DNA from: a virus
Lineage: Duplodnaviria; Caudoviricetes
DNA: 64,000 bases
Reading direction: 5' to 3' (one strand)
Virus record (IMG/VR): IMGVR_UViG_3300028603_000018
Coordinates: 128,001-192,000 of that record
Position 1 is the first letter of the stretch. Every line of letters starts with the position of its first letter. The position numbers and the translations under genes were made by a program. Positions 1 to 64,000 of this stretch are shown one piece after another. The notes below the pieces were generated by a model. That model did not search any database. It was given only the letters and a program-made list of their open reading frames with translations, and was not told the origin of the DNA.

Positions 1-356
1 GTGAACTTCTTGATGGCTTGCAACCTATGGGCGAAGGTTTAACTTCTCGCTCTCAATATGAGTTGGACGGTTATCGTTTTGTCTTTTATGTACTCATTCG
101 TCCTGAACAGTCTAAGATCGTCTCTGAGAGTAAAAACATCAGTTATACAGGCGCGTACTACTTCGGGCCTCTTCCGAACAACGTAGAGGGTTTAAAAGCC
201 CTCCCAGAGGGTGTTATCTATAACACTGTAGTTAGCTCTACTGTAACTACTGGTTTGGATGAAGAAGCGCTCAATAAAGTTATCAATACTGCTATTGACG
301 ACTTCTACGATAAAGCCAGTGTTTATGGTTTGACTGAATCTGCTTTGTTGGTTTAA
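1..356 (+). CDS. Hypothetical protein, 5'-truncated by the window edge
   Basis: The frame of ORF 18..356 is open back to position 3. It is followed by a hairpin plus T-run terminator. Confidence 0.7.
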   Translation, partial: ELLDGLQPMGEGLTSRSQYELDGYRFVFYVLIRPEQSKIVSESKNISYTGAYYFGPLPNNVEGLKALPEGVIYNTVVSSTVTTGLDEEALNKVINTAIDDFYDKASVYGLTESALLV

Positions 357-367
357 GTAATCATTCT

Positions 368-416
368 TAGGGAGTCTTTAGGACTCCCTAAGTTTGCCTT
401 TCTTTCTTTTTTTTTT
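368..416 (+). terminator. Rho-independent terminator (GGGAGTC/GACTCCC palindrome family)
   Basis: ttagggagtc-tttag-gactccctaa followed by a long T-run. Confidence 0.8.
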
Positions 417-449
417 ACTATAACAAAATAATTGGAGATTAGAAATAAT

Positions 450-465
450 CAATTACATATAACTA
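450..465 (+). promoter_or_regulatory. Putative phage promoter motif CAATTACATATAACTA
   Basis: The exact 16-mer recurs at 42026-42041. Related WYATATMAC motifs lie upstream of several operons and resemble the phiKZ TATATTAC promoter core. Confidence 0.55.
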
Positions 466-507
466 TTGTGAATAGACTTCCCCAATCCACTCATTCAAAG
501 GAAAATC

Positions 508-786
508 ATGGTACTGAACCTTACCTCAGAAGAAGTGAGTCAAATACAAACTGTCGTAGTTGAGGCAAATGTCGAAGAAAAAGAGTTATTGAATGAAACC
601 CTCCGCACAGCTAACACGCGGCAAGAAATTCTCAAGCTTTCTTTTAACGTCGCCACTTATTGCTCCCTTTACAATTGCAAAGCAGTAATTCTTAAAGGTC
701 CCAACCCTAATTCAAGTGAGTTAAGCGCTCAGTTGCGCTCATTAGGCATTCTTGCTTTATTCACTACGGATAAAGTTAAGGTATGA
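508..786 (+). CDS. Hypothetical protein, 92 aa
   Basis: AAGGA RBS, upstream promoter motif and downstream terminator. Confidence 0.75.
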   Translation: MVLNLTSEEVSQIQTVVVEANVEEKELLNETLRTANTRQEILKLSFNVATYCSLYNCKAVILKGPNPNSSELSAQLRSLGILALFTTDKVKV

Positions 787-793
787 TTATACA

Positions 794-831
794 GCATAAT
801 TGGGAGAGCTAATTGCTCTCCCGGTTTATGC
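794..831. repeat. 38-nt palindromic repeat, type A copy 1 (bidirectional terminator-like)
   Basis: gcataattgggagagctaattgctctcccggtttatgc. Near-identical copies at 15084-15121 (inverted) and 41950-41987. Confidence 0.85.
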
Positions 832-860
832 CTTTCTTTTTTTCTACTTAAGTAGTTATA

Positions 861-1727
861 TTAGAAATTTTGTTGTTGTTGACCAACACGCTCCACACCT
901 CGTGCATAGCCTTCACGGAGTGCTTGTACATCAGAGCTAATAGAATCAATAAAGCTTGTACGGAATGCTGGGTTAGCACCTAAGGTATTAATATTCCGGA
1001 GAATTCCTTGTGCTAAGGTATCAACACCTACACCGTATTGCATGATACCACCGAACTCGATATCTAGGTTACGGGTTTCCATTGCCGAAGTAATTTCACG
1101 ACGACCTAAGATATCGCCAGTACTACGTGGGAAAAGGTTAGTTACTAAGAAAGCTTGAACTACGTTTGCCCAGTGTGGATCAGGTTCAATAAAGAGCATG
1201 GTGAACGTGTAGTTATCTGGTAACCAGTCTGCGATGTTACGACCACCTGGGAGTGTAGACACACCTGCCACTTTGGAGTCTTCGTTCATCATCAGCATCT
1301 GGATATAATAACGCCAGAAACGACTCGTCGCCATCCCATATCGATCGATCCAGGACATGGTTACGTTAGTCTGAGCAATCGTCACGTTAGTGAATTCATG
1401 CTGGACCTGACCACCGCCACCAATAGCATGTTCAGCTGTCTCAACGGTCAGTGTAGCATTAAGACCGTCAATTCGCATTGCTTGTTCTTCTACTAGCTGC
1501 CGTAGTGTACCACGTAGAAACTCAGGCTCAGGACAATAGTCAAACCCTCGTGGCGCTTCCATCAGAATAGGAATGAGCGGACGACCAACGTGCGCAGCAT
1601 TACTAATCCAGTTAGGAAGGTTATTTGAATAACCCATTTGACCTGGTAAGGTTAAGTTTACCATGGGTGCATAGGCTAAACGAGCATAACCAACTCTGTT
1701 CTTCAGAATTTCTTCATCATTACGCAT
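861..1727 (-). CDS. Tail tube protein (phiKZ gp30-like)
   Basis: 288 aa directly downstream of the sheath gene. The YTFTMLFIEPD and NLFPRSTG segments resemble phiKZ-type tube proteins. Confidence 0.8.
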   Translation of the reverse strand: MRNDEEILKNRVGYARLAYAPMVNLTLPGQMGYSNNLPNWISNAAHVGRPLIPILMEAPRGFDYCPEPEFLRGTLRQLVEEQAMRIDGLNATLTVETAEHAIGGGGQVQHEFTNVTIAQTNVTMSWIDRYGMATSRFWRYYIQMLMMNEDSKVAGVSTLPGGRNIADWLPDNYTFTMLFIEPDPHWANVVQAFLVTNLFPRSTGDILGRREITSAMETRNLDIEFGGIMQYGVGVDTLAQGILRNINTLGANPAFRTSFIDSISSDVQALREGYARGVERVGQQQQNF

Positions 1728-1796
1728 TTTTCATTCTTACCTTGTTAACACTCCTCCCTTATTAGAGAGGAGCAGTCTGTTTATCTCGTTATTTAG

Positions 1797-3917
1797 TTAA
1801 GCCCGAACACCTTGATCGGCAGGAGCATCTACAATACGGAAGCCCTCAATCGAGTACGTACCGACAGTCTTCATAACACCTGCGTAAAGCTTGATATTCG
1901 TCTTCCAGCTAAATCCACGTTGTGCATCTCGACCAGTAATTGTCGACTCAGGAATAATAATGACACGATCATCGAATCGACCTACAACATTCTCACGAAT
2001 CTCTCTATCAATAGAGTCACAGAGTTGCTGGTCAGTCATCTTCGAAATACCGGTATGATTACGCCAGCTTTGCTCTGCTACAGTTTCTAGTTCAGCAACA
2101 ATGAAAGCATTGATCATGCTAGTGAAGATAGAAGTATCGTTAGGATAAACGGACTTATACGCAGGAATCATTACACGCTTAGTATCGTAGGATTGAACAG
2201 TCATCAGACCTGCATCCCAATCTTTGTTACGTGCAGTAATAGGCGTAAAGGTAACGTTGATCTTAGCAAACGTATCTACAATATGGTTAGGTGGCTCTGG
2301 ATTAGCAGTACCTTCCCAGAAACCATTACCTGCACCCATATAGGCAGCAAACTTAGAAGCCAGTTCAATAGTCAGTGGTAAATTACCCCGCCATTTATCT
2401 TCTAAGTACGTACCACTTCGACCCATGATGTGAGCGCGGAAGGTAGGCGTTCCAAATACGTTAGATTCAGGGAACATCAGTGCGCGAGTTCGAATAGAGA
2501 TCGCTAAGGAGTTCTCTTGAGAAGAAGTCAGCACTGGTCCTTGAATATCAAACGGCGTAAGGATAACGTTCGTATTCTTACGCAGAGCGATAAACTTAAG
2601 CATCTCATACTTCGTATCCAGTGAGAAGCCTGTATCATAAAGAACAGATTCTACGCGACGAGCAGTATCTTGCAGATGAGAGTTGGGATCACCATATTGA
2701 CTAAAGAATTCCCGAGCCAGTAAATCAAACGTCTGAGCAGTCATCGTACCATCACCACCACCACGAGCATACTGAACACTATTCTCAGAGAGAATAACTG
2801 CGTCAGCATTACTGCGATCGATTTGGTAGGAGTAATAAGGTACACCAGTAGAAGTGGTTCCACCGATAAAGTTAAAGACGTGTTCTTCATCACTACCGTC
2901 ATTACGGAAGTCAGAGAACAGAGCTGGCATTAAGTTAACTTCAGCTTCATAGAAATCTTTAACTAAAGTATCGATATAGTTCGTATAGATATACTCGTTA
3001 CCAAAAGGACCAATGGTATCTGGTAACTGAGGATCACCTTTACGTTCCCAAGCAGGAATGAATAGATCACCTACGAAGATATCTTGATCTAAACGACGTG
3101 AGTAAGCATCGACTTTAAAGCATCCATCAATATATTGTTCAGCTGATAAAGTTTCAACAATTTTTGGGAGCGTGTATTCATCACGACGCTCTAAGCATTG
3201 GAAGCGATATGGGTAAGCCCGTGCTTCTTCAATGATAGTTTGGTCTACTGGAATAGAACTACGAGTAGTAGGTGCATAAATACGAGCACCAATGTTATTA
3301 CCATAAGCACCAAAATCCGACACCCGAAGGTCACGAATTGGAAACTTACGAGATTGAGCGCCTGTAGATACATCGACTTGCGCACCGTTACCGATTGTAC
3401 CTTTACCAAACATGTCTTCATTAGTAACAGGATCTGGTAGAATCTCTTCTGCCACCATCATGACTTTAAAGCCAGGTACAGTATCACCCGTTTCAACAGG
3501 TAGATTGGTCACAGAGTCATAAACAATACTACCGTCTTCAGCATTACGTTCATAAAGCGGAATGTCTGTTTCTAATACGTCTAAAGAAATACGTAAAGTT
3601 GCTGGATCAGGAGCATCGGCAGGACGCAGTCGCTGATACATTTGTGAAGCGTTGCCACGACGCTGCATGGCGTTCGAGACGATTAAGTGGTGTTGCGCGT
3701 ATTTACTACGCACATCAAAAGTTTTGCTACCAAAGATAACTTCCCTACTTGCTCCGCTTGCTAACACACCCGTAGTAGGACCACGTTCTGCAAAGATGAC
3801 AGTCAGTGGGCAGTGAGTAGGGCGCTGTTCCGGCTCCAGTACAGGTACAGTGGTAGAACTGTCCTTAGTACCTTGTAATAGCGCCAGAGGCGTAGCATTG
3901 ATAATTTCAGTGCTCAT
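1797..3917 (-). CDS. Tail sheath protein (phiKZ gp29-like)
   Basis: 706 aa with FAERGP, G.YGN.IG, YDTGFSLDTK and a sheath-like C-terminus. Codon usage suggests high expression. Confidence 0.88.
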   Translation of the reverse strand: MSTEIINATPLALLQGTKDSSTTVPVLEPEQRPTHCPLTVIFAERGPTTGVLASGASREVIFGSKTFDVRSKYAQHHLIVSNAMQRRGNASQMYQRLRPADAPDPATLRISLDVLETDIPLYERNAEDGSIVYDSVTNLPVETGDTVPGFKVMMVAEEILPDPVTNEDMFGKGTIGNGAQVDVSTGAQSRKFPIRDLRVSDFGAYGNNIGARIYAPTTRSSIPVDQTIIEEARAYPYRFQCLERRDEYTLPKIVETLSAEQYIDGCFKVDAYSRRLDQDIFVGDLFIPAWERKGDPQLPDTIGPFGNEYIYTNYIDTLVKDFYEAEVNLMPALFSDFRNDGSDEEHVFNFIGGTTSTGVPYYSYQIDRSNADAVILSENSVQYARGGGDGTMTAQTFDLLAREFFSQYGDPNSHLQDTARRVESVLYDTGFSLDTKYEMLKFIALRKNTNVILTPFDIQGPVLTSSQENSLAISIRTRALMFPESNVFGTPTFRAHIMGRSGTYLEDKWRGNLPLTIELASKFAAYMGAGNGFWEGTANPEPPNHIVDTFAKINVTFTPITARNKDWDAGLMTVQSYDTKRVMIPAYKSVYPNDTSIFTSMINAFIVAELETVAEQSWRNHTGISKMTDQQLCDSIDREIRENVVGRFDDRVIIIPESTITGRDAQRGFSWKTNIKLYAGVMKTVGTYSIEGFRIVDAPADQGVRA

Positions 3918-4222
3918 GAGGTATTCCTACATTCAAATAAAAAAGTTATTATTTCTAATAACTGCTTGTTTATTGTCGTTATACACTAACTATTAGTTAA
4001 GTCAATAGATTTATCTAGAAATTCATCTATTTAAATAACATTAGTGTAGTTAATATTTTTTTAAAGAATGACATTTTTTAAAAAAGCAAGAATTATACTC
4101 CTTGCATAAGATTGCGTGTACATGCCGGGATTATTAAACTGCTTGTATCTTTTGAATTCGCTTAATAACTCCATTAAATTCCTTGTGGAGTAATAACATG
4201 TTATTAGTAAGGATCTAGAAAA

Positions 4223-5134
4223 ATGACCGTACTTAAAACGGCTTACGATACAACTATTGGTAAGTTGAAATCTCAAGACAATGCAGATGTAGCTATTAAA
4301 CAAGCTATTTTAACTGGTGAGTTAGGAGCTAGTGATAAAGTTAATACCATTATGCGTATTAAAAATAAAGCGATTGAGGAGATCCCAGCTTTATTATTTC
4401 CCCGAGTACTCCATGTCAATGAAGAAGAGCGTGTCTTTGTAGATATGCGTTACTTCACAACTCAAGGTATTGGATTAGCAGATATCAGGATTAATAACCG
4501 TCCTGAATTTGACTTTTCTAGTTATTGGGCAAGTTATCAATATCGTTGGATTTCTGAACGTCCTAGCAACCTAAGGATTATCTCTCCTATTGGTATGGCT
4601 GCTTACGCTAACTGGGTTAGTGATATGATCTCTAAACGACTGTCGTTAGATATTAGAGAGAGTATTCCTCTAAAAGTAATTACTGCTTACTACTACGCTT
4701 ATCAATTCCAAGATGCTGAGTTTAGTGAAGTAGAGAAGAATAACATCTTCCGTTTAATTAGTCGTAATCTTCATACACCTATTGATATTGTACTTCAGCT
4801 CATTGCTAATGCTGAGCCAATTAATAATCTTCAAGATTATTGTAATGCTTTAAAACAAATCATTGGTAGTATTCGTTTAGATAAACTCACGCCTGGACTA
4901 TTACTTTCATTAGTTCAAGGGTCTTGGTTTGGTGTTAATGCTAGAGAGATTATTGCTGTTGCTTTAGAACACCCTCCGACTTGGCTAGCTATCGTTACAT
5001 CAGCGCTAAATAATAGGATTTATAAATCTACACCTATTATGAAAGCAATTGAACGTTCTCTTAATCGAGTTAGCATCAGTGATGCAGCACTAACATTCAA
5101 ACGAGCCTCTGGTGTAGAAGCTCATTTTAATTAA
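4223..5134 (+). CDS. Virion structural protein (phiKZ gp28-like)
   Basis: 303 aa, divergent from the sheath gene, with an ALEHPPTW motif. Position matches the terminase-sheath block. Confidence 0.65.
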   Translation: MTVLKTAYDTTIGKLKSQDNADVAIKQAILTGELGASDKVNTIMRIKNKAIEEIPALLFPRVLHVNEEERVFVDMRYFTTQGIGLADIRINNRPEFDFSSYWASYQYRWISERPSNLRIISPIGMAAYANWVSDMISKRLSLDIRESIPLKVITAYYYAYQFQDAEFSEVEKNNIFRLISRNLHTPIDIVLQLIANAEPINNLQDYCNALKQIIGSIRLDKLTPGLLLSLVQGSWFGVNAREIIAVALEHPPTWLAIVTSALNNRIYKSTPIMKAIERSLNRVSISDAALTFKRASGVEAHFN

Positions 5135-5148
5135 GAAGATTTAAAACC

Positions 5149-7740
5149 ATGCAGAAATACGATTACTTAACTGACTATGTATTAAAAAATGTATGGTGCT
5201 CTCCTCGTTTAGATTATACCTTTGTTATTGAACCAAAAAGAATAACACATCGGTATGGCGAATGGAACACAGTTAACACAGGTTGGAGAATTGTTTCTTT
5301 ACCTAAAAAGTCTACTCGCTTTCACGTATTTCAATACGGTCAAATCTATCCCTTACTACTTAACTTACCTAACAGTAGAAATAACTGGACCCTCATTAGT
5401 CAAGCTTGTAATGAGCAAAATATGTTGGTTGATATCTATACGAAAGATGGTATCATGCTTCCTAGAACCAAGGCATGGTATCAGGTAACGAGAGATAACA
5501 ACTTAATTATGGCTATTGAAGAGAGTGATGTTATTGACGCTCCCTATGGTGATGAACCTATCTATTTTAGGTTCTATACCAATGCCTATTTTAGAAGTCC
5601 ACGCTCATATCCCCAATCACAAGCTGTTACTATCACTGGTAAGCGTATTGATACAGTTACTGAAATTGTCACGTATCAAAACCAGGTAGAAGCCTTGAGA
5701 TTACAACATGGTGCAGTGTTCTGCTTTGTTAATGGTATCTATGTGAATAGCATTACTCCACTAACAGCTAGAATAGGTGATGAGGTAGAATATGTTTACG
5801 ATAGCTCTATTAAGAAAATTGTTACATTTAAGTTAAGTGAACTAAAAGAATTTGAGAGTACTTTAGATAATCGAAGGAAGTTCCTTTTAAACTATCCTCG
5901 TGATCCTGGTGATGAACCTATTGTTGATTATAAAGATGATATTGACGTTTACTTAATGAAACGTGATTCACCTATTAGTAATCGTTATAGAGGTAGGTAT
6001 TATAGTCATAATAGTTCAGATTGGTTAAGAAACTTAACTCATCGAGATTATAGCATTCCCGTTCAACTCATCAATAGTTATATTCAAGCTAATCCAGAAT
6101 GGCCTAATTCAAACGATATTGAAATCCAACTCTTTATTAGGCACGGTGGATTTGATCACAAGTTAATTTTTGAAGATAGCCGTATCCACGAACTCTATAA
6201 ACTCAGTGATGAAAAGATTCCCAGAGCTATGGTAGGGATTGATTCTACTTTAGAGTATTGGAGAGCAGCACATTTGGAAGCTTCTTTCTATACAAAAGCG
6301 ATGGGTATTAAAATCACTGAAGTGGATAGGGAATTAACTGAAGACCTCTTAGGTTATAACGCAATCAGTAAAGTGTTAGGTGATACACCTAACTTACTTT
6401 ATCCTAAGATGGGTCCTATGGTGGCTGATGTTCCTTATGGACTTCAATACCAATGTACAGGTTTTGAGTATGATGATGACGGTAAGTTACTAGGTTACAA
6501 TCACCATACTGGAACGAGTCAGTGGCCTATTCGAAATGATGATGCTAAATTCGTAGAACTCATTGCTAACTATAGCGACCGTTTACTAGATGAGTATTAT
6601 GGTTCTCCTGAAGTAGCTATTGATCCTCTTTACGAATATCGTTGCTATACTTGTCCTATTATTAATGGTATTCCTAGTAATGAGTGGACTGATGTAACAG
6701 ACTCTGGTAACTATCACATTGATAACGATAATCGTTTAATTTGGTTAGTCAATCCAAATACTACCTATACATTAGTTCGTTCTAATCGACGTAATTTAGT
6801 GTATAGTACTTCTATTACACCTACTTCAGCCACTACTCGCTTTGCAATTAAACAACAGTCCTTTAGAGAAGGAGTGTTATTAGAGCACAATATGCAAATC
6901 CCAATGGGGGAATTAGATATTTGGCTAAACGGACATTCTTTAATTGAAGGTGTGGATTATAAGGTTGAGTTTCCTGAGGTAGTTATCATTGGTAAGAAGT
7001 GGTTAAAAGTCCCTCAAGATGGTCCTCAGGATATTACGATTCGCTTCACTAATTTTTGTGATTCTGACCTCAACTATAATAGAGCTGGGGATAGAGGTTA
7101 TGTCAACCACGGTGTTATTAGCCATAATGACGTTTTCAATATCTTAGATGATAAAGTCTTACGCATTATTATCGGTGGTAAGACTTACATGCGTCAAGAT
7201 GTAGAATTTGCTGAAGATCATGGTGGTGGAACTGATCCACATCCTTTAAATGGACAACCTTATTTTGTTAGGGATATCATTGTTCCTACACGAGGTTTAA
7301 CGGATCAAAGTGCTTATGAGTTAAGGGATAAGAGTTTAGTGATTGATCAAAAGGTGAGTGACTATATGTCTATTCATTTACCTAATCCACATTATGGAAA
7401 TCCTAACGCTGTACTTGAAAGGTATCCTGTTGTCTCACCGTTCATTAATATCATCCTTCATGACTTACGAGCTGGTATTTTAAACGATCCTCGTATTCAA
7501 GGTTGGTATACAGATATGGAGGTGAGGGAAATTGTTAGTGATTACGAAAGATATCTTATCTTTGATCCTACTCAGCCTGAGAATCAATTAGATCCTACTT
7601 ATGTAGTTTGTGTACCTCATGTATTTGACTATGTGGTAGAGGTCAATCTCTTTATCTACCGATTCTTAGATAGAGTAGTCAAGCTCTATTGTAATAACCT
7701 AATTCAACTTTCTCATTTCTTAAAGTTAGAAGAATACTAA
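5149..7740 (+). CDS. Large virion structural/baseplate protein (phiKZ gp27-like)
   Basis: 863 aa with N-terminal NVWCSP and LNGHSLIEGVDY. Assigned by synteny. Confidence 0.7.
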   Translation: MQKYDYLTDYVLKNVWCSPRLDYTFVIEPKRITHRYGEWNTVNTGWRIVSLPKKSTRFHVFQYGQIYPLLLNLPNSRNNWTLISQACNEQNMLVDIYTKDGIMLPRTKAWYQVTRDNNLIMAIEESDVIDAPYGDEPIYFRFYTNAYFRSPRSYPQSQAVTITGKRIDTVTEIVTYQNQVEALRLQHGAVFCFVNGIYVNSITPLTARIGDEVEYVYDSSIKKIVTFKLSELKEFESTLDNRRKFLLNYPRDPGDEPIVDYKDDIDVYLMKRDSPISNRYRGRYYSHNSSDWLRNLTHRDYSIPVQLINSYIQANPEWPNSNDIEIQLFIRHGGFDHKLIFEDSRIHELYKLSDEKIPRAMVGIDSTLEYWRAAHLEASFYTKAMGIKITEVDRELTEDLLGYNAISKVLGDTPNLLYPKMGPMVADVPYGLQYQCTGFEYDDDGKLLGYNHHTGTSQWPIRNDDAKFVELIANYSDRLLDEYYGSPEVAIDPLYEYRCYTCPIINGIPSNEWTDVTDSGNYHIDNDNRLIWLVNPNTTYTLVRSNRRNLVYSTSITPTSATTRFAIKQQSFREGVLLEHNMQIPMGELDIWLNGHSLIEGVDYKVEFPEVVIIGKKWLKVPQDGPQDITIRFTNFCDSDLNYNRAGDRGYVNHGVISHNDVFNILDDKVLRIIIGGKTYMRQDVEFAEDHGGGTDPHPLNGQPYFVRDIIVPTRGLTDQSAYELRDKSLVIDQKVSDYMSIHLPNPHYGNPNAVLERYPVVSPFINIILHDLRAGILNDPRIQGWYTDMEVREIVSDYERYLIFDPTQPENQLDPTYVVCVPHVFDYVVEVNLFIYRFLDRVVKLYCNNLIQLSHFLKLEEY

Positions 7741-7759
7741 ACCTCTAAAGAGAGTATCA

Positions 7760-9448
7760 ATGAGTAATACGCCTTTTCTTAACCCTCTTGGTATTGACGG
7801 GAGGGCTTTAGTTCAAGATCCCTATAGTACATGGAAGATATGGAACTATAGTGAGATTTATTTTGGAGCAGGGAGTCCATCCACTGCTATTTATATCCCT
7901 AAAGTCAATGACCTCATTCTGAATTTAGATGAAGGTATCTTCTATATTGTTCTTCAGATTGATCCCGTTAGTTATATTCCTGTAATTAAACGTTATGTCA
8001 TCAGCACGGCTTCCGAAGAAGATGGTAATGGACTTCTACTTGGTGTAGGCGTTGGTTCGGCTTCAGAGTTGAATCGTGTTTATATCAACAAAACCACTAT
8101 TCCTTATTCAGCAGTTGTCGATAGGAGGAAATGGGTGGGTGGATCTGATGCTGCCTATGCTATCGCTTATCGTGGTTCTCCTGTATCAGGTAGTCCTATG
8201 GAGGTCATCTCAATTATGTATGACACCAATAGTTCTACTATCTTAGGTAATGAGATTCCACTGGAGGATGTTACTGCACCTGGTTTTGCTAATTGTAAAG
8301 TTATTAAACCTTTCTATACGAAGGTTGATTTACAAGATAATGAGATTGTTACTATCATTGTTTATAATAATGAGAATACAGCCATTGAGCGAGGACAGCT
8401 ACTTGTTGAAAATACAGCCTGGATTCGAGATCAAACTGATAGTCTGAAATACATTGTCGATATCTTCTGCACTTCACCCTTCATTAAAGATACTGATCCT
8501 GATCTTATTGTCTATCCTCTTAATCTACCAAAGAACGCTTTAAACTTATTTGGTACAGTTCTTTATAGTGATGGTGAACAACGTACCTTACCAGTTAATG
8601 GTGGTAAGTTCTCTATGATGGGTCTTTCTGGTTTCGTAGCAACTTATCCTAACCAAACAGATGAATGGGTATTAAACTATCAATTAGATCAAAATGAGGC
8701 TGTTCATGGAGCTGTAGTGGGTCAACATTATTCCATGACAAAACCCTATCGCGTCAAAGTAACTCAAGTCCAAGGAATGTATTCTGTTAAACTCTTTGGA
8801 TTCCCTGTATGGATTAACGCAGTCAATGGCTACACTATGCGTTGGTTCTTATACAGTTTAGAGAGACAAGAGTGGTTTGATGTCACTCCTTACGTTCGTG
8901 TTGGTGCGAATAGCCCTGCGTTTGATCCTACCCTTTATGGTGTTAACCAACAAATTCAATGGGTAATTGAATTAAAAGATGTTGACCCTGTCTATGGTGA
9001 CTGGACTCATACTCAGGTTATTAATATCGCCTTAATGCGTCAAGGAACAGAAGTCATCATGCCTCGCTGGACAGTAAGAGATCAGGGTCAGGCTGAACCT
9101 TACGGACGTGATATTGAATGTCAAATGACTTTCATCAACCAGAACTTACGTCAGCTTAATTTTGGTTCTGGTTTAGCTACAAAAGCTCAATGGTTAGAAA
9201 AAGCGTATTATGAACTTAACCCGCTTTATAATTCCTTAGCTGAAACTAAACCTATTGAACCCGATTATATTAAGATTAGAACAGGGTCTGGTTTAGAGAT
9301 GGAAATCAGTGTGGATGATTGGAATAGTGATATTCCGACTAACCTTCCAATTGTCGCTAATGAAACCCTTTTCTTACATTTCGTAAAACGTACTGCTGAT
9401 AGTGAACTACAGTTAGCTGTTGGTGGGTGGTCTGTAAGACAACTGTAA
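7760..9448 (+). CDS. Virion structural/baseplate protein (phiKZ gp26-like)
   Basis: 562 aa, beta-rich, adjacent to the terminase. Assigned by synteny. Confidence 0.68.
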   Translation: MSNTPFLNPLGIDGRALVQDPYSTWKIWNYSEIYFGAGSPSTAIYIPKVNDLILNLDEGIFYIVLQIDPVSYIPVIKRYVISTASEEDGNGLLLGVGVGSASELNRVYINKTTIPYSAVVDRRKWVGGSDAAYAIAYRGSPVSGSPMEVISIMYDTNSSTILGNEIPLEDVTAPGFANCKVIKPFYTKVDLQDNEIVTIIVYNNENTAIERGQLLVENTAWIRDQTDSLKYIVDIFCTSPFIKDTDPDLIVYPLNLPKNALNLFGTVLYSDGEQRTLPVNGGKFSMMGLSGFVATYPNQTDEWVLNYQLDQNEAVHGAVVGQHYSMTKPYRVKVTQVQGMYSVKLFGFPVWINAVNGYTMRWFLYSLERQEWFDVTPYVRVGANSPAFDPTLYGVNQQIQWVIELKDVDPVYGDWTHTQVINIALMRQGTEVIMPRWTVRDQGQAEPYGRDIECQMTFINQNLRQLNFGSGLATKAQWLEKAYYELNPLYNSLAETKPIEPDYIKIRTGSGLEMEISVDDWNSDIPTNLPIVANETLFLHFVKRTADSELQLAVGGWSVRQL

Positions 9449-9451
9449 CAT

Positions 9452-9490
9452 GTCATAAATAAGAGAGCTAAATGCTCTCTTATTTTTTTC
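9452..9490 (+). terminator. Terminator hairpin
   Basis: aaataagagagc-taaat-gctctcttattt plus T-run. Confidence 0.75.
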
Positions 9491-9509
9491 TTTAGAAAAA
9501 AGGTCAGTA

Positions 9510-10179
9510 ATGAGTAAGGAACTGCTATTAATTAGTTCTACCCCCCCCCTCCCCTCCAGGCATATTTACTAAGTTAAAACCTGCTACTGACGTAAGATTC
9601 CATCTCCAGTCAGTTGATGGTGTAATCAAAGATGTCAGTTCTTATAACCATGTTATTAATAATAGTGGACATATTACTGTCGATAGTGAAGGGTTTATTA
9701 ATAACGGTAACACATCAGGCTTCTTAGAAATATCAAGTGCTAATTTTCCTTCTCTAATGCAAGACTTTACAGTAGAGATGAGAGTTAAAATTGCAGATTT
9801 ATCTAAACTATATCACCAAATGGTGGGTAACTGGACTAGTAGGAACTTTCAATTTACTTACCGTGGGGTTAGTGGTAATTATTTTGGATTTGAAGATACG
9901 CCTGGTTGGGTTATTTCCCCTTATAGTCCTGAATTAAATACTTATATGCATATAGCATTTGTAAGACATAATAATGTTTTCTTTTGTTATAAGAATGGAG
10001 TTAAAGCTCAGTTAAGTCGTTTACCTACAGACGAGGTTAGAAGAACTGAGAATATCAAGATATTCCAAGTTTATGGTAGTACAGGTTATTCCTTGATAGG
10101 CGGGTTGTATGATGTAAGATTTTCCCAGAGTGCTGTATATACTGATAACTTTGAAATCAACCCTTTACCCTTAGTCTAG
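9510..10179 (+). pseudogene. LamG/concanavalin A-like protein, frameshifted at a C9 tract (candidate phase-variable gene)
   Basis: ATG 9510 gives MSKELLLISST, then stops at 9570-9572. The +1 frame is open from 9532 to 10179. Removing one C gives 222 aa, collinear with the 223-aa paralog at 23725 (MSRELLITSS). LamG-like FTVE...HIAFV...Y.NG pattern. Confidence 0.8.
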
Positions 10180-10194
10180 TGCAGTTCACTATAT

Positions 10195-10233
10195 GTCATA
10201 AATAGGAGATCCTTTTGAGATCTCCTATTATGC
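10195..10233. repeat. 39-nt palindromic repeat, type B copy 1 (bidirectional terminator-like)
   Basis: Exact reverse complement of 24875-24913; one mismatch to 60086-60124. Confidence 0.85.
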
Positions 10234-10235
10234 TC

Positions 10236-12497
10236 TTAAAAGAGATTCACTGAACTACTGTACATATTTCGATAATTGTTTAATGAATTAGCACTATCAA
10301 AGTTTTTAAAACTAGATTCAGTAGTGCGGCGAGATCGCAGCCTTTGTTCTCTAGCTTTCTCAATTAACTCATGCATGTTATTAATACTTCTATCGTTTTT
10401 TACAGTATTTCTATCGAGATGTTTTAATTCTCTCTCTAACTGAGAAACAACAAATTCTTCTTTCTCTTTACCTAACCTTTCTAATAGTTCAGCAATCCGT
10501 TTATGGTTCTTTTCTTGTTGATAACGTTTTGTTCTTTCAGCAAGTGTTAGTGTAACTTCTTCTCTTCTTGGTTCTTCTGAGAAGATATTGAGAGGATCTA
10601 AACCATAGAAAGATAAGTTCTTACCAAAAAGTAGTAACCATACGTTGAGTAACCAAGCAATTACCTGATCATCATGACCATTAGTACCGTGATCAATCCT
10701 ACCATTTTTCACTGATAAACCCATGAGTTGTTGGATTAAGGTTTTATCATTAATAACTTCAGCAAAGCGTTGAGTAGCTGTAGAGAGTACTGTACCGTAT
10801 AGTCGTTCTCTTGTATAGTTCCCTGCACCAGAAGTCTTATAGCCAAACAACCCTTTATTCATGTCGTAGAAGTTAGCGCGGCGAGCATGGATAGGTTTTC
10901 TTAATTCTTCAAAGAGTTCTTTCATCTCTTCTTTTTCTTGAACGATTCTATTAAAGATACGTTTAAAGGGATCTATTCCATGACTCATTAGAATCTCAGA
11001 TACTTGATCGATAATAGCCATACCACTACTGCGACATTCAGGAACCCATAATACACGAGGATATTTTATAAGAATATCTGCGATCCATTCAGAAAAACTA
11101 AATAAACTCATGTTGTTAAAAGTAGCTGCTGCTACTGTATTTAGTGATCGAGAATCTGTAAAGACAATACCCATGGTATCACCCCCTACAGCATCAGAGC
11201 TATCCATACCCATGAGAATGTCTCTTTCATTCATCACGGTTTGAATATCTCTTTGAGGAATATACCAGTTTAATAAGAAGTTCTTCTTATTATCATAATC
11301 CCTATAAACAACCTTCTTTTCACTTTTAACAATCCTAGCAGTTGTATCAGGGCTGAAAGGACTATCAGCTTGTCCGTTTGTCCATACGTTAAGATAATCT
11401 CGTTCAGCACCATCTCTTGGACCAGAAGCTTTAGCAATTTTCTCTCTTAACCAATCATCTGTATAACCTAATTGACGGTGAGAAAAAGTGGCATTAATAC
11501 GCGGAACAATGATCTGAGGAATCTTAGCCCCTTCTTTCGTATAGCTCGGACTCTTTCTACACATGGATATAATACGATTTGTTAAATCCTCATGATTCTT
11601 AGCGTCGAGAAAGAAAGGATCGTCCCAGTGAGCTGCTGTTTGAAGAAGTTCATTATAGAAGAAAGATCCTGAAGGACTATCAATCTTACCTGACGTCGTT
11701 GTACAGATAACTCCATGTGGCTCGTTCTTTGTTTTTGCGATATCTTGAGCAGCACCTGCTGATGCCATAGCTGCTGGAAACGCAATTGAAAAGTTAGGCT
11801 GAAAAGGACCTTCGTCGAATAGCATGGTTTCAGTCGTCATACCTCGACCCACGTTATTTGCACCTGCTAAGCTAGATTGAGGAAGGAAGGTTTGGAAAGC
11901 ATTACCTACTTGAGAAAATGTAATGTTCTCTGAGTTCCTACTTCCCTTTTTACCCATCTGGTTTAAATAACCTGGTAGAAGATCAACAATATCCTTTAAT
12001 CGCTTAACGTTTTCACGACGCAGTGTATCGTCTTTAGTTAATAGGTTAATGTTAGCATTACGACAAAGGATATTTCCTAGTAATGAAACTAACTCATCTA
12101 AACTTAAAGACTTACCTGTCTGACGTGGTTGAATTAGTGTAATAAAGATATGATTAAAATAACACCAATACAAACACATGTTTCCACGGTTTGCTAAGAA
12201 CAACCCAGGTTCACTGCCTGAACGGGCTGGAGCGCGAGCTACTTCTCTAAAGAAGTACCAAGGGTTAATACGACACTCATAGCTGATAGCACCTATTTCT
12301 TCTTTTGTTAGATCGGGTGCAAAAGGATCTATTCCTTTTAGATTAGGATTAATCAATGCTAATGGAAAAGCATGATTCTTAATACCCATGTCTCGCCATA
12401 AAGCAGCAATTTGAATAAAACTCTTATTCTTAGTCGATGTATCAATATCTGCTGTGGGCCAATAATCCCAATCGTCTCTAAACAATATCATACTCAT
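10236..12497 (-). CDS. terL: Terminase large subunit (phiKZ gp25-like)
   Basis: Walker A PRQTGKS, Walker B MLFDEG, TTT coupling motif, nuclease acidic residues GMDSS and HDDQVIAW. Confidence 0.93.
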   Translation of the reverse strand: MSMILFRDDWDYWPTADIDTSTKNKSFIQIAALWRDMGIKNHAFPLALINPNLKGIDPFAPDLTKEEIGAISYECRINPWYFFREVARAPARSGSEPGLFLANRGNMCLYWCYFNHIFITLIQPRQTGKSLSLDELVSLLGNILCRNANINLLTKDDTLRRENVKRLKDIVDLLPGYLNQMGKKGSRNSENITFSQVGNAFQTFLPQSSLAGANNVGRGMTTETMLFDEGPFQPNFSIAFPAAMASAGAAQDIAKTKNEPHGVICTTTSGKIDSPSGSFFYNELLQTAAHWDDPFFLDAKNHEDLTNRIISMCRKSPSYTKEGAKIPQIIVPRINATFSHRQLGYTDDWLREKIAKASGPRDGAERDYLNVWTNGQADSPFSPDTTARIVKSEKKVVYRDYDNKKNFLLNWYIPQRDIQTVMNERDILMGMDSSDAVGGDTMGIVFTDSRSLNTVAAATFNNMSLFSFSEWIADILIKYPRVLWVPECRSSGMAIIDQVSEILMSHGIDPFKRIFNRIVQEKEEMKELFEELRKPIHARRANFYDMNKGLFGYKTSGAGNYTRERLYGTVLSTATQRFAEVINDKTLIQQLMGLSVKNGRIDHGTNGHDDQVIAWLLNVWLLLFGKNLSFYGLDPLNIFSEEPRREEVTLTLAERTKRYQQEKNHKRIAELLERLGKEKEEFVVSQLERELKHLDRNTVKNDRSINNMHELIEKAREQRLRSRRTTESSFKNFDSANSLNNYRNMYSSSVNLF

Positions 12498-12663
12498 AGA
12501 ACTTTAATCCTTCATAGACATCGCCACTCATTACTAAATGACAATGTCTTGTAATGCTTATAATTTGTTATTACTCATATAGTAGAGTTTCTAGTATAAA
12601 TAAGGCATAGAAAGGGAGTCCTTTTAAGACCCCCTTTCAGAAACACTATTTAGATCAGTTCTG

Positions 12664-13065
12664 TTATTTAATTGCCGTGTTGAGGTAACGAATTTCCTCA
12701 TCTAGATAATGATCTAGAACGACTTCAAATTCCGATAGCTTTTCAGGAAATGTTAAAAGACTAGAGTTTACATAAAAAGGAGTTCTAAATAGTTTTATTA
12801 GTGCTTTTGGTATATCGTCACTAAAGGTTACTTCTAACTTATAATTAAAAGTACCATTAACTGCTAACTTTTTTCTAACAATAAAATGGATAAACCATTT
12901 ACCATTTCTTGGTAAAACTTTTATTTTACCAACGAGAGAGTTAGGTGATTTAGTTTTTTCACCTAACTCTCTCTTCCCCTCTCCAAGTAGTTCTTTAGCC
13001 CATTTTTTTAAATGTTTAACGACCTCTATCAACTTCAAAGTCTCGGCTTGTTTACAAATTGACAT
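12664..13065 (-). CDS. Hypothetical protein, 133 aa, basic
   Basis: ORF fills the gap and has a downstream hairpin at 12604-12640. Confidence 0.6.
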   Translation of the reverse strand: MSICKQAETLKLIEVVKHLKKWAKELLGEGKRELGEKTKSPNSLVGKIKVLPRNGKWFIHFIVRKKLAVNGTFNYKLEVTFSDDIPKALIKLFRTPFYVNSSLLTFPEKLSEFEVVLDHYLDEEIRYLNTAIK

Positions 13066-13149
13066 TTCAACAGCCTTAGAATCAGAGGTTTATGAGAAAA
13101 AGTATGATGTAGGTCTTTACTAGCTTACCTACCTACATAGAATTTAAGT

Positions 13150-14388
13150 TCAATTCTTAGAGAAGTATTGTTTAGTCAAAGCTCGTGTCACAATGTACAA
13201 AAGAACACCGGTTCTAACACTAGCAATATTACCTTTATGTCGAGTATTGGTGGCTATTGCTACTAGCTCTTCTGTTTGTTCACGAATACTAATTAGTAAA
13301 GGATCTGTTGTTCTAGATGAACTATAAGCACCCTTTAAACTAGAGATAGCATTACCAATATCATTCGTATTAGAGAAGGTATTTCGTTTACTATAAAGGT
13401 AGTTAAAAGCATGTATAGTAATATCAGTAATAAGTTTACTGATTCTTTCTTCATACTGAGCTTTCTTACTATTATCACTTAACCAATTTAACGTCACATA
13501 GAACTGTTTCTCTGGCATCGTACTCATAGCTTTGATAATGACGTTTGTTAACATAGGCTTAACAAAACTACGTTTATCAGATATAATGTCAAGTAGATAA
13601 CGATAGTATTGCGAATACCCACCTACCTGATCTTTTAAAATCATCTCACCCTCATGCTCCATGACTGAGGCACTAGAGGTCATTTTAACCCCTTGAGCAT
13701 GGAGTCTAAAGTGTACATTCACAATATTCTTAATCATAGAGCGAATACGAAGCTGAGTATCATTAATCATCTTCCGAACTTCAATATCGTCATCCATGGT
13801 AAGGATCTTCTTATAATGAATACCTCTTGGATCAATAATATCAGAAGATCTGGCTTCAAGAGTTTTAGTCCAGTTACCATATTGCTTTAGAGCAAACTTT
13901 CTTGATAGTGCTGCATAAGTGGCTGCTGCTACCTCTGGATCAGCAGGATAGCGGAAATGATTCCATAAGCGAGAAGTTAAGTAACGATAGTTCATGACCA
14001 TTGCTACTTCGAAAGCTCCAGCTCTTTGTTTTTCTTTGCTTAACTTAGATGATGTGAGGAACTTATGCATCATCCAGATAAAGCTATTATTTAATGTATC
14101 ACTAGAGACTTTAAAACTAGGAATAATAGTAGGAAGCTTTCTCAGTTCATTTGTTAATAATGTCTCACTCACACCTAAAATTTGATCTGTCCAGTAATCT
14201 GCATCACTAGGAGTAAATCTAACGACCTCTACTCCAGTTAAATTACCTCCGAAGAATTTAATATGTTCTTCGTTTCTAGTAAGAAAACCAATACGAAAAG
14301 CATTTACTTTTTTAAGTAAATTATCGTCAAAGATGAGGTGTGAGCACAATTCATCAAACACCCCTTTAATTGTCGTTGCCATTATCAT
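13150..14388 (-). CDS. Conserved virion-associated protein (phiKZ gp32-like)
   Basis: 412 aa with HIKFFGGNLTGV and RTGVLLYIV motifs typical of this core gene. Assigned by synteny. Confidence 0.6.
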   Translation of the reverse strand: MIMATTIKGVFDELCSHLIFDDNLLKKVNAFRIGFLTRNEEHIKFFGGNLTGVEVVRFTPSDADYWTDQILGVSETLLTNELRKLPTIIPSFKVSSDTLNNSFIWMMHKFLTSSKLSKEKQRAGAFEVAMVMNYRYLTSRLWNHFRYPADPEVAAATYAALSRKFALKQYGNWTKTLEARSSDIIDPRGIHYKKILTMDDDIEVRKMINDTQLRIRSMIKNIVNVHFRLHAQGVKMTSSASVMEHEGEMILKDQVGGYSQYYRYLLDIISDKRSFVKPMLTNVIIKAMSTMPEKQFYVTLNWLSDNSKKAQYEERISKLITDITIHAFNYLYSKRNTFSNTNDIGNAISSLKGAYSSSRTTDPLLISIREQTEELVAIATNTRHKGNIASVRTGVLLYIVTRALTKQYFSKN

Positions 14389-14475
14389 CCTTAAACTTTA
14401 AAAAGCTAATTTATCTATTCATAGAGTTTAAATTAAAATACCGATCTTATATAACATGTTACTTAATGATTCTTC

Positions 14476-15081
14476 ATGAGAGAAAAAAAAGGAACACTTA
14501 TGTTAAATAACTTGATTAAACAGCAAGAAGAAATGATGCTAGAGAACTATGTCTTAGCTAATAGAGATTTATTTCTTTTATTTAAAGATATAGAAAAACG
14601 ATTAGAAGGGGAGGAAGAACACACTGACACTCTTTCTGAATCTCTAGTAATCGTCTACAATATACTTTCTATTGGTCAATACATTATACCTAATGTGATT
14701 AAAAGTGATATTAATTGGTTCATCAATATCTTTAATCAGGAATTTGAACACGAACTAATTAGAATCGACACACATCCTAATATGGAAAACTTACTGTTAG
14801 TTAAAGTAGGTGATGAAAGGACAGATGTTCTCTCTATTGGGATTACACCTTCTTTAGAGCCTTCTAGATTTAAGATGTTTGTCATCGATCCTCAGGGTAA
14901 AGAGTTAGGAAAGTATAATACTTCTCAAGTGGTTTATAAAGAAATTATACGAACTGATATTTATAGGTATTTAGAGAATCTAACACAAGTCATTATTAAA
15001 GAGTTAGGTTCTTCCTTTCCTATTATCAATAAGATGGACCAAATTCTAACTATCTATAAAGAAAAAGATCTTGAAGTATAA
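14476..15081 (+). CDS. Hypothetical protein (start may be ATG 14500)
   Basis: 201-aa ORF with AAGGA RBS before the second ATG, promoter-like motif at 14447 and a terminator after it. Confidence 0.65.
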   Translation: MREKKGTLMLNNLIKQQEEMMLENYVLANRDLFLLFKDIEKRLEGEEEHTDTLSESLVIVYNILSIGQYIIPNVIKSDINWFINIFNQEFEHELIRIDTHPNMENLLLVKVGDERTDVLSIGITPSLEPSRFKMFVIDPQGKELGKYNTSQVVYKEIIRTDIYRYLENLTQVIIKELGSSFPIINKMDQILTIYKEKDLEV

Positions 15082-15083
15082 AG

Positions 15084-15121
15084 GCATAAAACGGGAGAGC
15101 AATTAGCTCTCCCAATTATGC
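15084..15121. repeat. 38-nt palindromic repeat, type A copy 2 (inverted)
   Basis: Its reverse complement differs by 1 nt from 794-831 and by 1 nt from 41950-41987. Lies between convergent genes. Confidence 0.85.
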
Positions 15122-15128
15122 CGTCTTA

Positions 15129-16394
15129 TTAAGAGAATAAAACAAGTCCTAGGACTTTACCCCAAGCCGTTAAAGCATTCACAGCTCCTTTAGCAAAGGA
15201 AACTGTAGTATTAAATACTGCTTTCGGATGTGTATGGAATTTTATCTCTTTAGATAAAGATCCTTCTTTAGACTTCTTATTAATTTCCTCTATTGTTTTG
15301 TCTAACTCTGGTGTCTTATCACCATTACTTGCAAACTGTTTAACATCTTCAATTAATTCGTTAATTTTATTTCTAGAGGTTTGAATTAAGTTTACAGTTT
15401 CTTCATCAGGTTCAGTGACTTCGACTTCAGTTTCTTCTTGCTCAATATCGCTATTTGAAAAGACTGTCTCTTCCTGAGTCTTTTCATTTTTGGTTGTAAT
15501 GCGAGTAATCTCGCCATTGGGCCAATTGAACTGATATTCAGACACTAATTCAGCAGGAGATTGTGGTCGAGTTTTTGATAACTGTTGAGAGAGCTTTTCG
15601 TAGTCTTCAGGATTAGCTTCAGCTAATTGCTCAGCCGCATTAATAGACCAGGTTTGATATACCACAGTTTGCTTCTTTACTTTATCTACTAATGCCTCAA
15701 TCTCTGAGATAGCTGTATTAGCTTCCTTACTGAGTTTTTTTAAATCCTTAACAGTACTCACTGATTTAACAGTTTTCTTCTTTACGGGTTTATAATTATC
15801 TAAAGCTTCTACAGATAAGTCCATTTCATCAGAATCAACACTATCTTCCTCTTGAGAAGATTCTACTTCATCTGACTCTTGTGTCAGCATATCAGGTTCT
15901 TCTTTTTCTTCATCAAAGATCTTACTAAAGAAAGAATCTAAGTCATTATACACTGCTAAGTTATTTAACTTAGCTATCTCTTCAATAATTAGTGTCCATG
16001 GATTAGCAGGTGATCCTTCTTTATCGACAATACTGATAAAGACTACATCATCACTAAACTCTTTGTCCTTAATAAGTTTATTAAAGTTAAGAAGATCATC
16101 AGTCGTTGATTTGGACTTCACTACTACGTAGATATAGACTTGTCCTTCTCCAGCCTTATCTACAATAATCTGTCTTCCATTAGAACTAAGTGTAAGAATG
16201 TCTGTTGACTCTACACTAGGTGCGTTAGTCTTTCTATCATCAAATTTAAATAACTCATGTAGAGTCTTACTAATGATCTCAGAAAGCGGACCCTTCATTA
16301 CGATGTTCTTTTTACCTGTTTTCTTATAATCGACAACACTAGCTCTAGTTCTATCATCTTCAGGCTTAGTTGTCTTGATCGTAAATTCAGACAT
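15129..16394 (-). CDS. Putative internal head protein
   Basis: 421 aa with an acidic linker and S-x-E sites (SVES, SVEAL) matching phiKZ-type prohead protease specificity. Shares a KGPLS domain with its neighbour. Confidence 0.5.
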   Translation of the reverse strand: MSEFTIKTTKPEDDRTRASVVDYKKTGKKNIVMKGPLSEIISKTLHELFKFDDRKTNAPSVESTDILTLSSNGRQIIVDKAGEGQVYIYVVVKSKSTTDDLLNFNKLIKDKEFSDDVVFISIVDKEGSPANPWTLIIEEIAKLNNLAVYNDLDSFFSKIFDEEKEEPDMLTQESDEVESSQEEDSVDSDEMDLSVEALDNYKPVKKKTVKSVSTVKDLKKLSKEANTAISEIEALVDKVKKQTVVYQTWSINAAEQLAEANPEDYEKLSQQLSKTRPQSPAELVSEYQFNWPNGEITRITTKNEKTQEETVFSNSDIEQEETEVEVTEPDEETVNLIQTSRNKINELIEDVKQFASNGDKTPELDKTIEEINKKSKEGSLSKEIKFHTHPKAVFNTTVSFAKGAVNALTAWGKVLGLVLFS

Positions 16395-16813
16395 TAGTTA
16401 GCCTCCATCAAATCTTTGACTAATCGATCAAAAGAAGTATACGTGGGGGATTCATATTCTTTTGCTATAATAATCATGCATTCAGTAAACACATTAACAA
16501 CTTCTTTATTGTCAAGTAAAAGCAATTGTACTTGAGTTTTATTCTTAGTTTGATTATAAATGTTAGCAAATTCTGCTACTTTAACTGCATCGACATCTTT
16601 TACACTAATGCCATAAACTATAATGGTGTTAAAGGAACGAGAGCTTACAATGAATTTTTTAGAACCTTCATCATTTTGAACAAGAGAGATTCCTGTATCA
16701 TCAATAACGCTTTCTTGACTCACTTCTGTTTTACTAATGTATTCTGTTAAGGCTGCGTAAAGACTATCGCTTAAAGGACCTTTGAAAATTATCTTCTGCC
16801 TAACTTTACTCAT
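16394..16813 (-). CDS. Hypothetical virion protein, paralog of the N-terminal domain of the downstream gene
   Basis: IIFKGPLSDSL versus IVMKGPLSEII; also an SQES site. Confidence 0.55.
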   Translation of the reverse strand: MSKVRQKIIFKGPLSDSLYAALTEYISKTEVSQESVIDDTGISLVQNDEGSKKFIVSSRSFNTIIVYGISVKDVDAVKVAEFANIYNQTKNKTQVQLLLLDNKEVVNVFTECMIIIAKEYESPTYTSFDRLVKDLMEAN

Positions 16814-16935
16814 AATTTCTTCATTTTAAAAATGCCTGTATTAAATTAGAGGCGTTTAGAGCGTTTATTTATATTTTTGAGGTATCGATATACCTGAGTA
16901 AAAAATAATCAATTAGACTGATTATTTGTACCCTA

Positions 16936-17739
16936 TTATCGATAACCACCGAACATAAGTCTATAGTGTCGTCGACTCGATTCCATGTCCGTCATCATTA
17001 GAACACCCATTAGTGTTTCTTTTAAATATTCTTCATAAAGCTCATCAGCGTCTGAGAAACCTTCAATGATATTTCTAATAGCGCCGAGTTCAGCTCCGCC
17101 GCTAATTGCACCTTGATCTAGTTCTACAATAAGTGTATTGTAGATATATGCTTTTGTTGCTAGGAACACTGCCTCAGCAATGTTATTATAAGCTCTAATA
17201 GGAATGTTATTTAAATTCTCATCATTAGCGAGTCTGCATCGTAAATAAGTATTAGAAGGTAAGACATGCGTATAACGAACCGTCACTACGTTCTCTGCTA
17301 CTAATTCTACATAAGCTGAACTAATGGGAGGGATATTCGCATTAGAATCTAATAACGCTTTAGCAGATTGGAGTAATTCTCCTCTACCACAAAAAGCAGT
17401 TGATCCAAAACTATTTAATGCATTAGGGTCTAAGAAGTTAACACTTAATACAGAAACAATTGATCTACCGTCTGTTAAAGTCTTAGGAACTCTGAACACA
17501 CTAGTAAATTGCTCAATGACTTCTTTAGGGACGGTGATAAGAGGTACGAATACTTCTTTGCCTCCGATGATATCTAAGTCAGGTAATACACGATCATGGA
17601 TAACTTTAGTGAGGATCTGTTGTTCTATCGATACAGGTTCATTCCAATACCGAGTTAATGGTTTTAAGAAAGCTTCGCTTAATACGAGCTTATTAATTCT
17701 CATTGTTGTTTTCTTGATCGCGTGGTTAATAGCAGACAT
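16936..17739 (-). CDS. Conserved phiKZ-like virion protein, 267 aa
   Basis: Long ORF with KAYIYN and ADELYEEYL segments, in the late block upstream of PhuZ. Confidence 0.6.
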   Translation of the reverse strand: MSAINHAIKKTTMRINKLVLSEAFLKPLTRYWNEPVSIEQQILTKVIHDRVLPDLDIIGGKEVFVPLITVPKEVIEQFTSVFRVPKTLTDGRSIVSVLSVNFLDPNALNSFGSTAFCGRGELLQSAKALLDSNANIPPISSAYVELVAENVVTVRYTHVLPSNTYLRCRLANDENLNNIPIRAYNNIAEAVFLATKAYIYNTLIVELDQGAISGGAELGAIRNIIEGFSDADELYEEYLKETLMGVLMMTDMESSRRHYRLMFGGYR

Positions 17740-17836
17740 GTCAAGCTTCCTTGCGATTAGGTATAATTAAGATTTATTCATTCACATATCATCTATAAGT
17801 ATCTGTTATTAATATGTCTTTTTTAGGGAAATGTGA

Positions 17837-18382
17837 ATGAGTTGGGTGAGTCCATATACTCGTCAAAAAATATTACCCTTAAATACAAAAAGCTCATTAT
17901 GCTTTAAACCTGAACTTTATGAAAAATACATCTGGTTAGACTTAAGGGATTTATTTGATCTAATTAATAACGCAATCATTTCTTTTGAGGATGAAGAAAG
18001 GCATAGAAAGCCAAACGGATTAATTAATGTACCTATTGAAGCAGGGTCAGTATTTGGCATTGATGCTAAGATCTTAAGTAGTGAAATACTTGATCTCATC
18101 TTAAGCAATGGAACATGTTATGATTTATCTGTCTTACACGACTGGTTAAGTAATTACTTTTATACTGAGCCAGATGATCCAGATAAGGAGTACTACGACA
18201 ACATAATCAGTCAATTCTTTTCTCTTATTATTTATACAGCTAACATTATTGTTGAGAAATACGTATCCATATTAGGAGCTATTTCTTTCAACACTATCTA
18301 TCAATCTGATTATCGATGGAAGCTATTGCAATTCTATCGAGATCAAGCCTTAATTGGTTTTGGGTTAAAACCTGGTTATTAA
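17837..18382 (+). CDS. Hypothetical protein, 181 aa
   Basis: RBS AGGGA; first gene of the PhuZ operon; promoter-like motif at 17784. Confidence 0.7.
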   Translation: MSWVSPYTRQKILPLNTKSSLCFKPELYEKYIWLDLRDLFDLINNAIISFEDEERHRKPNGLINVPIEAGSVFGIDAKILSSEILDLILSNGTCYDLSVLHDWLSNYFYTEPDDPDKEYYDNIISQFFSLIIYTANIIVEKYVSILGAISFNTIYQSDYRWKLLQFYRDQALIGFGLKPGY

Positions 18383-18401
18383 ATAAGGACGTATTGAAAA
18401 A

Positions 18402-19472
18402 ATGTCGAATACTATTGAACGTACTCGTGGTAACATCCGTGTCTATGCTTGCGGTGGTGCTGGTATTAATCTAGGCCGAATGGTAGAGACCATCTCTGAG
18501 AAATCTAAGGATAATCTTAACTTTGCTCAGATTGATATCACTTATGTAGATACTAGCCTGGCTAATGCAAAAGGACTTCCTAAGGATTGCTTCTACCACA
18601 TCCAGCCTTCTTATACGCATATCAGTGATCGTGAAGATACTCTAGATGGTAGTGGGCAAAAACGTGATGAGAACGCTGAATCTGTTAAGCAAGCTATTCC
18701 CGATCTACTTTTAAAACATCCTCCTAAAGATATTAACATTCTTATCCATTCTGGTGGTGGTGGATCAGGTAGCGTTCTTGCTCCCTTTATCACTGCTCAA
18801 CTAAAGAAGAAAGGATTAGAAGTTATTATCATCCTAATTGGTAGTCGAGATACTTTAAAGGATATCACTAACACTATTGATACTATCAAAAGTTATGCTG
18901 GTATCTCTAAGGTGAATAACTCACCTATTGCTATTGCTTATGAAGAAAACGGTTCTGAATACAATAACTCTCGGTTAAGCAGTCAGGTTGTTGATAGCAA
19001 TGTACTTTTGACAGTTAATAGCTTAGCTGTTCTCTTTTCTAAGAATAATGAACGCTTAGATACGAAAGATTTGGAACACTGGTTGAACTTCCAGAAGGTT
19101 ACGGATTACCAACCTGGTATTGTGGGACTTCAGATTTGTGATCGCAATACTGCTAAGGACTTCGATCAGAATATTGTTTCTGTTGCAACACTGCATTCAG
19201 AGACTTCCGGTACGAGTTTAGGTAGTAATAACATTCCATCTTACCAGTGTCGTGGTATCTTACCTGAAGAACTCTCTTCTGTTGTTGTGGATGAAGATAA
19301 TAACAGTAAACTACCGCTTCATTTTATTCTCTCTGATGAGATTATTGTAGATAGTCTCTTTAGTTTGAATAAACTATCTGCTGGTTTAAAAGAGAAGTCT
19401 CAGTCTCGACCTAACATGGTGTCTTTGATCAGTGATGATGACAATGCTTCTGATGATGGTATTGTTCTTTAA
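18402..19472 (+). CDS. phuZ: PhuZ phage tubulin (spindle)
   Basis: ACGGAGIN, GSGQKR, tubulin signature GGGGSGS, LDTKD T7 loop and acidic C-terminal tail DDGIVL. Confidence 0.95.
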   Translation: MSNTIERTRGNIRVYACGGAGINLGRMVETISEKSKDNLNFAQIDITYVDTSLANAKGLPKDCFYHIQPSYTHISDREDTLDGSGQKRDENAESVKQAIPDLLLKHPPKDINILIHSGGGGSGSVLAPFITAQLKKKGLEVIIILIGSRDTLKDITNTIDTIKSYAGISKVNNSPIAIAYEENGSEYNNSRLSSQVVDSNVLLTVNSLAVLFSKNNERLDTKDLEHWLNFQKVTDYQPGIVGLQICDRNTAKDFDQNIVSVATLHSETSGTSLGSNNIPSYQCRGILPEELSSVVVDEDNNSKLPLHFILSDEIIVDSLFSLNKLSAGLKEKSQSRPNMVSLISDDDNASDDGIVL

Positions 19473-19495
19473 TTCTTCTTTCTCTTGATGTAGCT

Positions 19496-20392
19496 GTGAA
19501 AGGGAGTGGGTATCAACCTACTCCCTTTTCATTACTGAGGATTTATTTTTTACTAGACATGAAAACAAATAAACTCACTATAACACAATATGCTAGTCTT
19601 TTAACTAATCAAAAAGCTCATGCAGGTATTGTTTTTAGTACTCCAGATCTTCTCTGTGTATTTGAAGAGTTAGAAGAAGCTGGTTTATTAGATATCACTC
19701 CTCAGGAAATTAACTCTTATAGAAAAGAGATTGATCTAACTCGTCATAGTACTATTATAGTGCGTCCTCCTAAAGGTGGATTTTGGATTTGTCCTTTTGA
19801 TCCTAAAGAAGATTTAGAAAAAGTAAAGGGTTACTTAAGGAATTTCCCTATGCTTTCTTCTTGCTGGATCTTTTATGATCTCCAACCCTTTCAAGCTTTG
19901 ATTCGCTTTCAAGCTGAGCAGAACTTAAATAAAGTTGGTATCGATATCCCAGAAAATCTTGTTACTGAGGATACACTCTTAGAAACAGAGATTGCTAATA
20001 TGAATCCTGATTTCTATAATGATGATGTCATCCAAGATAGAATTCGTCTCATTGATAGGAATTACCGTTTAATTGCAGAGAACTTTGTCACTGAACTGTT
20101 TAACGTTCTTATTATCTCATACACAAACTTTCTAAAAAGTAGTTCTGAAGATACGGTTGAATCTTTAGTTGAGCGTTATATCAAACATTTTCCTAAGAAA
20201 GGAAATGTCGGCTATAACTTAATTGAATCTTTGTGGGGGATCATTGACGAGTATGATGTTAAATTAACTGAATTCATTAATGGTGAGTATAATAAAGTCT
20301 ATATGGCTTATCCAGTCATGAACAACAATATCGTTGTTCTGAAATACGATATTGATTATCGGGTTATCATTCATGAATACCATAAAGAATAA
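19496..20392 (+). CDS. Hypothetical protein (true start probably ATG 19559)
   Basis: The annotated GTG start overlaps a terminator hairpin at 19498-19530. Confidence 0.65.
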   Translation: MKGSGYQPTPFSLLRIYFLLDMKTNKLTITQYASLLTNQKAHAGIVFSTPDLLCVFEELEEAGLLDITPQEINSYRKEIDLTRHSTIIVRPPKGGFWICPFDPKEDLEKVKGYLRNFPMLSSCWIFYDLQPFQALIRFQAEQNLNKVGIDIPENLVTEDTLLETEIANMNPDFYNDDVIQDRIRLIDRNYRLIAENFVTELFNVLIISYTNFLKSSSEDTVESLVERYIKHFPKKGNVGYNLIESLWGIIDEYDVKLTEFINGEYNKVYMAYPVMNNNIVVLKYDIDYRVIIHEYHKE

Positions 20393-20807
20393 TGATTCTC
20401 TAAATATTACCAATCCTAAACATATTTATATAAATGCCACAGAGTTAACAGACTTTATTACGAGCATCTTCTTATCGGATATTAACCTATCTACTTGGTG
20501 GGCAATTATAGGCTTTGCTACTAGGCGAGAGGTTTTAACTGATTTCGTAAAGACGGCTTTAGCAACTGATGACTCTACTTCTATAGATTCTTTAGCTATA
20601 CAGGAGTTATATGCTAAAATCAATGAGTCCATGATTAATCCAGAAATTATTGAAGCAATTGTTATTAATACGCTAGATTTGATTATAGACTTTATATTAA
20701 ACAAATATCCTAATAACACAATCGATAATCTATCTAATTATAGAGTATCTGTATTTCGGTTTGATACACTTATTCTAGAAAGGATTGAGAGTGCTGTGTT
20801 ATGGTAA
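20352..20807 (+). CDS. Hypothetical protein (start probably ATG 20373)
   Basis: Part of a tightly overlapping operon. Confidence 0.65.
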   Translation: MIIGLSFMNTIKNNDSLNITNPKHIYINATELTDFITSIFLSDINLSTWWAIIGFATRREVLTDFVKTALATDDSTSIDSLAIQELYAKINESMINPEIIEAIVINTLDLIIDFILNKYPNNTIDNLSNYRVSVFRFDTLILERIESAVLW

Positions 20808-21288
20808 GGAACCAGTAATGGATACTCAACTGTATAGTGTATTATTCAGTATAAGAAGGCTCTATGAAATTATTCCAGAACTACCTCTTCTATATCGTTT
20901 CTTAGGTCAAGAAGATTTAACATTAGTCAAACTCAGCTTAATGGGTCCACAAGACCCTATCTTACTAAATCAGTATCGATTACTATCTATTGAAGATCAA
21001 GTTGAGTGGTTAGCTTATTATGTACTAGAAGAATGGGAAGCAACTAATACTGTTACTTATAGCACTGATACTAACTTGAGTCAAAATACATTATTGAGTT
21101 TGTTAGGTTTACCTTCAACTCATGAAAAGAATATCCGAGCTATACGAGATATTTTCTACCCTGTTCTAAATTTACCTAATAGCAATATTGTTATAGACTC
21201 TATTACTCGTATCTTTAAAGATTGTTCTTTATTAGAAACTGATCAATACGCTGGTCCGGATTATTATTGTGTCAATTACCGTCTCTAG
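20785..21288 (+). CDS. Hypothetical protein (start probably ATG 20818)
   Basis: TAAGGA RBS before 20818; operon context. Confidence 0.65.
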   Translation: MRVLCYGKEPVMDTQLYSVLFSIRRLYEIIPELPLLYRFLGQEDLTLVKLSLMGPQDPILLNQYRLLSIEDQVEWLAYYVLEEWEATNTVTYSTDTNLSQNTLLSLLGLPSTHEKNIRAIRDIFYPVLNLPNSNIVIDSITRIFKDCSLLETDQYAGPDYYCVNYRL

Positions 21289-21742
21289 AAAGAATAGGTT
21301 ATCAGAGCAGTTAACTGACTTTAGTGACTATGAACTTAAAACAGTTCTTATCTTCGATGTCTATGAATCTACTAATCTGTTAAAAGAAGCTTTTCTCTTT
21401 TATTGTCCTGACTTAGAATATGAGCTTCATTTTTCTTATATGGCTCTTGAACTAGTCTCTTTTGTATTAAACGAAGGGTCTTGTTTAAACACTTCAGGAA
21501 TGTCTGATTTCATATATGGTTATTTAGAAGGCTTTTATGAAGCAGAAGTTATTAATAATCTTGACACATTACTAACTCCTCATCTTTTAAAAATATGTAA
21601 TTTAATAAAAGAGAGGATTGATTATCTATTAGGGTATACCTTCTTAGATAAAGTTAATTTTTATAATAACTTCTATTGGGATCATGTCTATACTTCTGGA
21701 AAGTATGTAGGACAATTTAACTTATTAAAAGAAAAGTTGTGA
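21269..21742 (+). CDS. Hypothetical protein, 157 aa
   Basis: Overlapping operon gene. Confidence 0.6.
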   Translation: MSITVSRKNRLSEQLTDFSDYELKTVLIFDVYESTNLLKEAFLFYCPDLEYELHFSYMALELVSFVLNEGSCLNTSGMSDFIYGYLEGFYEAEVINNLDTLLTPHLLKICNLIKERIDYLLGYTFLDKVNFYNNFYWDHVYTSGKYVGQFNLLKEKL

Positions 21743-22128
21743 CAAAACTCATTCCTGATTGTGTCCTAGATGTTTATGAAGTGATGGAAGAATTAAAAGA
21801 ACTTTATCCAACAGCTAGTGAATTAAAGTTATACTCAACTATCCCTGCGTTAGTTAACCTTTATCTCTATACACCAATCAATGAATTAGATAGAGAGCTA
21901 AAGTTTCGTAGATTCAACACTACTTCTGACGATACACTAAAAGAAAAGTTAGGCATTATCTTTCAGAAACTCATGTTTAAAATAAAGACTATCGCTAACG
22001 ATATGAGTTCAGATGAGATCCGACAATTCTTAGTAATTGGGTATATTACAACACCTGTTATGAGAGTTATCATTAGTGATACCAGAGCCAGTCTTTATAC
22101 AAAAGCCCAACCTATTTTCTTATTCTAA
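21739..22128 (+). CDS. Hypothetical protein, 129 aa
   Basis: GTGA start/stop coupling with the upstream gene. Confidence 0.65.
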   Translation: MTKLIPDCVLDVYEVMEELKELYPTASELKLYSTIPALVNLYLYTPINELDRELKFRRFNTTSDDTLKEKLGIIFQKLMFKIKTIANDMSSDEIRQFLVIGYITTPVMRVIISDTRASLYTKAQPIFLF

Positions 22129-22584
22129 ATGAAACTAAAAATCTTACCCGGACTAAAGGTTCTAGAAAAGCAAACTGCTTTAAAGAGATTACCTGAATAT
22201 GTGTATGTTGATCTAGAAAGAGAGTTTATCGAACTACTCGTTGAACTCCAAGTACTTATCAATACTAACCCTCTTAGCATTACTCGCTTTCCTCCTATTG
22301 AAACTAATTCTATTATTGATACAGAAGAACTCTTTAAAGTTTATACTAAAGAGGAAGAAATATCTATTAATATAACTGAGTTAGCACTAGAGTTAGTTGA
22401 AGTCATTGATCCTTTCTTTGATGACTATCCTGATATGAATAATCAATATGTTAATTTACTTACCTGTCATTTGTATTCTATTTACAAACGGTTAAAGAAT
22501 TTAGATCTCTTTATAAATGGTAAGTTAGTTTATGAATTTTATAAGGAATATGAAAGAGGTTTTCTAATTAAGATTAAAGAATGA
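22129..22584 (+). CDS. Hypothetical protein, 151 aa
   Basis: Abuts the upstream stop codon. Confidence 0.65.
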   Translation: MKLKILPGLKVLEKQTALKRLPEYVYVDLEREFIELLVELQVLINTNPLSITRFPPIETNSIIDTEELFKVYTKEEEISINITELALELVEVIDPFFDDYPDMNNQYVNLLTCHLYSIYKRLKNLDLFINGKLVYEFYKEYERGFLIKIKE

Positions 22585-22695
22585 TAAAAAAGATTAGAAT
22601 AAGTACTATGTCTTAACAACTTCTCAATAGGTTGTTAAATACATAGTACTTTATTTTTTTCTTGGTGTATAACAAACCTCTCTCTTTTAAATGTT

Positions 22696-23109
22696 ATGAA
22701 TATCCATGAACTAAATGCAGCTAGTAGAAATATTTTACTAGAGATAGGTCCTATGTGCCGTACACTCATTCATTTCTTAAAGACAAAGAAAGTAGAGCAT
22801 CAGGACATTATCACAGTTATAGACTCTGTCGTTTATTCTTTAAACTACCCGTCTCAAGCAGAAAGAGAACATTCTTTAGATAATCTAAATTTCAGTAGGA
22901 TGGTGAAGAGTCCATTTCTAACAGGAGTAGTTTCTGAGAATGATCTTTTTCTATTTAAACAAAGTTTACGCGGTGCTGCTACTGAAATATGGGATAAGTA
23001 TCGATATTTAGATTTAGATCATTTGATCGGAACTCATGCAGGTTATCATTCCTTAGTCTTGAGTTCTCTAACTAATCGACATCTATTTATCTCAGCTCTC
23101 CCTTATTAG
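22696..23109 (+). CDS. Hypothetical protein, 137 aa
   Basis: ORF in the co-oriented cluster. Confidence 0.65.
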   Translation: MNIHELNAASRNILLEIGPMCRTLIHFLKTKKVEHQDIITVIDSVVYSLNYPSQAEREHSLDNLNFSRMVKSPFLTGVVSENDLFLFKQSLRGAATEIWDKYRYLDLDHLIGTHAGYHSLVLSSLTNRHLFISALPY

Positions 23110-23123
23110 GAAAAGAAAAGACA

Positions 23124-23540
23124 ATGATTTATCAATTTGAACCTGGTCAAAAATATTCATTTGACACCTATGCTCCTCAAATCCTGGGTACTGAATTTAA
23201 AACAGTAGTAGTTAAATCTGTTACTGATTACGAGGACGCTATTTCTGAGGAAGATGTTCAGGTATTACATAGTCAGATTCTTGGTTATATTACTGACTCT
23301 ACTGTATCTGTGCCTGCTGATTTTAGAAAACTCACTTATATTAAAATTGATACAGGAGTTGGTAAGCGTCGTTTTATTGCTGTAGAGTGGATTAAGCAAA
23401 ATACCATTACTAAAATCTCTGAACTCAATATTGATGTAACTATCTTTAGAGTAAGTGATCCTGCTAAAGTACGTTTAGTGAGGGAAGCTCTGTCTCAGAA
23501 TGGGTTTACTGATTTTCAAATTACTACAAGAGAAGCGTAA
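23124..23540 (+). CDS. Conserved phiKZ-like hypothetical protein (gp49-like position)
   Basis: 138 aa with YSFDTYAPQILG and WIK motifs; precedes the DNA polymerase region. Confidence 0.6.
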   Translation: MIYQFEPGQKYSFDTYAPQILGTEFKTVVVKSVTDYEDAISEEDVQVLHSQILGYITDSTVSVPADFRKLTYIKIDTGVGKRRFIAVEWIKQNTITKISELNIDVTIFRVSDPAKVRLVREALSQNGFTDFQITTREA

Positions 23541-23724
23541 TGTCTAAAAAATAAATACGCCACGCTATAGAAGGGAGAGGGGGTAAGAACACCCTTATTA
23601 GTATTTAGATCAGATCACTCACAAGCACTACTAACATTCTTACTAGTAGCAGTGTTTATACATCATACCTGTATTGGATCTTATAGATACATAATCAATC
23701 ACTTTTCTTAAAAGTAATATAATC

Positions 23725-24396
23725 ATGAGTAGAGAACTTCTAATAACTTCCTCCTTAGTTGATGGGTGGGGTAGTGAGATAGTGGATGAATTCACTAATT
23801 TTTATTTAACAGTACGGGATGGTCAGATAATCGATCTTATTAATCCTTCTAATTATGTAAATATCATAGGTACTGGGATTAGTACATCAGGTATAGAGAT
23901 TGTTAATACGACACGCTCTGGTTCTGGTATAGAAGTTCCTTCTGCGGCTTTTAATGTAACCTCATTAGAGAGTTCTACAGTGGAGTTCTGGGTTTATTTT
24001 ACTAACCCAATAGCTGAGCTTTATGATCAAATGTTAGGTCAGTGGGGGAGCGGAGCAAATAGCACATTTCAATTTTGTGTACTAGATTCTTATCTTGCTA
24101 TAGCACAGGCTAGACCAGGTAACTCTATTAGTACTTTTAGAAGAATACCTAATACTTGGATGCATGTAGCTTATGTGAACCCCGCTGGTGGCGGCAATAT
24201 GGTTATCTATGTAAATGGAGTTTCAGAGCAACTAGATAGACGTTGGACAGTTTCACCTAATTTGAATATTCCTATGTCTTTATTGAAGGTATATGGACAA
24301 AATGGATTTAGCTTATTAGGTAGGATAGCTAAAATGAGAATCTCCACCATTGCTAGGTATACAGAGAATTTCGTACCTAATTATGGAATGTATTGA
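23725..24396 (+). CDS. LamG/concanavalin A-like lectin-fold protein (possible tail-associated adhesin)
   Basis: TVEFW, NTWMHVAYV, IYVNG and G.I..MRIS..ARYTENF.P pattern; paralog of 9510-10179. Confidence 0.78.
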   Translation: MSRELLITSSLVDGWGSEIVDEFTNFYLTVRDGQIIDLINPSNYVNIIGTGISTSGIEIVNTTRSGSGIEVPSAAFNVTSLESSTVEFWVYFTNPIAELYDQMLGQWGSGANSTFQFCVLDSYLAIAQARPGNSISTFRRIPNTWMHVAYVNPAGGGNMVIYVNGVSEQLDRRWTVSPNLNIPMSLLKVYGQNGFSLLGRIAKMRISTIARYTENFVPNYGMY

Positions 24397-24459
24397 TAAC
24401 AAGAGTAAAAAAATAGAATAACTCATTTATATATCACCTCTATGACGGTATATAAATGA

Positions 24460-24867
24460 AACATCATTAACTGGGATGAAGATAATAATGTTAAATATGC
24501 TTCAGATGTTGATTTTTTAAATGATACTGAAATCAAAGCAGATCTCTATTCCTTAAAGTTTAACTCTCCTTCAGTACCTAAATCAAGTCTTTTAAAAGCT
24601 ATTGAGTTTAGTGGATCGGGTGTGTTGGTTAATACTGTTGATGATGTTGAATATACTGTTAAAGGTATTAGTCGTACTTTGACCATTAGCAGTAAAAGAG
24701 ATAAGGTTCTTTTTGTTACTAGAGAGAGGAATCTTATCATCCATGAGGAAACCTATTTGAAAGGGTTTTTTGAACTGATCGTAGGGAATTACCTCTCAGC
24801 TATGTTTAATCGCTTTGCAGCCTCTTTAAAGGCCCCTAGCGCTATTGATGTTGGTAGTATTAGTTAA
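24460..24867 (+). CDS. Hypothetical protein, start uncertain
   Basis: The frame of ORF 24622..24867 is open back to 24460. The nearest ATG (24456) is one base out of frame. Promoter motif at 24429. Confidence 0.5.
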   Translation, partial: NIINWDEDNNVKYASDVDFLNDTEIKADLYSLKFNSPSVPKSSLLKAIEFSGSGVLVNTVDDVEYTVKGISRTLTISSKRDKVLFVTRERNLIIHEETYLKGFFELIVGNYLSAMFNRFAASLKAPSAIDVGSIS

Positions 24868-24874
24868 GTATACG

Positions 24875-24913
24875 GCATAATAGGAGATCTCAAAAGGATC
24901 TCCTATTTATGAC
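24875..24913. repeat. 39-nt palindromic repeat, type B copy 2
   Basis: gcataataggagatctcaaaaggatctcctatttatgac; exact inverted copy of 10195-10233. Confidence 0.85.
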
Positions 24914-25179
24914 CTTCTTTTCTATTTATTTATTTATGTTTTTAGATTATCGGCTATTAATAGTAAGCTATTATAAAGCATTCTAGCTATTATATTTAAG
25001 CTAGGGGTCCTAGCATACCAATATGAGAATAAAAGCGCTTATAGAGCCTCTAGAGGGCTTAGAGAGTGTATTGTGATCCAAAAGCAATCTAGTTACTCAT
25101 CCATGGAGAATGATGTAGTAACTCTCAATAAAAGTGCTAATATGATAATAGCTGTTGCATAAAAAAGTCGCGGCGCCTA

Positions 25180-25555
25180 ATATTACTTATATAACCCCTA
25201 CTTTCTCAAATTCTTATAGTTTCAATTTCTCTTATCTATTATAATACTTAACTTCTTCTATCTACTATTACTTTTAAATTAATAGGTAAATATATTTATT
25301 TTTATTTATACCTATTATCATTTGTAAAAGTGTTAGTTCTATGAGACTTGACCCACTTATAGTACCTCTTTGGTAAAAACACTTTTACGGGTCCGAGCCT
25401 TGGCGAGATACTTGGTAGTAGATAAGTATTGTTCGAAGCTGTAGGTATAGAAAGGATATAATAAGGTTATAGTAAGGATAGTAGCTGAGATAAGATACTT
25501 AGATACGTACCCCCTTGCGAAGCAACTTGAATCCTAGAGAAGCGAAGCTTCTCTT
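25180..25555 (+). other. Long fold-back non-coding element: candidate replication origin or structured ncRNA
   Basis: Nested complementary blocks with G-T/G-U pairs and two GCGAAGC hairpins, in a roughly 900-nt ORF-free gap before the DNA polymerase region. Confidence 0.55.
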
Positions 25556-25790
25556 AACATACATACATACGCAAGATATTAAGCTATAAACATAAATAAA
25601 TATTACATTATTATACCTATTATACAACAACACTATAAGAACAGACTAAAAAGCCTATAGAGAGACTAGTATCTCTCTATTTATGCCTTACTATTGACTA
25701 TACTAGTCTACTACTAGAATAAAAGAATAACTACTTATACTAGAAAACCATCTACTTAAAGTAACTACTTAGAATAGAAAGAACCTACTC

Positions 25791-26201
25791 ATGGAAAGAT
25801 TTAAAGATACTTGCTACTTACTAGAGAGAACGAGTCAGATTGAAGGACTACTAGTTTATATTCGTAGTATACTACAATTAGAGAGTTATGAAGAAGAACG
25901 GTTTATTGATGGATTAATTGATTATAGTTTAAATAGTCGATTTATTAGGACTCAAGTAAATGAAGAGATAGTGTTGAAGTTTGTAGATGAGAGTCTTTAT
26001 AGTAAGTTGACTTTAAATAGGTCTTACTTAAATGCTTTAATTAAGTATAGTAGACTATTCTTAGAAGAAGTAGGAAAGAAGGTGAGTGGGTTAAGGATTA
26101 GGGGAGAGTATGTTGGATTACCTGTAGAGAAGAGGAATTTGTATCTCTATAGCCGAATTGAGAGTAATGAGTTTATTGCGATATGCGAGATAATAGAGTA
26201 A
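25791..26201 (+). CDS. Hypothetical protein, 136 aa
   Basis: ORF upstream of the DNA polymerase; G-rich codon usage. Confidence 0.6.
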   Translation: MERFKDTCYLLERTSQIEGLLVYIRSILQLESYEEERFIDGLIDYSLNSRFIRTQVNEEIVLKFVDESLYSKLTLNRSYLNALIKYSRLFLEEVGKKVSGLRIRGEYVGLPVEKRNLYLYSRIESNEFIAICEIIE

Positions 26202-26342
26202 GTGGTGGGTAAATGAAGAAGAGAGGAGGGGTTGATTATTCTCTCTTTTCCTTTCCTATATAGAAGAGAGGGAGAATAACTTTTATTTTTTTATCTATTT
26301 GGTTAATGAGATAGATAGATAAAATGCTTTTGAGAGAATATA

Positions 26343-28499
26343 ATGAAATTTCAATCTCCTTTTGTATTACCTGTAGAAGAGTATACGAGAGATCTGAATC
26401 TAGTTAAGCACTATGTGACTCAGAATGCTTATTACTTACATAAGAGGACTGGTAAGCCTATTGAAGTCTGTGAGAGTTATGTAGAGAAGCAAATTAGGAA
26501 AGGAGGGAAGTTTGAGTTAAAGGACCCTGTATTGACTCATACTTACCGAGGGGATAATGGTGATAGAGCTAAAGTGCAGAGTGGGTATTTACAGTATCTG
26601 ACTACCGCTATTAAGGAGAGGGATGTTATTGCTCCTACTTTGACTCGGTATAAGAACCCTTTAATTAAAGAATCTATTCAGGTAGGCTCTATTGATAATA
26701 AGAAGAAATTAAGAGCTATTGATAAAGAAAAGATGTTCCAGGCTGATAGGGATGGGAATGAGGAGAGGAGGGTTTATTATTATAACAGTCAGACAGGTAG
26801 GAAATTATCGAATAATGCGGTAAGTGGTGGGTATTGTTCTACGAGTACTATTATTTATAATCCATCTGGCCATACTAGCTTGACAAGTACATGTCGAGTG
26901 ACTGCTGGATATGGGAGTATGAATAATGAGAAAGTATTAGCTGGTAATAGACACTACTATGATGATGAGATTGTGATTGGGAATATCTTATCTATTTGTA
27001 GTACGATTGATAAAGAAAAAATAGCTAATACATGTAGTCTGTATCAATTAAAGTATCCTAGTCATGAAGAAGTGATGGATGCTATTTTACGATGTACTCG
27101 CCTTTATTGGAATCAAGCTGATAAAGAAGAGAGGATTTGGGAGTTAGTTAAGACGCTAGGGCCTGAGGAAAGGGCTGCGTTTATGTATACGGGAGACTTG
27201 TATAATACACGTATACTCAATGATAACTTCATGAAGGAATTCATTACTGATTTAATTAGACCTGCTACTGAACCTCATCCTGATCCTGATAGTGTTTTTA
27301 AATCAGTAGAGGGTGACTATATTACTGTAGCTTGTCAAATTCATAGTGGGTTTATGAATGGTAAGGAATTAAAGAAGTTAAAAGGAACTAGAGAGTATGG
27401 TATCGTAGCTGCTACGCTTTATAATTTCTTATCTGTTCTACATCGACATAAAGCTTTCTTTAGTACTTTCTTTTTAACGAGAAATGTACCAGCTTCTATT
27501 GCATTTGCACCTAGTTCAGTTAGGTTCTCTGTATTGATGGGTGATACAGACTCTACAATGTTTACTGTACAAGAATGGGTAAAGTGGTTTACAGGTAGTT
27601 ATGCTTTTACTGAGATCAGTAATGCAGTATGTGAGACGATGATCTTTTTAGCTTCACAGTCCATTACTCACTGTCTAGCCTTATTAAGTGCTAATCTAGG
27701 CGTTAGGAAAGAGCGGTTGTTTGAGAATGCAATGAAAAATGAATATCGGTTTGATTCATTTACTCCTACTCCTAAAGCTAAACATTATTATGCCTTAATA
27801 GGGAGGCAGGAGGCTAATAGTTATGTTAAGAGGAAGGTAGAGGTCAAGGGAGTTCATTTAAAGAGTTCTGCGGCTCCTAAAGCGATTATGAAGGCAGCAG
27901 AGGAGAAGATGGTCGAGTTAAGTAATAAAGCACTCAAAGGAGAGAAGATCTCTATTGTAGATGAGTATCAGTTTATTGCTAATATCGAACACTCTATTGT
28001 CAATGCTATTAAGAGCGGACAAAGTTCTTACTTTAGATTACAGCGTATTAAAGATAGTAAGGCTTATAAGCAAGAACCGACTAAGAGTAACTACCTACAT
28101 TACACGATGTGGCAAGAAGTCTTCCAAGATAAGTATGGTACAGTAGATCCCCCTCCTTATCCTGCTTTGAAAATCAATATGGATATAGAAAGTAAGACAG
28201 ATTGGTTAAACTTTGTTGCGAGTATTAAAGACGAAGCCCTTAAACAACGACTCTTAGATTTTTGTGTTAAGTATGGAAGAGAAATTATTAAGACCTTTTA
28301 TATTCCAAAAGGGTTTATTATTGATAATGGAGTACCTGAGGAATTGATGAATGGTATTGATATTCGTAGAATTGTACTCGATAATACGAAAGTCTTCTAC
28401 TTAATTCTAGAATCTTTAGGACAGAACTTTATTGATGATAAGATTAATAAGCTCGCTATGGATACGTTTGAATTAAAAGAAACTTTTATTATTGAATAA
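26343..28499 (+). CDS. Family B DNA polymerase, polymerase-domain subunit (phiKZ gp50-like)
   Basis: Motif B QTGRKLSNNAVSG, motif C MGDTDS, KHYYA and KGVHLK. No exonuclease domain is visible, consistent with the split polymerase of phiKZ-like phages. Confidence 0.9.
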   Translation: MKFQSPFVLPVEEYTRDLNLVKHYVTQNAYYLHKRTGKPIEVCESYVEKQIRKGGKFELKDPVLTHTYRGDNGDRAKVQSGYLQYLTTAIKERDVIAPTLTRYKNPLIKESIQVGSIDNKKKLRAIDKEKMFQADRDGNEERRVYYYNSQTGRKLSNNAVSGGYCSTSTIIYNPSGHTSLTSTCRVTAGYGSMNNEKVLAGNRHYYDDEIVIGNILSICSTIDKEKIANTCSLYQLKYPSHEEVMDAILRCTRLYWNQADKEERIWELVKTLGPEERAAFMYTGDLYNTRILNDNFMKEFITDLIRPATEPHPDPDSVFKSVEGDYITVACQIHSGFMNGKELKKLKGTREYGIVAATLYNFLSVLHRHKAFFSTFFLTRNVPASIAFAPSSVRFSVLMGDTDSTMFTVQEWVKWFTGSYAFTEISNAVCETMIFLASQSITHCLALLSANLGVRKERLFENAMKNEYRFDSFTPTPKAKHYYALIGRQEANSYVKRKVEVKGVHLKSSAAPKAIMKAAEEKMVELSNKALKGEKISIVDEYQFIANIEHSIVNAIKSGQSSYFRLQRIKDSKAYKQEPTKSNYLHYTMWQEVFQDKYGTVDPPPYPALKINMDIESKTDWLNFVASIKDEALKQRLLDFCVKYGREIIKTFYIPKGFIIDNGVPEELMNGIDIRRIVLDNTKVFYLILESLGQNFIDDKINKLAMDTFELKETFIIE

Positions 28500-28505
28500 G
28501 TAGAC

Positions 28506-28544
28506 GGCAAAATAGGGAGTCCTTTTGGGACTCCCATTTATGCC
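28506..28544. terminator. Bidirectional terminator-like palindrome
   Basis: gggagtcc-tttt-gggactccc with a ggca/tgcc outer stem, between convergent genes. Confidence 0.75.
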
Positions 28545-28576
28545 TACTAAATAACTATTGTATAATTACTTAAGAA

Positions 28577-31500
28577 TTAACCGTTAGGACATGTACCCCA
28601 AACAGGTTTAGGTAACACCCAAGCAGGCGTAGTGGATGCAAAGGTAGTAGGTTCGTTAGGAATGAGAGTTACGCACCATCCAGAAAGGTCTGTGTTAAAT
28701 ACTTTAGAGTAACCCCCTCCTAAGAATCCATCCATATTAGTAACTTTACTCACATCCAAATGCTCCATACCTGTACCTACCATGGCTCTAGAATTATGAA
28801 GCATATTCTGCATGGTTATAACATTACCGGTATTCCAGTGAGAAAAATCAAAATTCATATTCCAAGTACTATGAAAGGTATTTTCAAGACTTGTTACATT
28901 ACTTATATTCCAGTTAGCTAAATTGGCGCGTAATTGACGACATTCTTGAAAAGCAGAAATTAGTGTATTGACGTTACTCACATCCCAAAACTGTAACTCT
29001 TCGCCTGTAAGAATAACAGATGAAGATAAAACACCAGCTAAAGAAGTCACACTTCTAGGTAAATAATTAGGAACTTTTGTGAGGATGTTAGAGCCTACTC
29101 TCACACGGTTCCATTTTATAAACCCCCAACTAGTAACTTCTTTCAAACCTATATTAATAAGGTTAGCTCTCCAGCCAGCATTCAAATAGAGGGTAGATGG
29201 CGTAGCAGCTCTATTTATAGCTTTTACAATGAAAAGGGTTCTTTCCGAACCTTCTTCACCAGACATATAAATAGAATCTGTTTGATGAAGAATCCCTTCG
29301 TCTTCCCAAAAATAAATAATATCATTTTGAGAAATTTCTACTACGCTATTATTGCCTGCTAAAGCTTGTGGAGTAACTGTATATTTAAGTTGAGTAGAGA
29401 ATATTTTAAGTACTTCTAAATCATTCTCCTCAATAGCTTTATCAATTATTAACTCAATATCTTTTTCATCGATAAGTTCTAATACAGGTCTCCAACCTAA
29501 AGTATTATTACCTGTTAAACTAACAGAAGCTGAAGAAAGATACGTTACGTCAGTATGACCTCGATGGACTAAATGGTAAATAGACGTTGGTGCGTAGTAA
29601 AACACATCCCTAGTTATCGTACCAGAACCACTTCCTACCCCTAAACCTAGGTCTACTTGCTCATATTGCTCCCAATTCCCACTGGTTTGACTTAACTTAG
29701 GATAGCTAGGATTAGCTTTAGTGATAGGATAGATAAGTCTGTTCCACTCACTATTATACGTCATCACTGGATCATAACCGCCAGAAATAGTAGTATAGTC
29801 GGGAGAAACTCCACCTAAAAGTCGGATTCTATAGAACCTATCTTTTATTTGGATTATTCTTTTACCATTGATTAAATTCAGAGAGTCTAAGTAATTCCTA
29901 CTAACTGAAATACTAATAGGTTTCTTAGTAGTGTAGATTATGTTGCCATCTGAAATGAATTTAAGCCAAGACGTATCTAGATTACTAGGTAATCCTTCTA
30001 CGAACTCTAACTCTTCAATTAAATCTTCAGGTGTGATAAGTAACTCATTCTCTACTTCGCCAAAGAACCCACTAATCATGTCAGCACGCGGACCAACCTC
30101 ATGACCAATTAAAGTAGTAGGACCTACACCTAAATCGCTAGGTAAGTCGAGTTTCTCTAAAGCAGGCCTCCAACCTCGGTTAGATTCACCAGAACTACTC
30201 TTTGTAGCTGTAGGTACAATATAGGTTGTATCGAATCTACCACGTAATACAGCTAATGTGTCATTAGTAAGATTAGTTTCACGACACCATGAATAACTAC
30301 CTGTTCTACCATCTTTAGAATAAGAGAATATGTCTAAATCAGCATCTGGAGTAAAGTTCCTCCAATTCTTACCAATTTGAGATTGCTTAAACCGTTCAGG
30401 TAAAATGGGCGAGCTATCGGCGACGTTATACATCAGCCTATTCCATTCACTATTGTGAGTGCATAAAACATCATAACCTGATTCTTGGACTACCGTGGGA
30501 TCAGGATTACGACCACTTAATAAGCGAGACTTATATTGCTGTTCAGCAACTTCAACAACTCTACCACTACCTGTTAGCCCAGCATTCTCAAGATCAATCC
30601 AAGAAAGATTAGTTCTAAAGTTCTTTTTAGCGACATACATAATCTTGCCATCTAAATAGAACTTTAACCAGTTAGAATCGGTGTTAATAGCAACCCCAGC
30701 AGTTAACCCCATTTGAGTAGCTAGATCAGCACCATCAATGAGGTCAGTAACTTGTACTTCACCAAAGAAACCTGCACCTCTTGTACCTTCTTTATTTAAA
30801 GTGCGATACTTAAGATGCTTATAACCTGGACCAGTGTCCTCAGGTAAAGGAAATGCTTCCCAGTAACTGATTTTCTCTAATACAGGTCTCCAGCCTCTAT
30901 TAGCATTTTTATAGCTAGCAGGTTGAGAAGTTAATCTAGTCGTATTGATATTACCACGACACGCTTTTCGAATCTCACCGTCTAATTCAGTCTGCTCCAT
31001 GCACCAGGTAAAGCGACCAGCTCCGGTCTTAGTACCTAACTCATTTTCCGTATAAGTAACCCAGTTAGGACCATATTGAGAATTCTTAGGATAAGAGGGA
31101 TTAGTTTCTACGACATTATAAATAAGTCTATTCCATTCTGTACCCCAAGTATCTTCACTATCATGACCGCCCTTATACGGAATACCTGAATCTTCATTAT
31201 AACCGTTGATCAACCTAACCCTATAAAAACCTCCATTGATCTCTAAGACCTTATTACCGAATACTGCATCACAAGCATTGATTTCATCCCAGCTTATGTC
31301 TGACATAATAGGTTTTTTAGGTATGAACAGAATTTTACCATCAAGATAGAATTTTAACCAAGGTTCAGTTAAGTTAATAAGATCACCTGTAATCAGACCG
31401 ATTCTGCTAGCTAAAGAAGCGCCGTTAATAAAATCCTCAGGAGCAACTTCACCAAAGAAACCCGCCATTTGAGTAGGTCCAGGACCTTCAGATTCACCTA

Positions 31501-34500
31501 CTAGATATCTAGGACCAGGTCCTGTATCCTCAGGTAAGGGGTTAGTATCCCAATAATCATATTCTTCTAATATAGGTCTCCAGCCTCTATTAGTAAATGA
31601 GAGATCATAGCGTGAGTTATCTATACTAGCCGGCCCTCTATATCCTCTAGCATAAACAAAATACTGATATAAGGTAGGATCAGGTAAAAGGCTATGTGCA
31701 CCTAAGAACTCTTGTACAAAGTTAGCAGTACCCATTAAATCAGGAATATCGATACTACCAGGAGTACCCATACCGAGTTCTCGACTCGTGTAAAGATCTA
31801 AACGAGGTCCTGTATAGGACTTATCATCGACCTCATCACTAATTAATGAATAGAAGATCCTAGACCATTCAGATTCATAAGTACCTGGAATATCTCTACC
31901 TGCACTTAAACCTGTTAAGATACCTGTCTCATTATCATCAGCACCTTGAATCAATCTAACTTTATAAGTCTTACCTTCTAATTCTACTAAGCGTAATTGA
32001 TTAGTAGGAATAGAAGTAGAAGGAATTTGCTTACCGTTATCAGGAGTACCAAATACTAATCCTGCATTATAAAGTTGCTGATAAGTAATATTGTATCTAA
32101 GCGGAGTTTTAGCGACAAAATGCTTCTTACCGTTGATGTTAAGTTCTAGCCAACTATTACCACCCATAGCCGTACCGGCAGTAAAATCTAACATATCGCT
32201 AAAGTTAGTATAAGTAATAATAGCTTCATTTTCATCTCTGAAAACTTTCTCACCTACGAACTCTACATCATCAGCTACACGCTCTAATACAGCTCTCCAA
32301 CCAAAGGTGTGATCTTTATTTTGAGCTGACGGAATCCAGTCTATAATAGTGTCTCTATAATACGTTCTACCCCTATTATTATCTCTAGAATAAACGTCTA
32401 ATGCAAGATGATTACGTCCAGTTCCCACAAACCCAAGTTCTTCTGACGTATATTCTGCTATTTGAGGACCTAAATAGAGAGGACTGGTAGATTGGCTATT
32501 AATGGGAAATAATGTACGTGCTAATTCAGAATAATAAATTTGAAGTTCACTAGAGTCATTAGTCGTTCCAGAAAGAATTTCAAGATTAGTACAACTCAAC
32601 AACCTTACTTTATACTTCTTTCCTTGAAGAACAATTGTTCTTAACTGATTTACCTCAGCAACGACTGGTACAGTAGTGGGGAAACCAATGTCATCCTCAC
32701 CAAAAACTAATCCGTTGTTATAAAGATCCAGAAGACTAATGTTTTCTTTAATAGCTATTTTAGAGATAAGAAGTTCTTTACCATCAATAGTAAAGCTTAA
32801 CCATTTATCAATTTCTGGCTTAGTAGTCAACACACCTTCAACAACACCTAACTCATTAGAGAAATCTTCATAACTAATTAGATTAGATAATTCACCATTG
32901 AATTCAACATTATCTTCACATTCTTCTAAAATAGGTCTCCAACCTCTAACGACACCAGTTTGGTTCCATCCTGTCCTGCTAACACTACTTGCATTAGCAT
33001 ACTCACCTCGCCCAATTCGATAATTATCGTCTTCGAAATGTTTTTCCATACACCAGTTAAAGCTAGGAAAAGTACCGTCAGAAGCACCAAACTCTAAATC
33101 TTCGTTAGTATAGTTAGCTTGATAAGGGCCTTGGAAGTAAACCGTTTCAAGACCATCATCAGGATTAGGATTTGGAATTAAGGGGTAGAATAACCTATTC
33201 CACTCACTAGCAATTGAACCAGCAGGTTCAAATCTAGCTCCAACCGCATACTTAAGAGTGATGTTATCAGCTTCTAATCCTCGAATTAATCTTACCTTAT
33301 ACTTCTTACCATTTATAGTAATTAAACGTAATTGGTAGGAAGGTCCAGTACTAGTAGGGAAAGCTCCTCCATCTACACGACCATAGACTAATCCGCGATC
33401 GTAGAGATGTCCCCAGGAAATATTTTTTCTAATAGGTACTTTAGGAACTAAACATTCCTTACCATTGAGTTTGAACTTCAGCCATTTATCGTAACCGGCA
33501 GAAGTATCATTTAAAGAACCTTGCGTAACGTTAAAATAGTTACAAATCTCGCTATAAGAGATGACTTCACTAGAATCGACTTCTCCTAAGAACTCAGCGT
33601 AGTCTAGAGGTTCTAAAATAGGTCTCCAAGCAGAATTCAAAGGCTGGTATTGTACATTAGTAAACCAATCTTTTAAATACCCATCATCACCTAATCCACC
33701 TCTGGTTAATTTTAATGATGTGTTAATTATTCCATTTTCTTGCATCCATATTTTTGCATTATTAGCTAAGTCCAGATCAGTAAAATCAAAGTTAGCAAAT
33801 TTAGGCTCTGTGTACGTATTTTCAGTTCTCCTATCATAGTTGATAATAGAAAAGAATCTATCAAATTCATTATCACTAGAGTTAGGTAGAGGTTGATTAG
33901 GATTAGTATTATCTTTAAATAATTTATGATCTTTATTCAATCCTTTCATCAGACGAATTTTGTAAGCAACACCGTCCAATGGAATAGCTTTTAACTGAGG
34001 ATATGGAATAAAATATGCTGAATCCCCGAAGTTATCTTGACCATAAACCAACCCCTTTTCATAAAGCGTAGGAAAAGAAGTTATTTTTATAGGAGATGCT
34101 TTGGGAATTAAGTAATCTTTACCGTTATCTAAGAAGTGATGGAACTCAATCTCTCCTTCAGGCTGGTATATAGCATGACCTAGATCAAAGTAGGTATTGA
34201 AATCTAAGTAAGAGAGATTATTAAACTTCTTAATACCTTTATAAATAACATCAAATTCTAGATCCGTTTCTTCTAAAGCAAGAATGTAACTTCTATTATC
34301 GGAAACCCCATAACCTGTATCTAAGTAGCTGATAGAGTGATTATTCCCAACACCAAGTCCTCTAACAATAATTTTATCATTACTAGAGTTAAATTCTTGA
34401 GTAAGAGAAGAATTGATTCTAATATCAGCTTCTTTCTCTCCAGTATAGGACTGTAAGTCAGGGTCATTCACTAAAGGAGCAAAAACTTTATTCCACTCAC

Positions 34501-35095
34501 TATTCTGAGTACCAACTACATCATATCCAGAAGCAAGGTTAGGATCATTTACTACTTGCCCAACATCTAAACCTTTTAATAAACGTATCTTATAAATTTT
34601 ATCACCAATAGCGATCAAGCGTAATTGGCGAGTAGGGTAAGTGATGCCTGTGAGTTCGTTAATAAGGTCGGGACCTGCGTTATCAGCACCAAAAATTAAC
34701 CCTTTATTATAAACAACAGCCCAGGAATTACTACGCCAGAAGTTTTTAGTAGTATAGATGATCTTATCATCTACATTAAACTTTAACCATTTGTCAATAT
34801 ATTCAGGGTCGTTGAGTGTAATAGTAGGACCAGTAGTTAGACGTTCAGTAAGCTCTTGGTAGCTGATAATATCATCATACTCCCCTAAGTATTCGGCGTA
34901 ACCCAAAGCTCCCCACAAAGCTCGTAAAGCCTTAGAAAAGGATTCCCTACCCACTCTACTTATTTGAGTGTGATCAAAAGTACGATTAAGAATCTCAGCA
35001 GGACTAGTGATGGTATCATCTTCTAGTACTTGTTTAAAATAGTTTAGTATTTCTACAACAGAATCGTTTTCAAGAGGTGGTTTAATAATAGCCAT
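28577..35095 (-). CDS. Large repeat protein (putative tail fibre/virion adhesin): 8 tandem WRP.LE domains plus a C-terminal BspA/DUF285-like region
   Basis: Repeated F.GEV...WLKF..DGK...YK.RL..G...SEWNRL.Y...RG...GWRP.LE units. The C-terminus has W.vSNVt.m..mF repeats and ends PKPVWGTCP. Confidence 0.75.
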   Translation of the reverse strand: MAIIKPPLENDSVVEILNYFKQVLEDDTITSPAEILNRTFDHTQISRVGRESFSKALRALWGALGYAEYLGEYDDIISYQELTERLTTGPTITLNDPEYIDKWLKFNVDDKIIYTTKNFWRSNSWAVVYNKGLIFGADNAGPDLINELTGITYPTRQLRLIAIGDKIYKIRLLKGLDVGQVVNDPNLASGYDVVGTQNSEWNKVFAPLVNDPDLQSYTGEKEADIRINSSLTQEFNSSNDKIIVRGLGVGNNHSISYLDTGYGVSDNRSYILALEETDLEFDVIYKGIKKFNNLSYLDFNTYFDLGHAIYQPEGEIEFHHFLDNGKDYLIPKASPIKITSFPTLYEKGLVYGQDNFGDSAYFIPYPQLKAIPLDGVAYKIRLMKGLNKDHKLFKDNTNPNQPLPNSSDNEFDRFFSIINYDRRTENTYTEPKFANFDFTDLDLANNAKIWMQENGIINTSLKLTRGGLGDDGYLKDWFTNVQYQPLNSAWRPILEPLDYAEFLGEVDSSEVISYSEICNYFNVTQGSLNDTSAGYDKWLKFKLNGKECLVPKVPIRKNISWGHLYDRGLVYGRVDGGAFPTSTGPSYQLRLITINGKKYKVRLIRGLEADNITLKYAVGARFEPAGSIASEWNRLFYPLIPNPNPDDGLETVYFQGPYQANYTNEDLEFGASDGTFPSFNWCMEKHFEDDNYRIGRGEYANASSVSRTGWNQTGVVRGWRPILEECEDNVEFNGELSNLISYEDFSNELGVVEGVLTTKPEIDKWLSFTIDGKELLISKIAIKENISLLDLYNNGLVFGEDDIGFPTTVPVVAEVNQLRTIVLQGKKYKVRLLSCTNLEILSGTTNDSSELQIYYSELARTLFPINSQSTSPLYLGPQIAEYTSEELGFVGTGRNHLALDVYSRDNNRGRTYYRDTIIDWIPSAQNKDHTFGWRAVLERVADDVEFVGEKVFRDENEAIITYTNFSDMLDFTAGTAMGGNSWLELNINGKKHFVAKTPLRYNITYQQLYNAGLVFGTPDNGKQIPSTSIPTNQLRLVELEGKTYKVRLIQGADDNETGILTGLSAGRDIPGTYESEWSRIFYSLISDEVDDKSYTGPRLDLYTSRELGMGTPGSIDIPDLMGTANFVQEFLGAHSLLPDPTLYQYFVYARGYRGPASIDNSRYDLSFTNRGWRPILEEYDYWDTNPLPEDTGPGPRYLVGESEGPGPTQMAGFFGEVAPEDFINGASLASRIGLITGDLINLTEPWLKFYLDGKILFIPKKPIMSDISWDEINACDAVFGNKVLEINGGFYRVRLINGYNEDSGIPYKGGHDSEDTWGTEWNRLIYNVVETNPSYPKNSQYGPNWVTYTENELGTKTGAGRFTWCMEQTELDGEIRKACRGNINTTRLTSQPASYKNANRGWRPVLEKISYWEAFPLPEDTGPGYKHLKYRTLNKEGTRGAGFFGEVQVTDLIDGADLATQMGLTAGVAINTDSNWLKFYLDGKIMYVAKKNFRTNLSWIDLENAGLTGSGRVVEVAEQQYKSRLLSGRNPDPTVVQESGYDVLCTHNSEWNRLMYNVADSSPILPERFKQSQIGKNWRNFTPDADLDIFSYSKDGRTGSYSWCRETNLTNDTLAVLRGRFDTTYIVPTATKSSSGESNRGWRPALEKLDLPSDLGVGPTTLIGHEVGPRADMISGFFGEVENELLITPEDLIEELEFVEGLPSNLDTSWLKFISDGNIIYTTKKPISISVSRNYLDSLNLINGKRIIQIKDRFYRIRLLGGVSPDYTTISGGYDPVMTYNSEWNRLIYPITKANPSYPKLSQTSGNWEQYEQVDLGLGVGSGSGTITRDVFYYAPTSIYHLVHRGHTDVTYLSSASVSLTGNNTLGWRPVLELIDEKDIELIIDKAIEENDLEVLKIFSTQLKYTVTPQALAGNNSVVEISQNDIIYFWEDEGILHQTDSIYMSGEEGSERTLFIVKAINRAATPSTLYLNAGWRANLINIGLKEVTSWGFIKWNRVRVGSNILTKVPNYLPRSVTSLAGVLSSSVILTGEELQFWDVSNVNTLISAFQECRQLRANLANWNISNVTSLENTFHSTWNMNFDFSHWNTGNVITMQNMLHNSRAMVGTGMEHLDVSKVTNMDGFLGGGYSKVFNTDLSGWCVTLIPNEPTTFASTTPAWVLPKPVWGTCPNG

Positions 35096-35108
35096 TATTT
35101 CTCTGCCT

Positions 35109-36200
35109 TTAATATCCTAATAGCCGTTTAAATCTATCATTAACCTTTACTGCCTGATCTCTAGGTAGCATATGGTTAAATACTTGATCATTGGTATAAA
35201 AACCAATATGTCGCTGTACAGAGTTAATAGCACTTCTATTCCAGTCTCCTTTTGTAACAAAGTTATTTTCTAATAATAACTCTAATACTTCTAACCTAGA
35301 AATAGCTAATGCCCAGTTAACCTGTCGAGATCGATAAAAAGAAGGTAAATAACTAAGATCTAAAGCTGTCTCCATTTTAGCCAAAGGTATTTGTTTTAAT
35401 ACCTGATTAAAATGGAGATGTCTAGTTAATATTACTTCTTTCATTTGTTGATAAATGACATCTACTCTCTTAGACCAATCAGTCCAATAGAAAGGATGTT
35501 TATAAGTTAGTTTTGTTTGATCTAAATTAAAGTATAATCGATAGAACCGATTAAATAAAGCGTAGTCTAAATGCGAAGCACAAATATTAGGTAAAACAAA
35601 TTTATGAATAAAAGCATGAGTAGGTAAACTACCTTCTCTATTTCTTTTCTCAAAAGCCCTGAATCCTCTATACTGCATAAGAAGTTTAGGTATGTTGATA
35701 GCAATAACAGCATAACCACTTCCACCATATACTTTTGTATTTAGTATAGGAATACTTAAATCACTAAAAGGATGACATAACACTTTAACTGCTGTTATAT
35801 CTCTCCAATTAGCTAAAGCTTTTCTGTAATCAAATGACTCATTCTGAGAAATAAGTATTTCATTGACTCCAGGACCATAGAACTGATTTCTAAAAATCTT
35901 TCCACGAGCTGCACTGGAAGTTAAACCTAAAGACTGGGAAACGCTTAAAGTATTTCTCTCTAACCAATTATAGTAATCCGTATCAGAAAGTTCACTACCT
36001 TCACCTAATGCATTAATAATAGATACTAGTACAGTTTCAATAGGTGCTGTAAAAGTATTCGTTCTGTAATAGTCTACGACATTATTTAAGTTATATAATA
36101 AGCCTGATCGAATTAGATTCCATTCAGGGTTAGTAATTATACCTAAATTTACAGAAGAGGGTAAGTTAAATAATTGATACATAGCTAGTATATATTCCAA
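35109..36200 (-). CDS. Conserved phiKZ-like protein (gp52-like position)
   Basis: 363-aa ORF between the DNA polymerase and chimallin genes. Confidence 0.6.
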   Translation of the reverse strand: MEYILAMYQLFNLPSSVNLGIITNPEWNLIRSGLLYNLNNVVDYYRTNTFTAPIETVLVSIINALGEGSELSDTDYYNWLERNTLSVSQSLGLTSSAARGKIFRNQFYGPGVNEILISQNESFDYRKALANWRDITAVKVLCHPFSDLSIPILNTKVYGGSGYAVIAINIPKLLMQYRGFRAFEKRNREGSLPTHAFIHKFVLPNICASHLDYALFNRFYRLYFNLDQTKLTYKHPFYWTDWSKRVDVIYQQMKEVILTRHLHFNQVLKQIPLAKMETALDLSYLPSFYRSRQVNWALAISRLEVLELLLENNFVTKGDWNRSAINSVQRHIGFYTNDQVFNHMLPRDQAVKVNDRFKRLLGY

Positions 36201-36232
36201 ATTGTCATATCATCAAAACTAAAGGACTAGTT

Positions 36233-36604
36233 ATGATATTAGAGCCAGTAAAAATAAAAACATGGTTCACTGTTTTTATTAAAACATCAGGATTACCGAT
36301 TACTGATGTTGATCTACGCTATCCGCATCTAGCTCCAGTGATCCTACCTATATTAAATGGTGATGAAGCAATTAAATTCATTGATGGCGTAACTAGATAT
36401 ACATTTGATGAAGACAGCTTCTTTGCTCAACCACAAGAATTAGATTTAATTATTGATAGAAACGTAACGAGGTTCTTAAAACAATCTCTAAAGCTATATA
36501 TCGTCAGTAATCAACAATTCCAATGGGAAGTTATCTCTTATACTAAAGAGATTAAAGAACCAGAAGAGAACTTTCCTTATAATTCTAGTATTATTTTAGA
36601 ATAA
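36233..36604 (+). CDS. Hypothetical protein, 123 aa
   Basis: AAAGGA RBS and a downstream hairpin at 36610-36640. Confidence 0.65.
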   Translation: MILEPVKIKTWFTVFIKTSGLPITDVDLRYPHLAPVILPILNGDEAIKFIDGVTRYTFDEDSFFAQPQELDLIIDRNVTRFLKQSLKLYIVSNQQFQWEVISYTKEIKEPEENFPYNSSIILE

Positions 36605-36818
36605 TAAATAATAGGAGTCTTAATAGACTCCTATTTATGCTGTAGAATAAAGTAAAATAAAAAAATATGACTTAACTACTAATACTATGTAAAAGTGGCG
36701 TAATAGTCACTACACTTTCTTAGTGTGAACTAAGAAAGGTATGGCCTTATACGCATATTCAGGAGTTTATTGTATTCTTCCCTCTTTACAAGTAGTGTGT
36801 TTTAAATTAATTTTGATG

Positions 36819-36827
36819 ACATATCAC
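36819..36827 (+). promoter_or_regulatory. Putative promoter core ACATATCAC upstream of chimallin
   Basis: Same motif as at 47031 and similar to 455 and 42031. Confidence 0.5.
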
Positions 36828-36907
36828 TATCTTGTACAGGGGAGATTGAACGCTTCAATGTACAATAAACTTACGTAAGTTTTAATATTAAACAAAGGAA
36901 ATAAAAA

Positions 36908-38815
36908 ATGAGTCAACAAGATTCTGTTCGCTGGGGTAATACGCCTGAGTCTAACCGGCCTTCTGCAGCAGGTCAGGAAACAAATGAGAAAGTTCTCGCT
37001 AGTGATCAACTCGGACAAGAGCGTTACAATCCAGACGAACTGGGTGTTGGTATCTTTGGCGCAGGAATGCAGATGTCGTTCAACTCTGGTTCGGAAATTC
37101 TCTTCCGTGCCAAAGAAGCACTCGATGCCCAGGTTAAGAAAGCCTCTGAGCAACTGCGTCGTGAAAATCAGATCAAACTAACCATTCTAGACCGTAGTGA
37201 GCATAAACGCCTTCCTTACAGCGCTCTGGTTCTTTCCCTGACCAATCCGCTGGTAGCTAAAGGTACATCGTTCTTCGTCTTCGTTATTGCTGGTGATCAA
37301 GGTGCGATCGTCCGTAATGAAATTCTACCTAATAACCAAGGTCAGTGCGAAACGCTTTCCTTACCTGCTGATGCACTGAACCAAGTCATCAAAGAAGCAG
37401 GAGAAATCCTACGTGGTTTGAATCCTGGTGTAACAGATCTCTTCTCGGCTTCGGGTATTGTTGTAACGAACGACACTTTCTCTTGGGATAGTGAAAAAGA
37501 CGTTTATCAACTCCTGGCCCGTGGTTATAACTCTTGCCTAGCTGTACTTTCTAGTAAAGGTCCTCGTTGGGATGATGTTAACTTGGCAAAGGTAATGGGT
37601 TCAGAACTGGAAGTTGTTCTGCAACGCACTCGTGGCCAAGCTCAACCGCGTGACGTACTGGGGCGTCCGAAGCGTCGTGATCTGGAAGTGTCTCTGCGCA
37701 CTCGTCAGGTTATGAGTCCTCAAACAGGTGATATCATCCATAAAGCAGAAACGATTGCTAGTCTGTCTGTTTATGGTGATCTGCTTTGGGGTCCGGAGAC
37801 GGTTCAAAAAGTAAACCAGTTTGGACAACCTGTTGTCGAGACCAAAACCTATAAGCAGCGCGTTATCATCACCCAGATGCGTAACCACCAAGCTTATACG
37901 TTGGGTTCGCAGCTAATGTCCTTTATCCCAGCCATTGCTCTGTTCCAGCCAAAAGCAACTCACCAAGCTTTTATCCCATCACCTGATTCTTCGATGGGTA
38001 AGTCTGATGACGTTGGTGTTCTGCAACTGGAGGCTAAGTACCATCAAGGCAATATGAGCGGTCAAGAAGCTGCTCAGCGTGTGGATGTCTTTAATAGCCC
38101 GCCTACCCTGATCAGTGACTACCTGGAGAAAATCCTCTCTGACAATATTGAAGTCGCACTTGATATTGAAGTCGGTGGTGAGGACTACCTGCATAATTCA
38201 GTACTGCTCAAAGCAGCACTGTCTGGTAGCGGTGCTTCGGGTAATAAAGACCACGATCGTGCATATACTAAACTCGTTGAAACCATGACGGTTCTAACTA
38301 ATGGTAAGTTTGCTGATTTCTGGCAAACTGGTGCACCTATTGCATTCGTAGATTCAGTTCGTGAAGTAGGTCATTTCACCAACGATGATGGTAACCTGGA
38401 AGATACTCGTCATGTGGATACTATTTCCACGATGAATAAGTTTATCGAAAACAATCCGGATTACTATCGTGTTTGGTCTGATGCTCAAGTAGCAACTAAC
38501 CGCACAATGCAAGCTCGTATGCGCGACATGCGTAACGTAACTGAGTACATGATCTCGCCTCCGACTTACACGACTCGTGTATTCCGTGTGATCCTGTCCG
38601 CAGCCTTCGTTAAAGCATATTTCGATTCCATCTCAGCTCTGGGTATTCGTCTTAACCTGGTTCTGCCTAATGAGACTCGTACTGAAGATCGTACGGGTTA
38701 TGTGAGTACTTCTAGCTCTATTCAAATGGGTGTGGGTGCAGGTATGCTCAATACCTTTGGTGGTAGCGTTGCTGGTACAATGTCACCTTCCAACTTCCAA
38801 CGTTGGTCTGCGTAA
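36908..38815 (+). CDS. chmA: Chimallin, major phage-nucleus shell protein (phiKZ gp54-like)
   Basis: 635 aa, directly upstream of the nvRNAP beta-prime N gene, strongly optimised codons, own terminator. Size and synteny match chimallin. Confidence 0.85.
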   Translation: MSQQDSVRWGNTPESNRPSAAGQETNEKVLASDQLGQERYNPDELGVGIFGAGMQMSFNSGSEILFRAKEALDAQVKKASEQLRRENQIKLTILDRSEHKRLPYSALVLSLTNPLVAKGTSFFVFVIAGDQGAIVRNEILPNNQGQCETLSLPADALNQVIKEAGEILRGLNPGVTDLFSASGIVVTNDTFSWDSEKDVYQLLARGYNSCLAVLSSKGPRWDDVNLAKVMGSELEVVLQRTRGQAQPRDVLGRPKRRDLEVSLRTRQVMSPQTGDIIHKAETIASLSVYGDLLWGPETVQKVNQFGQPVVETKTYKQRVIITQMRNHQAYTLGSQLMSFIPAIALFQPKATHQAFIPSPDSSMGKSDDVGVLQLEAKYHQGNMSGQEAAQRVDVFNSPPTLISDYLEKILSDNIEVALDIEVGGEDYLHNSVLLKAALSGSGASGNKDHDRAYTKLVETMTVLTNGKFADFWQTGAPIAFVDSVREVGHFTNDDGNLEDTRHVDTISTMNKFIENNPDYYRVWSDAQVATNRTMQARMRDMRNVTEYMISPPTYTTRVFRVILSAAFVKAYFDSISALGIRLNLVLPNETRTEDRTGYVSTSSSIQMGVGAGMLNTFGGSVAGTMSPSNFQRWSA

Positions 38816-38841
38816 CAAGTAGTTTGATTGCTTTAACTTAA

Positions 38842-38888
38842 GCATTATAGAGGGAGGTGAACAACCTCCCTCTATCTGCCTTCTTTTA
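38842..38888 (+). terminator. Terminator after chimallin
   Basis: atagagggaggt-gaaca-acctccctctat followed by T-rich sequence. Confidence 0.8.
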
Positions 38889-38904
38889 AATTTTGAGGAA
38901 AAAG

Positions 38905-41294
38905 ATGGGTATTAGCTTAGTTCTTCAAAATCATGATGAGATTTATAGGGAGCAGTTACACGCTACACCTATTCTCATAGATTTTCAAAGACTCACCGAG
39001 CATGAATATTTTAGTAAAGCATTATCAAATAAGCATCGCAATGCCTTAGCTGAGATTAATAAGCCGCAGGAAATTAACTATTTCCGAGACTCCACAATTG
39101 AAGATAAGGATAAAATTAACCGAACTTTCTATACTCGATACGTATCTGAGAAAACAAATACAGTTATTGAAGATATTCCGAGTTGTCAGTGCGGTGAATT
39201 TAATACTTATAAAAACTTAGGTTGTGTATGTAATGAATGTGGTACGATAGTATCCAGTAACCGCAGTATGGATTTACATCCTTTAGTATGGATCGCAGCA
39301 CCAGAAGGCATCCCTGCTCTAATTAATCCTACAGCTTATCGAATCATTGCCGGTCGTTTCGAGATTAGTAAATTCGATGTTATTCGTTGGATTATGGATT
39401 ATAATTATACAGCACCAGGTAAAGAACCTATTGCTGTAGAGCAGTTAGAAAGAATGGAGATCCCAAGAGGAATCATTAATTTCTACCATCATTTCGACAC
39501 TATTATCGAAACCTTGTTCGGTATGCGTTCTTTAAGTAAAGGACCTAATACAGCAAAGTTAGACGAAGAACTTAGAACTTTTATCAAAAATAATAGGGAT
39601 AAGATTTTCTCTAAGCATATTCCAATGCCTAACAAAACTTTGCTAGTAGTAGAGAGTACTAACTTTGCTACGTATATGGACCCAAAGTTAAGTGGTATTA
39701 TTGACGCACTTTGGTTGATGGTAGGAATTGATAGTGAGCACTCTAATCTCACTTTAAAGCAAAAAGAAATGCGTGTGATTAAGGCATTAGCTCAAATTGC
39801 TGAATATCACACTGAGTCTGATAAGACTTCTTTAGCTCAAAAAGGCGGTATCTTCCGACGACATGTCTTTGGATTTAGAGCTTGGTTAAGTTTTAGGACA
39901 GTAATCTCCTCAATTACTGAACCACACAACTTAAGAGATATCTATATTCCATGGAGTACAGCAGTTACTTGTTTTCAGTATCACTTAATAAATAAGTTAA
40001 GTAAGAGGTTAAATCCAAATACTGGAAAACGCTTTACTCCCCATGAAATCGATCTGTTTATTGAAGGTCATGTCAACAAATGGCATCCTTTACTTAGAGA
40101 GATCTTTGATGAATTATTAGCTGAGACACCAAATGGACGAGGTATCCCCTGCTTAAAGAATAGGAACCCTAGTCTTTATCGCAACTCTATCCAAAAGGTG
40201 TATATAACTAAGATCAAAGATGATATCACTGATGTTACAACAAGTATTAGTATCTTAACTGTTCGTCCCCTCAATGCTAAAAAGATAAGATATTTATTAA
40301 TAGATATTTTGTTATTGGCCATTACACTAGTAATAGTGTACTTGAATCCTCTCTAACTGACTGGGAACTCCTACAACAATAGGACAATCAGCAGCGAAGC
40401 TTTGTCTTAATAATACTCAGACAAAGAACGTTCAACGATCAGAGAAACCAATAAATGTAACTCGTATTAAAAGACGAGAATAAGCTAGATATTATCTAGA
40501 CGAAGGGAGTATCGTAGCGCCAAGTGGTGGGTATAACCCTTAAAGACGAAACGGGAGGCTTCCTAACTAATAGGAAGAAGATATGATCTGAGCCTTACAG
40601 TAATGTAAGGAGGGTGTCTTAGCACACCTGCTTATGAGAGCGTGTTAAAACACAACGGCATAAGTGGACAATTCTGGATAAACGAAGCTTTTATAGCTAT
40701 ACAGTCCCTTTCTTTAGAAATAAAGAAATGGTAACTTTTTGAATTGCTGGGAACCCCTTAGAGCCTGACTCACGACAACGCAGTTGGAAACGACAAACGT
40801 GATCGTAAAAAAGAAGTCTGGATTGGGCAATCAGCCGGTAAGCTCCTAACCCTCACAATTATTGAGAGGTATGGGGAATCCTCAACGATCATCCGGTAGC
40901 GCGGAGTAGAACCCCAAGTGGGGAAGAAGCGGAAAGTACCTGACCAGGTAATGCTGAAGGTAGTGATATGATCTATGCTCCTATGGGAAAGCCATAGGCA
41001 GGTGCCTTAGCGTACCGGCTCTTTGAGAGCGTACTTAATGTACAACGGCTTAGAGCGGACATTAGGTTCGATGGTGACGAGCTTAACTTCTCTATTATTC
41101 CGGATCAGAGGTTAGCTGAAGGACTAGAGAGACTCTCTGTTATCTTTAGTGCTTTTGATCTGACTAATCCTCGGAGAGTGTCTGGTAGTGTAGCATTTCC
41201 TAAAACAGTACTTGCAACTATTGCTAACTACTTACACAGTAAAAAGGAAGTTATTCCAGCTATGCAGTCTAGAATGATCGAACTGTATAGTTGA
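38905..41294 (+). CDS. nvRNAP beta-prime N-terminal subunit (phiKZ gp55-56.1-like), spliced: join(38905..40278,40677..40679,41067..41294), about 534 aa
   Basis: Zn-finger CQC...CNEC, GIFRRHVFGFR and NRNPSL motifs. Joining the exons restores PLNA-D-FDGDELN. The last exon reads FDGDELNFSIIP...MIELYS-stop and is missing from the ORF track. Confidence 0.9.
40279..40676 (+). mobile_element. Group I intron 1 (ORF-less, 398 nt)
   Basis: 5' exon ends in U (gcT). P element aactgactgggaa 40355, Q aatcagcag 40386, R gttcaacgatca 40430, S gaagatatgatct 40577, P3 cctctc/gggagg. Ends ggacaattctG. Confidence 0.88.
40677..40679 (+). other. 3-nt micro-exon GAT (first Asp of NADFDGD)
   Basis: Needed to restore the catalytic motif. 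Preceded by the terminal G of intron 1 and ends in the U needed for the 5' splice site of intron 2. Confidence 0.8.
40680..41066 (+). mobile_element. Group I intron 2 (ORF-less, 387 nt)
   Basis: IGS gtcc 40704-40707, P aattgctgggaa 40742, Q aatcagccgg 40829, R cctcaacgatca 40880, S gtgatatgatct 40963. Ends ggacattagG directly before ttc gat ggt gac. P10 cgaa/ttcg. Confidence 0.88.
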
Positions 41295-41326
41295 TAGTTA
41301 ATTTAATAAAGGAAAAAGGTTATAAC

Positions 41327-41938
41327 ATGGTCCAGATTGTCATGGGATCAGATGTTGATTTCAGAGCGGCTGTATATGGACAACCTCATCCAGGGAGTTT
41401 AAACTTAATCAAGCAAACGAACGAAGCATTATCTAGTAGCTTTACTAATGCTCAAAGTAGTTTCTTAACTAAGGTAAAACAGTTATCAGAAGACTTCTCT
41501 GGTAACCACGTATTAAGTAAAATGAAGTCTGCACTAAATAAACTAGCACAGGCTTTCTTACCTGATATCATTCAGTATTATGATGATATCGATAAGATTC
41601 AACAAGCAGCATCTAAGATGCGGTATCTAATCATGAGTGAACCTACACTCCTGAAGAAATACCGTAATCAAGAGATTGCTGGCTATGATGAGCATTTTAC
41701 AGATATCTTCCCTGATCAAGTAGGTATTGATCACCCTGTTTATCAAGCTGTTAATAACGGTATCTTGGTGGAAGGTGATGAAGAGACTCCTGATACAGTG
41801 CAAATGTTCTTTACTGATGATGATAACACGATCACTGTAGAAGAACAGGTAGATATTAAATACACTCAAGCACTAGCCTTAGAAGAAGTCCTCTATGGTA
41901 AACGAGACCCTACCAGTCCTTGTGATCAACAGTTCTAA
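41327..41938 (+). CDS. Conserved chimallivirus core protein (phiKZ gp59-like position)
   Basis: ATG 41327 with upstream AAGG. C-terminal DPTS motif. Follows the beta-prime N gene. Confidence 0.55.
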   Translation: MVQIVMGSDVDFRAAVYGQPHPGSLNLIKQTNEALSSSFTNAQSSFLTKVKQLSEDFSGNHVLSKMKSALNKLAQAFLPDIIQYYDDIDKIQQAASKMRYLIMSEPTLLKKYRNQEIAGYDEHFTDIFPDQVGIDHPVYQAVNNGILVEGDEETPDTVQMFFTDDDNTITVEEQVDIKYTQALALEEVLYGKRDPTSPCDQQF

Positions 41939-41949
41939 ATAGTAAGACG

Positions 41950-41987
41950 GCATAATTGGGAGAGCTAACTGCTCTCCCGTTTTATGC
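41950..41987. repeat. 38-nt palindromic repeat, type A copy 3 / terminator
   Basis: 2 mismatches to 794-831; followed by a T-run. Confidence 0.85.
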
Positions 41988-42025
41988 CTTTCTTTTTTCT
42001 ATTCTAATTGTAAACTAGAATAATA

Positions 42026-42041
42026 CAATTACATATAACTA
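42026..42041 (+). promoter_or_regulatory. Putative phage promoter motif CAATTACATATAACTA
   Basis: Identical to 450-465. Confidence 0.55.
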
Positions 42042-42136
42042 ATTTGTTAACGGTTTTATATGAAATCGTTAGGGAGTCTATAGAGAAGTAGCAGCTTCTC
42101 TATAGACATGTGACTAACCATCTTTAGGAGGTCAAC

Positions 42137-42229
42137 ATGACTGATAAGGATTATGAGGACGTTCTGCGTCTTCTAAAATATTTAAATGCCAAGATCGCTG
42201 CTATTGACGCAGCTGGTCCACAGGGCTAA
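42137..42229 (+). CDS. 30-aa small protein MTDKDYEDVLRLLKYLNAKIAAIDAAGPQG
   Basis: Strong AGGAGGT RBS 4 nt before ATG, upstream promoter motif and downstream hairpin. Below the ORF-track size cutoff. Confidence 0.65.
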   Translation: MTDKDYEDVLRLLKYLNAKIAAIDAAGPQG

Positions 42230-42729
42230 TTAAATAAGCCGAAGGGATTAAAGTCCCTTCGGTAACAGTTAGTCGCATACAATAGAGAATTAACAATAAA
42301 TAAATATTAACATCCCATCTTTTTATCATCTTAAACACAAAGGACTTTTAACATGAGAAGCATTCTTACTGAAGATTACAGCAATACTCACTTTGGCTGG
42401 GTTTGAGCGATACCACGCACCACACCCAGTGATTATTTCTCATGTTCAAAAATGGATTATGAAGTTCGATGACTGGAATCCAGATGATTGCCTCTATACT
42501 TTTATTGAAAATATTATCGACGAAGGTGATCAGAAGTAATTAAAGAGAGGATAGTCTATTACAGATTATCCTCTTCTACTTCTCTTTCTTTTTTTTTTTC
42601 TTTTGTTATAGTAAATTTATTCCTATATTTCAACTCTATCATATACAAATTAAATAAAACATACAAACAAATGCTTAAATTCAGATTAAGAAGTAAGGAT
42701 ACTATGATGCTATTAAAGGATTTATAAAC

Positions 42730-43137
42730 ATGGCTAAGAAAATACCTTATGTAGGTGCTAATTCCTATATCAATAATATCGAATTAAAAGCAGATATTGC
42801 AATGGCTAATATCTTAGTATCAGAAGCTTCCCAATCTAATATTTTCAGAAGCTCAGTAACGAGTATTCCAGGCATCTTCTCTGAAGGCAATGGAAACATA
42901 GAACTTACTATTTCTTTACTGAGGTCTAAATTAGAGAATTATTTACTTCGAATTTTTGATGGTGCAGTGGTAGATGTATTTCGCTACGATGGTATAGATG
43001 AAGATGCTAGTAAACAAACTATCATTATTAGAGCAATGATAGTTGATGATGATAAGCAATATAACTTAGAAAAGCTATTAAGAGAAGTTAATGGCAAATA
43101 TACGTATATAACTAACATCAATAACGGGACCGTTTAA
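42730..43137 (+). CDS. Conserved hypothetical protein, 135 aa
   Basis: AAGGA RBS; SEASQS..F motif seen in this core block. Confidence 0.65.
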   Translation: MAKKIPYVGANSYINNIELKADIAMANILVSEASQSNIFRSSVTSIPGIFSEGNGNIELTISLLRSKLENYLLRIFDGAVVDVFRYDGIDEDASKQTIIIRAMIVDDDKQYNLEKLLREVNGKYTYITNINNGTV

Positions 43138-43143
43138 TTAGCT

Positions 43144-43431
43144 ATGGAAACGAGCTTTAAGTTTGTATTACTTGATACTAATCACAATACAGAAGAAAGT
43201 GATTGGGGGGCATTATTTACAGTAGAAGTAGAAGGCTTAACTTCCTATACTAACAAGAAAGTTCCAGTTTTATTTAAAAGTACTAGATATCATATCGATG
43301 TATTTAAAGTACATAATAAAGAAATGGAAAAAATCGATCTTAATACCGATTTAGAAGAACGTATTAAAAAACGCTATGAAGAAAGCTATCTATTTGGTAA
43401 AAAAATATTCACCTTAGCTATCTTACGATAA
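43144..43431 (+). CDS. Hypothetical protein, 95 aa
   Basis: Operon context. Confidence 0.55.
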   Translation: METSFKFVLLDTNHNTEESDWGALFTVEVEGLTSYTNKKVPVLFKSTRYHIDVFKVHNKEMEKIDLNTDLEERIKKRYEESYLFGKKIFTLAILR

Positions 43432-43462
43432 CGTTTAATTAACTATCTTATTATAAAAAGGT

Positions 43463-44146
43463 GTGGTATTGGAACAAGATTACTTAAATAAAGCATCAGA
43501 CTTACTTAACGAAGCGCTCTTGAATAAATCTATTGTAGGTTTAGATTCTATTAAAGAAGTCGTAGATAAAGCTCAAGAATGGCTAGCTGTTCGTATTACA
43601 ACGGATCAATTTGAAGAAGGTTTCTTACCTCTATTTACTGGCGAGACACCAAAGTATCCAGAAGTCAACTTCTATACTTATTCTAATTTTGTAGGAGGTC
43701 CTAACAGAGAACTCATCCTTACAGATAGTACTGGTAAAGATGTTCTTATTGTTCCTCCTTTATTTGATCGTGATAAAATTAAATTCGATCTACCTAGAGA
43801 TCCCCAGAATTCTTTATTTGAATTAATGGGTAGGGTAGGTGAAGTAAGTAGTCGCATCCCTATGCAAGGTAATCGCTTATTCTTAGCGATGACAAGTCGT
43901 AAATGGGATGATATTAAAAATAAAGATATTTATCTTAAAGTTATTCAGGATTGGAATAAAGTCTTTAGCTATTTTGGTAGGGAAGTTATTACTATTGAAG
44001 GACTTTCTAATGAAGAATTAGGTATCCCAAATAACTATAAACCTAAGGTCTTAAATCAGGAACAACCTGTTGAAATAAGAAATAATGTAACTCCTTCATC
44101 TAATAGTAGAGATTTCCTCGATCTTGATGAAGAATATGATAGCTAA
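43463..44146 (+). CDS. Conserved hypothetical protein, 227 aa
   Basis: FLPLF...VPPLF pattern; overlaps the next gene. Confidence 0.65.
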   Translation: MVLEQDYLNKASDLLNEALLNKSIVGLDSIKEVVDKAQEWLAVRITTDQFEEGFLPLFTGETPKYPEVNFYTYSNFVGGPNRELILTDSTGKDVLIVPPLFDRDKIKFDLPRDPQNSLFELMGRVGEVSSRIPMQGNRLFLAMTSRKWDDIKNKDIYLKVIQDWNKVFSYFGREVITIEGLSNEELGIPNNYKPKVLNQEQPVEIRNNVTPSSNSRDFLDLDEEYDS

Positions 44147-45263
44147 AGAAAAGTTAAATGCTTTCGTCATTTCTGACATTCATTTCGGTAATACTAGAAT
44201 TGATAATCAAAGAATGGCTAAAGCACTTAGAGATGTATTAAGTGATAAAAATCCTAAATTCCAATATATCAACGCTATCTTTTTCGCAGGAGATATTTGG
44301 GATAAGTTATTATCACTTAATAACCCTGACTTACCAGAGATATTTAATAAGTTCTTAGCGATCTTTAGAGATTGTAAAAAGAAAAATATTTCGGTATTTA
44401 TTTTAGAGGGAACTAAGAGTCATGAATGGGCGCAGTCCAATGTCTTAGATTCCCTCAATACTTCTAGTGGTATTTGTGCACAAATAAAATATATCAAAGA
44501 GCTGATTGTCTGGTATGAAGAGAGATTCCAAAAGAATTTTCTCTTCATACCGGATGATCTACATCATGATCATTCAATCGTCCTTGCACAAGCCTTAGAA
44601 GCTTTAAAAGAGAAAGGATTGGATTGTGTAGATTTAGCCATTACTCACGGAATGTTTAAGCATCACGTACCAGCAGGACTATCGATTCCCCACCACGATA
44701 ATAGCTCTTATGAAGTTATTGTTAAGGACGGTATTTTTAACGGTCATGTCCATACTCATAGTGAAGTAGGTAAGGTATATACTCAAGGCTCTTTTGGTCG
44801 TATTAGTCATAATGAAGAAGAAGCTAAAGGGTATTATCATTTCTGGTACGATGAAAATGATGTATTTCATAAAACATTTATTGAAAATACTTTAGCTGAA
44901 CTATTCATTACTGTCGATTGTACTGGTTTAAATGCTGAAGATTCTTTTAAGAAAGTCAAAGCTCTAATAGCTGAGAAAGGCGAAGACATGACTATTCGTA
45001 TTATGAGTGAAGGGACTAACCCCATTTTCTCTAATATGAGTGAGTTAATTAAGAGTTTTCCTTTTACCCGTTTTTCTGAACCTAAGAAGGTAAAAGAAGA
45101 AGTGGATAAAGAAACTAAGGCAGTTGATATAAAGAACTTCACACCAATTGTTATCAATAGAGAAAATATTGGTCAGCTAGTACTAGAGAGAGCAGATAAA
45201 AAAGAAGATCTCGCTCAAGATGTAAGGGCTGCACTCATTGATGCTATTGAAGCGTTGAGGTAA
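44136..45263 (+). CDS. SbcD/Mre11-like metallophosphoesterase nuclease
   Basis: SDIHFG, AGDIWD, EGTKSHE, THGMF and NGHVH motifs. Confidence 0.88.
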   Translation: MIAKEKLNAFVISDIHFGNTRIDNQRMAKALRDVLSDKNPKFQYINAIFFAGDIWDKLLSLNNPDLPEIFNKFLAIFRDCKKKNISVFILEGTKSHEWAQSNVLDSLNTSSGICAQIKYIKELIVWYEERFQKNFLFIPDDLHHDHSIVLAQALEALKEKGLDCVDLAITHGMFKHHVPAGLSIPHHDNSSYEVIVKDGIFNGHVHTHSEVGKVYTQGSFGRISHNEEEAKGYYHFWYDENDVFHKTFIENTLAELFITVDCTGLNAEDSFKKVKALIAEKGEDMTIRIMSEGTNPIFSNMSELIKSFPFTRFSEPKKVKEEVDKETKAVDIKNFTPIVINRENIGQLVLERADKKEDLAQDVRAALIDAIEALR

Positions 45264-45268
45264 TTACA

Positions 45269-46114
45269 ATGAGAGTATTGACCGATAGAGTTGTTAACTA
45301 CTTCCCTATGTCAGTAGCTACAAGCTTAGCTATCGAAGGTTTAGTAGGAGTAGGGTTGGATGGGAATGGTAGTGTTAAAAAAACACCTAACAGAACTAAA
45401 GAGTTTGAAAAGGTTTGGATTAATGTCCGTACATTAATCAGAAACGTTATAGGTAGTGTGTCAGATAGAAGTATTGAAAGTATCAGACCTGACCATATAG
45501 CGTTTACGGTTATGGAAGATATTGGTGCAATTGAAGAAGCGTTAAAAGTATACGGACCTCATCTAAAATTACAACTCTATTATTGCGAGTATAGATTTAT
45601 ACAAAGAAGCTTTCCTAACGCATTATTAAGAGAACCTAGTACTGTAAAACAAAAGACGTATAATGAAGTATCAGAGAGAGCTTGGAACTTCACTAGAACG
45701 CTTATACAAGACTCTGAGTACGCTTTTAAGAACTATATGAAGACAATAGAAGGTAACTACATGGAGAAAGTGTTAATGCTATCACACTTTCCTATTGATT
45801 TACTTTCTTATAAACAATTCAGGGAACTGAGTTTATTAGAGTCTCATACAGGTGCAATTAAAACAAGACCGTATTGGTATACAAAACTCTATAACGGAAA
45901 AGATCTTTCTATTATCCCTTTTAATGAACTCACATTACAAGTCTATGGAGACAATGAAACCTTTAGACCTACATCCATAAAGCTAAGACGACTACTTACG
46001 GATATAGCCATTAGTAATAAATGGTCCTACTTAACGACAGTAGATAAGATCCGATATAATTTAAATAGTATTAAAGACCCAGTGTCTAAAGAAGAATTGA
46101 AAAAGTATCTGTAA
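45269..46114 (+). CDS. Conserved chimallivirus core protein (phiKZ gp66-like)
   Basis: 281 aa with WINVRTLIRN, SHFPIDLL, LESHTG and WYTKL motifs. Assigned by synteny. Confidence 0.65.
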   Translation: MRVLTDRVVNYFPMSVATSLAIEGLVGVGLDGNGSVKKTPNRTKEFEKVWINVRTLIRNVIGSVSDRSIESIRPDHIAFTVMEDIGAIEEALKVYGPHLKLQLYYCEYRFIQRSFPNALLREPSTVKQKTYNEVSERAWNFTRTLIQDSEYAFKNYMKTIEGNYMEKVLMLSHFPIDLLSYKQFRELSLLESHTGAIKTRPYWYTKLYNGKDLSIIPFNELTLQVYGDNETFRPTSIKLRRLLTDIAISNKWSYLTTVDKIRYNLNSIKDPVSKEELKKYL

Positions 46115-46190
46115 AATATTACTTTTTAAGCAACTCTTCTATAATTTGTGAAATATTGTTATCCTAAAAGAAAAAGGGAATAAAGTTAAA

Positions 46191-46952
46191 ATGAGTAACT
46201 ATCAAAACAACCAGCAAGAATACCAGCACACTATTTTAGACGCTCGTTATTCCAGTATGAGTGCACCTAGTACTGAGCAAGGTAAATGGGCAGCAATTAA
46301 ATGGTCTGTGAACAAAGGTGAAGTCCGTATGACGGTCTTTACTAATGATGCTGGTGATACTGCCAATAACCCAGCAGAAAAAGGACGTATTCAAGCTACT
46401 CTAACTCCTCGTCAATTCGGTTGGTTTACTGGAGCAATTGAAGAAGCTATTAACGCTACAAGTGAATATACTGCTATGTATACGCATGAGGACTATAAAT
46501 TCTTTGGTCCTGGTAAACGTTCTGAAACTCCTCTTCCTATCTGGTCTCTTATTGTAAAACGCGCTGAAGATGGTAAGATCTCATTCATGCTTTTAGATGC
46601 AGGTAAGAAAGACCGTCCACGAATTCCTTTTACGTTTGAGCCAGCTCGTGGTGGTAAGATGTTAATTAAGATTAACGGTGAGATGGTAGATAACCCAGGT
46701 GAGGTTTCTAAAACATTTGCTCGCGGTTTCTTAAATACTACTGTTCCGATGATTAATAAACTTTGTGTTGATAATTACGTTCACAAGCAGCCTAATAACA
46801 ATAACAATAATAATCGCGGTGGTGGAAATAATAATTATCGTAACAATAATAATAATAATAATAACTACTCAGGTGGTAATCAGAATCAAGGAGGCGGTAG
46901 CAGCTATCAAGCACCTGCCAGCAGCAATTTTGATGATGATATCCCTTTCTGA
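46191..46952 (+). CDS. chmC: ChmC-like nucleic-acid-binding protein (phiKZ gp67-like) with Asn/Gly-rich tail and SSB-type C-terminus
   Basis: 253 aa directly upstream of the gp68-like gene, with an N/G low-complexity tail ending FDDDIPF. Confidence 0.7.
   Translation: MSNYQNNQQEYQHTILDARYSSMSAPSTEQGKWAAIKWSVNKGEVRMTVFTNDAGDTANNPAEKGRIQATLTPRQFGWFTGAIEEAINATSEYTAMYTHEDYKFFGPGKRSETPLPIWSLIVKRAEDGKISFMLLDAGKKDRPRIPFTFEPARGGKMLIKINGEMVDNPGEVSKTFARGFLNTTVPMINKLCVDNYVHKQPNNNNNNNRGGGNNNYRNNNNNNNNYSGGNQNQGGGSSYQAPASSNFDDDIPF
46793..46865 (+). repeat. AAT/AAC trinucleotide low-complexity tract (poly-Asn)
   Basis: Directly visible; encodes NNNNNNNRGGGNNNYRNNNNNNNN. Confidence 0.9.
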
Positions 46953-47079
46953 TAAACAACAATAATAAAGAGGTGGGAGTCCGATTAAGTAGGACTCCCA
47001 TTATGCCTTTAAATCAAGAAAATAACAACTACATATCACCTAAAAGTACAAGGTATTTTTTCCCTTTCGCTTACTAAGG

Positions 47080-48720
47080 TTGGAAATGGATATAAAAGAA
47101 AAGAGTTTGAGAATTATACAAAAGAGTCCTACTACAGTCAGTACTTATTTCAATGATAAAGAGCTGATATGGGATGTCTCTGTATTTAACAATACTTCTC
47201 ATCGGAATAACGAGTTTGATATCTTCGAGCAGATTAATCAATATTGGTTAACTAAACCTATCTCTTTTCAAGAAGAGGTATTTAAGTATTACGAGAAGAT
47301 TCATTCTGTATTTCAATTTGGAGGTACAATTGAGGACCTAACGCTTGAACTCGGTCCTTATATGAAGGGTATTATTAAACTTCATAATCCTGATGAGATT
47401 GCAGTCTGGTCACAAATTAGTGCAAGACTTTATGTTTCGTCTTCATTGATGTCCGAATACGCAGATAACGGAAATGAAGGCGCATCTCGCTTCGTGCAGG
47501 TTGGAACGCGTAATAAGACTTATCTGAAAAGAGATTATACCAAACTTCTAGGTTTAGCTATCTCTATCCGTGCTCTAGTACCTATCTTTGGAGAATTTAT
47601 TTTCCAAACTGGTGCATCAGCAGGTGTTAACTTCAAAGAGTATCGTGCTGGTAAACTATTAGAAGGTACGACTTTAGAGACATGCGAGGCTTATGAAAAA
47701 CTAAGGTTGTATGTCAATGACATTGCAGGTACAGATAAGCAAAAGAGTTCACCTATTCTAGACGGTATCAGTAGTGAAGAATTCCCGGTATGGATTCTTT
47801 ACATGATCATCATTCGTCGTTTAACAGTAGGTAATTTAAAAGGTGATCCAAACCAACCTAACTCTCATCTAGTTACTTATATCCATTTTTACTTGAATCA
47901 AAGATTACTAGGATATGAGAATAACTTCTCCTCAGGTAAGGTTAGGGATAAAGATGTAGGATCAGCTAACGCAGACGATGAGTCTAAGCTCTCTGTTTTA
48001 GAGACTTATAAAACACCGACAGAGCATAGTCCGGGTGATTATGAGCAAATGGCGTTTTATGCAAACAACATTGAATGGTGTATTAATACCTTGTGTCCTG
48101 GTCTAGACATGAAGATTTATGAGCAAGCAAAAGAAGCTAGTGCATTTATGCTAGGACCTGTTCCTTTCTATAAGGCACAAAGCGTCATTGTTCAGAATCT
48201 AATTGGACCTTATCTAGCACCAGATGTATTAGAACATATTCAAAGGATTCCTAGTTTGGGTCTTTATAATGTTGTTCAAGCAATGTTGTGGCAGTACGGA
48301 TATAAAGACCTTGCGTCTTTTATTACAACCACTACAAAGCAAGAGCATGAAGGGTTAAGTGGTTCTACACATACAGCTAGGATGAACATCCCACGAGTAA
48401 TGAGCGATATGATTCGAGATCTATATCCTCATTTAAAGAGAACCAGTTCTCGAAGTGTTAATAGTAAGATTGAACCTACACCTCTTACAACAATTAAGAA
48501 TATTGTTGAACACATGAGTGTGGGTAATTGGAGGAGTAATATCCATGAAGCTTGGTTAAATGAACTAGATTTAAGCGCCATCTCACCTTCAAGACGCCGA
48601 GATTGGAGAATACCTCCTGACATTAGAATTCAGTTAGCTAAACTGTTTATTCAAATTGGGATGTTTGAAGTGCCTTTCCATCCCGACAACGTCAAGAAAT
48701 TCCAACAGCTCTCGTTTTAA
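47080..48720 (+). CDS. nvRNAP promoter-specificity (sigma-like) subunit (phiKZ gp68-like)
   Basis: 546 aa with DIFEQINQYW, TYLKRDY..L and PIFGEFI motifs. Synteny; promoter motif at 47031. Confidence 0.7.
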   Translation: MEMDIKEKSLRIIQKSPTTVSTYFNDKELIWDVSVFNNTSHRNNEFDIFEQINQYWLTKPISFQEEVFKYYEKIHSVFQFGGTIEDLTLELGPYMKGIIKLHNPDEIAVWSQISARLYVSSSLMSEYADNGNEGASRFVQVGTRNKTYLKRDYTKLLGLAISIRALVPIFGEFIFQTGASAGVNFKEYRAGKLLEGTTLETCEAYEKLRLYVNDIAGTDKQKSSPILDGISSEEFPVWILYMIIIRRLTVGNLKGDPNQPNSHLVTYIHFYLNQRLLGYENNFSSGKVRDKDVGSANADDESKLSVLETYKTPTEHSPGDYEQMAFYANNIEWCINTLCPGLDMKIYEQAKEASAFMLGPVPFYKAQSVIVQNLIGPYLAPDVLEHIQRIPSLGLYNVVQAMLWQYGYKDLASFITTTTKQEHEGLSGSTHTARMNIPRVMSDMIRDLYPHLKRTSSRSVNSKIEPTPLTTIKNIVEHMSVGNWRSNIHEAWLNELDLSAISPSRRRDWRIPPDIRIQLAKLFIQIGMFEVPFHPDNVKKFQQLSF

Positions 48721-48765
48721 CATCCCAACGTAAAAAACCAACCCTATTCTCTCTGGAGTTTATCA

Positions 48766-50289
48766 ATGTATCAAAATAACCCACGCTGTCGTATTCTTCG
48801 TTTAGTGATGGCTCGTACTAATGGTTATCAGCCACAGTATATTCGTCCCTATGCGATGACTACGGAGACTTATAAGCGTAATGAGATTTTGAATCGTCTA
48901 GACCCAAACCGACCCATCAGCCCAACGACATTAGGTGGTGAAGTATCTGGTCTCATCAAACCCAGTATTAACATTGACGACACTTTAATGCTAGACCTCC
49001 CAGCAGGTTGGGGATCAGAGCGTCTTCGTTGGATTATGACAATTGAAATCCAGCACATGGGCGCAACTATCATTCAGTACTTAACAGGATATACTGATCA
49101 CGTAGGTGTATCACTACAAACTCAATCCATCGATCCTAACTTACGTTTCTTTATTAATAATAGCTTCCAGTTTCGTGTAGATTCTGAACTGCAAAACGGT
49201 GTACCGATTCGTCGCCTCGTGCCAACACGCTTAAACCAAGTTCTAACTAATCTAAACTATAGCAGAAATCAATTAATGAATTCCGCTTTAGTTCGTCCTC
49301 AAGATGTACTAAACTTTGTTGGAACGGCTTCTATTCGGGATCAGATCTATAGCCAAAACATTGCTTATGAAACAGCAACACTAACTAACCGGGCTACATT
49401 AGGAAATATTTCTAATATTAATCCCACAGCTTTTACTGCTCGAATCCTCGATGCACAACGTCGTGCTTTTGTGGATGGGAATCAATACGGTCAGTCCAAT
49501 GATTCAATTATTGAACGTGCTATTGATTTCGTTCGTGAAGATTCTCAGCGTAATGATCCTTTCCTAAACGTTCTTCTTTCTAGCTCATCTGAATCACTAA
49601 TTGGAAATGATTTCACTTGGTCTACGCTAAACAACATTGATCCAAACGTAAACAATGAACAGATTACGCAATTGATCATGAAAGATAGTGCTTCCCCAAC
49701 AATGGCTATGAATGCCAGTAACATGGGACTAGCGTATTTAGATTCTACTAATTCCTCTCGTTGGGATGAATGTAATTATCTTCAACAAGCAGCTACTATT
49801 ATTCGAGACTCAACAAACTCTTTGATGGCTGAGACGATGTTTAACTCTATCGCCTTCTCTGTAACTAATGAGTCAGGTCAATTCACGTATTCGTATTCAG
49901 GCGGAACTTTGTTTGTACCAGATGTTGACCCAAGTCCTTTCTTTTATCGATTCATTGAAAGGCTGATTAACGAAGCAGTTATGGATATCTCCTTTAACAA
50001 TAATACGCGACTTGAACTCCATGTCATCAGTGAATTTGTTGGTGATACCAAGATTCAATTAAAGGTTGGTGATCAATATGGTGAGTTCGTAGCTCCTACT
50101 TTTTGCTCCAGTCTGACAGCTCCTGTCATTGCAGGATCTCAAGGAACTGCTCAGCTCTTAGCAGATAATATTGGTAACATTGTTAATGAGGTGTATGATA
50201 ACTTCTCTAACAAGATCTCTCATGCTGTTACGAACATCTCTGATAACCCGAGTTATCCAAGTGCTGTCATGGATAATTTCCCTCTGTAA
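48766..50289 (+). CDS. picA: Phage-nucleus import factor PicA/Imp1 (phiKZ gp69-like)
   Basis: 507 aa with Y.PQYIRPY, GW.SERLRW, YLTGYTD and APTFCSSL.APV motifs; directly after the gp68-like gene. Confidence 0.68.
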   Translation: MYQNNPRCRILRLVMARTNGYQPQYIRPYAMTTETYKRNEILNRLDPNRPISPTTLGGEVSGLIKPSINIDDTLMLDLPAGWGSERLRWIMTIEIQHMGATIIQYLTGYTDHVGVSLQTQSIDPNLRFFINNSFQFRVDSELQNGVPIRRLVPTRLNQVLTNLNYSRNQLMNSALVRPQDVLNFVGTASIRDQIYSQNIAYETATLTNRATLGNISNINPTAFTARILDAQRRAFVDGNQYGQSNDSIIERAIDFVREDSQRNDPFLNVLLSSSSESLIGNDFTWSTLNNIDPNVNNEQITQLIMKDSASPTMAMNASNMGLAYLDSTNSSRWDECNYLQQAATIIRDSTNSLMAETMFNSIAFSVTNESGQFTYSYSGGTLFVPDVDPSPFFYRFIERLINEAVMDISFNNNTRLELHVISEFVGDTKIQLKVGDQYGEFVAPTFCSSLTAPVIAGSQGTAQLLADNIGNIVNEVYDNFSNKISHAVTNISDNPSYPSAVMDNFPL

Positions 50290-50304
50290 TAAGCGAATGA
50301 AAAA

Positions 50305-51765
50305 ATGGAAAATAAACTAGATCTACTTACTTGGTATAAAGAAGTTTTAAAAACTGCTGATGCTTATACTGACGAAAAAGATCATATCTTTCTCATCCCA
50401 GGAGAAAATACCGTACCAGCAATGGTCAAAGAAGGTGATGTTGAAAAACAACTAGCACTACCTTCTAAAGAGGTGTTATCTAATTACTATAGTAGCACCA
50501 TTCGCTTTCACCCCCTAGCTGAGGATTTCACACGAGGACCTAGTGTTGTTGTAGAGAATTATAAGAACTGGGCATTAGGACATATGACTATCACCATGGT
50601 AGTCGCTTTCATTGCCCTGCTAGAGTTATCAGCATCACCTCAACTCCACGCTAAACTCGATCCAGTTCAGAGTGAGTTATTGAAAGTAGCTAAAAATGCT
50701 AAACAGGGTACGATTGATGTATTTAAGAAAATTATTGGTAGGATTGAAGATGAAGATAATGAACTTCAATTCATCCGTATTTTCTTAAAGAAATCAGCCC
50801 GTATTAATGATAAAGCACATCAATGGGGGGGAATGGTAACTTTTCCTTTCTATGAGTACTTAAAGACAAACCCAAAGAAAATCAAATCCGTTCCTCTAAG
50901 TAATGAGAACCGACTGACTTTCATGTCTATCTTCGAGTATTTATTCCCTTTCATTAATGAGGCGCATAAATACAGCTATGGTTCTAACTCTAACTTAGCA
51001 CCTAAATTTGAATCTATCTTAGGTGCTATTAAGAATGTGGCAATTGAAATCAATACACTCATTCAAGAGTTAGGTGATCAAAATCAAGGTATTGAGGAAA
51101 TTGAATTAGGCTGGGTAGATTACTTAGGTAAGACTGATGTATTCTTGCCTGAAGTTCGTTTTATTCCAATGCAACCTGGTAATGAAGGAAAGGAGAATAA
51201 GTTAGATAAAGGATTTATTAGCTTAAACCCAAATCAAACTCAAGCTACCTCTACTCCAACTCAACCTAGTACTAATGAGTCTATGCAACAATCACACACT
51301 CAACCTTCTGTTATTGACCCACTTCCTCAAGCGCAGTCTACGCAACCACAACAACCTCAAGTAGCTCAACAGGTTAAAAAGGCTGCGACTTTAGCTGATA
51401 TCTTAGGTGCCAATGCAGCTCCACAAATGGTTGGAGGGATGGTAGCTGGTAATCAGACAATGATGGTTAATCCAGCTACAGGACAAGTCATGGGAACTCC
51501 CTCCATGATGCCAGCTCCTATGCAGCAACAAATGCAGCAACATCAAATGAACTATATTCAAACCCTTAATACCCCCCAAGGACCGATGGTGTTGTTTAAT
51601 AACGCTTATATTCCTTTACAACAATATCAGATGATGTTACAATCTAATACGGGGATGCAACAACCAGGTATGATGGGTGCTCGCTATGATGTACTGAGTC
51701 CTATTGGCCGGCCTAGCGCTGCTAATAGCGGAGGTATGATTAACGGGTATACGGTTCGTATTTAA
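50305..51765 (+). CDS. Conserved core protein (phiKZ gp70-like) with Gln/Met/Pro-rich disordered tail
   Basis: 486 aa with FHPLAE, FPFY and YSYGS motifs. Assigned by synteny. Confidence 0.65.
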   Translation: MENKLDLLTWYKEVLKTADAYTDEKDHIFLIPGENTVPAMVKEGDVEKQLALPSKEVLSNYYSSTIRFHPLAEDFTRGPSVVVENYKNWALGHMTITMVVAFIALLELSASPQLHAKLDPVQSELLKVAKNAKQGTIDVFKKIIGRIEDEDNELQFIRIFLKKSARINDKAHQWGGMVTFPFYEYLKTNPKKIKSVPLSNENRLTFMSIFEYLFPFINEAHKYSYGSNSNLAPKFESILGAIKNVAIEINTLIQELGDQNQGIEEIELGWVDYLGKTDVFLPEVRFIPMQPGNEGKENKLDKGFISLNPNQTQATSTPTQPSTNESMQQSHTQPSVIDPLPQAQSTQPQQPQVAQQVKKAATLADILGANAAPQMVGGMVAGNQTMMVNPATGQVMGTPSMMPAPMQQQMQQHQMNYIQTLNTPQGPMVLFNNAYIPLQQYQMMLQSNTGMQQPGMMGARYDVLSPIGRPSAANSGGMINGYTVRI

Positions 51766-51770
51766 TAACA

Positions 51771-51804
51771 GCATAAATAGGGAGTCCGTTTGGACTCCCT
51801 ATTT
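51771..51804. terminator. Bidirectional terminator-like palindrome
   Basis: aaatagggagtcc-gttt-ggactccctattt between convergent genes. Confidence 0.78.
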
Positions 51805-51813
51805 TAAAGGCTG

Positions 51814-52197
51814 TTATTTTTTTACTTGCTTTTGTAGTAGAGTTTTAATCTGACTCAATACAGAACCGTAATATTCTTTACCAATCAAGTAAATAGTAGT
51901 CTCAGTACCTAAGAAATCTACTGGATTGTTTAAATGGTTCATCCTTAAATTAACCCAATCGTGGTCAGGGGATTCATTCATAAACCTCATTAGGCCGTAA
52001 AAATCCCCTTCATAACGAATAGATTCACCAGCTTCAATTTCTACAGTCCTAGCTCCATTATCAGGTAATAAGAAAAATGGCATGTGGTATTCTAACATTA
52101 CTCTCACATCCGCTCTATCAGCTAATGAGAGATGTTGTTGAATCATTAAAGGTTCTAGTTCAGTAGGTGTTGTTAAATCTAATACTGTTTCAGTCAT
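51814..52197 (-). CDS. Conserved small protein, 127 aa
   Basis: YEGDFYGL...RMN..NP.DF pattern; opposite-strand gene between the gp70-like and beta genes. Confidence 0.6.
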   Translation of the reverse strand: MTETVLDLTTPTELEPLMIQQHLSLADRADVRVMLEYHMPFFLLPDNGARTVEIEAGESIRYEGDFYGLMRFMNESPDHDWVNLRMNHLNNPVDFLGTETTIYLIGKEYYGSVLSQIKTLLQKQVKK

Positions 52198-52305
52198 AGC
52201 GTATTTTTCAAGATAGATTTTTACAATAACATATTATCAATTAGTAGCTGTTAAATTACAGCTAAAAACTTACTCCTTCTTTTACTCAATTAAGAGGATG
52301 TGTTA

Positions 52306-55300
52306 ATGAGTCTAACCAGACCTAAACCAGATCCGATGATTAAAACTAATCAACTCCATAGAGAATTGCTTAGTGTAAGTGGATTTGATTCTTTTGCTGC
52401 TCATGGAACCTCTCCAAGAAAGCAGATGTTTGCAACTCATTTAGGACAGTGTCTTGTAGTAAAACATTCCACAGAACGCAGTTATCAAACTGGTATGGAA
52501 AGAGCTTACGCTAAATATACATTTAGTATTAAAGCTCCTACCACAATGCATATCATCGCTATTGTTAACCGGTATCCAGAGATTCAAGGCGTAGACAAGA
52601 TTAAATTTAATCCCCAGTCTATTGTCGTCTACGAAGATCTTATTACTAGAACGATCTCAGCAATGGATGTACGTCGATTCAAAGCTAACCATCCTCACTT
52701 TGGCTTTGATTATGTTGCTAGACCAGCTTCTCAATTATTACGAGCTGGAGAGACTATTGAGAAAGATACTATCTTCTACGATAGTCCTTCTGTAACAGAA
52801 AATGGTGGATACAAGTATGGTGTAGAACTAAACATCCTTCATGCTACCTTACCAGCTACTTCTGAAGATGGTAGCATGATCTCTGAATCAGCTGCTAAGA
52901 AGTTCACCTACATGACGTTCGAAACTCGTGTAGCGGATTGTGGTGCTGATGAGATTCCTATCTTCTTATATGGTACGGATGAACAACCTAAGATTTGTCC
53001 AGATATCGGAGAGAAAGTCAGGGATGATGGTCTACTTTTTGTAACTAGAAAAGTCGATGATAACTTAGCCCCCTTTTACCAATCTAAACACGCACTTAGA
53101 AAATACTTTCCAAAGTTTGATACACCTATCTATGTACCACCAGGTGGGACAGTAATTGATATCCAAGTCCATCACGATCCTTTATGTAAGCAAGCTCGTG
53201 TACCAACTGGAATGGACGATCAGTTATTAAAGTATCAACGGTCTTTAATGAACTTCCATAAAGCAATTAAAGACATCTGGTCTAAGTACTTAAGAGAACG
53301 AGGTGAGGGATTAAAACTCTCTCCAGAGTTTGAACGCTTGGTTGTCGATGCAATTGCTTATACGGATGATAAAGCTAATGCACGTCCTCAACGACAATAC
53401 CGACTAGCTCGACTGGGTGATTGGCGTATTGAATTTACTGTTAGATACGAAAATGTACCTAGTGTAGGTAATAAGGCAACTGGTTGCTTCGGAGATTCTC
53501 ACATAGAGCCTGTTAACTATATTTAGGTATATAGTATAGGCCAATGAAATACTAGAAATTATTAACGATCTTTTTAATTTGCAGCGTTTGGCCTGTATTT
53601 TTCTAATTTAGGAGGTCAAATGACAAAGCAGTATAAATTAGTACCGGGATCAGAGTCAGTACGTTATGATGTAATAAATGACACTTATACTAGATTTAAT
53701 CCGAAAGAAGATGGGTTTGTAGAAAAAGGTTCCCGAATAACCTTTAACTACCATAACCGAACCATCACGGTAGATAGAGAATGGCTTCGTTTATTTACAA
53801 TCTTTGAAACAAAGCTTCCCGAGCAAGTTTGGATTCATGTAGAAAAAATTAGGTTCGTAGACTGCTATAATAAAGTACTTCGTTTACCCACCAATAAAAT
53901 AATGGTGTTGGACGAATGCTTTCACTATCATCCGTATTATCGTATTGTTCCAGGCTTTACTCATCTATTCATCAGTAAGAATGGTGTGGTAATTGATTGG
54001 ACTGATAACTTTAAACCCGTTTCTATTTTAGATGATCAGTATAAAAACTTAAACATCTATGATCCTGAACGAGGTTTTGTTAGATCAGTTCCACTACATC
54101 GCTTACTTGGTTTGGCTTGGATTAATAATGACAATTACCAAGAAAAGCCCATAATGAATCACATAGATGGAAATAAGTATAATAATCAGCTGAGTAATCT
54201 AGAATGGGTCTCTCATCAAGAAAATAACGTTCACGCTAGTGAGGTCGGGTTAAATACCGATTCTCTAGCATGTAAAGCTCGGGATGTAGTAAGTGGTGAG
54301 GTACAAACATTCAACAGTCTTGGTCAGTTATCTCGCGCTTTAGGTGTTGGAGCAGTTAATCTGGAGCGGTTAAATACCACCCGCCCAACTTCTTTAATTG
54401 GTGACCGATATGAAGTTCGTTTATTAGGTGATGACACGCCTTGGTTATTTGATACCGTAGACGATCTACCAAAGGTTAAAGGACGTTATCAAATCAATGT
54501 TACACATGCGAAGCAGGGTAAGTTAACTTTCCATGATGTTAGAACAGCGGTGTTTAATTTGAAATACCGTAAGACGTGGGGATGTGGTAATGTCAGGACT
54601 TTACAACAGTTCTTAGAAAAAGATCCGTATGTTCAGGATTTTGAGATTATTGATCATTATAAATACACAGCAACAGTTCAGGCGAAAAACGTAGATACAG
54701 GAGAAGTAGTGGAAGAACCTACCTTTACTTATCTTTCTAGACGTTTAAAGCTTCAACGTAGTGCTATTAAGAAAATCCTGAATTCGGGTCAGGTACAGTG
54801 TTATCATGGCTGGTTGATTCGTTTAACGAGTGAAGATCCTTGGCCGGAAGATTATCAGATACATGGTCAGAGACGTATTAGTGTGGTAGCTAAACACAAT
54901 AAGACAGGCCAATGTTTGAAATTTCCCACCCTAAGAGCTACTGCAAGGCACTTCGGGATAGATCGTAAAACCATTTCAGTTCGTATTAATAATAAAACGG
55001 ACTACGATGGCTGGTATTTTGAATTGGTTTAATTTACAGGTAAGAATTTATTTGGTCTCCCTAAATAGTGATATTTAGTAAAAAACCTCTCTAACTGCGG
55101 GAACATCCTAAAGTCTTAAATTACTTCTTACTCATGGAAACGTAGAGTAATGCCTCGACCAGTAATGGAAGTTCGAGGGACAGTAAAAACATTTAAGAAT
55201 ATATGGGTAACCGACGCAACAAAGCTCCTAAGTCTAGAGATATGGAGTGTGTTCAACGACTATCGACGTAGCGCCTAAGTAGGTAATCGAGGATTTTAAA

Positions 55301-56419
55301 GCGAAACGGGAGGCCCTCAACTAGCTTAAGTTGAGGTGAAGATATAGTCTGTTCCCCAAGGAAAGCTTGGGGCGGGTGTCGTAGCACACCGGATATGTAT
55401 GGAAACGATACATATTGGACAATAAGAAAGGTATTATCGTAACAGTAGTTCCAGATGAGAAAATGCCTGTTGATGATCGGGGTGTTCGAGTGGAATTTAT
55501 CACAGATCCTCTAGCTACAATTGCTCGGAGTACTTTAGGTCGAGTGATGGAACCCTTTCTAAATGCTGCTGGACAGAATATTGTTAGAGAGATAGCATTA
55601 GCTCTTAATCTGAAATGGGGAACTGTAGTAACGCCACAGTTACTAGAAACTAAGAACGTTAATGGGTTAGTCAGGAAGCAGTTTGAAAAACTCAAAGACT
55701 TCTATTATACGGTATCATCTGAAAAGATGGGTCCTTGGCATGAGAATCTAACAGATAAAGAACTCTATGAGCATCTGAGTTCTGTTATTACTCGAACCTT
55801 ACCTATTATGTATAAACCACCTTCTGATGAGAAAGAGATGGTGGATATTATCATGGAAATTAATGAGAAGTATCCTCCTTATGAATCTCATATCACTTAT
55901 GTAGGTAACTCTGGTAAGACCGTACGGTCTAAAGAAAAGTTTATTATCGGAAGAGCTTATGTTATTCTCTTAGATAAAACAGGAGATTCTGCTGCTGCTA
56001 TTGCCTCAGGTAAATTAGGTCACTTTGGTGTTCCTAGTCAAATTACTCGTCAAGATAAATACACGAGTCCTAATCGACGACAGCATACTCGTATCTTTGG
56101 TGAAGCAGAGATGCGAATCATTGCTTCGTATTGTCCGTCTTGGGTGGCTGCTGAAATCATTGATAGGAACTCCAATAAAGATAGCATGGGAGTTATTATT
56201 AACGGATTACTCACCACAGATAAACCAACTAATACTTTTGAGCTAATCAATAGAAAGGAGCATAAGTACAATGGTGGTAGACCTATTCAGATCGTACGAC
56301 ACTTAGCACTTACAGCAGGTTGGGGTTTCCAATATAAACCTTATCAGCCTCTTTGGATGAAAGGTAATAAAGTAAAAGATTTTGTACTAGAGAGCTTAGA
56401 CAAAACAGAAGCTGTTTAA
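52306..56419 (+). CDS. nvRNAP beta C-terminal subunit (phiKZ gp71-73-like), spliced: join(52306..53496,55427..56419)
   Basis: R.QM..H..Q, EDG, GNKATGCFGD|KGII (compare bacterial GDKMAGRHGNKG), and RIFGEAEMR motifs. Confidence 0.9.
53497..55426 (+). mobile_element. Group I intron 3 carrying an HNH endonuclease gene
   Basis: Exon end ggagaT pairs with IGS Gtctcc 55055-55060. P aactgcgggaa 55094, R gttcaacgacta 55251, S gaagatatagtct 55338. Ends ggacaataaG, and splicing restores GDKG in frame. Confidence 0.9.
53620..55032 (+). CDS. Intron-encoded HNH homing endonuclease with NUMOD-type DNA-binding repeats
   Basis: LHRL...NHIDGNKYNNQLSNLEWVSHQEN, C-terminal F.SL...R.LG-type helix-turn-helix repeats, and AGGAGGT RBS. 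Confidence 0.92.
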   Translation: MTKQYKLVPGSESVRYDVINDTYTRFNPKEDGFVEKGSRITFNYHNRTITVDREWLRLFTIFETKLPEQVWIHVEKIRFVDCYNKVLRLPTNKIMVLDECFHYHPYYRIVPGFTHLFISKNGVVIDWTDNFKPVSILDDQYKNLNIYDPERGFVRSVPLHRLLGLAWINNDNYQEKPIMNHIDGNKYNNQLSNLEWVSHQENNVHASEVGLNTDSLACKARDVVSGEVQTFNSLGQLSRALGVGAVNLERLNTTRPTSLIGDRYEVRLLGDDTPWLFDTVDDLPKVKGRYQINVTHAKQGKLTFHDVRTAVFNLKYRKTWGCGNVRTLQQFLEKDPYVQDFEIIDHYKYTATVQAKNVDTGEVVEEPTFTYLSRRLKLQRSAIKKILNSGQVQCYHGWLIRLTSEDPWPEDYQIHGQRRISVVAKHNKTGQCLKFPTLRATARHFGIDRKTISVRINNKTDYDGWYFELV

Positions 56420-56465
56420 TCTCCGCGTGGGTTGTGTAAAAGCAACTCACGCGTTATAAAAGTTA

Positions 56466-58550
56466 ATGAGGGATTTAAACATAATGAGTGCTATAACACT
56501 AAAGGCTAGAAAGCTATTAGGTGTTCCTACAGAAGTATTATGGGAAACTCTGAACGGGGAATTCTATTTAGAGTTTGATGATGGTGTTATCTTAGCTGAC
56601 GAAGCTAGTACTATCTATAGTTCTTATATCTGGAAATTCATCAGTAAGTTCCCAGATATCCCATTTCTTAAAAAACATCATATCAACTCTCATCTTGGTA
56701 AGAGCCTATTGTCAGTTGAAGCCAACGGTAGACTTTTTGATAGTGTACTTTGGGATGTTTTTGATTGGGCTGTCTATGGAGTTGATCCAAGGAACGAAGA
56801 TCTTAAAAGTAGAGTTCCTGACCCCAGTACTGCTAAGCTTAACGTATTGGAGTTTAAAGAAGAGTTAGCTGAAACTGCTTGGGGGACATTAAATGAGATG
56901 TATAACGATCTAAGCGTTCGTTGTGAGCCTTGGGTCGTAGGCATTAGCATTAATGATCTTGTTGAAGTAACTCAACATAATCCAATTAAAGAAGTGTTAG
57001 AAGGTTTCTTACCTCCTGTACAGGAATCTTTGGATAAGATCTATGATACCCTAGATGAAGCACTCTTTAATGATCCGAAGCTAGAGAACAATATCCTTTC
57101 TCGTTTAGTTCGATCTGGTTTGATTAATAAGAACCAGTTACAGCAATGCGTAGGAGCACGAGGTTTTATTACTGATATTGACTCTAGTCTATTTAGACTT
57201 CCTATTCTTCGTAACTTAACTCAAGGTATTCGATCAGCTTATGATTCACAAATTGAATCTAGGAGTGCTGCTAAGTCACAAGCTTATTCAGAAGAACCTC
57301 TAGAGCAATCAGAATACTTCTCTCGTAGGCAGCAATTGATCTCACAGACACTGAAAAATCTAGTAGAAGGTGATTGTGGTGCGAAAGAAGGATTAGGTTG
57401 GAACGTTGGGGAGGATGACTTAAAGCATCTAGTAGGAAAGAACTATTACGATGATGAAGGAGTGCTTCGATATATTAAAAGCAGTGATAAACATCTTATT
57501 GGTAAGACAATTACTTTAAGATCTCCTTTTAAATGCCAAACCACGCATCCTACAGGCATTTGTAGTACGTGTATGGGTCAACTAGCACTCTCTGTATTTA
57601 GACTCTCTAACGTGGGTCAGGACACAGCTGTATCGATGCTCTCTGATGTAGGTCAGCGAGTATTGTCTGTAAAGCACTTGGATGGTTCAAGTGTTGTAGA
57701 TTCTCTTACAGTTGATCTAGAGACTCGTAAGTACATCAGAGTAGGTAAGGATGGGTCGAGTTATTATCTATCTCCTGATCTAAAGAATGCAAGTAGCATT
57801 GAGTTAGTCTTTAGTCCTTATACTGTTCCAGGCTTTACGGATATTAAACAATGTAAAGATACTAGTGATCTTTTCTTATCACGCGTCTCTAGGATGAATT
57901 CTTTAGGGATGATTGTTAAAGAAAGAAATCGAGTTATTGAAGTTGCTTTAGATGTCGGTTTAGCTAAACGTAAAGCTTCCCTTGCTTTTGATGTGATTAA
58001 TCTCATTAAAGAAAGAGGTTGGAAAGTTGTCCAGACTGAAGCTGGTGATACTGTCTATGTAGTTGATATTACTGGTCTAGATCAGAATACGAAGTTACTT
58101 ACAGTGCCATTACGTCACTTTAACATGGGTGATCAAGCAAAAGCTATTGCTGCTTTACTAGAGTCTAAAACTGGAGCAGTTAAAGAACGAGATGAAGACA
58201 CACCTATCTCGGAATTTATTGCTGAGCTATATGAGACAGTTAATAGCCGCCTCTCTGTTAACTTTGCGGTACTTGAAGTAATTACCTACAGTATCATGAT
58301 TGTCTCAGCTAAGGGTGAGGATTATTCATTACCAAAACCCTGGACACAATCTGGGTTAGGTGTTAAGGATAGGACCTTTAGACGCCGTAGTGCTTCTGTT
58401 GAGATGGCTTATCAAGGACAGCAGTTTGCTATTAAAGATCCAGTTAGGTATAACTATACTAATGTCATGGATCATCAAATGGATGTCTTTATTGATCCTC
58501 AGTCTGTTGTTGAGAGGGAAGCTAAGATGGAGAAAAATAACCAGCGATGA
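56466..58550 (+). CDS. nvRNAP beta-prime C-terminal subunit (phiKZ gp74-like)
   Basis: GARG, SEYFSRR, DCG, LRSPFKC...ICSTCMG Zn site and QRVLSVKH. Confidence 0.9.
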   Translation: MRDLNIMSAITLKARKLLGVPTEVLWETLNGEFYLEFDDGVILADEASTIYSSYIWKFISKFPDIPFLKKHHINSHLGKSLLSVEANGRLFDSVLWDVFDWAVYGVDPRNEDLKSRVPDPSTAKLNVLEFKEELAETAWGTLNEMYNDLSVRCEPWVVGISINDLVEVTQHNPIKEVLEGFLPPVQESLDKIYDTLDEALFNDPKLENNILSRLVRSGLINKNQLQQCVGARGFITDIDSSLFRLPILRNLTQGIRSAYDSQIESRSAAKSQAYSEEPLEQSEYFSRRQQLISQTLKNLVEGDCGAKEGLGWNVGEDDLKHLVGKNYYDDEGVLRYIKSSDKHLIGKTITLRSPFKCQTTHPTGICSTCMGQLALSVFRLSNVGQDTAVSMLSDVGQRVLSVKHLDGSSVVDSLTVDLETRKYIRVGKDGSSYYLSPDLKNASSIELVFSPYTVPGFTDIKQCKDTSDLFLSRVSRMNSLGMIVKERNRVIEVALDVGLAKRKASLAFDVINLIKERGWKVVQTEAGDTVYVVDITGLDQNTKLLTVPLRHFNMGDQAKAIAALLESKTGAVKERDEDTPISEFIAELYETVNSRLSVNFAVLEVITYSIMIVSAKGEDYSLPKPWTQSGLGVKDRTFRRRSASVEMAYQGQQFAIKDPVRYNYTNVMDHQMDVFIDPQSVVEREAKMEKNNQR

Positions 58551-60079
58551 AATCCTTTAGAATCACTACAAGTAGTCATGGTTTTAAAGTAGATGGTATT
58601 TGTGACTCTAGAGCTACTGAAGCGATTCATGAATTTTTAAGAAGTTTGCTGCAATATGGTCTTATCAAAGTGGGAAGGCATTTCGTTAGAAAGCCAGTTA
58701 AGACCTTTGCAGCAAGTAATGCTTCTAGAAATTATTATCGATTCCACATCAATGACTTAAAAGCTTTCTTAAGTCATATGGCTGAATATGGTTTCAAAGA
58801 AAATAACTATACCATCATTAATACTCCACTTTATGAACCTAGGTATGTAGAACTCCCACTTAAACCCAAATGGAAAGCTAGGGAAAACCAAATCACAGCA
58901 ATTGATTATGTTGCTGATGAAACAAATGGACCTGCATGTAAACTCATCCCAGCTCAACCAGGGTTTGGGAAAGGTTTAATTTCCATGATGGGTATTTCTG
59001 CTGTAGGTGTCTTTGCTATTTATCTTCTACGTCCGATGTATATGGATAAATGGAGAGAAGAGTTAGAAGATACTTATGACATCGACCCTTCTGAAATCAT
59101 TACCATTCAAGGCAATGGTGAACTAAAGAAGATGTTAGACCAGCAGAAAAAGAAAGAGTTTTTTGGTAAAGTTGTTGTCATTAGTAATAAGACTTACCAA
59201 GCTTGGTTAAGTAAGTACGAAAAGTTAGGTCATAAGAAATTCTTAAAGCTCTACCCATGCACACCAGAGAATTTCTTTGAGTTTATGAAAGCAGGTTTTC
59301 GATTAATTGATGAAGGTCATCAAGACTTCCATCTAAATTGTAAAATCGACTATTATACAAACGTACCTAACTCTATTACTCTTACTGCTACACTAATTAC
59401 AAAAGACCCTTTTCTTAGGAAAAGGATGGATGTGCATTATCCTAAAGATAGGCAATGTAAAGTAGAGCAGATTAATAAGTACATTGATTCATCTGCTTAC
59501 TTCTACCAATTCAAACATCCTGAAAAAATAAGGACAACGGAATTTGGTAGTCCCAACTATTCTCACCTAGCTTTTGAGGCTTCTATCTTACAAAAACCTC
59601 AGATTAGAGATAATTACTTCGAAATGATTAAACTCTTAGTCGATGTAGATTTCTTTAAGATCAAAGAAGAAGGGGAGAAGTTTGTCGTCTTTTGTTCTAA
59701 GATTGACTTTAGTAGAGAGTTATGTGCTTATTTACGGAAAGTCTACCCAAGTGTAGATATTAGAACTTATGTTGAAGATGATCCTTACGAGAATCTAATT
59801 GACCCTGTAGGACGTGTGACGACTTATGGTTCAGCAGGTACAGCGCAAGACATCCCAATGTTAAGAACTAATATTAATACCATTGCAATGGATTCATTAG
59901 CGGGTAATATCCAAATCTTAGGTAGAACTCGTGTAATGAAAAGTGGTAATACGCCACGGTATGTTTATCTCGTAGCTGAAAACATTGATAAGCATATTAC
60001 TTATCATAATGGTAGGAAAACCATGTTAGAAGAACGCGCTCGTAGTTTTAGAGTTCGTTGGCATGATAAACCTATTTAA
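58547..60079 (+). CDS. Superfamily 2 helicase (phiKZ gp75-like)
   Basis: Q motif ENQ, PGFGKG, DEGH, TAT and QILGRTR. Confidence 0.88.
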   Translation: MKSFRITTSSHGFKVDGICDSRATEAIHEFLRSLLQYGLIKVGRHFVRKPVKTFAASNASRNYYRFHINDLKAFLSHMAEYGFKENNYTIINTPLYEPRYVELPLKPKWKARENQITAIDYVADETNGPACKLIPAQPGFGKGLISMMGISAVGVFAIYLLRPMYMDKWREELEDTYDIDPSEIITIQGNGELKKMLDQQKKKEFFGKVVVISNKTYQAWLSKYEKLGHKKFLKLYPCTPENFFEFMKAGFRLIDEGHQDFHLNCKIDYYTNVPNSITLTATLITKDPFLRKRMDVHYPKDRQCKVEQINKYIDSSAYFYQFKHPEKIRTTEFGSPNYSHLAFEASILQKPQIRDNYFEMIKLLVDVDFFKIKEEGEKFVVFCSKIDFSRELCAYLRKVYPSVDIRTYVEDDPYENLIDPVGRVTTYGSAGTAQDIPMLRTNINTIAMDSLAGNIQILGRTRVMKSGNTPRYVYLVAENIDKHITYHNGRKTMLEERARSFRVRWHDKPI

Positions 60080-60085
60080 ATGAAA

Positions 60086-60124
60086 GCATAATAGGAGATC
60101 CCAAAAGGATCTCCTATTTATGAC
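60086..60124. repeat. 39-nt palindromic repeat, type B copy 3
   Basis: 1 mismatch to 24875-24913. Confidence 0.85.
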
Positions 60125-60158
60125 TTGTTATTAATAAACATTGAAAAAGGTAAAATAA

Positions 60159-60449
60159 ATGACTAATGAATTTGTAGAAGTTCAATTTGACATCACCGGT
60201 CGTATTCGTCAGAAAGTAAGACTCACTGATCCCAATATGACATTGGTTGAATTTGAAACAGGTTTAAAAACCGGAGATATTCTCCCTTCTATCTGTTATG
60301 GTAGTACGGATAGTGAAAGCCATTACGTACAATTTAGAAAAGATGGAGAAGTCTCGGACTCTTTTGTAATTGTCATAGTAGGAGTTGTAGAAGCAACCGA
60401 TGTGGATTCTGATACGGAATACAGTCAGTTTGATGTCGAGGTTATCTAA
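60159..60449 (+). CDS. Hypothetical protein, 96 aa
   Basis: AAGGT RBS and downstream terminator at 60463-60510. Confidence 0.65.
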   Translation: MTNEFVEVQFDITGRIRQKVRLTDPNMTLVEFETGLKTGDILPSICYGSTDSESHYVQFRKDGEVSDSFVIVIVGVVEATDVDSDTEYSQFDVEVI

Positions 60450-60588
60450 TAATAGAGAAGCATTATAGGGATGACTCTAGTCTCCCTATAATACCACCTT
60501 TCTTTTTTTTATTTAAATAATTAAATATAACAATATTTGAACCTATGAACGAAGTTATATATTTTTATTTTAATAAGGTCAAAAAGAT

Positions 60589-61230
60589 ATGGCATTTACT
60601 ACTCAATTCTCTATTCATACTTCACCCTATCTTAATCCACTTGATGCAAAGAGACAGGCTTTTAGTGTAGAGGCAGATAATCGGAAAGAAGCTTTAAAAG
60701 AATCTCTTAATAAAATCATTGATGAGTTAGATGATGAAACAATCAAACAACCCAGCATCACTCTAAACATTATCTATGCAGAAGAGAATGATAAAGAAGA
60801 TTTCTACGTAGCTTATTTTGATTTTAAGAAAGACTCTTATCTAGATATTAAGAGTTCTATTCTTATTCCTCATACCTTCACTACATTAGCTCCTGAGGAA
60901 ATCATCTCTATTAAGTTTAAGAAGCTCTCTGTTAAACCAAGTGAACAATCATTATGGGTAGATGAAGAAGGTTCTATGTTCATCAGTAATTATCCTAATG
61001 TTTATTTTAATAGAAATGATCTTCCTGTAGAGAACTTTGACTATGACTTCAATGTCTATTATGATTTAGCCATGTTCAAAGGACTAACTAATGTTGAGTC
61101 TTACAATTATGAAGTACCTGTTCTCTATCAGAAGCGAGTAGATAAAGCCATTGCATTTACTACTCGTATTAAAGAAGCGGCTACTTTAGCCCAAGTACCT
61201 GAGAGTGTTATTAAAGAAGTGTTTGGTTAA
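60589..61230 (+). CDS. Hypothetical protein, 213 aa
   Basis: TAAGGT RBS and downstream palindrome at 61246-61283. Confidence 0.7.
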   Translation: MAFTTQFSIHTSPYLNPLDAKRQAFSVEADNRKEALKESLNKIIDELDDETIKQPSITLNIIYAEENDKEDFYVAYFDFKKDSYLDIKSSILIPHTFTTLAPEEIISIKFKKLSVKPSEQSLWVDEEGSMFISNYPNVYFNRNDLPVENFDYDFNVYYDLAMFKGLTNVESYNYEVPVLYQKRVDKAIAFTTRIKEAATLAQVPESVIKEVFG

Positions 61231-61429
61231 AAGGTATAAATAGAAGGCATAATTAGGAGTCCTTTAGGACTCCTCTTTTTGCCGTATTCTAGACTATTTT
61301 AAATCTATATCACTAACATGATAGAACTGGTCAAGCTGTCTTTCTTATATAAAGAGGTTAGGTCTGGATATTCGTGGTATCCAGACCTATGACCCACCTC
61401 TACACTTCTTTACTACAAAGGAGATAAAA

Positions 61430-61657
61430 ATGAATATACACTATTCAGGTTTACATAGTATTATACTAAAACCAAATGAAAAAACTAAAATCCCTGTTCA
61501 CATCATCACGTTAAGTAATTACAATGCGGATGAATTCTTAGATTATATTACAGATCAAATCCATCAAAACAATATATTGAATATTCATTACAATATTGAA
61601 AATCAAAGTACTGATCAACTGAGATACAAACCTCCTGCCTTTAGACAGAGGTGTTAA
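61430..61657 (+). CDS. Small hypothetical protein whose C-terminus was replaced by the TnpB element
   Basis: AAGGAG RBS. Codons after GAT 61613-61615 run through the left-end hairpin. The reconstructed empty site reads STD-WNCLRY-stop. Confidence 0.6.
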   Translation: MNIHYSGLHSIILKPNEKTKIPVHIITLSNYNADEFLDYITDQIHQNNILNIHYNIENQSTDQLRYKPPAFRQRC

Positions 61658-62979
61658 TATAATTAGGACATTTAAATGACTACTATTACTAAAGGTTATA
61701 AGTTTAGGTTAGAACCTAACCAAACACAACGTGACCTCTTAGTGAGGTCATTTGGTCATACGAGATTTGTATGGAATGAACTTTTAGCTCAATCTAAGAT
61801 TCAATATGAGCTACACAAATTTAATGGGTTAGTAGATAAACCTAATTTGAATGAAATTGAATTAGTAAATAAGATTACTAATCTAAAACTCTTTCATCCG
61901 TGGTTAAGTGAAGTATCTAACGTAGCACTACAACAAAAGGTCCGAGACCTCGCTTCAGCTTATCGACATTGTTTTCGTAATCTCAAACAAGGTAAAATAG
62001 CTTTTCCTAAGTTTAAAAAGCGTAATAATCGTAATAGTTTTCGATTAACTAAAAATGGGTTTAGACTTAAAGATGGTGAACTCTATATCGCTAAGTGCGA
62101 CCAACCACTAAAAGTCAGGTGGTCTAGAGACTTGCCTTCTGAGCCTTCTAGTTGTACTATTAGTCAGGAACCCGATGGATCTTATTATGTCTCTTTTGTC
62201 TGTCAGGTAGATCCTAAACTTACGAATGGAGTAAAGCAAACAGGGATTGATTTAGGTCTTACAGATTTTGCAATATTGTCTGATGGAGGGCGGATAGCGA
62301 ATAATCGCTTTTTAGTTCAAGCCTTAAACCAGTTAAAACGCGCACAGAAAACACTGAGTCGTCGTAAAAAGGGTTCTAAGAACCGGAATAAAGCTAGAAT
62401 TAAAGTCGCTAAACTCTACCAGAAAGTCACGAATCAAAGAAATGACTTCTTACATAAACTCTCTCGTAAACTAGTGAACGAGAACCAAGTGCTAGTAGTA
62501 GAGAGTTTGAATGTGGGCGGGATGATTAAGAACCGTCATTTAGCTAGAGGTATTTCGGATGTTAGTTGGAGTAGGTTTATAGGTTATTTAACTTATAAAT
62601 CTAAAGAATCACATCACTGCTCTTTGTTAATGATGGACCCTTTTTATCCTTCGAGTAAACTCTGTGGAAGTTGTGGAGTGAAGTATGAGAATCTAAAACT
62701 TTCTGAACGTCAATGGACTTGTTTTAATTGTCATACTACTCATGACAGGGATCTCAATGCAGCTCGTAATATTCTAGCTAAAGGTTTAGAAACCTTTAAA
62801 AACCTATCTCCAGATTATAGCTGGCTGTCTATACCAGTTATATGTAATAGGTTTAATTAGTAGTAAATTTACCGTAGGGACTACGGGAGTTGGTCTAAAG
62901 ACCAACTAAGCTCATGGAGAGGCTGTAGTTTAACCTCAGTGAAGTGAGAACCCTCCTCGTTTACGGGGAGGAGGTTCAA
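61616..62979 (+). mobile_element. IS200/IS605-family element with TnpB only (IS1341-like), no tnpA
   Basis: Begins after CTGAT; left hairpin 61630-61652; right hairpin ccctcctcgtttacggggagg; ends TTCAA; no target duplication. Confidence 0.8.
61676..62860 (+). CDS. tnpB: TnpB RNA-guided endonuclease
   Basis: YKFRLEP...FGHTRFVWN helix-turn-helix, RuvC-I GIDLG, RuvC-II VESL, Zn ribbon CGSC/CFNC and RuvC-III DRDLNAARNI. The catalytic D-E-D triad is intact. Confidence 0.95.
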   Translation: MTTITKGYKFRLEPNQTQRDLLVRSFGHTRFVWNELLAQSKIQYELHKFNGLVDKPNLNEIELVNKITNLKLFHPWLSEVSNVALQQKVRDLASAYRHCFRNLKQGKIAFPKFKKRNNRNSFRLTKNGFRLKDGELYIAKCDQPLKVRWSRDLPSEPSSCTISQEPDGSYYVSFVCQVDPKLTNGVKQTGIDLGLTDFAILSDGGRIANNRFLVQALNQLKRAQKTLSRRKKGSKNRNKARIKVAKLYQKVTNQRNDFLHKLSRKLVNENQVLVVESLNVGGMIKNRHLARGISDVSWSRFIGYLTYKSKESHHCSLLMMDPFYPSSKLCGSCGVKYENLKLSERQWTCFNCHTTHDRDLNAARNILAKGLETFKNLSPDYSWLSIPVICNRFN

Positions 62980-62999
62980 TGGAACTGTCTTAGATATTG
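62865..62999 (+). ncRNA. Predicted TnpB reRNA/omegaRNA scaffold plus guide (guide about 62980-62999)
   Basis: Hairpins ccgtag-gga-ctacgg and gttggtct-aa-agaccaac, then the right-end hairpin and TTCAA, followed by flank tggaactgtcttagatattg. The 5' end is uncertain. Confidence 0.72.
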
Positions 63000-63088
63000 A
63001 GATGTGTCAGAGTAGTTGAAAACAAGAAAAATAAAAGAGAGGGTCTAAACAGACTCTCTCTTTCAACACTTCTTTTTTTTTTTATTTA

Positions 63089-64000
63089 CTACATCAACTG
63101 TTTTTTAGGATCATACTTAGTTGTAGCAAGTGCTGTACCATGCATAGATTTCATTACGATGTTCATAAAGCGGTTCCCAATTGCAGTGATAGCAGAGCCA
63201 ATAGAAGTGGGATCAGCAGCTTGCTTAACACCTACACAAGTAGCACAATAGTCGGTATGTTTTTTAGTACAATAAATAGGACTACGCACTTGTAAGACTT
63301 TACCTAAGTATTGCTCAGTGACTTCTTCAGTAATAGGTTTAGTTTTAGCATCTGTCTCATCGATATAATAAAAGCCAATTAACTCTTTCGATGTCAAGTT
63401 ACTTATTTCAATAGGTAGTCCAAAACGTGTACCGCAATCATCACCCACTACGTTAGCATTACTAAAGGCACGTAAAAGCCATTTTGCCAATTCACCACCT
63501 AATGCAGTCTCCACACCCCGAGAATATGAACCTGATCGGATATTATTAGCGTAATCAGTAAAACGAGTTAAATCCCAACCTTCAGATAAAGATTGTTTGA
63601 TAGGCGTAGCTTTAGGATCTACAACCAATCCTCCTTCTTTACCTGTAAACATGTAAAGCTTTTTCCTAATAACAGAAACATCTTTACCAGCAGTTAATAA
63701 ACCTTCTGAAGGATCACCCTTACGATAAGCTTTATCTAACGCTTCTAGTTCTTTACTAATAGCAGCTTCTACAGCAGGAATATGCAACTGTCCTTCATAT
63801 TTAGCAAATAACTCATCTCTTTTTTCTTTCATTCCTGGGATAGATCGTAAACTCTTCTCAGTATCGCCAGGTGTAAAGAGTAAAGCAAATTCACTAAACA
63901 TAAAAACTGCTTGAAAATATCTCTCAACATCATCGTAGTATAAATGCTGAGGATTTCTTTCTACACCAGGAGGAGGAAGAGGTTGTAGTAAGGCGGGAAT
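63089..64000 (-). CDS. Virion RNAP beta-prime middle subunit (phiKZ gp80-like), 5'-truncated by the window edge
   Basis: RSGSYSRGVETALGG bridge-helix-like segment, DDCGT, RSPIYC...CATCVG and MKSMH. The frame is open to position 64000. Confidence 0.82.
   Translation of the reverse strand: MPALLQPLPPPGVERNPQHLYYDDVERYFQAVFMFSEFALLFTPGDTEKSLRSIPGMKEKRDELFAKYEGQLHIPAVEAAISKELEALDKAYRKGDPSEGLLTAGKDVSVIRKKLYMFTGKEGGLVVDPKATPIKQSLSEGWDLTRFTDYANNIRSGSYSRGVETALGGELAKWLLRAFSNANVVGDDCGTRFGLPIEISNLTSKELIGFYYIDETDAKTKPITEEVTEQYLGKVLQVRSPIYCTKKHTDYCATCVGVKQAADPTSIGSAITAIGNRFMNIVMKSMHGTALATTKYDPKKQLM

Follow-up and report, generated by a model that had tools for sequence, protein, structure and literature searches.

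Does the fold-back of about 300 nt that lies upstream of the DNA polymerase gene in a phiKZ-like jumbo phage mark a replication origin, does it specify a structured RNA, or is it neither? The preliminary description of the locus had noted nested stems at 25180-25480 and proposed an origin, acting as single-stranded DNA or primer RNA, or alternatively an undescribed ncRNA. The window, i.e. the whole stretch of DNA analysed, is 64,000 nt long and corresponds to bases 128001-192000 of contig C90 (244,062 nt); all positions refer to the window unless marked as contig positions. The GC content of C90 is 35.8%, against about 65% for the other large contigs of the same MAG, and C90 is thus a mis-binned contig of an uncultured phiKZ-like jumbo phage. 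Its polymerase, also encoded in identical form on a second contig (249,759 nt) detected in a search of 5.8 billion proteins, has its best named relatives (36-42% identity) in phiKZ-like jumbo phages of Ralstonia, Burkholderia and Erwinia.

The fold-back falls within an ORF-free gap (24868-25790), the third-largest on the contig. The slot between the SH3DP and polymerase genes (23541-26342) is occupied by a LamG paralogue, a 135-codon open frame, the spacer which contains the fold-back, and ORF136. The features of the region are collected in Table 1. Both ORFs flanking the spacer are orphans; for ORF136, no relative or function was found in IMG/VR, GTDB, PHROGs or Pfam, and the ESM Atlas returned only matches with TM <0.5. 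The first canonical start of the 135-codon frame is a GTG at 24622, and the frame may be a truncated or decaying orphan gene, or a gene with an unusual start. With an upstream frame devoid of a canonical start, and orphans on both sides of the spacer, the neighbourhood has the appearance of accessory DNA with a fast turnover. A 4-codon mini-ORF (ATG 24456) is located between the promoter-like motif at 24431 and the 135-codon frame, and ORF136 contains long C-free runs, of 60 and 54 nt.

Table 1. Features of the spacer and of its flanking regions, ordered by window position.
Feature	Position	Strand	Evidence or remark
SH3DP gene (PF20287)	23124-23540	+	Pfam E 5.9e-24; position in about 60 loci
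Promoter-like ATATCAC motif (24431), followed by the 135-codon open frame (24460-24867)	24431-24867	+	
Left boundary: perfect 11-bp hairpin, then TATTTATGAC	24879-24913	+	
ORF-free, non-coding stretch, 743 nt	24914-25656		ORF, period-3, tblastn and Rfam checks
5' arm of a 23-nt inverted repeat, 91% complementary, partner 25580-25602	24927-24949	+	pair probability 0.81
TAAAAGYGYT copy 1, near-palindromic site	25030-25043	+	
TAAAAGYGYT copy 2	25129-25142	+	
G-depleted, T-rich left arm of the fold-back	25176-25284	+	begins with ACTTATATAACC at 25185-25196
Joint lowest-GC tract of the 244-kb contig, candidate DNA-unwinding region	25208-25331		GC scan
Central hairpin A: 9-bp stem, AT-only loop	25280-25317	+	pair probability 0.97
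Central hairpin B: 15-bp stem enclosing two small hairpins	25320-25391	+	pair probability 0.41
C-poor, purine-rich right arm of the fold-back	25413-25500	+	
Two GCGAAGC mini-hairpins, then an (ACAT)3 repeat	25515-25554	+	
3' arm of the 23-nt long-range inverted repeat	25580-25602	+	
Right boundary: 10-bp hairpin, then TATTTATGCC	25657-25687	+	
Orphan 136-aa ORF (ORF136) between spacer and polymerase gene	25791-26201	+	GC skew +0.54
Divergent family B DNA polymerase (PF20286) of phiKZ-like jumbo phages	26343-28499	+	Pfam E 5.2e-220

The sequence facts of the preliminary description were confirmed. All eight stem pairs listed there are present exactly where they had been placed, with 62 Watson-Crick and 6 U-G pairs and no mismatches. 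In line with the claim that the deviations are mostly G-U-compatible on the + strand only, all 6 U-G pairs have U in the left arm and G in the right one. The two arms are oppositely biased, the left being T-rich and nearly G-free, the right purine-rich, with 2 C per 40 nt. Only two tracts of the contig contain no more than one G per 80 nt; the left arm is one of them, and includes a joint-longest G-free run of 65 nt. Because the left arm lacks G and the right one almost lacks C, U-G is the sole wobble possible, and on the + strand only; as an effect of composition, the strand-specific G-U pairs are not independent evidence.

The folding statistics held only in part, i.e. for the centre of the structure. 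When compared with dinucleotide shuffles of the whole sequence, the segment 25180-25480 folds as RNA significantly on the + strand (-69.6 kcal/mol, z -3.40, 0/100) and not on the - strand (-52.8 kcal/mol, z -0.73). This kind of shuffling, however, mixes the oppositely biased arms and destroys their compositional split, so that the z-score is inflated. When each arm was shuffled within itself and the centre kept, the mean was -64.2 kcal/mol (sd 4.2), for a z of -1.30, with 28 of 300 shuffles as good as the natural sequence. The arms alone, joined by a linker, gave z -1.86 (45/1000) on the + strand, +0.22 on the - strand and +0.21 when G-U pairs were forbidden. The outer fold-back thus fails the composition-matched null, while the central hairpins pass it: the segment 25276-25400 has a z of -4.02 (0/1000) on the + strand and of -2.48 on the - strand. 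Folded as single-stranded DNA, 25180-25480 reaches -27.2 kcal/mol (z -2.4) on the + strand and -24.1 kcal/mol (z -1.3) on the other. In a scan of the contig by 3250 windows of 300 nt, where the MFE was regressed on composition, the fold-back ranks 112th on the + strand and 1503rd on the - strand, and gaps bearing terminators or introns score far better.

The whole 775-nt stretch was also folded. Compared with 100-nt block shuffles, it has z -3.65 (+) and -2.93 (-), with nearly equal energies on the two strands (-179.4 and -177.6 kcal/mol, respectively). In its ensemble, the three outer helices of the preliminary description have pair probabilities of 0.83-0.995, and three other arm helices only 0.02-0.05, because a rival register, 25231-25242/25415-25426, competes with them. 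Several registers are possible since the same short motifs occur in opposite orientation across the arms, CTTAT, CTAC and TACT in the left one and ATAAG, GTAG and AGTA in the right one. Lopsided base composition thus accounts for most of the outer long-range pairing, whereas the two central hairpins, and they only, exceed it; in hairpin B, 11 perfect pairs and an extension with three U-G pairs make up the stem. The fold-back is therefore weak evidence for either a replication origin or a structured RNA.

The interval 24914-25656 is truly non-coding. It contains no ATG-started ORF of at least 30 aa and has stops in all six frames, its period-3 power ranges from 0.4 to 1.7 (coding median 3.9), and no protein remnant was detected by tblastn against 6153 ORFs from the low-GC contigs of the MAG, including C90, and from the loci of relatives. 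A search of the whole window at the Rfam gathering thresholds revealed nothing in the gap, nor was a tRNA detected. When the search was relaxed to E 10 over 24300-25900, the best matches scored 14-20 bits (E 2.4-6.8), far below threshold, and none of them was an intron; true group I introns elsewhere on C90, which carries several, score 61-78 bits.

Most of the other large gaps of the contig hold a recognisable element, i.e. group I introns, a tRNA, a twister-sister ribozyme or promoters. Three of them are accounted for by a tRNA gene (contig 42437-42512, L089, 50.8 bits) and two group I introns (contig 98605-99012, L084, 60.8 bits, and contig 102508-102813, L090, 65.6 bits). The twister-sister match (RF02681; contig 15073-15149, + strand, L085:174-250) scores 43.2 bits against a gathering threshold of 34 (E 5e-8), keeps the conserved core positions, and sits in a 763-nt ORF-free gap which also holds an early-type promoter motif.

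Additional repeats are found in the spacer. The helix formed by the 23-nt inverted repeat, whose sequence is low-complexity TATT/AATA, closes the MFE structure of the whole stretch, and an exact 13-nt direct repeat is present at 25306 and 25611. The motif TAAAAGYGYT occurs seven times on the contig, with four copies in the gap against 0.03 expected, a figure to be read in the light of the motif having been defined from the gap itself; copies 3 and 4, at 25325 (+) and 25378-25387 (-), form the two strands of the hairpin B stem. GCGAAGC is present in 6 copies in the window, against 2.1 expected, two of the six being those of the mini-hairpins. The GC content of the lowest-GC tract drops to 11.7% over 60 nt and 15% over 100 nt, values which tie for the contig minimum.

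The hairpins at the borders of the spacer belong to a larger set. About 40 intergenic elements, composed of a hairpin with a GC-rich stem followed by TATTTATG, are present on the contig, with tails reading TATTTATGC or TATTTATGA; examples in the window are located at 10204 (-), 24904, 25678, 36632 and 60115 (+). Their left side is often mirrored by GCATAAATA, and a tail motif, TTTATGCCGT, is also retained in L008 (5890-5915), a relative whose polymerase is only 43% identical. The left boundary element is a member of a near-identical 39-nt subfamily, found with 97-100% identity at five sites, in both orientations. The late promoter consensus of phiKZ is TATG, with G as +1 (PMC4666361; PMC12809450), and for this reason the hairpin elements are read as terminators which may double as late promoters, the latter role being putative. 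The left boundary hairpin is accordingly predicted to be a terminator and possibly also a phiKZ-type late promoter, its TATG being located at 24908-24911. GC-stem hairpins with TATTTATG at both boundaries resemble the terminators and TATG late promoters of phiKZ-like phages (phiKZ P119L; 201phi2-1 terminators); here, however, two such elements, with a TATG promoter role that is putative, enclose 743 nt without a gene. The spacer is the only empty interval between adjacent, same-strand elements of this kind on the contig. Other pairs less than 3 kb apart enclose genes, while the 774-nt interval of the spacer encloses none; the intervals of similar size, of 866 and 1071 nt, each enclose a single gene of 195-230 aa.

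Two further classes of promoter-like motifs were defined on the contig. The first, early-type, is AT-rich, about 35 nt long, with core AATTACATATAACTA, and occurs about 14 times, on the + strand throughout (at 453 and 42029 in the window); the second, ATATCAC(T/C)A-N3-TG, is present in about 16 copies, on the + strand (window 24431, 36821, 47033 and 61307). Neither class occurs in the gap between the boundary hairpins.

For a syntenic comparison, 80 polymerase loci were taken from metagenomes. In the search of 5.8 billion proteins, the closest polymerases are 58-60% identical (L002, L003 and L076). Conservation in the syntenic gap of relatives, which had been suggested as a source of support, was not observed: these three loci have no such gap, and no homologue was detected by covariance model or by sequence. 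Directly upstream of their polymerase gene, an RNase H-like gene of 506 aa and a 143-aa gene are found, whose C90 counterparts are located at contig 121-123.5 kb, about 30 kb off. A hairpin+TATTTATGC element lies about 60 nt before the polymerase start codon in both L002 and L003.

The SH3DP gene precedes the polymerase gene in most of the about 60 more distant loci carrying both, and the slot between them is filled by unrelated orphans, encoding 130-190 aa, or by DNA that is free of ORFs over 300-620 nt. An ORF-free spacer common to the whole family was considered and rejected, being in part an artefact of ORF filtering, as one subgroup of relatives (L058, L063, L065, L068 and L079) has a gene of about 180 aa which overlaps the 3' end of the SH3DP gene. 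This gene (about 5380-5935), conserved and 179-185 aa long, is read in another frame and takes up the space before the polymerase gene. The loci compared indicate that the slot between SH3DP and polymerase genes varies from lineage to lineage in this phage family.

Searches with the spacer by BLAST, nhmmer and covariance model did not reveal any homologue, whether in the 853 kb of sequence from relatives, in phage collections and IMG/VR, or in the genome of the phage itself. Specifically, blastn against the phage collection gave no match, a covariance model of the central hairpins matched only itself in the 853 kb of loci and the whole MAG, and the search of the own genome retrieved only terminator hairpin repeats. 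A pattern scan of IMG/VR detected one hairpin in an unrelated phage (L082), attributed to chance, and no other match; ten matches of a GC-rich 19-mer in high-GC bacteria, among the GTDB genomes, were likewise attributed to chance.

The tests performed do not refute an origin or an ncRNA, nor do they lend strong support to either. The preferred reading, to which a probability of roughly 0.4 is assigned, is that the interval is a lineage-specific low-complexity spacer, with the fold-back as a by-product and no specific fold. The G-free, T-rich tract and the C-poor, purine-rich tract flank two genuine hairpins (25280-25391), and any alignment of the two tracts yields many A-U, C-G and U-G pairs, on the + strand only. 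Placed in the variable slot between SH3DP and polymerase genes, at a probable genome rearrangement junction, the spacer separates the predicted terminator hairpin of an upstream accessory unit from the hairpin+TATG element preceding the polymerase unit. It may have arisen in acquired DNA whose simple motifs underwent local duplication, inversion and slippage, and its role would not go beyond that of a spacer or insulator separating two transcription units.

In favour of this reading, the arm pairing is at chance level under all local-composition nulls (z -1.30, -1.86, +0.22 and +0.21), registers compete, with three helices at pair probabilities of 0.05 or less, the contig rank is only 112/3250 and the single-stranded DNA fold is weak. 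In addition, the interval is non-coding, has neither an Rfam family nor a homologue, and corresponds to a gap absent in the closest relatives; the equivalent slot in about 60 loci holds unrelated orphans or ORF-free DNA, the neighbourhood resembles fast-turnover accessory DNA, and a second ORF-free gap on the contig (16958-17541) is built in the same style. Local strand bias, motifs in direct and inverted copies, many registers and lack of conservation are all properties of ordinary, 'cryptically simple' intergenic spacers. The C90 spacer differs from these in being longer than usual for a phage, and in its two hairpins and motif cluster, which exceed chance. Several observations weigh against the low-complexity reading: the central hairpins are well above chance (z -4.0), the 775-nt stretch beats block shuffles on both strands, four of the seven TAAAAGYGYT copies lie here, for a motif chosen after looking, and both the joint lowest-GC tract and a minimum of cumulative AT skew, at 25448, fall within the interval. 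Furthermore, since most other large gaps hold a recognisable element, a purely idle stretch of 743 nt would be unusual.

A transcription unit devoid of ORFs, whose + strand product would be a lineage-specific ncRNA (about 770 nt) or a long leader undergoing processing, is somewhat unlikely. Such a transcript would run from the TATG of the left element to the right-hand hairpin; the 24927/25602 helix would join its two ends, and the central hairpins would form its core. In its size and in the elements on either side, the interval does match the single-gene cassettes of the contig, yet it has no ORF, and TATG with G as +1 matches the phiKZ late promoter consensus (PMC4666361). Structure is stronger on the + strand, both over 300 nt (z -3.4 vs -0.7) and at the centre (z -4.0 vs -2.5), and the closing helix has a pair probability of 0.81. 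However, composition alone accounts for the better pairing of the arms on the + strand, the full-length strands fold almost equally well, and G-free, AU-rich tracts of 100 nt are poor material for a stable fold; moreover, neither a homologue in the data searched nor an Rfam match was found. The flanking elements have roles of their own, in that one ends the upstream unit and the other precedes the polymerase unit, as in L002 and L003, so that their presence does not prove transcription of the spacer.

A precedent for small phage RNAs is provided by phiKZ and 201phi2-1, in which they arise by termination shortly after the start site (PMC11512511). The C90 interval resembles these 5'UTR-derived and intergenic RNAs in its layout, where a possible start site is followed by a terminator and no ORF separates the two. 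The known RNAs, however, are shorter than 250 nt, were found by transcript mapping and include one conserved among genera, whereas the C90 candidate is about 770 nt long and is not conserved.

Somewhat doubtful is also a transcription-activated replication origin analogous to oriF and oriG of T4, where a promoter is combined with a downstream DNA-unwinding element (PMC4412123). By this analogy, transcription from the TATG of the left element (about 24911) would run into the AT-richest tract (25208-25331), where an R-loop, or a protein bound to the TAAAAGYGYT sites or to the hairpins, would open the duplex beside the polymerase gene; the right-hand hairpin would stop read-through. [quoted passage not shown] It differs from them in that its promoter is a putative one, the AT-rich tract begins about 300 nt beyond the promoter instead of immediately after it, its location is not shared by the closest relatives, and initiation at this site is hypothetical. 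With the RNA II primer of ColE1 the idea is shared of a folded, purine-rich transcript which stays hybridised to its template and primes DNA synthesis; the two are not similar in sequence or structure, an RNase H site cannot be deduced here, and the host replicon is a phage, not a plasmid.

Local features partly favour an origin. The spacer holds the joint lowest-GC window over both 60 and 100 nt, an easy-melting tract as expected at origins of the T4 oriF/oriG type, it adjoins replication genes, it groups more than half of the TAAAAGYGYT copies, two of them as an inverted pair, and it carries the two GCGAAGC mini-hairpins and abundant inverted repeats on both strands. The TAAAAGYGYT copies, on the other hand, are irregularly spaced (99, 196 and 53 nt, with the last pair inverted) and were defined post hoc, and no initiator gene was recognised nearby, the flanking ORFs having no Pfam, PHROG or structural match to initiators; the combination of regularly spaced repeats and a neighbouring initiator gene, typical of iteron-type origins, is thus not found in the spacer. 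The absence of the element from the closest relatives, and of the two well-defined promoter classes from the spacer, also argue against an origin.

Strand composition was examined along the contig. An inflection of cumulative GC skew near 25.3 kb, indicated in the preliminary description as support for an origin, is absent: the curve follows gene strand, and a step at contig 153.3 kb explains 0.4% of the variance. The accompanying remark that + strand genes become G-rich right after this point is accurate, with a GC skew of +0.54 for ORF136 and +0.25 for the polymerase gene; this G-richness follows gene identity and strand, and does not reflect a replication switch. The detrended cumulative AT skew, in turn, has its global minimum at contig 153,448, corresponding to 25448 in the window, as would suit an origin. 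The curve, however, stays flat between contig 153 and 156.5 kb, and where exactly its minimum falls depends on the T-rich and then A-rich halves of the spacer itself. At four-fold sites, an excess of T on the + strand extends over contig 99-149 kb in genes of both strands (permutation 6/300, p about 0.02), with AT-skew residuals of -0.088 and -0.060 inside the domain, against +0.032 and +0.056 outside. Its having the same sign in genes of both strands is the signature of a strand-wide, rather than gene-wise, bias, which counts in favour of an origin; its boundary, at contig 148.7 kb, lies 4.5 kb to the left of 153.3 kb, which counts against one.

Gene order offers another explanation for this domain. 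When contig 77-83, 119-123.5 and 154.3-156.5 kb were compared with L003, the polymerase gene of C90 was found to be without both of its L003 neighbours, those of the right-hand side being located, inverted, at contig 77-83 kb. One inversion of about 83.1-156.5 kb, combined with a 30-kb insertion, would explain the gene order relative to L003; inverting this segment would restore the adjacency of the polymerase gene to its right-hand neighbours. The AT-skew domain falls within the apparently inverted block and, since inversion of a block within a genome of uniform bias produces the same V-shaped curve, it need not mark an origin.

A decayed gene or mobile element (an accessory gene, a homing-endonuclease gene, an intron or a MITE-like insert) mutated past recognition is very unlikely: the cassette-like size of the interval, the start-less upstream frame, the 23-nt inverted repeat near both ends, the exact 13-nt direct repeat and the presence of several group I introns on the contig would agree with it, but period-3 signal, similarity to the 6153 ORFs, Rfam matches to group I introns or other families even at E 10 and other copies in the genome are all lacking, and the interior would have to be completely scrambled between flanking hairpins that are perfect. 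A pseudogene or intron remnant was rejected on the same period-3, tblastn and Rfam results.

The second gap in the style of the spacer, at contig 16958-17541 (L088), is also ORF-free, and holds the only other tract with at most one G per 80 nt. The sequence ACTTATATAACC is present in three copies on the contig, all intergenic and on the + strand, one at 25185 and two in this gap. The gap is composed of a GC-rich structured head, a G-free tract with CTATAAC repeats, and a hairpin+TATTTATGC element at its end. Its fold is not significant (z -1.2), and it has no Rfam match. Either both intervals belong to a single functional class, or both exemplify the same kind of low-complexity filler. If the spacer were an origin, the look-alike would require that several exist, which speaks against that reading. 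That the spacer is a transcription-activated origin of a nucleus-forming, phiKZ-like phage, and the 17-kb gap a second one, is unlikely; in such a two-origin scheme, the duplex would be unwound at the AT-richest tract, and recognition would rely on the TAAAAGYGYT sites as well as on the central hairpins.

We know of no replication origin mapped in the phiKZ-like phage family, whose DNA is replicated inside a protein 'nucleus', and a 2026 review uses neither the term 'origin of replication' nor 'replication origin'. A mapped origin in phiKZ-like phages would therefore be useful, but the fold-back itself should not be taken as evidence for one, as whole-sequence shuffles overstate significance for compositionally split sequences. 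What remains, as a weaker lead, is the AT-rich, repeat-bearing, gene-free spacer beside the polymerase gene, together with the similar one at contig 17 kb.

What the first reader, a model, noticed from the sequence alone, without database searches (positions are those of the whole stretch)
40273..41081. RNA polymerase catalytic aspartate encoded by a 3-nt micro-exon between two tandem group I introns
Seen: the beta-prime N gene reads ...CTC AAT GCT (L-N-A) up to 40278, and TTC GAT GGT GAC GAG (F-D-G-D-E) resumes at 41067, so one Asp of the universal NADFDGD motif is missing from both flanks. The 788 nt between them hold two complete group I cores, each with P, Q, R and S elements and similar 3' ends (ggacaattctG, ggacattagG). 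They are separated by exactly GAT at 40677-40679. Both 5' splice sites follow U and both introns end in G. Established: the three Asp residues bind the catalytic Mg2+, and phiKZ has a single intron in this gene. Inference: making an active nvRNAP needs two self-splicing events that must keep a single-codon exon. I know of no described phage case, but could not search.
Basis: partly seen in the sequence, partly recalled or inferred. Interest (0 to 1): 0.95.

Follow-up and report, generated by a model that had tools for sequence, protein, structure and literature searches.

The report
One-codon exon between two phage introns
In an uncultured nucleus-forming giant phage, the gene for the catalytic part of its RNA polymerase is cut by two self-splicing introns three bases apart, so one essential magnesium-binding aspartate sits alone on a three-base exon. 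This is the tightest form I could find for a phage of an arrangement already known from mitochondria and other phages.

Summary
Exon 1 ends ...L-N-A at 40278 and the next exon starts F-D-G-D at 41067. Three independent alignments (a PHROG profile, intron-free homologs and the solved phiKZ subunit) each show exactly one missing residue, the first Asp of NADFDGD.

The 788 nt between the exons hold two non-overlapping group I cores: RF00028 at 68.7 bits, and at 44.6 bits (E 6e-10, below the curated cut-off of 50). GAT lies exactly between them.

The helices fit this reading:
- Intron 1 has a U.G splice-site pair and a 5-bp P10 in register with GAUAA.
- Intron 2 has GAU/GUC with a U.G pair.
- Both introns keep P7 and end in G.

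Each of the two insertion sites is occupied singly in related metagenomic phages. Relatives also carry 16-, 12- and 13-nt (Goslar) exons in the same motif.

The two introns belong to different sub-lineages, so they arose by two separate insertions, not by a duplication.

No RNA data could be obtained, so splicing is inferred. Published precedents are the Twort 23-nt exon and the placozoan cox1 1-nt exon. Earlier notes of this scan report 13-, 6- and 2-nt cases on other phage DNA.

Verdict: real, and a new extreme variant of a known kind.

The parts
38893..40278 (+). Exon 1 of the non-virion RNA polymerase beta-prime N-terminal subunit gene (phiKZ gp55-like). It ends ...R-P-L-N-A. The called protein P0001 starts at the ATG 12 nt further in.
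   Evidence: phrog_2987 at E 8e-113, profile positions 1-417. PDB 7OGP_A at E 4e-32. The chimallin gene lies directly upstream.
40279..40676 (+). Group I intron 1, 398 nt, with no ORF. It is inserted between Ala and Asp (GCT|GAT).
   Evidence: RF00028 at 68.7 bits over 40285-40610. It starts after U40278 and ends in G40676. It is related to L004 intron A and L006 intron 1.
40312..40319 (+). Internal guide of intron 1. GGC at 40317-19 pairs with exon GCU at 40276-78, with G40317 opposite U40278 (P1). UUAUU at 40312-16 pairs with GAUAA at 40677-81 (P10), contiguous with P1.
   Evidence: MFE fold and register scan. This is the only candidate guide in the first 120 nt. The P10 is 5 bp.
40437..40441 (+). 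Intron 1 P7 5' strand, GAUCA. It pairs with UGAUC at 40584-40588 and forms the guanosine-binding helix.
   Evidence: Rfam alignment columns for the GACUA/UAGUC consensus, with compensatory changes.
40630..40665 (+). Intron 1 3' peripheral hairpin with internal loops AGAGC/AACGG. The same element occurs in intron 2 at 41018-41056, with compensatory stem changes.
   Evidence: Fold and alignments. It is not present in the tails of L004_iA, L006_i1, T2P or L014.
40677..40679 (+). Micro-exon GAT, the first Asp of NADFDGD.
Evidence: It supplies the single residue missing. The predicted spliced reading gives RPLNADFDGDELNF.
40680..41066 (+). Group I intron 2, 387 nt, with no ORF. It is inserted between Asp and Phe (GAT|TTC).
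   Evidence: RF00028 at 44.6 bits, E 6e-10, over 40680-40999. Its core is similar to the L013 and L014 introns (E 2e-16 and 2e-13). It ends in G41066.
40704..40707 (+). Internal guide of intron 2, GUCC. G40704 lies opposite U40679, U40705 pairs with A40678 and C40706 with G40677. C40707 can also pair with G40676, the last base of intron 1.
   Evidence: Fold and scan. The same GUCCC sits just before P2 in the L014 intron at the same site.
40887..40891 (+). Intron 2 P7 5' strand, GAUCA. It pairs with UGAUC at 40969-40973.
   Evidence: Rfam alignment and coordinates.
41067..41291 (+). Exon 3: F-D-G-D-E-L-N-F... (74 codons plus stop).
   Evidence: phrog_2987 profile positions 419-477. PDB 7OGP_A residues 438-496. 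Translation.

Best explanation
The window lies on a 244-kb, 36% G+C contig of a chimallin-encoding (nucleus-forming, phiKZ-like) jumbo phage. Its beta-prime N-terminal RNA polymerase gene has been invaded twice, at sites three bases apart, by group I introns of two different sub-lineages. One sits at GCT|GAT and the other at GAT|TTC.

The pre-mRNA must undergo two separate self-splicing reactions:
- Intron 1 holds exon 1 by GCU/GGC with a U.G pair at the cleavage site. It aligns the next exon by a 5-bp P10 that reads GAU plus the first two bases of intron 2, and it leaves after G40676.
- Intron 2 holds the three-base exon by GAU/GUC with a U.G pair and leaves after G41066.

The product reads AAUGCU-GAU-UUCGAUGGUGAC, which restores NADFDGD.

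Shown here: the sequences, the two cores, the pairings, the one-residue gap, and the occupancy of each site in relatives. Inferred: that both introns splice, that GAU is retained, and the order of splicing. Either order leaves a workable helix. The single intron at this site in L014 has only a 3-bp exon-guide pairing in its P1, so intron 2 need not depend on intron 1.
For: - Two RF00028 matches abut GAT.
- Exactly one residue is missing against a PHROG profile, intron-free homologs and the solved phiKZ subunit.
- P1 and P10 of intron 1 are contiguous on one guide, and the P10 is 5 bp at a fixed register. My own estimate of the chance of that is 0.375^5, about 0.007, not a tool result.
- P1 of intron 2 has a U.G pair.
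- P7 is intact in both introns.
- In relatives where coding forces the boundaries, the same rules hold. L006 intron 2 has P1 of 7 bp and P10 of 5 bp. L004 intron B has 5 and 4 bp.
- The A|D site is occupied in L006. The D|F site is occupied singly in L014 with the same guide.
- The spacing from the last hairpin to the final G is 11 nt here, against 10 nt in L004_iA and L006_i1.
- The same 2.4-kb stretch is identical in an independently assembled contig, and the protein is on 6 contigs.
- The rest of the gene is open and in frame.
Against:
- Intron 2 scores below Rfam's gathering threshold.
- Its P1 is only 3-4 bp and its P10 only 1 bp.
- GGAC at 40666-69 can pair with the same guide by four Watson-Crick pairs and could compete.
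- Short exons between group I introns are known to be skipped in part, as with the Twort 23-nt exon (cited in PMC10136302) and phage SIOphi TerL (PMC11878797). The yield of correct mRNA is therefore unknown.
Confidence: 0.8

Rival explanations
1. The concept is the same but the triplet differs. The micro-exon would be GAC at 40667-40669, with intron 1 ending at G40666 and intron 2 starting at 40670. The protein would be identical.
For: GGAC at 40666-69 pairs with the intron 2 guide GUCC by four Watson-Crick pairs. In L014 the single intron at this site follows GAC, with C rather than U at the splice site.
Against: - The tail motif GGACAA plus 3-4 nt plus G is intronic in L004_iA and L006_i1, where coding fixes the boundary.
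- P10 of intron 1 would drop from 5 to 2 bp.
- The splice-site U.G pair, which PMC3895272 gives as the only sequence requirement of P1, would be lost.
- The covariance-model match for intron 2 starts at 40680.
Confidence: 0.06
2. The three-base exon is mostly or always skipped, or the gene is decaying. The product would then be a catalytically dead NAFDGD protein or none at all.
For: Exon skipping is documented for short exons between group I introns (PMC10136302, PMC11878797). The helices of intron 2 are short.
Against: - The phage recurs unchanged in several assemblies.
- Both exons are open, in frame and conserved.
- GAT encodes exactly the missing residue.
- The P10 guide of intron 1 (UUAUU) matches GAUAA but not exon 3 (UUCGA), which disfavours a direct exon 1 to exon 3 join.
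- I searched for no second copy of this subunit, so that point is open.
Confidence: 0.08
3. The tandem arrangement is an assembly artefact, or the 788 nt form one composite intron removed as a unit.
For: The two introns share a similar 3' tail that could in principle mislead an assembler.
Against: An independent ENA assembly carries the identical 2.4 kb. The cores are dissimilar, with no blastn match between them. Removal as one unit would delete an invariant catalytic Asp. Two complete cores are present, each with its own P7.
Confidence: 0.02

Closest known systems
Placozoan mitochondrial cox1 single-base micro-exon between two group IB introns (Osigus et al. 2017, PMC5436844)
   Same: An ultra-short exon isolated by a second group I intron insertion. 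It supplies part of a functionally indispensable residue. Two independent cores flank it.
   Different: That case is mitochondrial, 1 nt long and confirmed by RNA-seq intermediates. This one is a phage gene, a whole codon, has the catalytic Asp of an RNA polymerase as its target, and has no RNA data.
Staphylococcus phage Twort orf142: a 23-nt exon between two similar IA2 group I introns, with exon skipping (Landthaler & Shub 1999, as cited in PMC10136302)
   Same: A phage gene with tandem self-splicing group I introns around a short exon.
   Different: The exon there is 23 nt, against 3 nt here. The Twort introns are close paralogs, while here they belong to different sub-lineages. Splicing and skipping were shown experimentally for Twort.
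phiKZ gene 55/56/56.1 (nvRNAP beta-prime N) with one group I intron carrying an HNH gene. The solved chain is PDB 7OGP_A.
   Same: The same gene, the same motif and the same intron family. T2P gives RF00028 at 80 bits, at N|ADFDGD.
   Different: It has one intron, one codon upstream, with a homing endonuclease gene. Here there are two ORF-less introns.
Escherichia phage Goslar (MK327938), the same gene
   Same: Two group I introns inside the same motif around a short exon. I verified TT| intron | CGACGGTGACGCT | intron | ATGAAC.
   Different: The exon is 13 nt and the insertion sites differ. The GenBank record annotates only one intron and separate hypothetical proteins.
Fungal mitochondrial mini-exons and side-by-side (tandem) group I introns (PMC10352661, PMC6279837)
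   Same: Exons shorter than about 4 codons between organellar introns, which PMC10352661 says 'occur regularly in mitochondrial genes'. Tandem group I introns with no exon between them are also described.
   Different: These are organellar hosts, and they often depend on maturases.

Membership tests
Group I self-splicing intron (Rfam RF00028): intron 1, 40279-40676 | Covariance-model score at or above the curated cut-off | tested here: met
   68.7 bits against a cut-off of 50, full model 1-253
Group I self-splicing intron (Rfam RF00028): intron 2, 40680-41066 | Covariance-model score at or above the curated cut-off | tested here: inconclusive
   44.6 bits, below 50, but E 6e-10 genome-wide and full model 1-253. 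The core matches the L013 intron (87.8 bits) and the L014 intron (72.7 bits) at E 2e-16 and 2e-13.
Group I self-splicing intron (both introns) | P1 with a U.G wobble at the 5' splice site, formed with an internal guide sequence | tested here: met
   U40278.G40317 and U40679.G40704
Group I self-splicing intron (both introns) | P7 helix (guanosine-binding site) and a terminal G | tested here: met
   GAUCA/UGAUC in both introns. G40676 and G41066 are the last bases.
Group I self-splicing intron (both introns) | P10 pairing of the guide with the 3' exon | tested here: inconclusive
   Intron 1 has 5 bp. Intron 2 has 1 bp, and by my own reading of the letters L014 has none. P10 is dispensable in some introns.
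Group I self-splicing intron (both introns) | Guanosine-dependent self-splicing | not testable with these tools
   This needs in vitro transcription or RNA-seq.
phiKZ-type non-virion RNA polymerase beta-prime N-terminal subunit (phrog_2987, PHIKZ055/056.1) | Sequence homology over the whole subunit | tested here: met
   phrog_2987 at E 8e-113 and 1e-8 for the two large exons. PDB 7OGP_A at E 4e-32 and 1e-5.
phiKZ-type non-virion RNA polymerase beta-prime N-terminal subunit | Contiguous NADFDGD metal-binding motif | tested here: met
   It is present only in the predicted spliced reading. In the DNA it lies in three pieces.
Micro-exon between tandem group I introns (placozoan cox1 type) | Two independent intron cores flanking an exon of a few bases that restores a conserved residue | tested here: met
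Micro-exon between tandem group I introns (placozoan cox1 type) | Retention of the micro-exon in mature RNA | not testable with these tools
   No RNA data

The most novel reading that the evidence does not exclude
The two ribozymes may be functionally coupled. The guide of intron 2 can read the last G of intron 1. The P10 of intron 1 reads the first two bases of intron 2. The two introns share a private 3' peripheral element. Retention versus skipping of the one-codon exon could then set how much active versus dead beta-prime subunit is made, as a splicing-level control or quality check on the phage's own transcription. More broadly, the NADFDGD-coding DNA of jumbo-phage RNA polymerases is an intron-homing battleground with at least eight sites in about 27 nt, and I found no published description of that.
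Probability: 0.12. Interest if true: 0.8.

Novelty: new variant of a known kind. Interest (0 to 1): 0.55.

Why it matters
This is a natural test case for the lower limit of exon recognition by group I ribozymes. An exon of three bases is at once the whole 3' exon for one intron and the whole 5' exon for the next.

It also shows how densely homing introns can pack into the most conserved codons of an essential phage enzyme.

There is a practical consequence for annotation. Gene callers and aligners will report this polymerase as lacking a catalytic Asp, or as two unrelated ORFs. Micro-exon-aware annotation, as used for mitochondria, is therefore needed for jumbo phages.

Tried and rejected
- **Close DNA relatives.** Megablast of the gene against 50,697 phage records gave no match. 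The IMG/VR scan with exon 1 gave no relative.
- **Pfam.** Pfam on the separate exons gave nothing significant, because the motif domain is split.
- **Pairwise identities.** Global pairwise identities between introns were uninformative, with a background near 75%. I replaced them with blastn.
- **L004 intron B.** Rfam gave no hit for L004 intron B (248 nt) even at E 10. I call it a group I intron only from its P1 of 5 bp, its P10 of 4 bp, frame restoration, and P7-like GACUxA/UAGUC motifs read by eye.
- **Ordered splicing.** I considered that splicing order is fixed by the G40676-C40707 pair and rejected it as unnecessary. L014 has the same guide sequence with only 3 bp of exon-guide pairing and no upstream intron.
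- **Other triplets.** I considered other G|GAY triplets at 40383, 40821 and 41058. They lie inside core helices or the tail of intron 2.
- **In-frame reading.** Reading ...GCG GAC ATT AGG TTC in frame would give NA-DIR-FDGD and is incompatible with the invariant loop.

Full report
**What is in the sequence.**
Reading 40100-41250 and slicing by script confirm every letter of the finding.
- The ORF from 38893 ends its homology at ...CGT CCC CTC AAT GCT (R-P-L-N-A) at 40278.
- TTC GAT GGT GAC GAG CTT AAC TTC (F-D-G-D-E-L-N-F) starts at 41067 and runs to a stop at 41289-41291.
- GAT at 40677-40679 lies between ...GGACAATTCTG and AAACGAAGC....
- The two intervening stretches are 398 and 387 nt, and neither contains a long ORF.

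**What the gene is.**
- Exon 1 matches phrog_2987 (RNA polymerase beta subunit) at E 8e-113 over profile positions 1-417. Exon 3 matches positions 419-477, so one profile position is unaccounted for.
- Against PDB 7OGP chain A (PHIKZ055 fused to PHIKZ056.1, the phiKZ non-virion polymerase beta-prime N subunit), exon 1 reaches residue 436 and exon 3 starts at 438.
- Intron-free genes of Ralstonia phage RP12, Burkholderia phage FLC9 and PhiPA3 read LN(A/C)DFDGD straight through the gap.
- The gene directly upstream is chimallin (PF25677, phrog_4795).
- The window lies on a 244,062-bp contig of 35.8% G+C, binned into an assembly of 59% G+C.
- This is therefore an uncultured chimallin-encoding jumbo phage, and the interrupted gene is its phiKZ gp55-like catalytic subunit.

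**Two ribozymes.**
- Rfam RF00028 matches 40285-40610 at 68.7 bits (cut-off 50). It also matches 40680-40999 at 44.6 bits, with E 6e-10 for the local stretch and for the whole 4.1-Mb assembly. Both matches cover the full model.
- The second match begins at the base after GAT.
- Both introns keep the P7 pseudoknot as GAUCA/UGAUC, a compensated version of the consensus GACUA/UAGUC.
- Both carry insertions between P7 and P3', and a tail of about 66 nt after P9. Related introns have such a tail too (T2P 54 nt, L014 48 nt).

**Splice-site helices.**
- A scan for a guide G opposite the last exon U found a single candidate in intron 1. G40317 pairs GGC with exon GCU. Immediately 5' of it, UUAUU pairs with GAUAA, which is the micro-exon plus the first two bases of intron 2.
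- P1 and P10 contiguous on one guide is the canonical geometry for exon ligation. I estimate the chance of five pairs at a fixed register at about 0.007.
- In intron 2, G40704 lies opposite U40679, with U-A and C-G pairs following. C40707 can add a fourth pair with G40676, the terminal G of intron 1.
- The same scan gives strong helices for relatives whose boundaries are forced by coding. L006 intron 2 has P1 of 7 bp and P10 of 5 bp. L004 intron B has 5 and 4 bp. L004 intron A has 3 and 4 bp.
- The exon-guide part of a natural P1 can be as short as 3 bp. The Azoarcus P1 had to be lengthened by 3 nt to reach six pairs, and the Anabaena P1 is described as very short (PMC3895272).

**Relatives.**
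The protein search found 33 homologs, and 19 of them lack the Pfam RNA polymerase domain hit in the called ORF. All six that I opened, counting the window's own protein P0001, are interrupted inside the motif:

| Locus or phage | Arrangement |
|---|---|
| L004 (73% identity) | CCGCT \| 435-nt intron \| TAATGCTGACTTCGAT (16 nt) \| 248-nt intron \| GGGGAT... |
| L006 (70% identity) | ...AATGCT \| 1476-nt intron with an HNH gene \| GATTTTGACGGT (12 nt) \| 313-nt intron \| GATGCA... |
| L014 | a single intron after ...GCTGAC and before TTTGATGGT, the same D\|F site as intron 2 here, with the same guide GUCCC just before P2 |
| L013 | a single intron at G\|D |
| L012 | leaves homology after LNA, then the contig ends |
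| Phikzvirus T2P and PA02 | one intron at N\|A |
| Goslar (cultured) | TT \| intron with HNH \| CGACGGTGACGCT (13 nt) \| intron \| ATGAAC |

That makes at least eight insertion sites in about 27 nt. Both sites used in this window are used separately elsewhere.

**Origin.**
- By blastn, intron 1 resembles L004 intron A and L006 intron 1 in both its 5' and 3' parts.
- Intron 2 resembles the cores of L013 and L014 (E 2e-16 and 2e-13).
- The two window introns give no match to each other.
- The arrangement therefore arose by two independent insertions, not by tandem duplication.
- They do share a 3' peripheral hairpin with conserved internal loops AGAGC/AACGG and compensatory stems. The other family members lack it. 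This hints at exchange between the two neighbours.

**Mechanism and order.**
- If intron 1 goes first, it uses its 5-bp P10 and leaves intron 2 with GAU/GUC (3 bp). That is the same exon-guide pairing the L014 intron has (GAC/GUC).
- If intron 2 goes first, it has 4 bp, and intron 1 is left with a 3-bp P10.
- Either order is workable, so I do not think the order is fixed.
- The intron 1 P10 guide does not match exon 3 (UUCGA), which should disfavour skipping.
- None of this is shown experimentally.

**Rivals.**
- GGAC at 40666-69 could also pair with the intron 2 guide and would give a GAC micro-exon. It is disfavoured for four reasons:
  - Tail homology: the hairpin-to-final-G spacing is 10 nt in L004_iA and L006_i1 and 11 nt here, but would be 1 nt in the rival reading.
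  - P10 would be 2 bp rather than 5.
  - The U.G rule would be broken.
  - The model start for intron 2 is at 40680.
- An assembly artefact is unlikely. An independent ENA contig is identical over the 2.4 kb, and the protein occurs on six contigs.
- Skipping or decay cannot be excluded without RNA data.

**Known or new.**
- Full-text searches found no paper on a micro-exon between group I introns in a phage.
- Published precedents exist for the mechanism:
  - the Twort 23-nt and Coxiella 34-nt exons, with skipping (PMC10136302);
  - a small exon in phiNIT1 and a skipped exon in SIOphi (PMC11878797);
  - the placozoan cox1 1-nt exon that restores a conserved His (PMC5436844);
  - fungal mini-exons and tandem introns (PMC10352661, PMC6279837).
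- Earlier notes of this scan report 13-nt (Goslar-like phages), 6-nt and 2-nt exons in polymerase motifs of other jumbo phages. I verified only the Goslar case.
- This window is therefore an extreme, single-codon variant of a recurring arrangement that is apparently still unpublished for phages.

Noticed in passing
window 52300-56419 (intron core at 55032-55372): A third group I intron (RF00028, 77.6 bits) with a 470-aa HNH endonuclease ORF (53620-55032) splits another RNA polymerase subunit gene. phrog_3295 positions 6-403 lie upstream and 403-694 downstream, which resembles phiKZ gp71/72/73.
   Followed up: partly
G000 contig C90 outside the window: 98605-99012, 102508-102813, 200577-200969 (loci L010, L011): All six group I introns of this phage sit in polymerase genes. 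Two more lie in RNA polymerase subunit genes (phrog_2986 and phrog_3148) and one in the DNA polymerase gene (phrog_3011).
   Followed up: partly
L014 3759-3765 and 3960-3972: The single intron at the D|F site of this relative follows GAC, so the base at the 5' splice site is C rather than the near-universal U. It would pair as C-G with the guide GUCCC. Its P1 loop of about 190 nt also holds an AAUUGCUGGAG stretch that looks like a remnant of a second intron core.
   Followed up: no
window 40630-40665 and 41018-41056: The two adjacent introns share a peripheral 3' hairpin with identical internal loops (AGAGC/AACGG) and compensatory stems. The element is absent from their closest relatives. This may reflect exchange between neighbouring introns or a shared tertiary contact.
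   Followed up: partly
L004 4819-5066: A compact 248-nt intron at NADFD|GD gives no Rfam hit even at E 10. It still has a 5-bp P1, a 4-bp P10 and P7-like motifs. It may be a divergent small group I form missed by RF00028.
   Followed up: partly
L015 (Goslar MK327938, record 167154-172327): The public record annotates one Intron_gpI ncRNA and separate hypothetical proteins. The 13-nt exon and the second intron (L015 4127-4480) are not annotated.
   Followed up: partly
whole assembly G000: The 244-kb phage contig (35.8% G+C) is binned with contigs that average 59% G+C. The bin's 7.5% contamination estimate fits a mis-binned phage, so the bin says nothing reliable about the host.
   Followed up: no

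Follow-up and report, generated by a model that had tools for sequence, protein, structure and literature searches.

The rule for the position of the TnpB guide and the mechanism of RNA-guided cleavage by TnpB were set out by Karvelis 2021 (PMC8612924), the TAM of ISDra2 has been given as TTGAT (PMC2806898), and Meers et al. (PMC10055086) describe a homing role for the TnpB nuclease. Chimalliviruses keep their DNA out of reach of host defence proteins that target DNA (PMC11087766), and because of this shielding they are hard to edit. In PhiPA3, the target of gp210 is the genome of a relative infecting the same cell (PMC11620839). The literature that we searched contained no paper linking TnpB with the phage nucleus. 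Here we describe a locus in a 64,000-nucleotide stretch of phage DNA (the window), which is part of a 244-kb phage contig (C90). The segment at 61616-62979 is best explained as a non-autonomous, tnpB-only, IS1341-like element of the IS200/IS605 type that interrupts a small accessory gene at its 3' end. With moderate confidence, we read it as a TnpB/omega-RNA element that is non-autonomous and belongs to a phage-borne lineage; it would probably be a homing element, now fixed in the sampled population. Its features are as follows.

61430..61657, + strand: 75-aa accessory ORF, 3' end replaced by the element (ORF list, strong Shine-Dalgarno)
61611..61615, + strand: CTGAT, putative TAM or left target site (analogy, spacing in relatives)
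61616..61675, + strand: putative left end of 60 nt, in which an imperfect, weak hairpin lies at 61630-61652
61676..62860, + strand: tnpB, encoding a RuvC nuclease of 394 aa (Pfam, PDB match, residue positions)
62866..62979, + strand: omega-RNA (reRNA) scaffold and right end (covariance models, covariation, RNA fold)
62872-62886: SL1 of the omega-RNA
62889-62906: extra, lineage-specific omega-RNA hairpin
62911-62914 with 62945-62948: long-range omega-RNA stem, CTCA with TGAG
62952-62971: terminal omega-RNA hairpin with a TTTA loop, followed by an AGG-TTCAA tail
62975..62979, + strand: TTCAA, right-end terminal motif (TnpA cleavage site or TEM), at which the family alignment stops
62980..62995, + strand: predicted 16-nt guide TGGAACTGTCTTAGAT in the right flank, by the position rule of Karvelis 2021 (PMC8612924)

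The 394-aa ORF has the domain order of a TnpB protein, HTH_OrfB_IS605, OrfB_IS605 (RuvC) and a Cas12f1-like_TNB zinc ribbon, with all three Pfam matches above their gathering scores (E 6e-15, 3.5e-29 and 2.4e-18, respectively), and it aligned with ISDra2 TnpB (PDB 8h1j/8bf8) at E 2.5e-71. A first-pass annotation of this DNA had called the RuvC triad intact, and the alignment agrees: D192 (62249-62251), E276 (62501-62503) and D359 (62750-62752) match D191, E278 and D361 of ISDra2 TnpB, giving the D-E-D arrangement of RuvC. All three residues are kept in 13 members of the clade, and the CxxC...CxxC zinc ribbon is present and intact. The same annotation had seen no tnpA in the window, an observation that extends to the whole 244-kb contig, on which we found neither a Y1 tnpA (PF01797; matches were confined to high-G+C contigs in the bin) nor the serine recombinase (PF00239) that marks an IS607 element. 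The interval between CTGAT and the tnpB ATG is only 60 nt, and the Y1 TnpA of an autonomous IS200/IS605 element is absent. No tnpA was found within 10 kb of tnpB in nine relatives. The 75-aa ORF was considered as a decayed TnpA and rejected (BLASTP E 6.4, with no Y1_Tnp match even at E 10).

At the 3' end of tnpB, we found a structured omega-RNA on the same strand that finishes at the right end of the element; its 5' limit would lie inside the gene. A covariance model built independently, without the window sequence (R2), matched only 62886-62979 (51.4 bits, E 2e-12), with the match stopping exactly at TTCAA. A second model (R1) scored 76 bits and matched the whole phage contig this once only. 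Across the omega-RNA family, 92% of cells are paired (59% in shuffles), and compensatory changes occur in 22 of 23 pairs. The window omega-RNA carries a private compensatory CTCA/TGAG pairing where most relatives have CCTG/CAGG, and the region folds at −42.6 kcal/mol (z −3.49). A search of 61000-64000 against Rfam gave no match to the element. Two further loci, L066 and L034, have the element in common with the window and diverge directly after GGTTCAA. Because the R2 match stops there and L066 and L034 diverge there, the right end at 62979 is, on comparison of these sequences, firmly placed. The TTCAA that had been reported at 62975-62979 is where it was said to be, and the same motif stands at the right end in L034, L015, L167, L175 and L177. 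Next to the terminal hairpin, on its 5' side, the window has C (62951) where all three closest relatives have a T that pairs with the final A; C62951 no longer pairs with that A, leaving GAAC..TTCAA here versus GAAT in those relatives. At up to two mismatches, the guide matches only its own flank in the 4.13-Mb assembly. All the sequence parts for RNA-guided homing are there, namely a TnpB, its omega-RNA and a guide of 16 nt from the flank, and they look functional.

To place this element in its genomic setting, the following two genes of the window are informative.

36908..38815, + strand: chimallin (phage-nucleus shell protein) gene (phmmer against phiKZ gp54, E 1.5e-24)
48766..50289, + strand: homologue of phiKZ gp69 (phmmer, E 5.7e-26)

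By tblastn, the chimallin matched proteins of Goslar, RAY, Noxifer and FLC9 that are annotated as nuclear shell proteins; no close chimallin relatives were found in IMG/VR. The gp69 homologue, whose phiKZ counterpart we take to be a nuclear import factor, is syntenic with homologues of gp68, gp70 and gp71-74, and homologues of phiKZ gp54, gp39, gp55, gp68, gp71-74, gp69 and gp50 lie in synteny on C90. Chimallin, PhuZ tubulin and split virion and non-virion multisubunit RNA polymerases, the hallmarks of the Chimalliviridae, are all present as genes. Judged by its gene content, the source phage is an uncultured chimallivirus (nucleus-forming jumbo phage). It had been described earlier as nucleus-forming, and chimallin, PhuZ, the nvRNAP subunits and the gp69-like protein uphold that description at the level of genes. 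The element itself sits in a 3-kb lineage-specific accessory cassette that a relative, L007, lacks entirely.

Homologues of the window TnpB at E ≤ 1e-40 numbered 4,641. The nearest TnpBs are 47-65% identical to the window TnpB and form a single clade with it. In eight of nine long contexts, these relatives are on phiKZ-like jumbo-phage contigs, as judged by local tblastn against C90 proteins, at differing loci and always without tnpA. They adjoin homologues of C90 genes: a PF25677 chimallin gene lies 4.4 kb from one of these tnpBs, a second stands between gp68-70-like genes on one side and nvRNAP on the other, and a third occupies the neighbourhood in which the window element is found. Elsewhere, the best TnpB matches reached 43% identity in 185,579 GTDB species genomes, 44% in IMG/VR and 45% in cultured phages. 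We found no TnpB in the reference chimalliviruses phiKZ, FLC9, Goslar, RAY and Noxifer, no chimallin in two jumbo phages with DNA similarity to tnpB, and no chimallin in 16 large IMG/VR contigs with TnpB homologues, a search in which the positive control L007 was matched at 2e-204. That the nearest relatives occupy differing loci of related phiKZ-like phages argues, from the sequences compared, that this TnpB lineage is or was active on such genomes. Since they stand at other places in related giant phages, the element is probably a selfish one that spreads among phages in which the DNA is normally out of reach of nucleases of this kind. The lineage does also decay, because the closest relative, L167, carries an omega-RNA remnant without tnpB.

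These features suggest how the element could operate. It would probably be co-transcribed with the interrupted accessory gene, one transcript yielding both the TnpB RuvC nuclease and, from its 3' end, an omega-RNA whose last 16 nt are copied from the right flank. The only allele open to cutting by the TnpB/omega-RNA complex would then be the uninterrupted one, in which CTGAT directly precedes the 16-mer, and the occupied allele, the sole match of the guide, would be protected by having TTCAA where the TAM would stand. During co-infection, the element-bearing genome could template repair of the break, so that the element is copied in (homing), or the rival genome could be destroyed. Transcription, cleavage, homing and access to the DNA in the phage nucleus are steps that we infer. 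An RNA-guided homing endonuclease had been proposed in the first-pass annotation; all parts are present, with phage-borne relatives at differing loci, and neither an empty allele nor a sibling lacking the element came up in the searches. The exact empty-site string ACTGATTGGAACTGTCTTAG gave no matches in IMG/VR, and a gapped empty site allowing any junction (left anchor, N{0,30}, right anchor) gave none in JGI metagenome contigs. Among contigs of four metagenome runs aligned to 58500-64000, none bridged the element, with the biofilm runs giving no coverage of 61444-61627 and about 62916-63099. No RNA dataset was listed among those containing this DNA. A 59511>63573 joint was rejected as an empty site, as it belongs to a distant relative with about 80% likeness and 25-nt sides. 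The search for the empty site in relatives that had been suggested came back negative in IMG/VR, JGI contigs, proteins and the four runs; in these sparse data only occupied alleles were seen (six contigs, four runs), and not the occupied/empty polymorphism that marks a homing element.

Codons 1-62 of the 75-aa ORF (to 61615) are native and the final 13 come from the element. Among 5.8 billion proteins, neither this ORF nor its 213-aa neighbour matched anything but itself, and IMG/VR contained no loci related to the neighbour. Chimallivirus promoters are not of the sigma-70 type, and a sigma-70 promoter scan showed no enrichment. In a strain about 2% divergent and from another habitat, the element is retained. 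Among the differences listed, and on low-depth contigs, tnpB has six non-synonymous and four synonymous changes relative to that strain, compared with 3/23 in the flanking genes (Fisher p 0.006). tnpB is under much weaker constraint than the neighbouring genes, and the element appears to be fixed in the sampled population and now to be evolving under relaxed constraint.

Where the element begins bears on the predicted target. By analogy, we infer that CTGAT, confirmed in the sequence at the position first reported (61611-61615), is the insertion motif or TAM, and the left boundary likewise. It has four of the five bases of TTGAT, the left-flank motif of L034. Its distance to the left stem (15 nt) fits those in L034 (16 nt) and L167 (18 nt), and it ends 60 nt before the ATG compared with 61 nt for the CTGAT of L167, an agreement expected by chance at about 0.01. 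Both spacings speak against a different left boundary, in which the element would start after the CTGA at 61619-61622 or just upstream of the ATG and the TAM and empty site would be wrong. We consider such a boundary possible but on balance doubtful. In its favour are the two CTGA motifs only 8 nt apart, a TGAGATA block common with L167 that sets the CTGA of L167 against CAAC here, DNA similarity to L167 that begins just 19 nt before the tnpB ATG, and the lack of a clear left end in L175, L177 and L174. Subterminal hairpins had been reported at both ends; the right one covaries, but the left one (61630-61652) is no better than chance, with a DNA fold of −3.1 kcal/mol (z −0.10) that 85 of 200 shuffles equal. 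The likeness between the left and right hairpins, a score reached by 124 of 2000 shuffles, was not significant and was rejected as proof of the left end. No G+C change-point marks the element boundaries, the element (31-42% G+C) being like the phage. Removal of 61616-62979 joins codon 62 (GAT) in frame to TGG AAC TGT CTT AGA TAT TGA, and so the arithmetic behind the earlier argument from ORF closure is correct; it has no evidential value, because a stop within seven codons is expected often in 36% G+C DNA.

The relaxed constraint on tnpB, together with the weak left hairpin, the lack of a transposase, the GAAC..TTCAA mismatch and the tnpB-less remnant in L167, would also fit an inert passenger, that is, a stranded, immobile relic that hitch-hikes towards decay with its nuclease kept outside the chimallin shell. 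However, the 394-codon frame is open with triad and zinc ribbon intact, every omega-RNA helix is kept, including the private compensatory pair, the divergent strain still carries the element, and the occurrence of intact relatives across many loci in related phages implies that the lineage has spread successfully more than once. We therefore consider a relic rather unlikely. Less probable still is an exapted weapon or regulator, in which TnpB would be kept for the benefit of the phage, destroying co-infecting relatives that have an intact 75-aa gene, or acting on some other target. The analogy with interference competition by PhiPA3 gp210 (PMC11620839) and the location in an accessory cassette that L007 lacks point in this direction. 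Against it, the guide has no match beyond its own flank, tnpB is weakly constrained relative to phage genes, and no population bearing the target allele was found in the protein collection or JGI contigs. A non-autonomous element, probably a homing one that is now fixed in the sampled population, remains our preferred reading.

The presence of this TnpB lineage at many loci of such phages, each time with an intact omega-RNA and never with a transposase, suggests that the nuclease may enter the phage nucleus, or that movement takes place when the DNA is exposed. More tentatively, and with the balance tilted against it, the lineage may be specialised on nucleus-forming phages, with the RNP or TnpB alone passing the chimallin shell, RNA-guided homing occurring between co-infecting phages, and new loci being reached without a transposase of its own. 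If so, this nuclease would be the first of the RNA-guided, DNA-cutting kind for which activity within the phage nucleus is known. Entry into the nucleus and movement while the DNA is exposed would each bear on shell selectivity, on selfish elements and interference competition among jumbo phages, and on the prospects of editing such phages with a compact programmable nuclease.

Compared with ISDra2 TnpB of Deinococcus radiodurans (8H1J, 8BF8, 8EXA; Karvelis 2021, Nakagawa 2023), the window TnpB has the same three domains, alignable over residues 6-371, the RuvC triad and the zinc ribbon, with an omega-RNA at the gene 3' end and right end, a guide supplied by the right flank and a five-base left motif resembling TTGAT. 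It differs in being only about 40% identical, in lacking tnpA, in having CTGAT as its left motif and in residing in a lytic jumbo phage rather than a bacterial chromosome. Only two of seven ISDra2 TAM-contact residues are kept (Q80 and T123), whereas Y52, S56, K76, F77 and N124 are replaced by D, L, N, V and K. The ends had earlier been likened to an ISDra2 pair TTGAT/TTCAA; TTGAT holds as the ISDra2 TAM, whereas the ISDra2 literature searched contained no statement of TTCAA as its right-end motif. The TTGAT/TTCAA pair does occur in L034, a full IS605 with tnpA. This element (IMGVR_UViG_3300028570_000001) and L015, also a full IS605 in a viral contig, resemble the window element in omega-RNA architecture and in the AGGTTCAA terminus, and in L034 the left flank reads TTGAT, then 16 nt, then a hairpin. 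Unlike the window element, both carry a Y1 tnpA, and in both the hairpins at the two ends are clear and resemble each other; their TnpBs are just 41-43% identical and fall outside the window clade, and their contigs carry no chimallin. Like PhiPA3 gp210, an intron HNH endonuclease (Birkholz et al. 2024, PMC11620839), the window TnpB is probably a selfish nuclease in a chimallivirus; gp210 is protein-guided, lies in a group I intron and has activity shown by experiment, whereas the case made here is from sequence. The organization resembles that of tnpB-only (IS1341-type) or PATE-like IS200/IS605 elements, which lack a transposase, keep the right end and omega-RNA, and would be expected to be maintained through cutting of the vacant site. 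For bacterial tnpB-only elements, TnpA usually comes from an autonomous copy in the same genome, and this phage has none. What is new here is that the nearest TnpBs, in eight of nine long contexts, lie on phiKZ-like jumbo-phage contigs, at differing loci and without tnpA; this copy is otherwise an ordinary-looking tnpB-only element.

C90, the phage contig whose positions 128001-192000 make up the window, is 244,062 bp long with 35.8% G+C, compared with ~65% for the other large contigs of its bin. On this composition it is a mis-binned phage genome, and the bin therefore says nothing about the phage's host. The low-G+C contigs of the bin are C90 itself (244 kb, 35.8%), C39 (145 kb, 37.2%), C87 (87 kb, 39.9%) and C67 (62 kb, 41.3%). 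Local phmmer searches with phiKZ proteins found the following homologues, ordered as in phiKZ:

gp54 homologue: chimallin (E 1.5e-24)
gp39 homologue: PhuZ (E 5e-32)
gp55, gp68, gp71, gp72, gp73 and gp74 homologues: nvRNAP subunits (E 6e-33 to 1e-77)
gp69 homologue: reported import factor (E 5.7e-26)
gp70 homologue (E 8.8e-22)
gp50 homologue (E 7e-116)

The chimallin homologue in the window is 21–24% identical to proteins annotated as nuclear shell in Goslar, RAY, Noxifer and FLC9. Judged by its genes, the phage is a divergent chimallivirus, and its description in the first-pass annotation as nucleus-forming holds at the level of chimallin, PhuZ and nvRNAP genes.

The nuclease gene of the element and its predicted guide are placed as follows:

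61676-62860, + strand: tnpB, a 394-codon ORF with Pfam domains HTH_OrfB_IS605, OrfB_IS605 and Cas12f1-like_TNB
62980-62995, + strand: predicted guide, 16 nt of right flank, TGGAACTGTCTTAGAT

The ISDra2 TnpB structure (8h1j/8bf8) aligns to residues 6–371 of the encoded protein (E 2.5e-71). In this alignment the RuvC triad, previously called intact, is indeed present (D192, E276 and D359), and the zinc ribbon keeps both CxxC pairs. The reported lack of tnpA in the window extends to the whole contig, as profile searches of C90 found neither a Y1 transposase (PF01797) nor a serine recombinase (PF00239). Public contigs of this phage reach 249,759 bp, against the 244,062 bp searched, so that ~5.7 kb of the phage is unseen by these searches. 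As to further copies in the rest of the genome, tnpB was sought throughout the 4.13-Mb assembly, where the window's own is the single copy, and tnpA on C90.

Relatives from IMG/VR and GTDB, whose identity is no higher than 44% across the full length (47% in one partial match), share a common layout 3' of tnpB: a stem-loop, GCCYGTGGAGA, a variable stem, TGAAGCRGGAA, a terminal hairpin and (A/T)GGTTCA(A/C). Every block is present in the window, where the long-range stem has its own compensatory CTCA...TGAG; most relatives have CCTG...CAGG, CCCG...CGGG or CTTG...CAAG. When the window served as seed, a covariance model gave 69 matches, all directly 3' of tnpB homologues, with one on the whole phage contig. 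Pairing in its alignment reached 92% of cells, compared with 59% in shuffles and at most 43% in slid controls, with two-sided changes at 22 of 23 pairs, figures that favour the model because the alignment was fitted to it. Model R2, built from 15 relatives with the window excluded, had one match in the 64-kb window, at 62886-62979 (+) (51.4 bits, E 2e-12), which spans the full model and has its 3' end exactly at GGUUCAA. At two loci carrying the same element in different flanks, L066 and L034, similarity stops directly after GGTTCAA. Given this model end and this divergence, the right boundary at 62979 and the predicted guide are well founded by sequence comparison, and the TTCAA terminus originally proposed is upheld. 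The guide has no other match at two or fewer mismatches in the assembly, in agreement with the established rule that a reRNA guide is ~16 nt of flank and its target the donor joint adjoining the TAM (PMC8612924). In 43 of 59 family members the element's last base pairs with the base just 5' of the terminal hairpin, which is C in the window but T (GAAT...TTCAA) in each of the three nearest relatives. The window also has a perfect 7-bp hairpin (62889-62906, GTTGGTC TAAA GACCAAC) between the opening omega-RNA stem-loop and the GCTCATGGAGA block, an addition that no aligned relative shares; R2 put its first helix there, not on 62872-62886.

TnpB homologues are common across phages (366 INPHARED records, best 45% identity), and none was found in five reference chimalliviruses. 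Closer relatives (47–65% identity) in a 5.8-billion-protein collection cluster with the window protein in a single well-supported group that excludes the IMG/VR and GTDB homologues; the window protein groups with P0004, P0005 and P0006 at 99% local support. Ten members had enough flank for their contexts to be judged, nine of them long (8–21 kb), and homologues of C90 genes surround TnpB in eight of these nine:

L167 (P0004): adjoins tail-tube, gp29 and VTX genes of 60–81% identity; closely related to the window phage, at another locus
L168 (P0012): TnpB at 5001-6170, adjoining divergent DNA polymerase, with a PF25677 chimallin gene 4.4 kb away
L169 (P0029): near SH3DP and divDNApol; the sole C90 homologue is SH3DP at 27%, a weaker assignment
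L171 (P0011): surrounded by C90 virion-gene homologues
L172 (P0059): near SNF2 and divDNAB homologues
L173 (P0070): amid a dozen C90 homologues
L174 (P0024): 24 nt 3' of the 510-aa gene's orthologue, the neighbourhood that tnpB has in the window; phage core proteins just ~33% identical
L178 (P0046): TnpB at 10001-11218, between gp68/69/70-like genes and nvRNAP beta genes

In the ninth, L170 (P0009), the phage is of a different kind, and the tenth, L177 (P0006), has flank too short to classify. No tnpA lies within 10 kb of any clade member judged, and all of these except L169 and L172 have an R2 omega-RNA match. Since sampling of the clade is small and most members sit on short contigs of unknown origin, a phage-specific TnpB lineage is a lead, not a result.

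Several of these loci have features of their own. The TnpBs of L178 and L168 are insertions within the conserved phage-nucleus core, and the 227-kb contig of L168 has two TnpB copies, P0012 and P0016. The distant chimallivirus at L174:8432-11170 (JGI 3300063328 Ga0597978_000005) has a TnpB 49% identical to the window's; the two share a neighbourhood, yet are not mutual closest relatives. L167:560-656 (ENA ERZ27256356 k141_66158) is a tnpB-less full-length omega-RNA match (82.8 bits), 1.2 kb upstream of that locus's intact tnpB element, 79% identical to window 62907-62979 and ending, as the window omega-RNA does, at GGTTCAA. A second, tandem element, either decayed or PATE-like, is the probable explanation.

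The left end and insertion motif are the weak part of the finding. Hairpins had been described at both ends; the right one lies within the R2 match and pairs across the family, whereas the left one is weak, the 60 nt from CTGAT to the ATG folding at only -3.1 kcal/mol (z -0.10) and 6% of shuffles equalling the resemblance between the left stem (CCTCCTG...CAGAGG) and the right hairpin (CCTCCTCG...CGGGGAGG). A start after CTGAT (61611-61615), as first annotated, is favoured by two comparisons. L034, a full IS605 that has tnpA and shares the AGGTTCAA terminus, carries TTGAT on the left flank at a spacing of 16 nt from its hairpin, compared with 15 nt from CTGAT to the stem in the window. In the closest relative, L167 (TnpB 65% identical, different genomic locus), CTGAT ends 61 nt before the ATG, against 60 nt in the window, a shared position with a chance of ~0.01. 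Counting against a firm call are a second CTGA 8 nt beyond the first, the lack of a clear left end in other clade members, and a DNA similarity between L167 and the window that begins just 19 nt before the ATG. Removing the element does close the ORF at 61430 in frame with WNCLRY-stop; the arithmetic is correct but carries no evidential weight, since a stop within seven codons is ordinary in this base composition.

The main check proposed, a search of relatives for the empty site, found none: the exact junction is absent from IMG/VR and the junction in any register from JGI metagenome contigs, and six public contigs have the identical occupied site. A search with two of the neighbouring ORFs, the 75-aa and the 213-aa one, matched only these ORFs themselves in the protein collection. 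The only syntenic relative, L007 (chimallin 52%, gp75-like gene 64% identical), is without the whole 3-kb cassette (96-, 213- and 75-aa ORFs and tnpB) between two convergent conserved genes. This lineage-specific cassette spans 60159-63088, flanked by the convergent 510-aa gp75-like gene and 440-aa gene, whose orthologues are just ~200 nt apart in L007. Downstream of the 213-aa ORF comes a hairpin and T-run resembling a terminator (61255-61274), and another hairpin, of 12 bp, precedes the 75-aa ORF by 40 nt (61359-61389), so that the 75-aa ORF and tnpB have the look of a separate transcription unit. The motif TATATCAC has nine + strand sites on the 244-kb contig and none on the − strand, with ~8.5 expected per strand, so that the + strand count is not enriched; one of these copies, at window 61306-61313, precedes the 75-aa ORF by 117 nt.

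Two biofilm metagenomes from another study contain contig fragments 97–99% identical to the phage. These include pieces of tnpB, indicating that a diverged strain also carries the element, and none of the contigs bridges an empty site. At low depth, and among the subset of differences listed, 4 of the tnpB changes are synonymous and 6 non-synonymous, compared with 23 and 3 in the flanking 510-, 96- and 440-aa genes pooled (Fisher p 0.006; pN/pS ~0.4 vs ~0.03). This contrast points to relaxed constraint on tnpB, and the unpaired C 5' of the terminal hairpin points the same way. We favour, with somewhat better than even confidence, a non-autonomous TnpB/omega-RNA element of a lineage circulating in phiKZ-like phages. 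As in bacteria, RNA-guided cutting of the vacant allele would be followed by copying-in of the element, which, now fixed in the sampled population and drifting, would fit the late stage of a homing element's life cycle. On such an account the element would have to reach new loci without a transposase, and the nuclease or RNP would have to meet DNA behind the chimallin shell. The main rival, to which we give perhaps one chance in a few, is that the window copy is an inert relic. A role benefiting the phage, for which specific support is lacking, seems improbable.

Also counted in favour of CTGAT is a comparison with ISDra2 TnpB, whose TAM-contact residues are Y52, S56, K76, F77, Q80, T123 and N124 (PMC10097598). 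The window protein keeps Q80 and T123, and the remaining five of the seven are replaced. N124, which in ISDra2 contacts the first T of the TAM, is K in the window protein, a substitution that would be compatible with an altered first TAM base.
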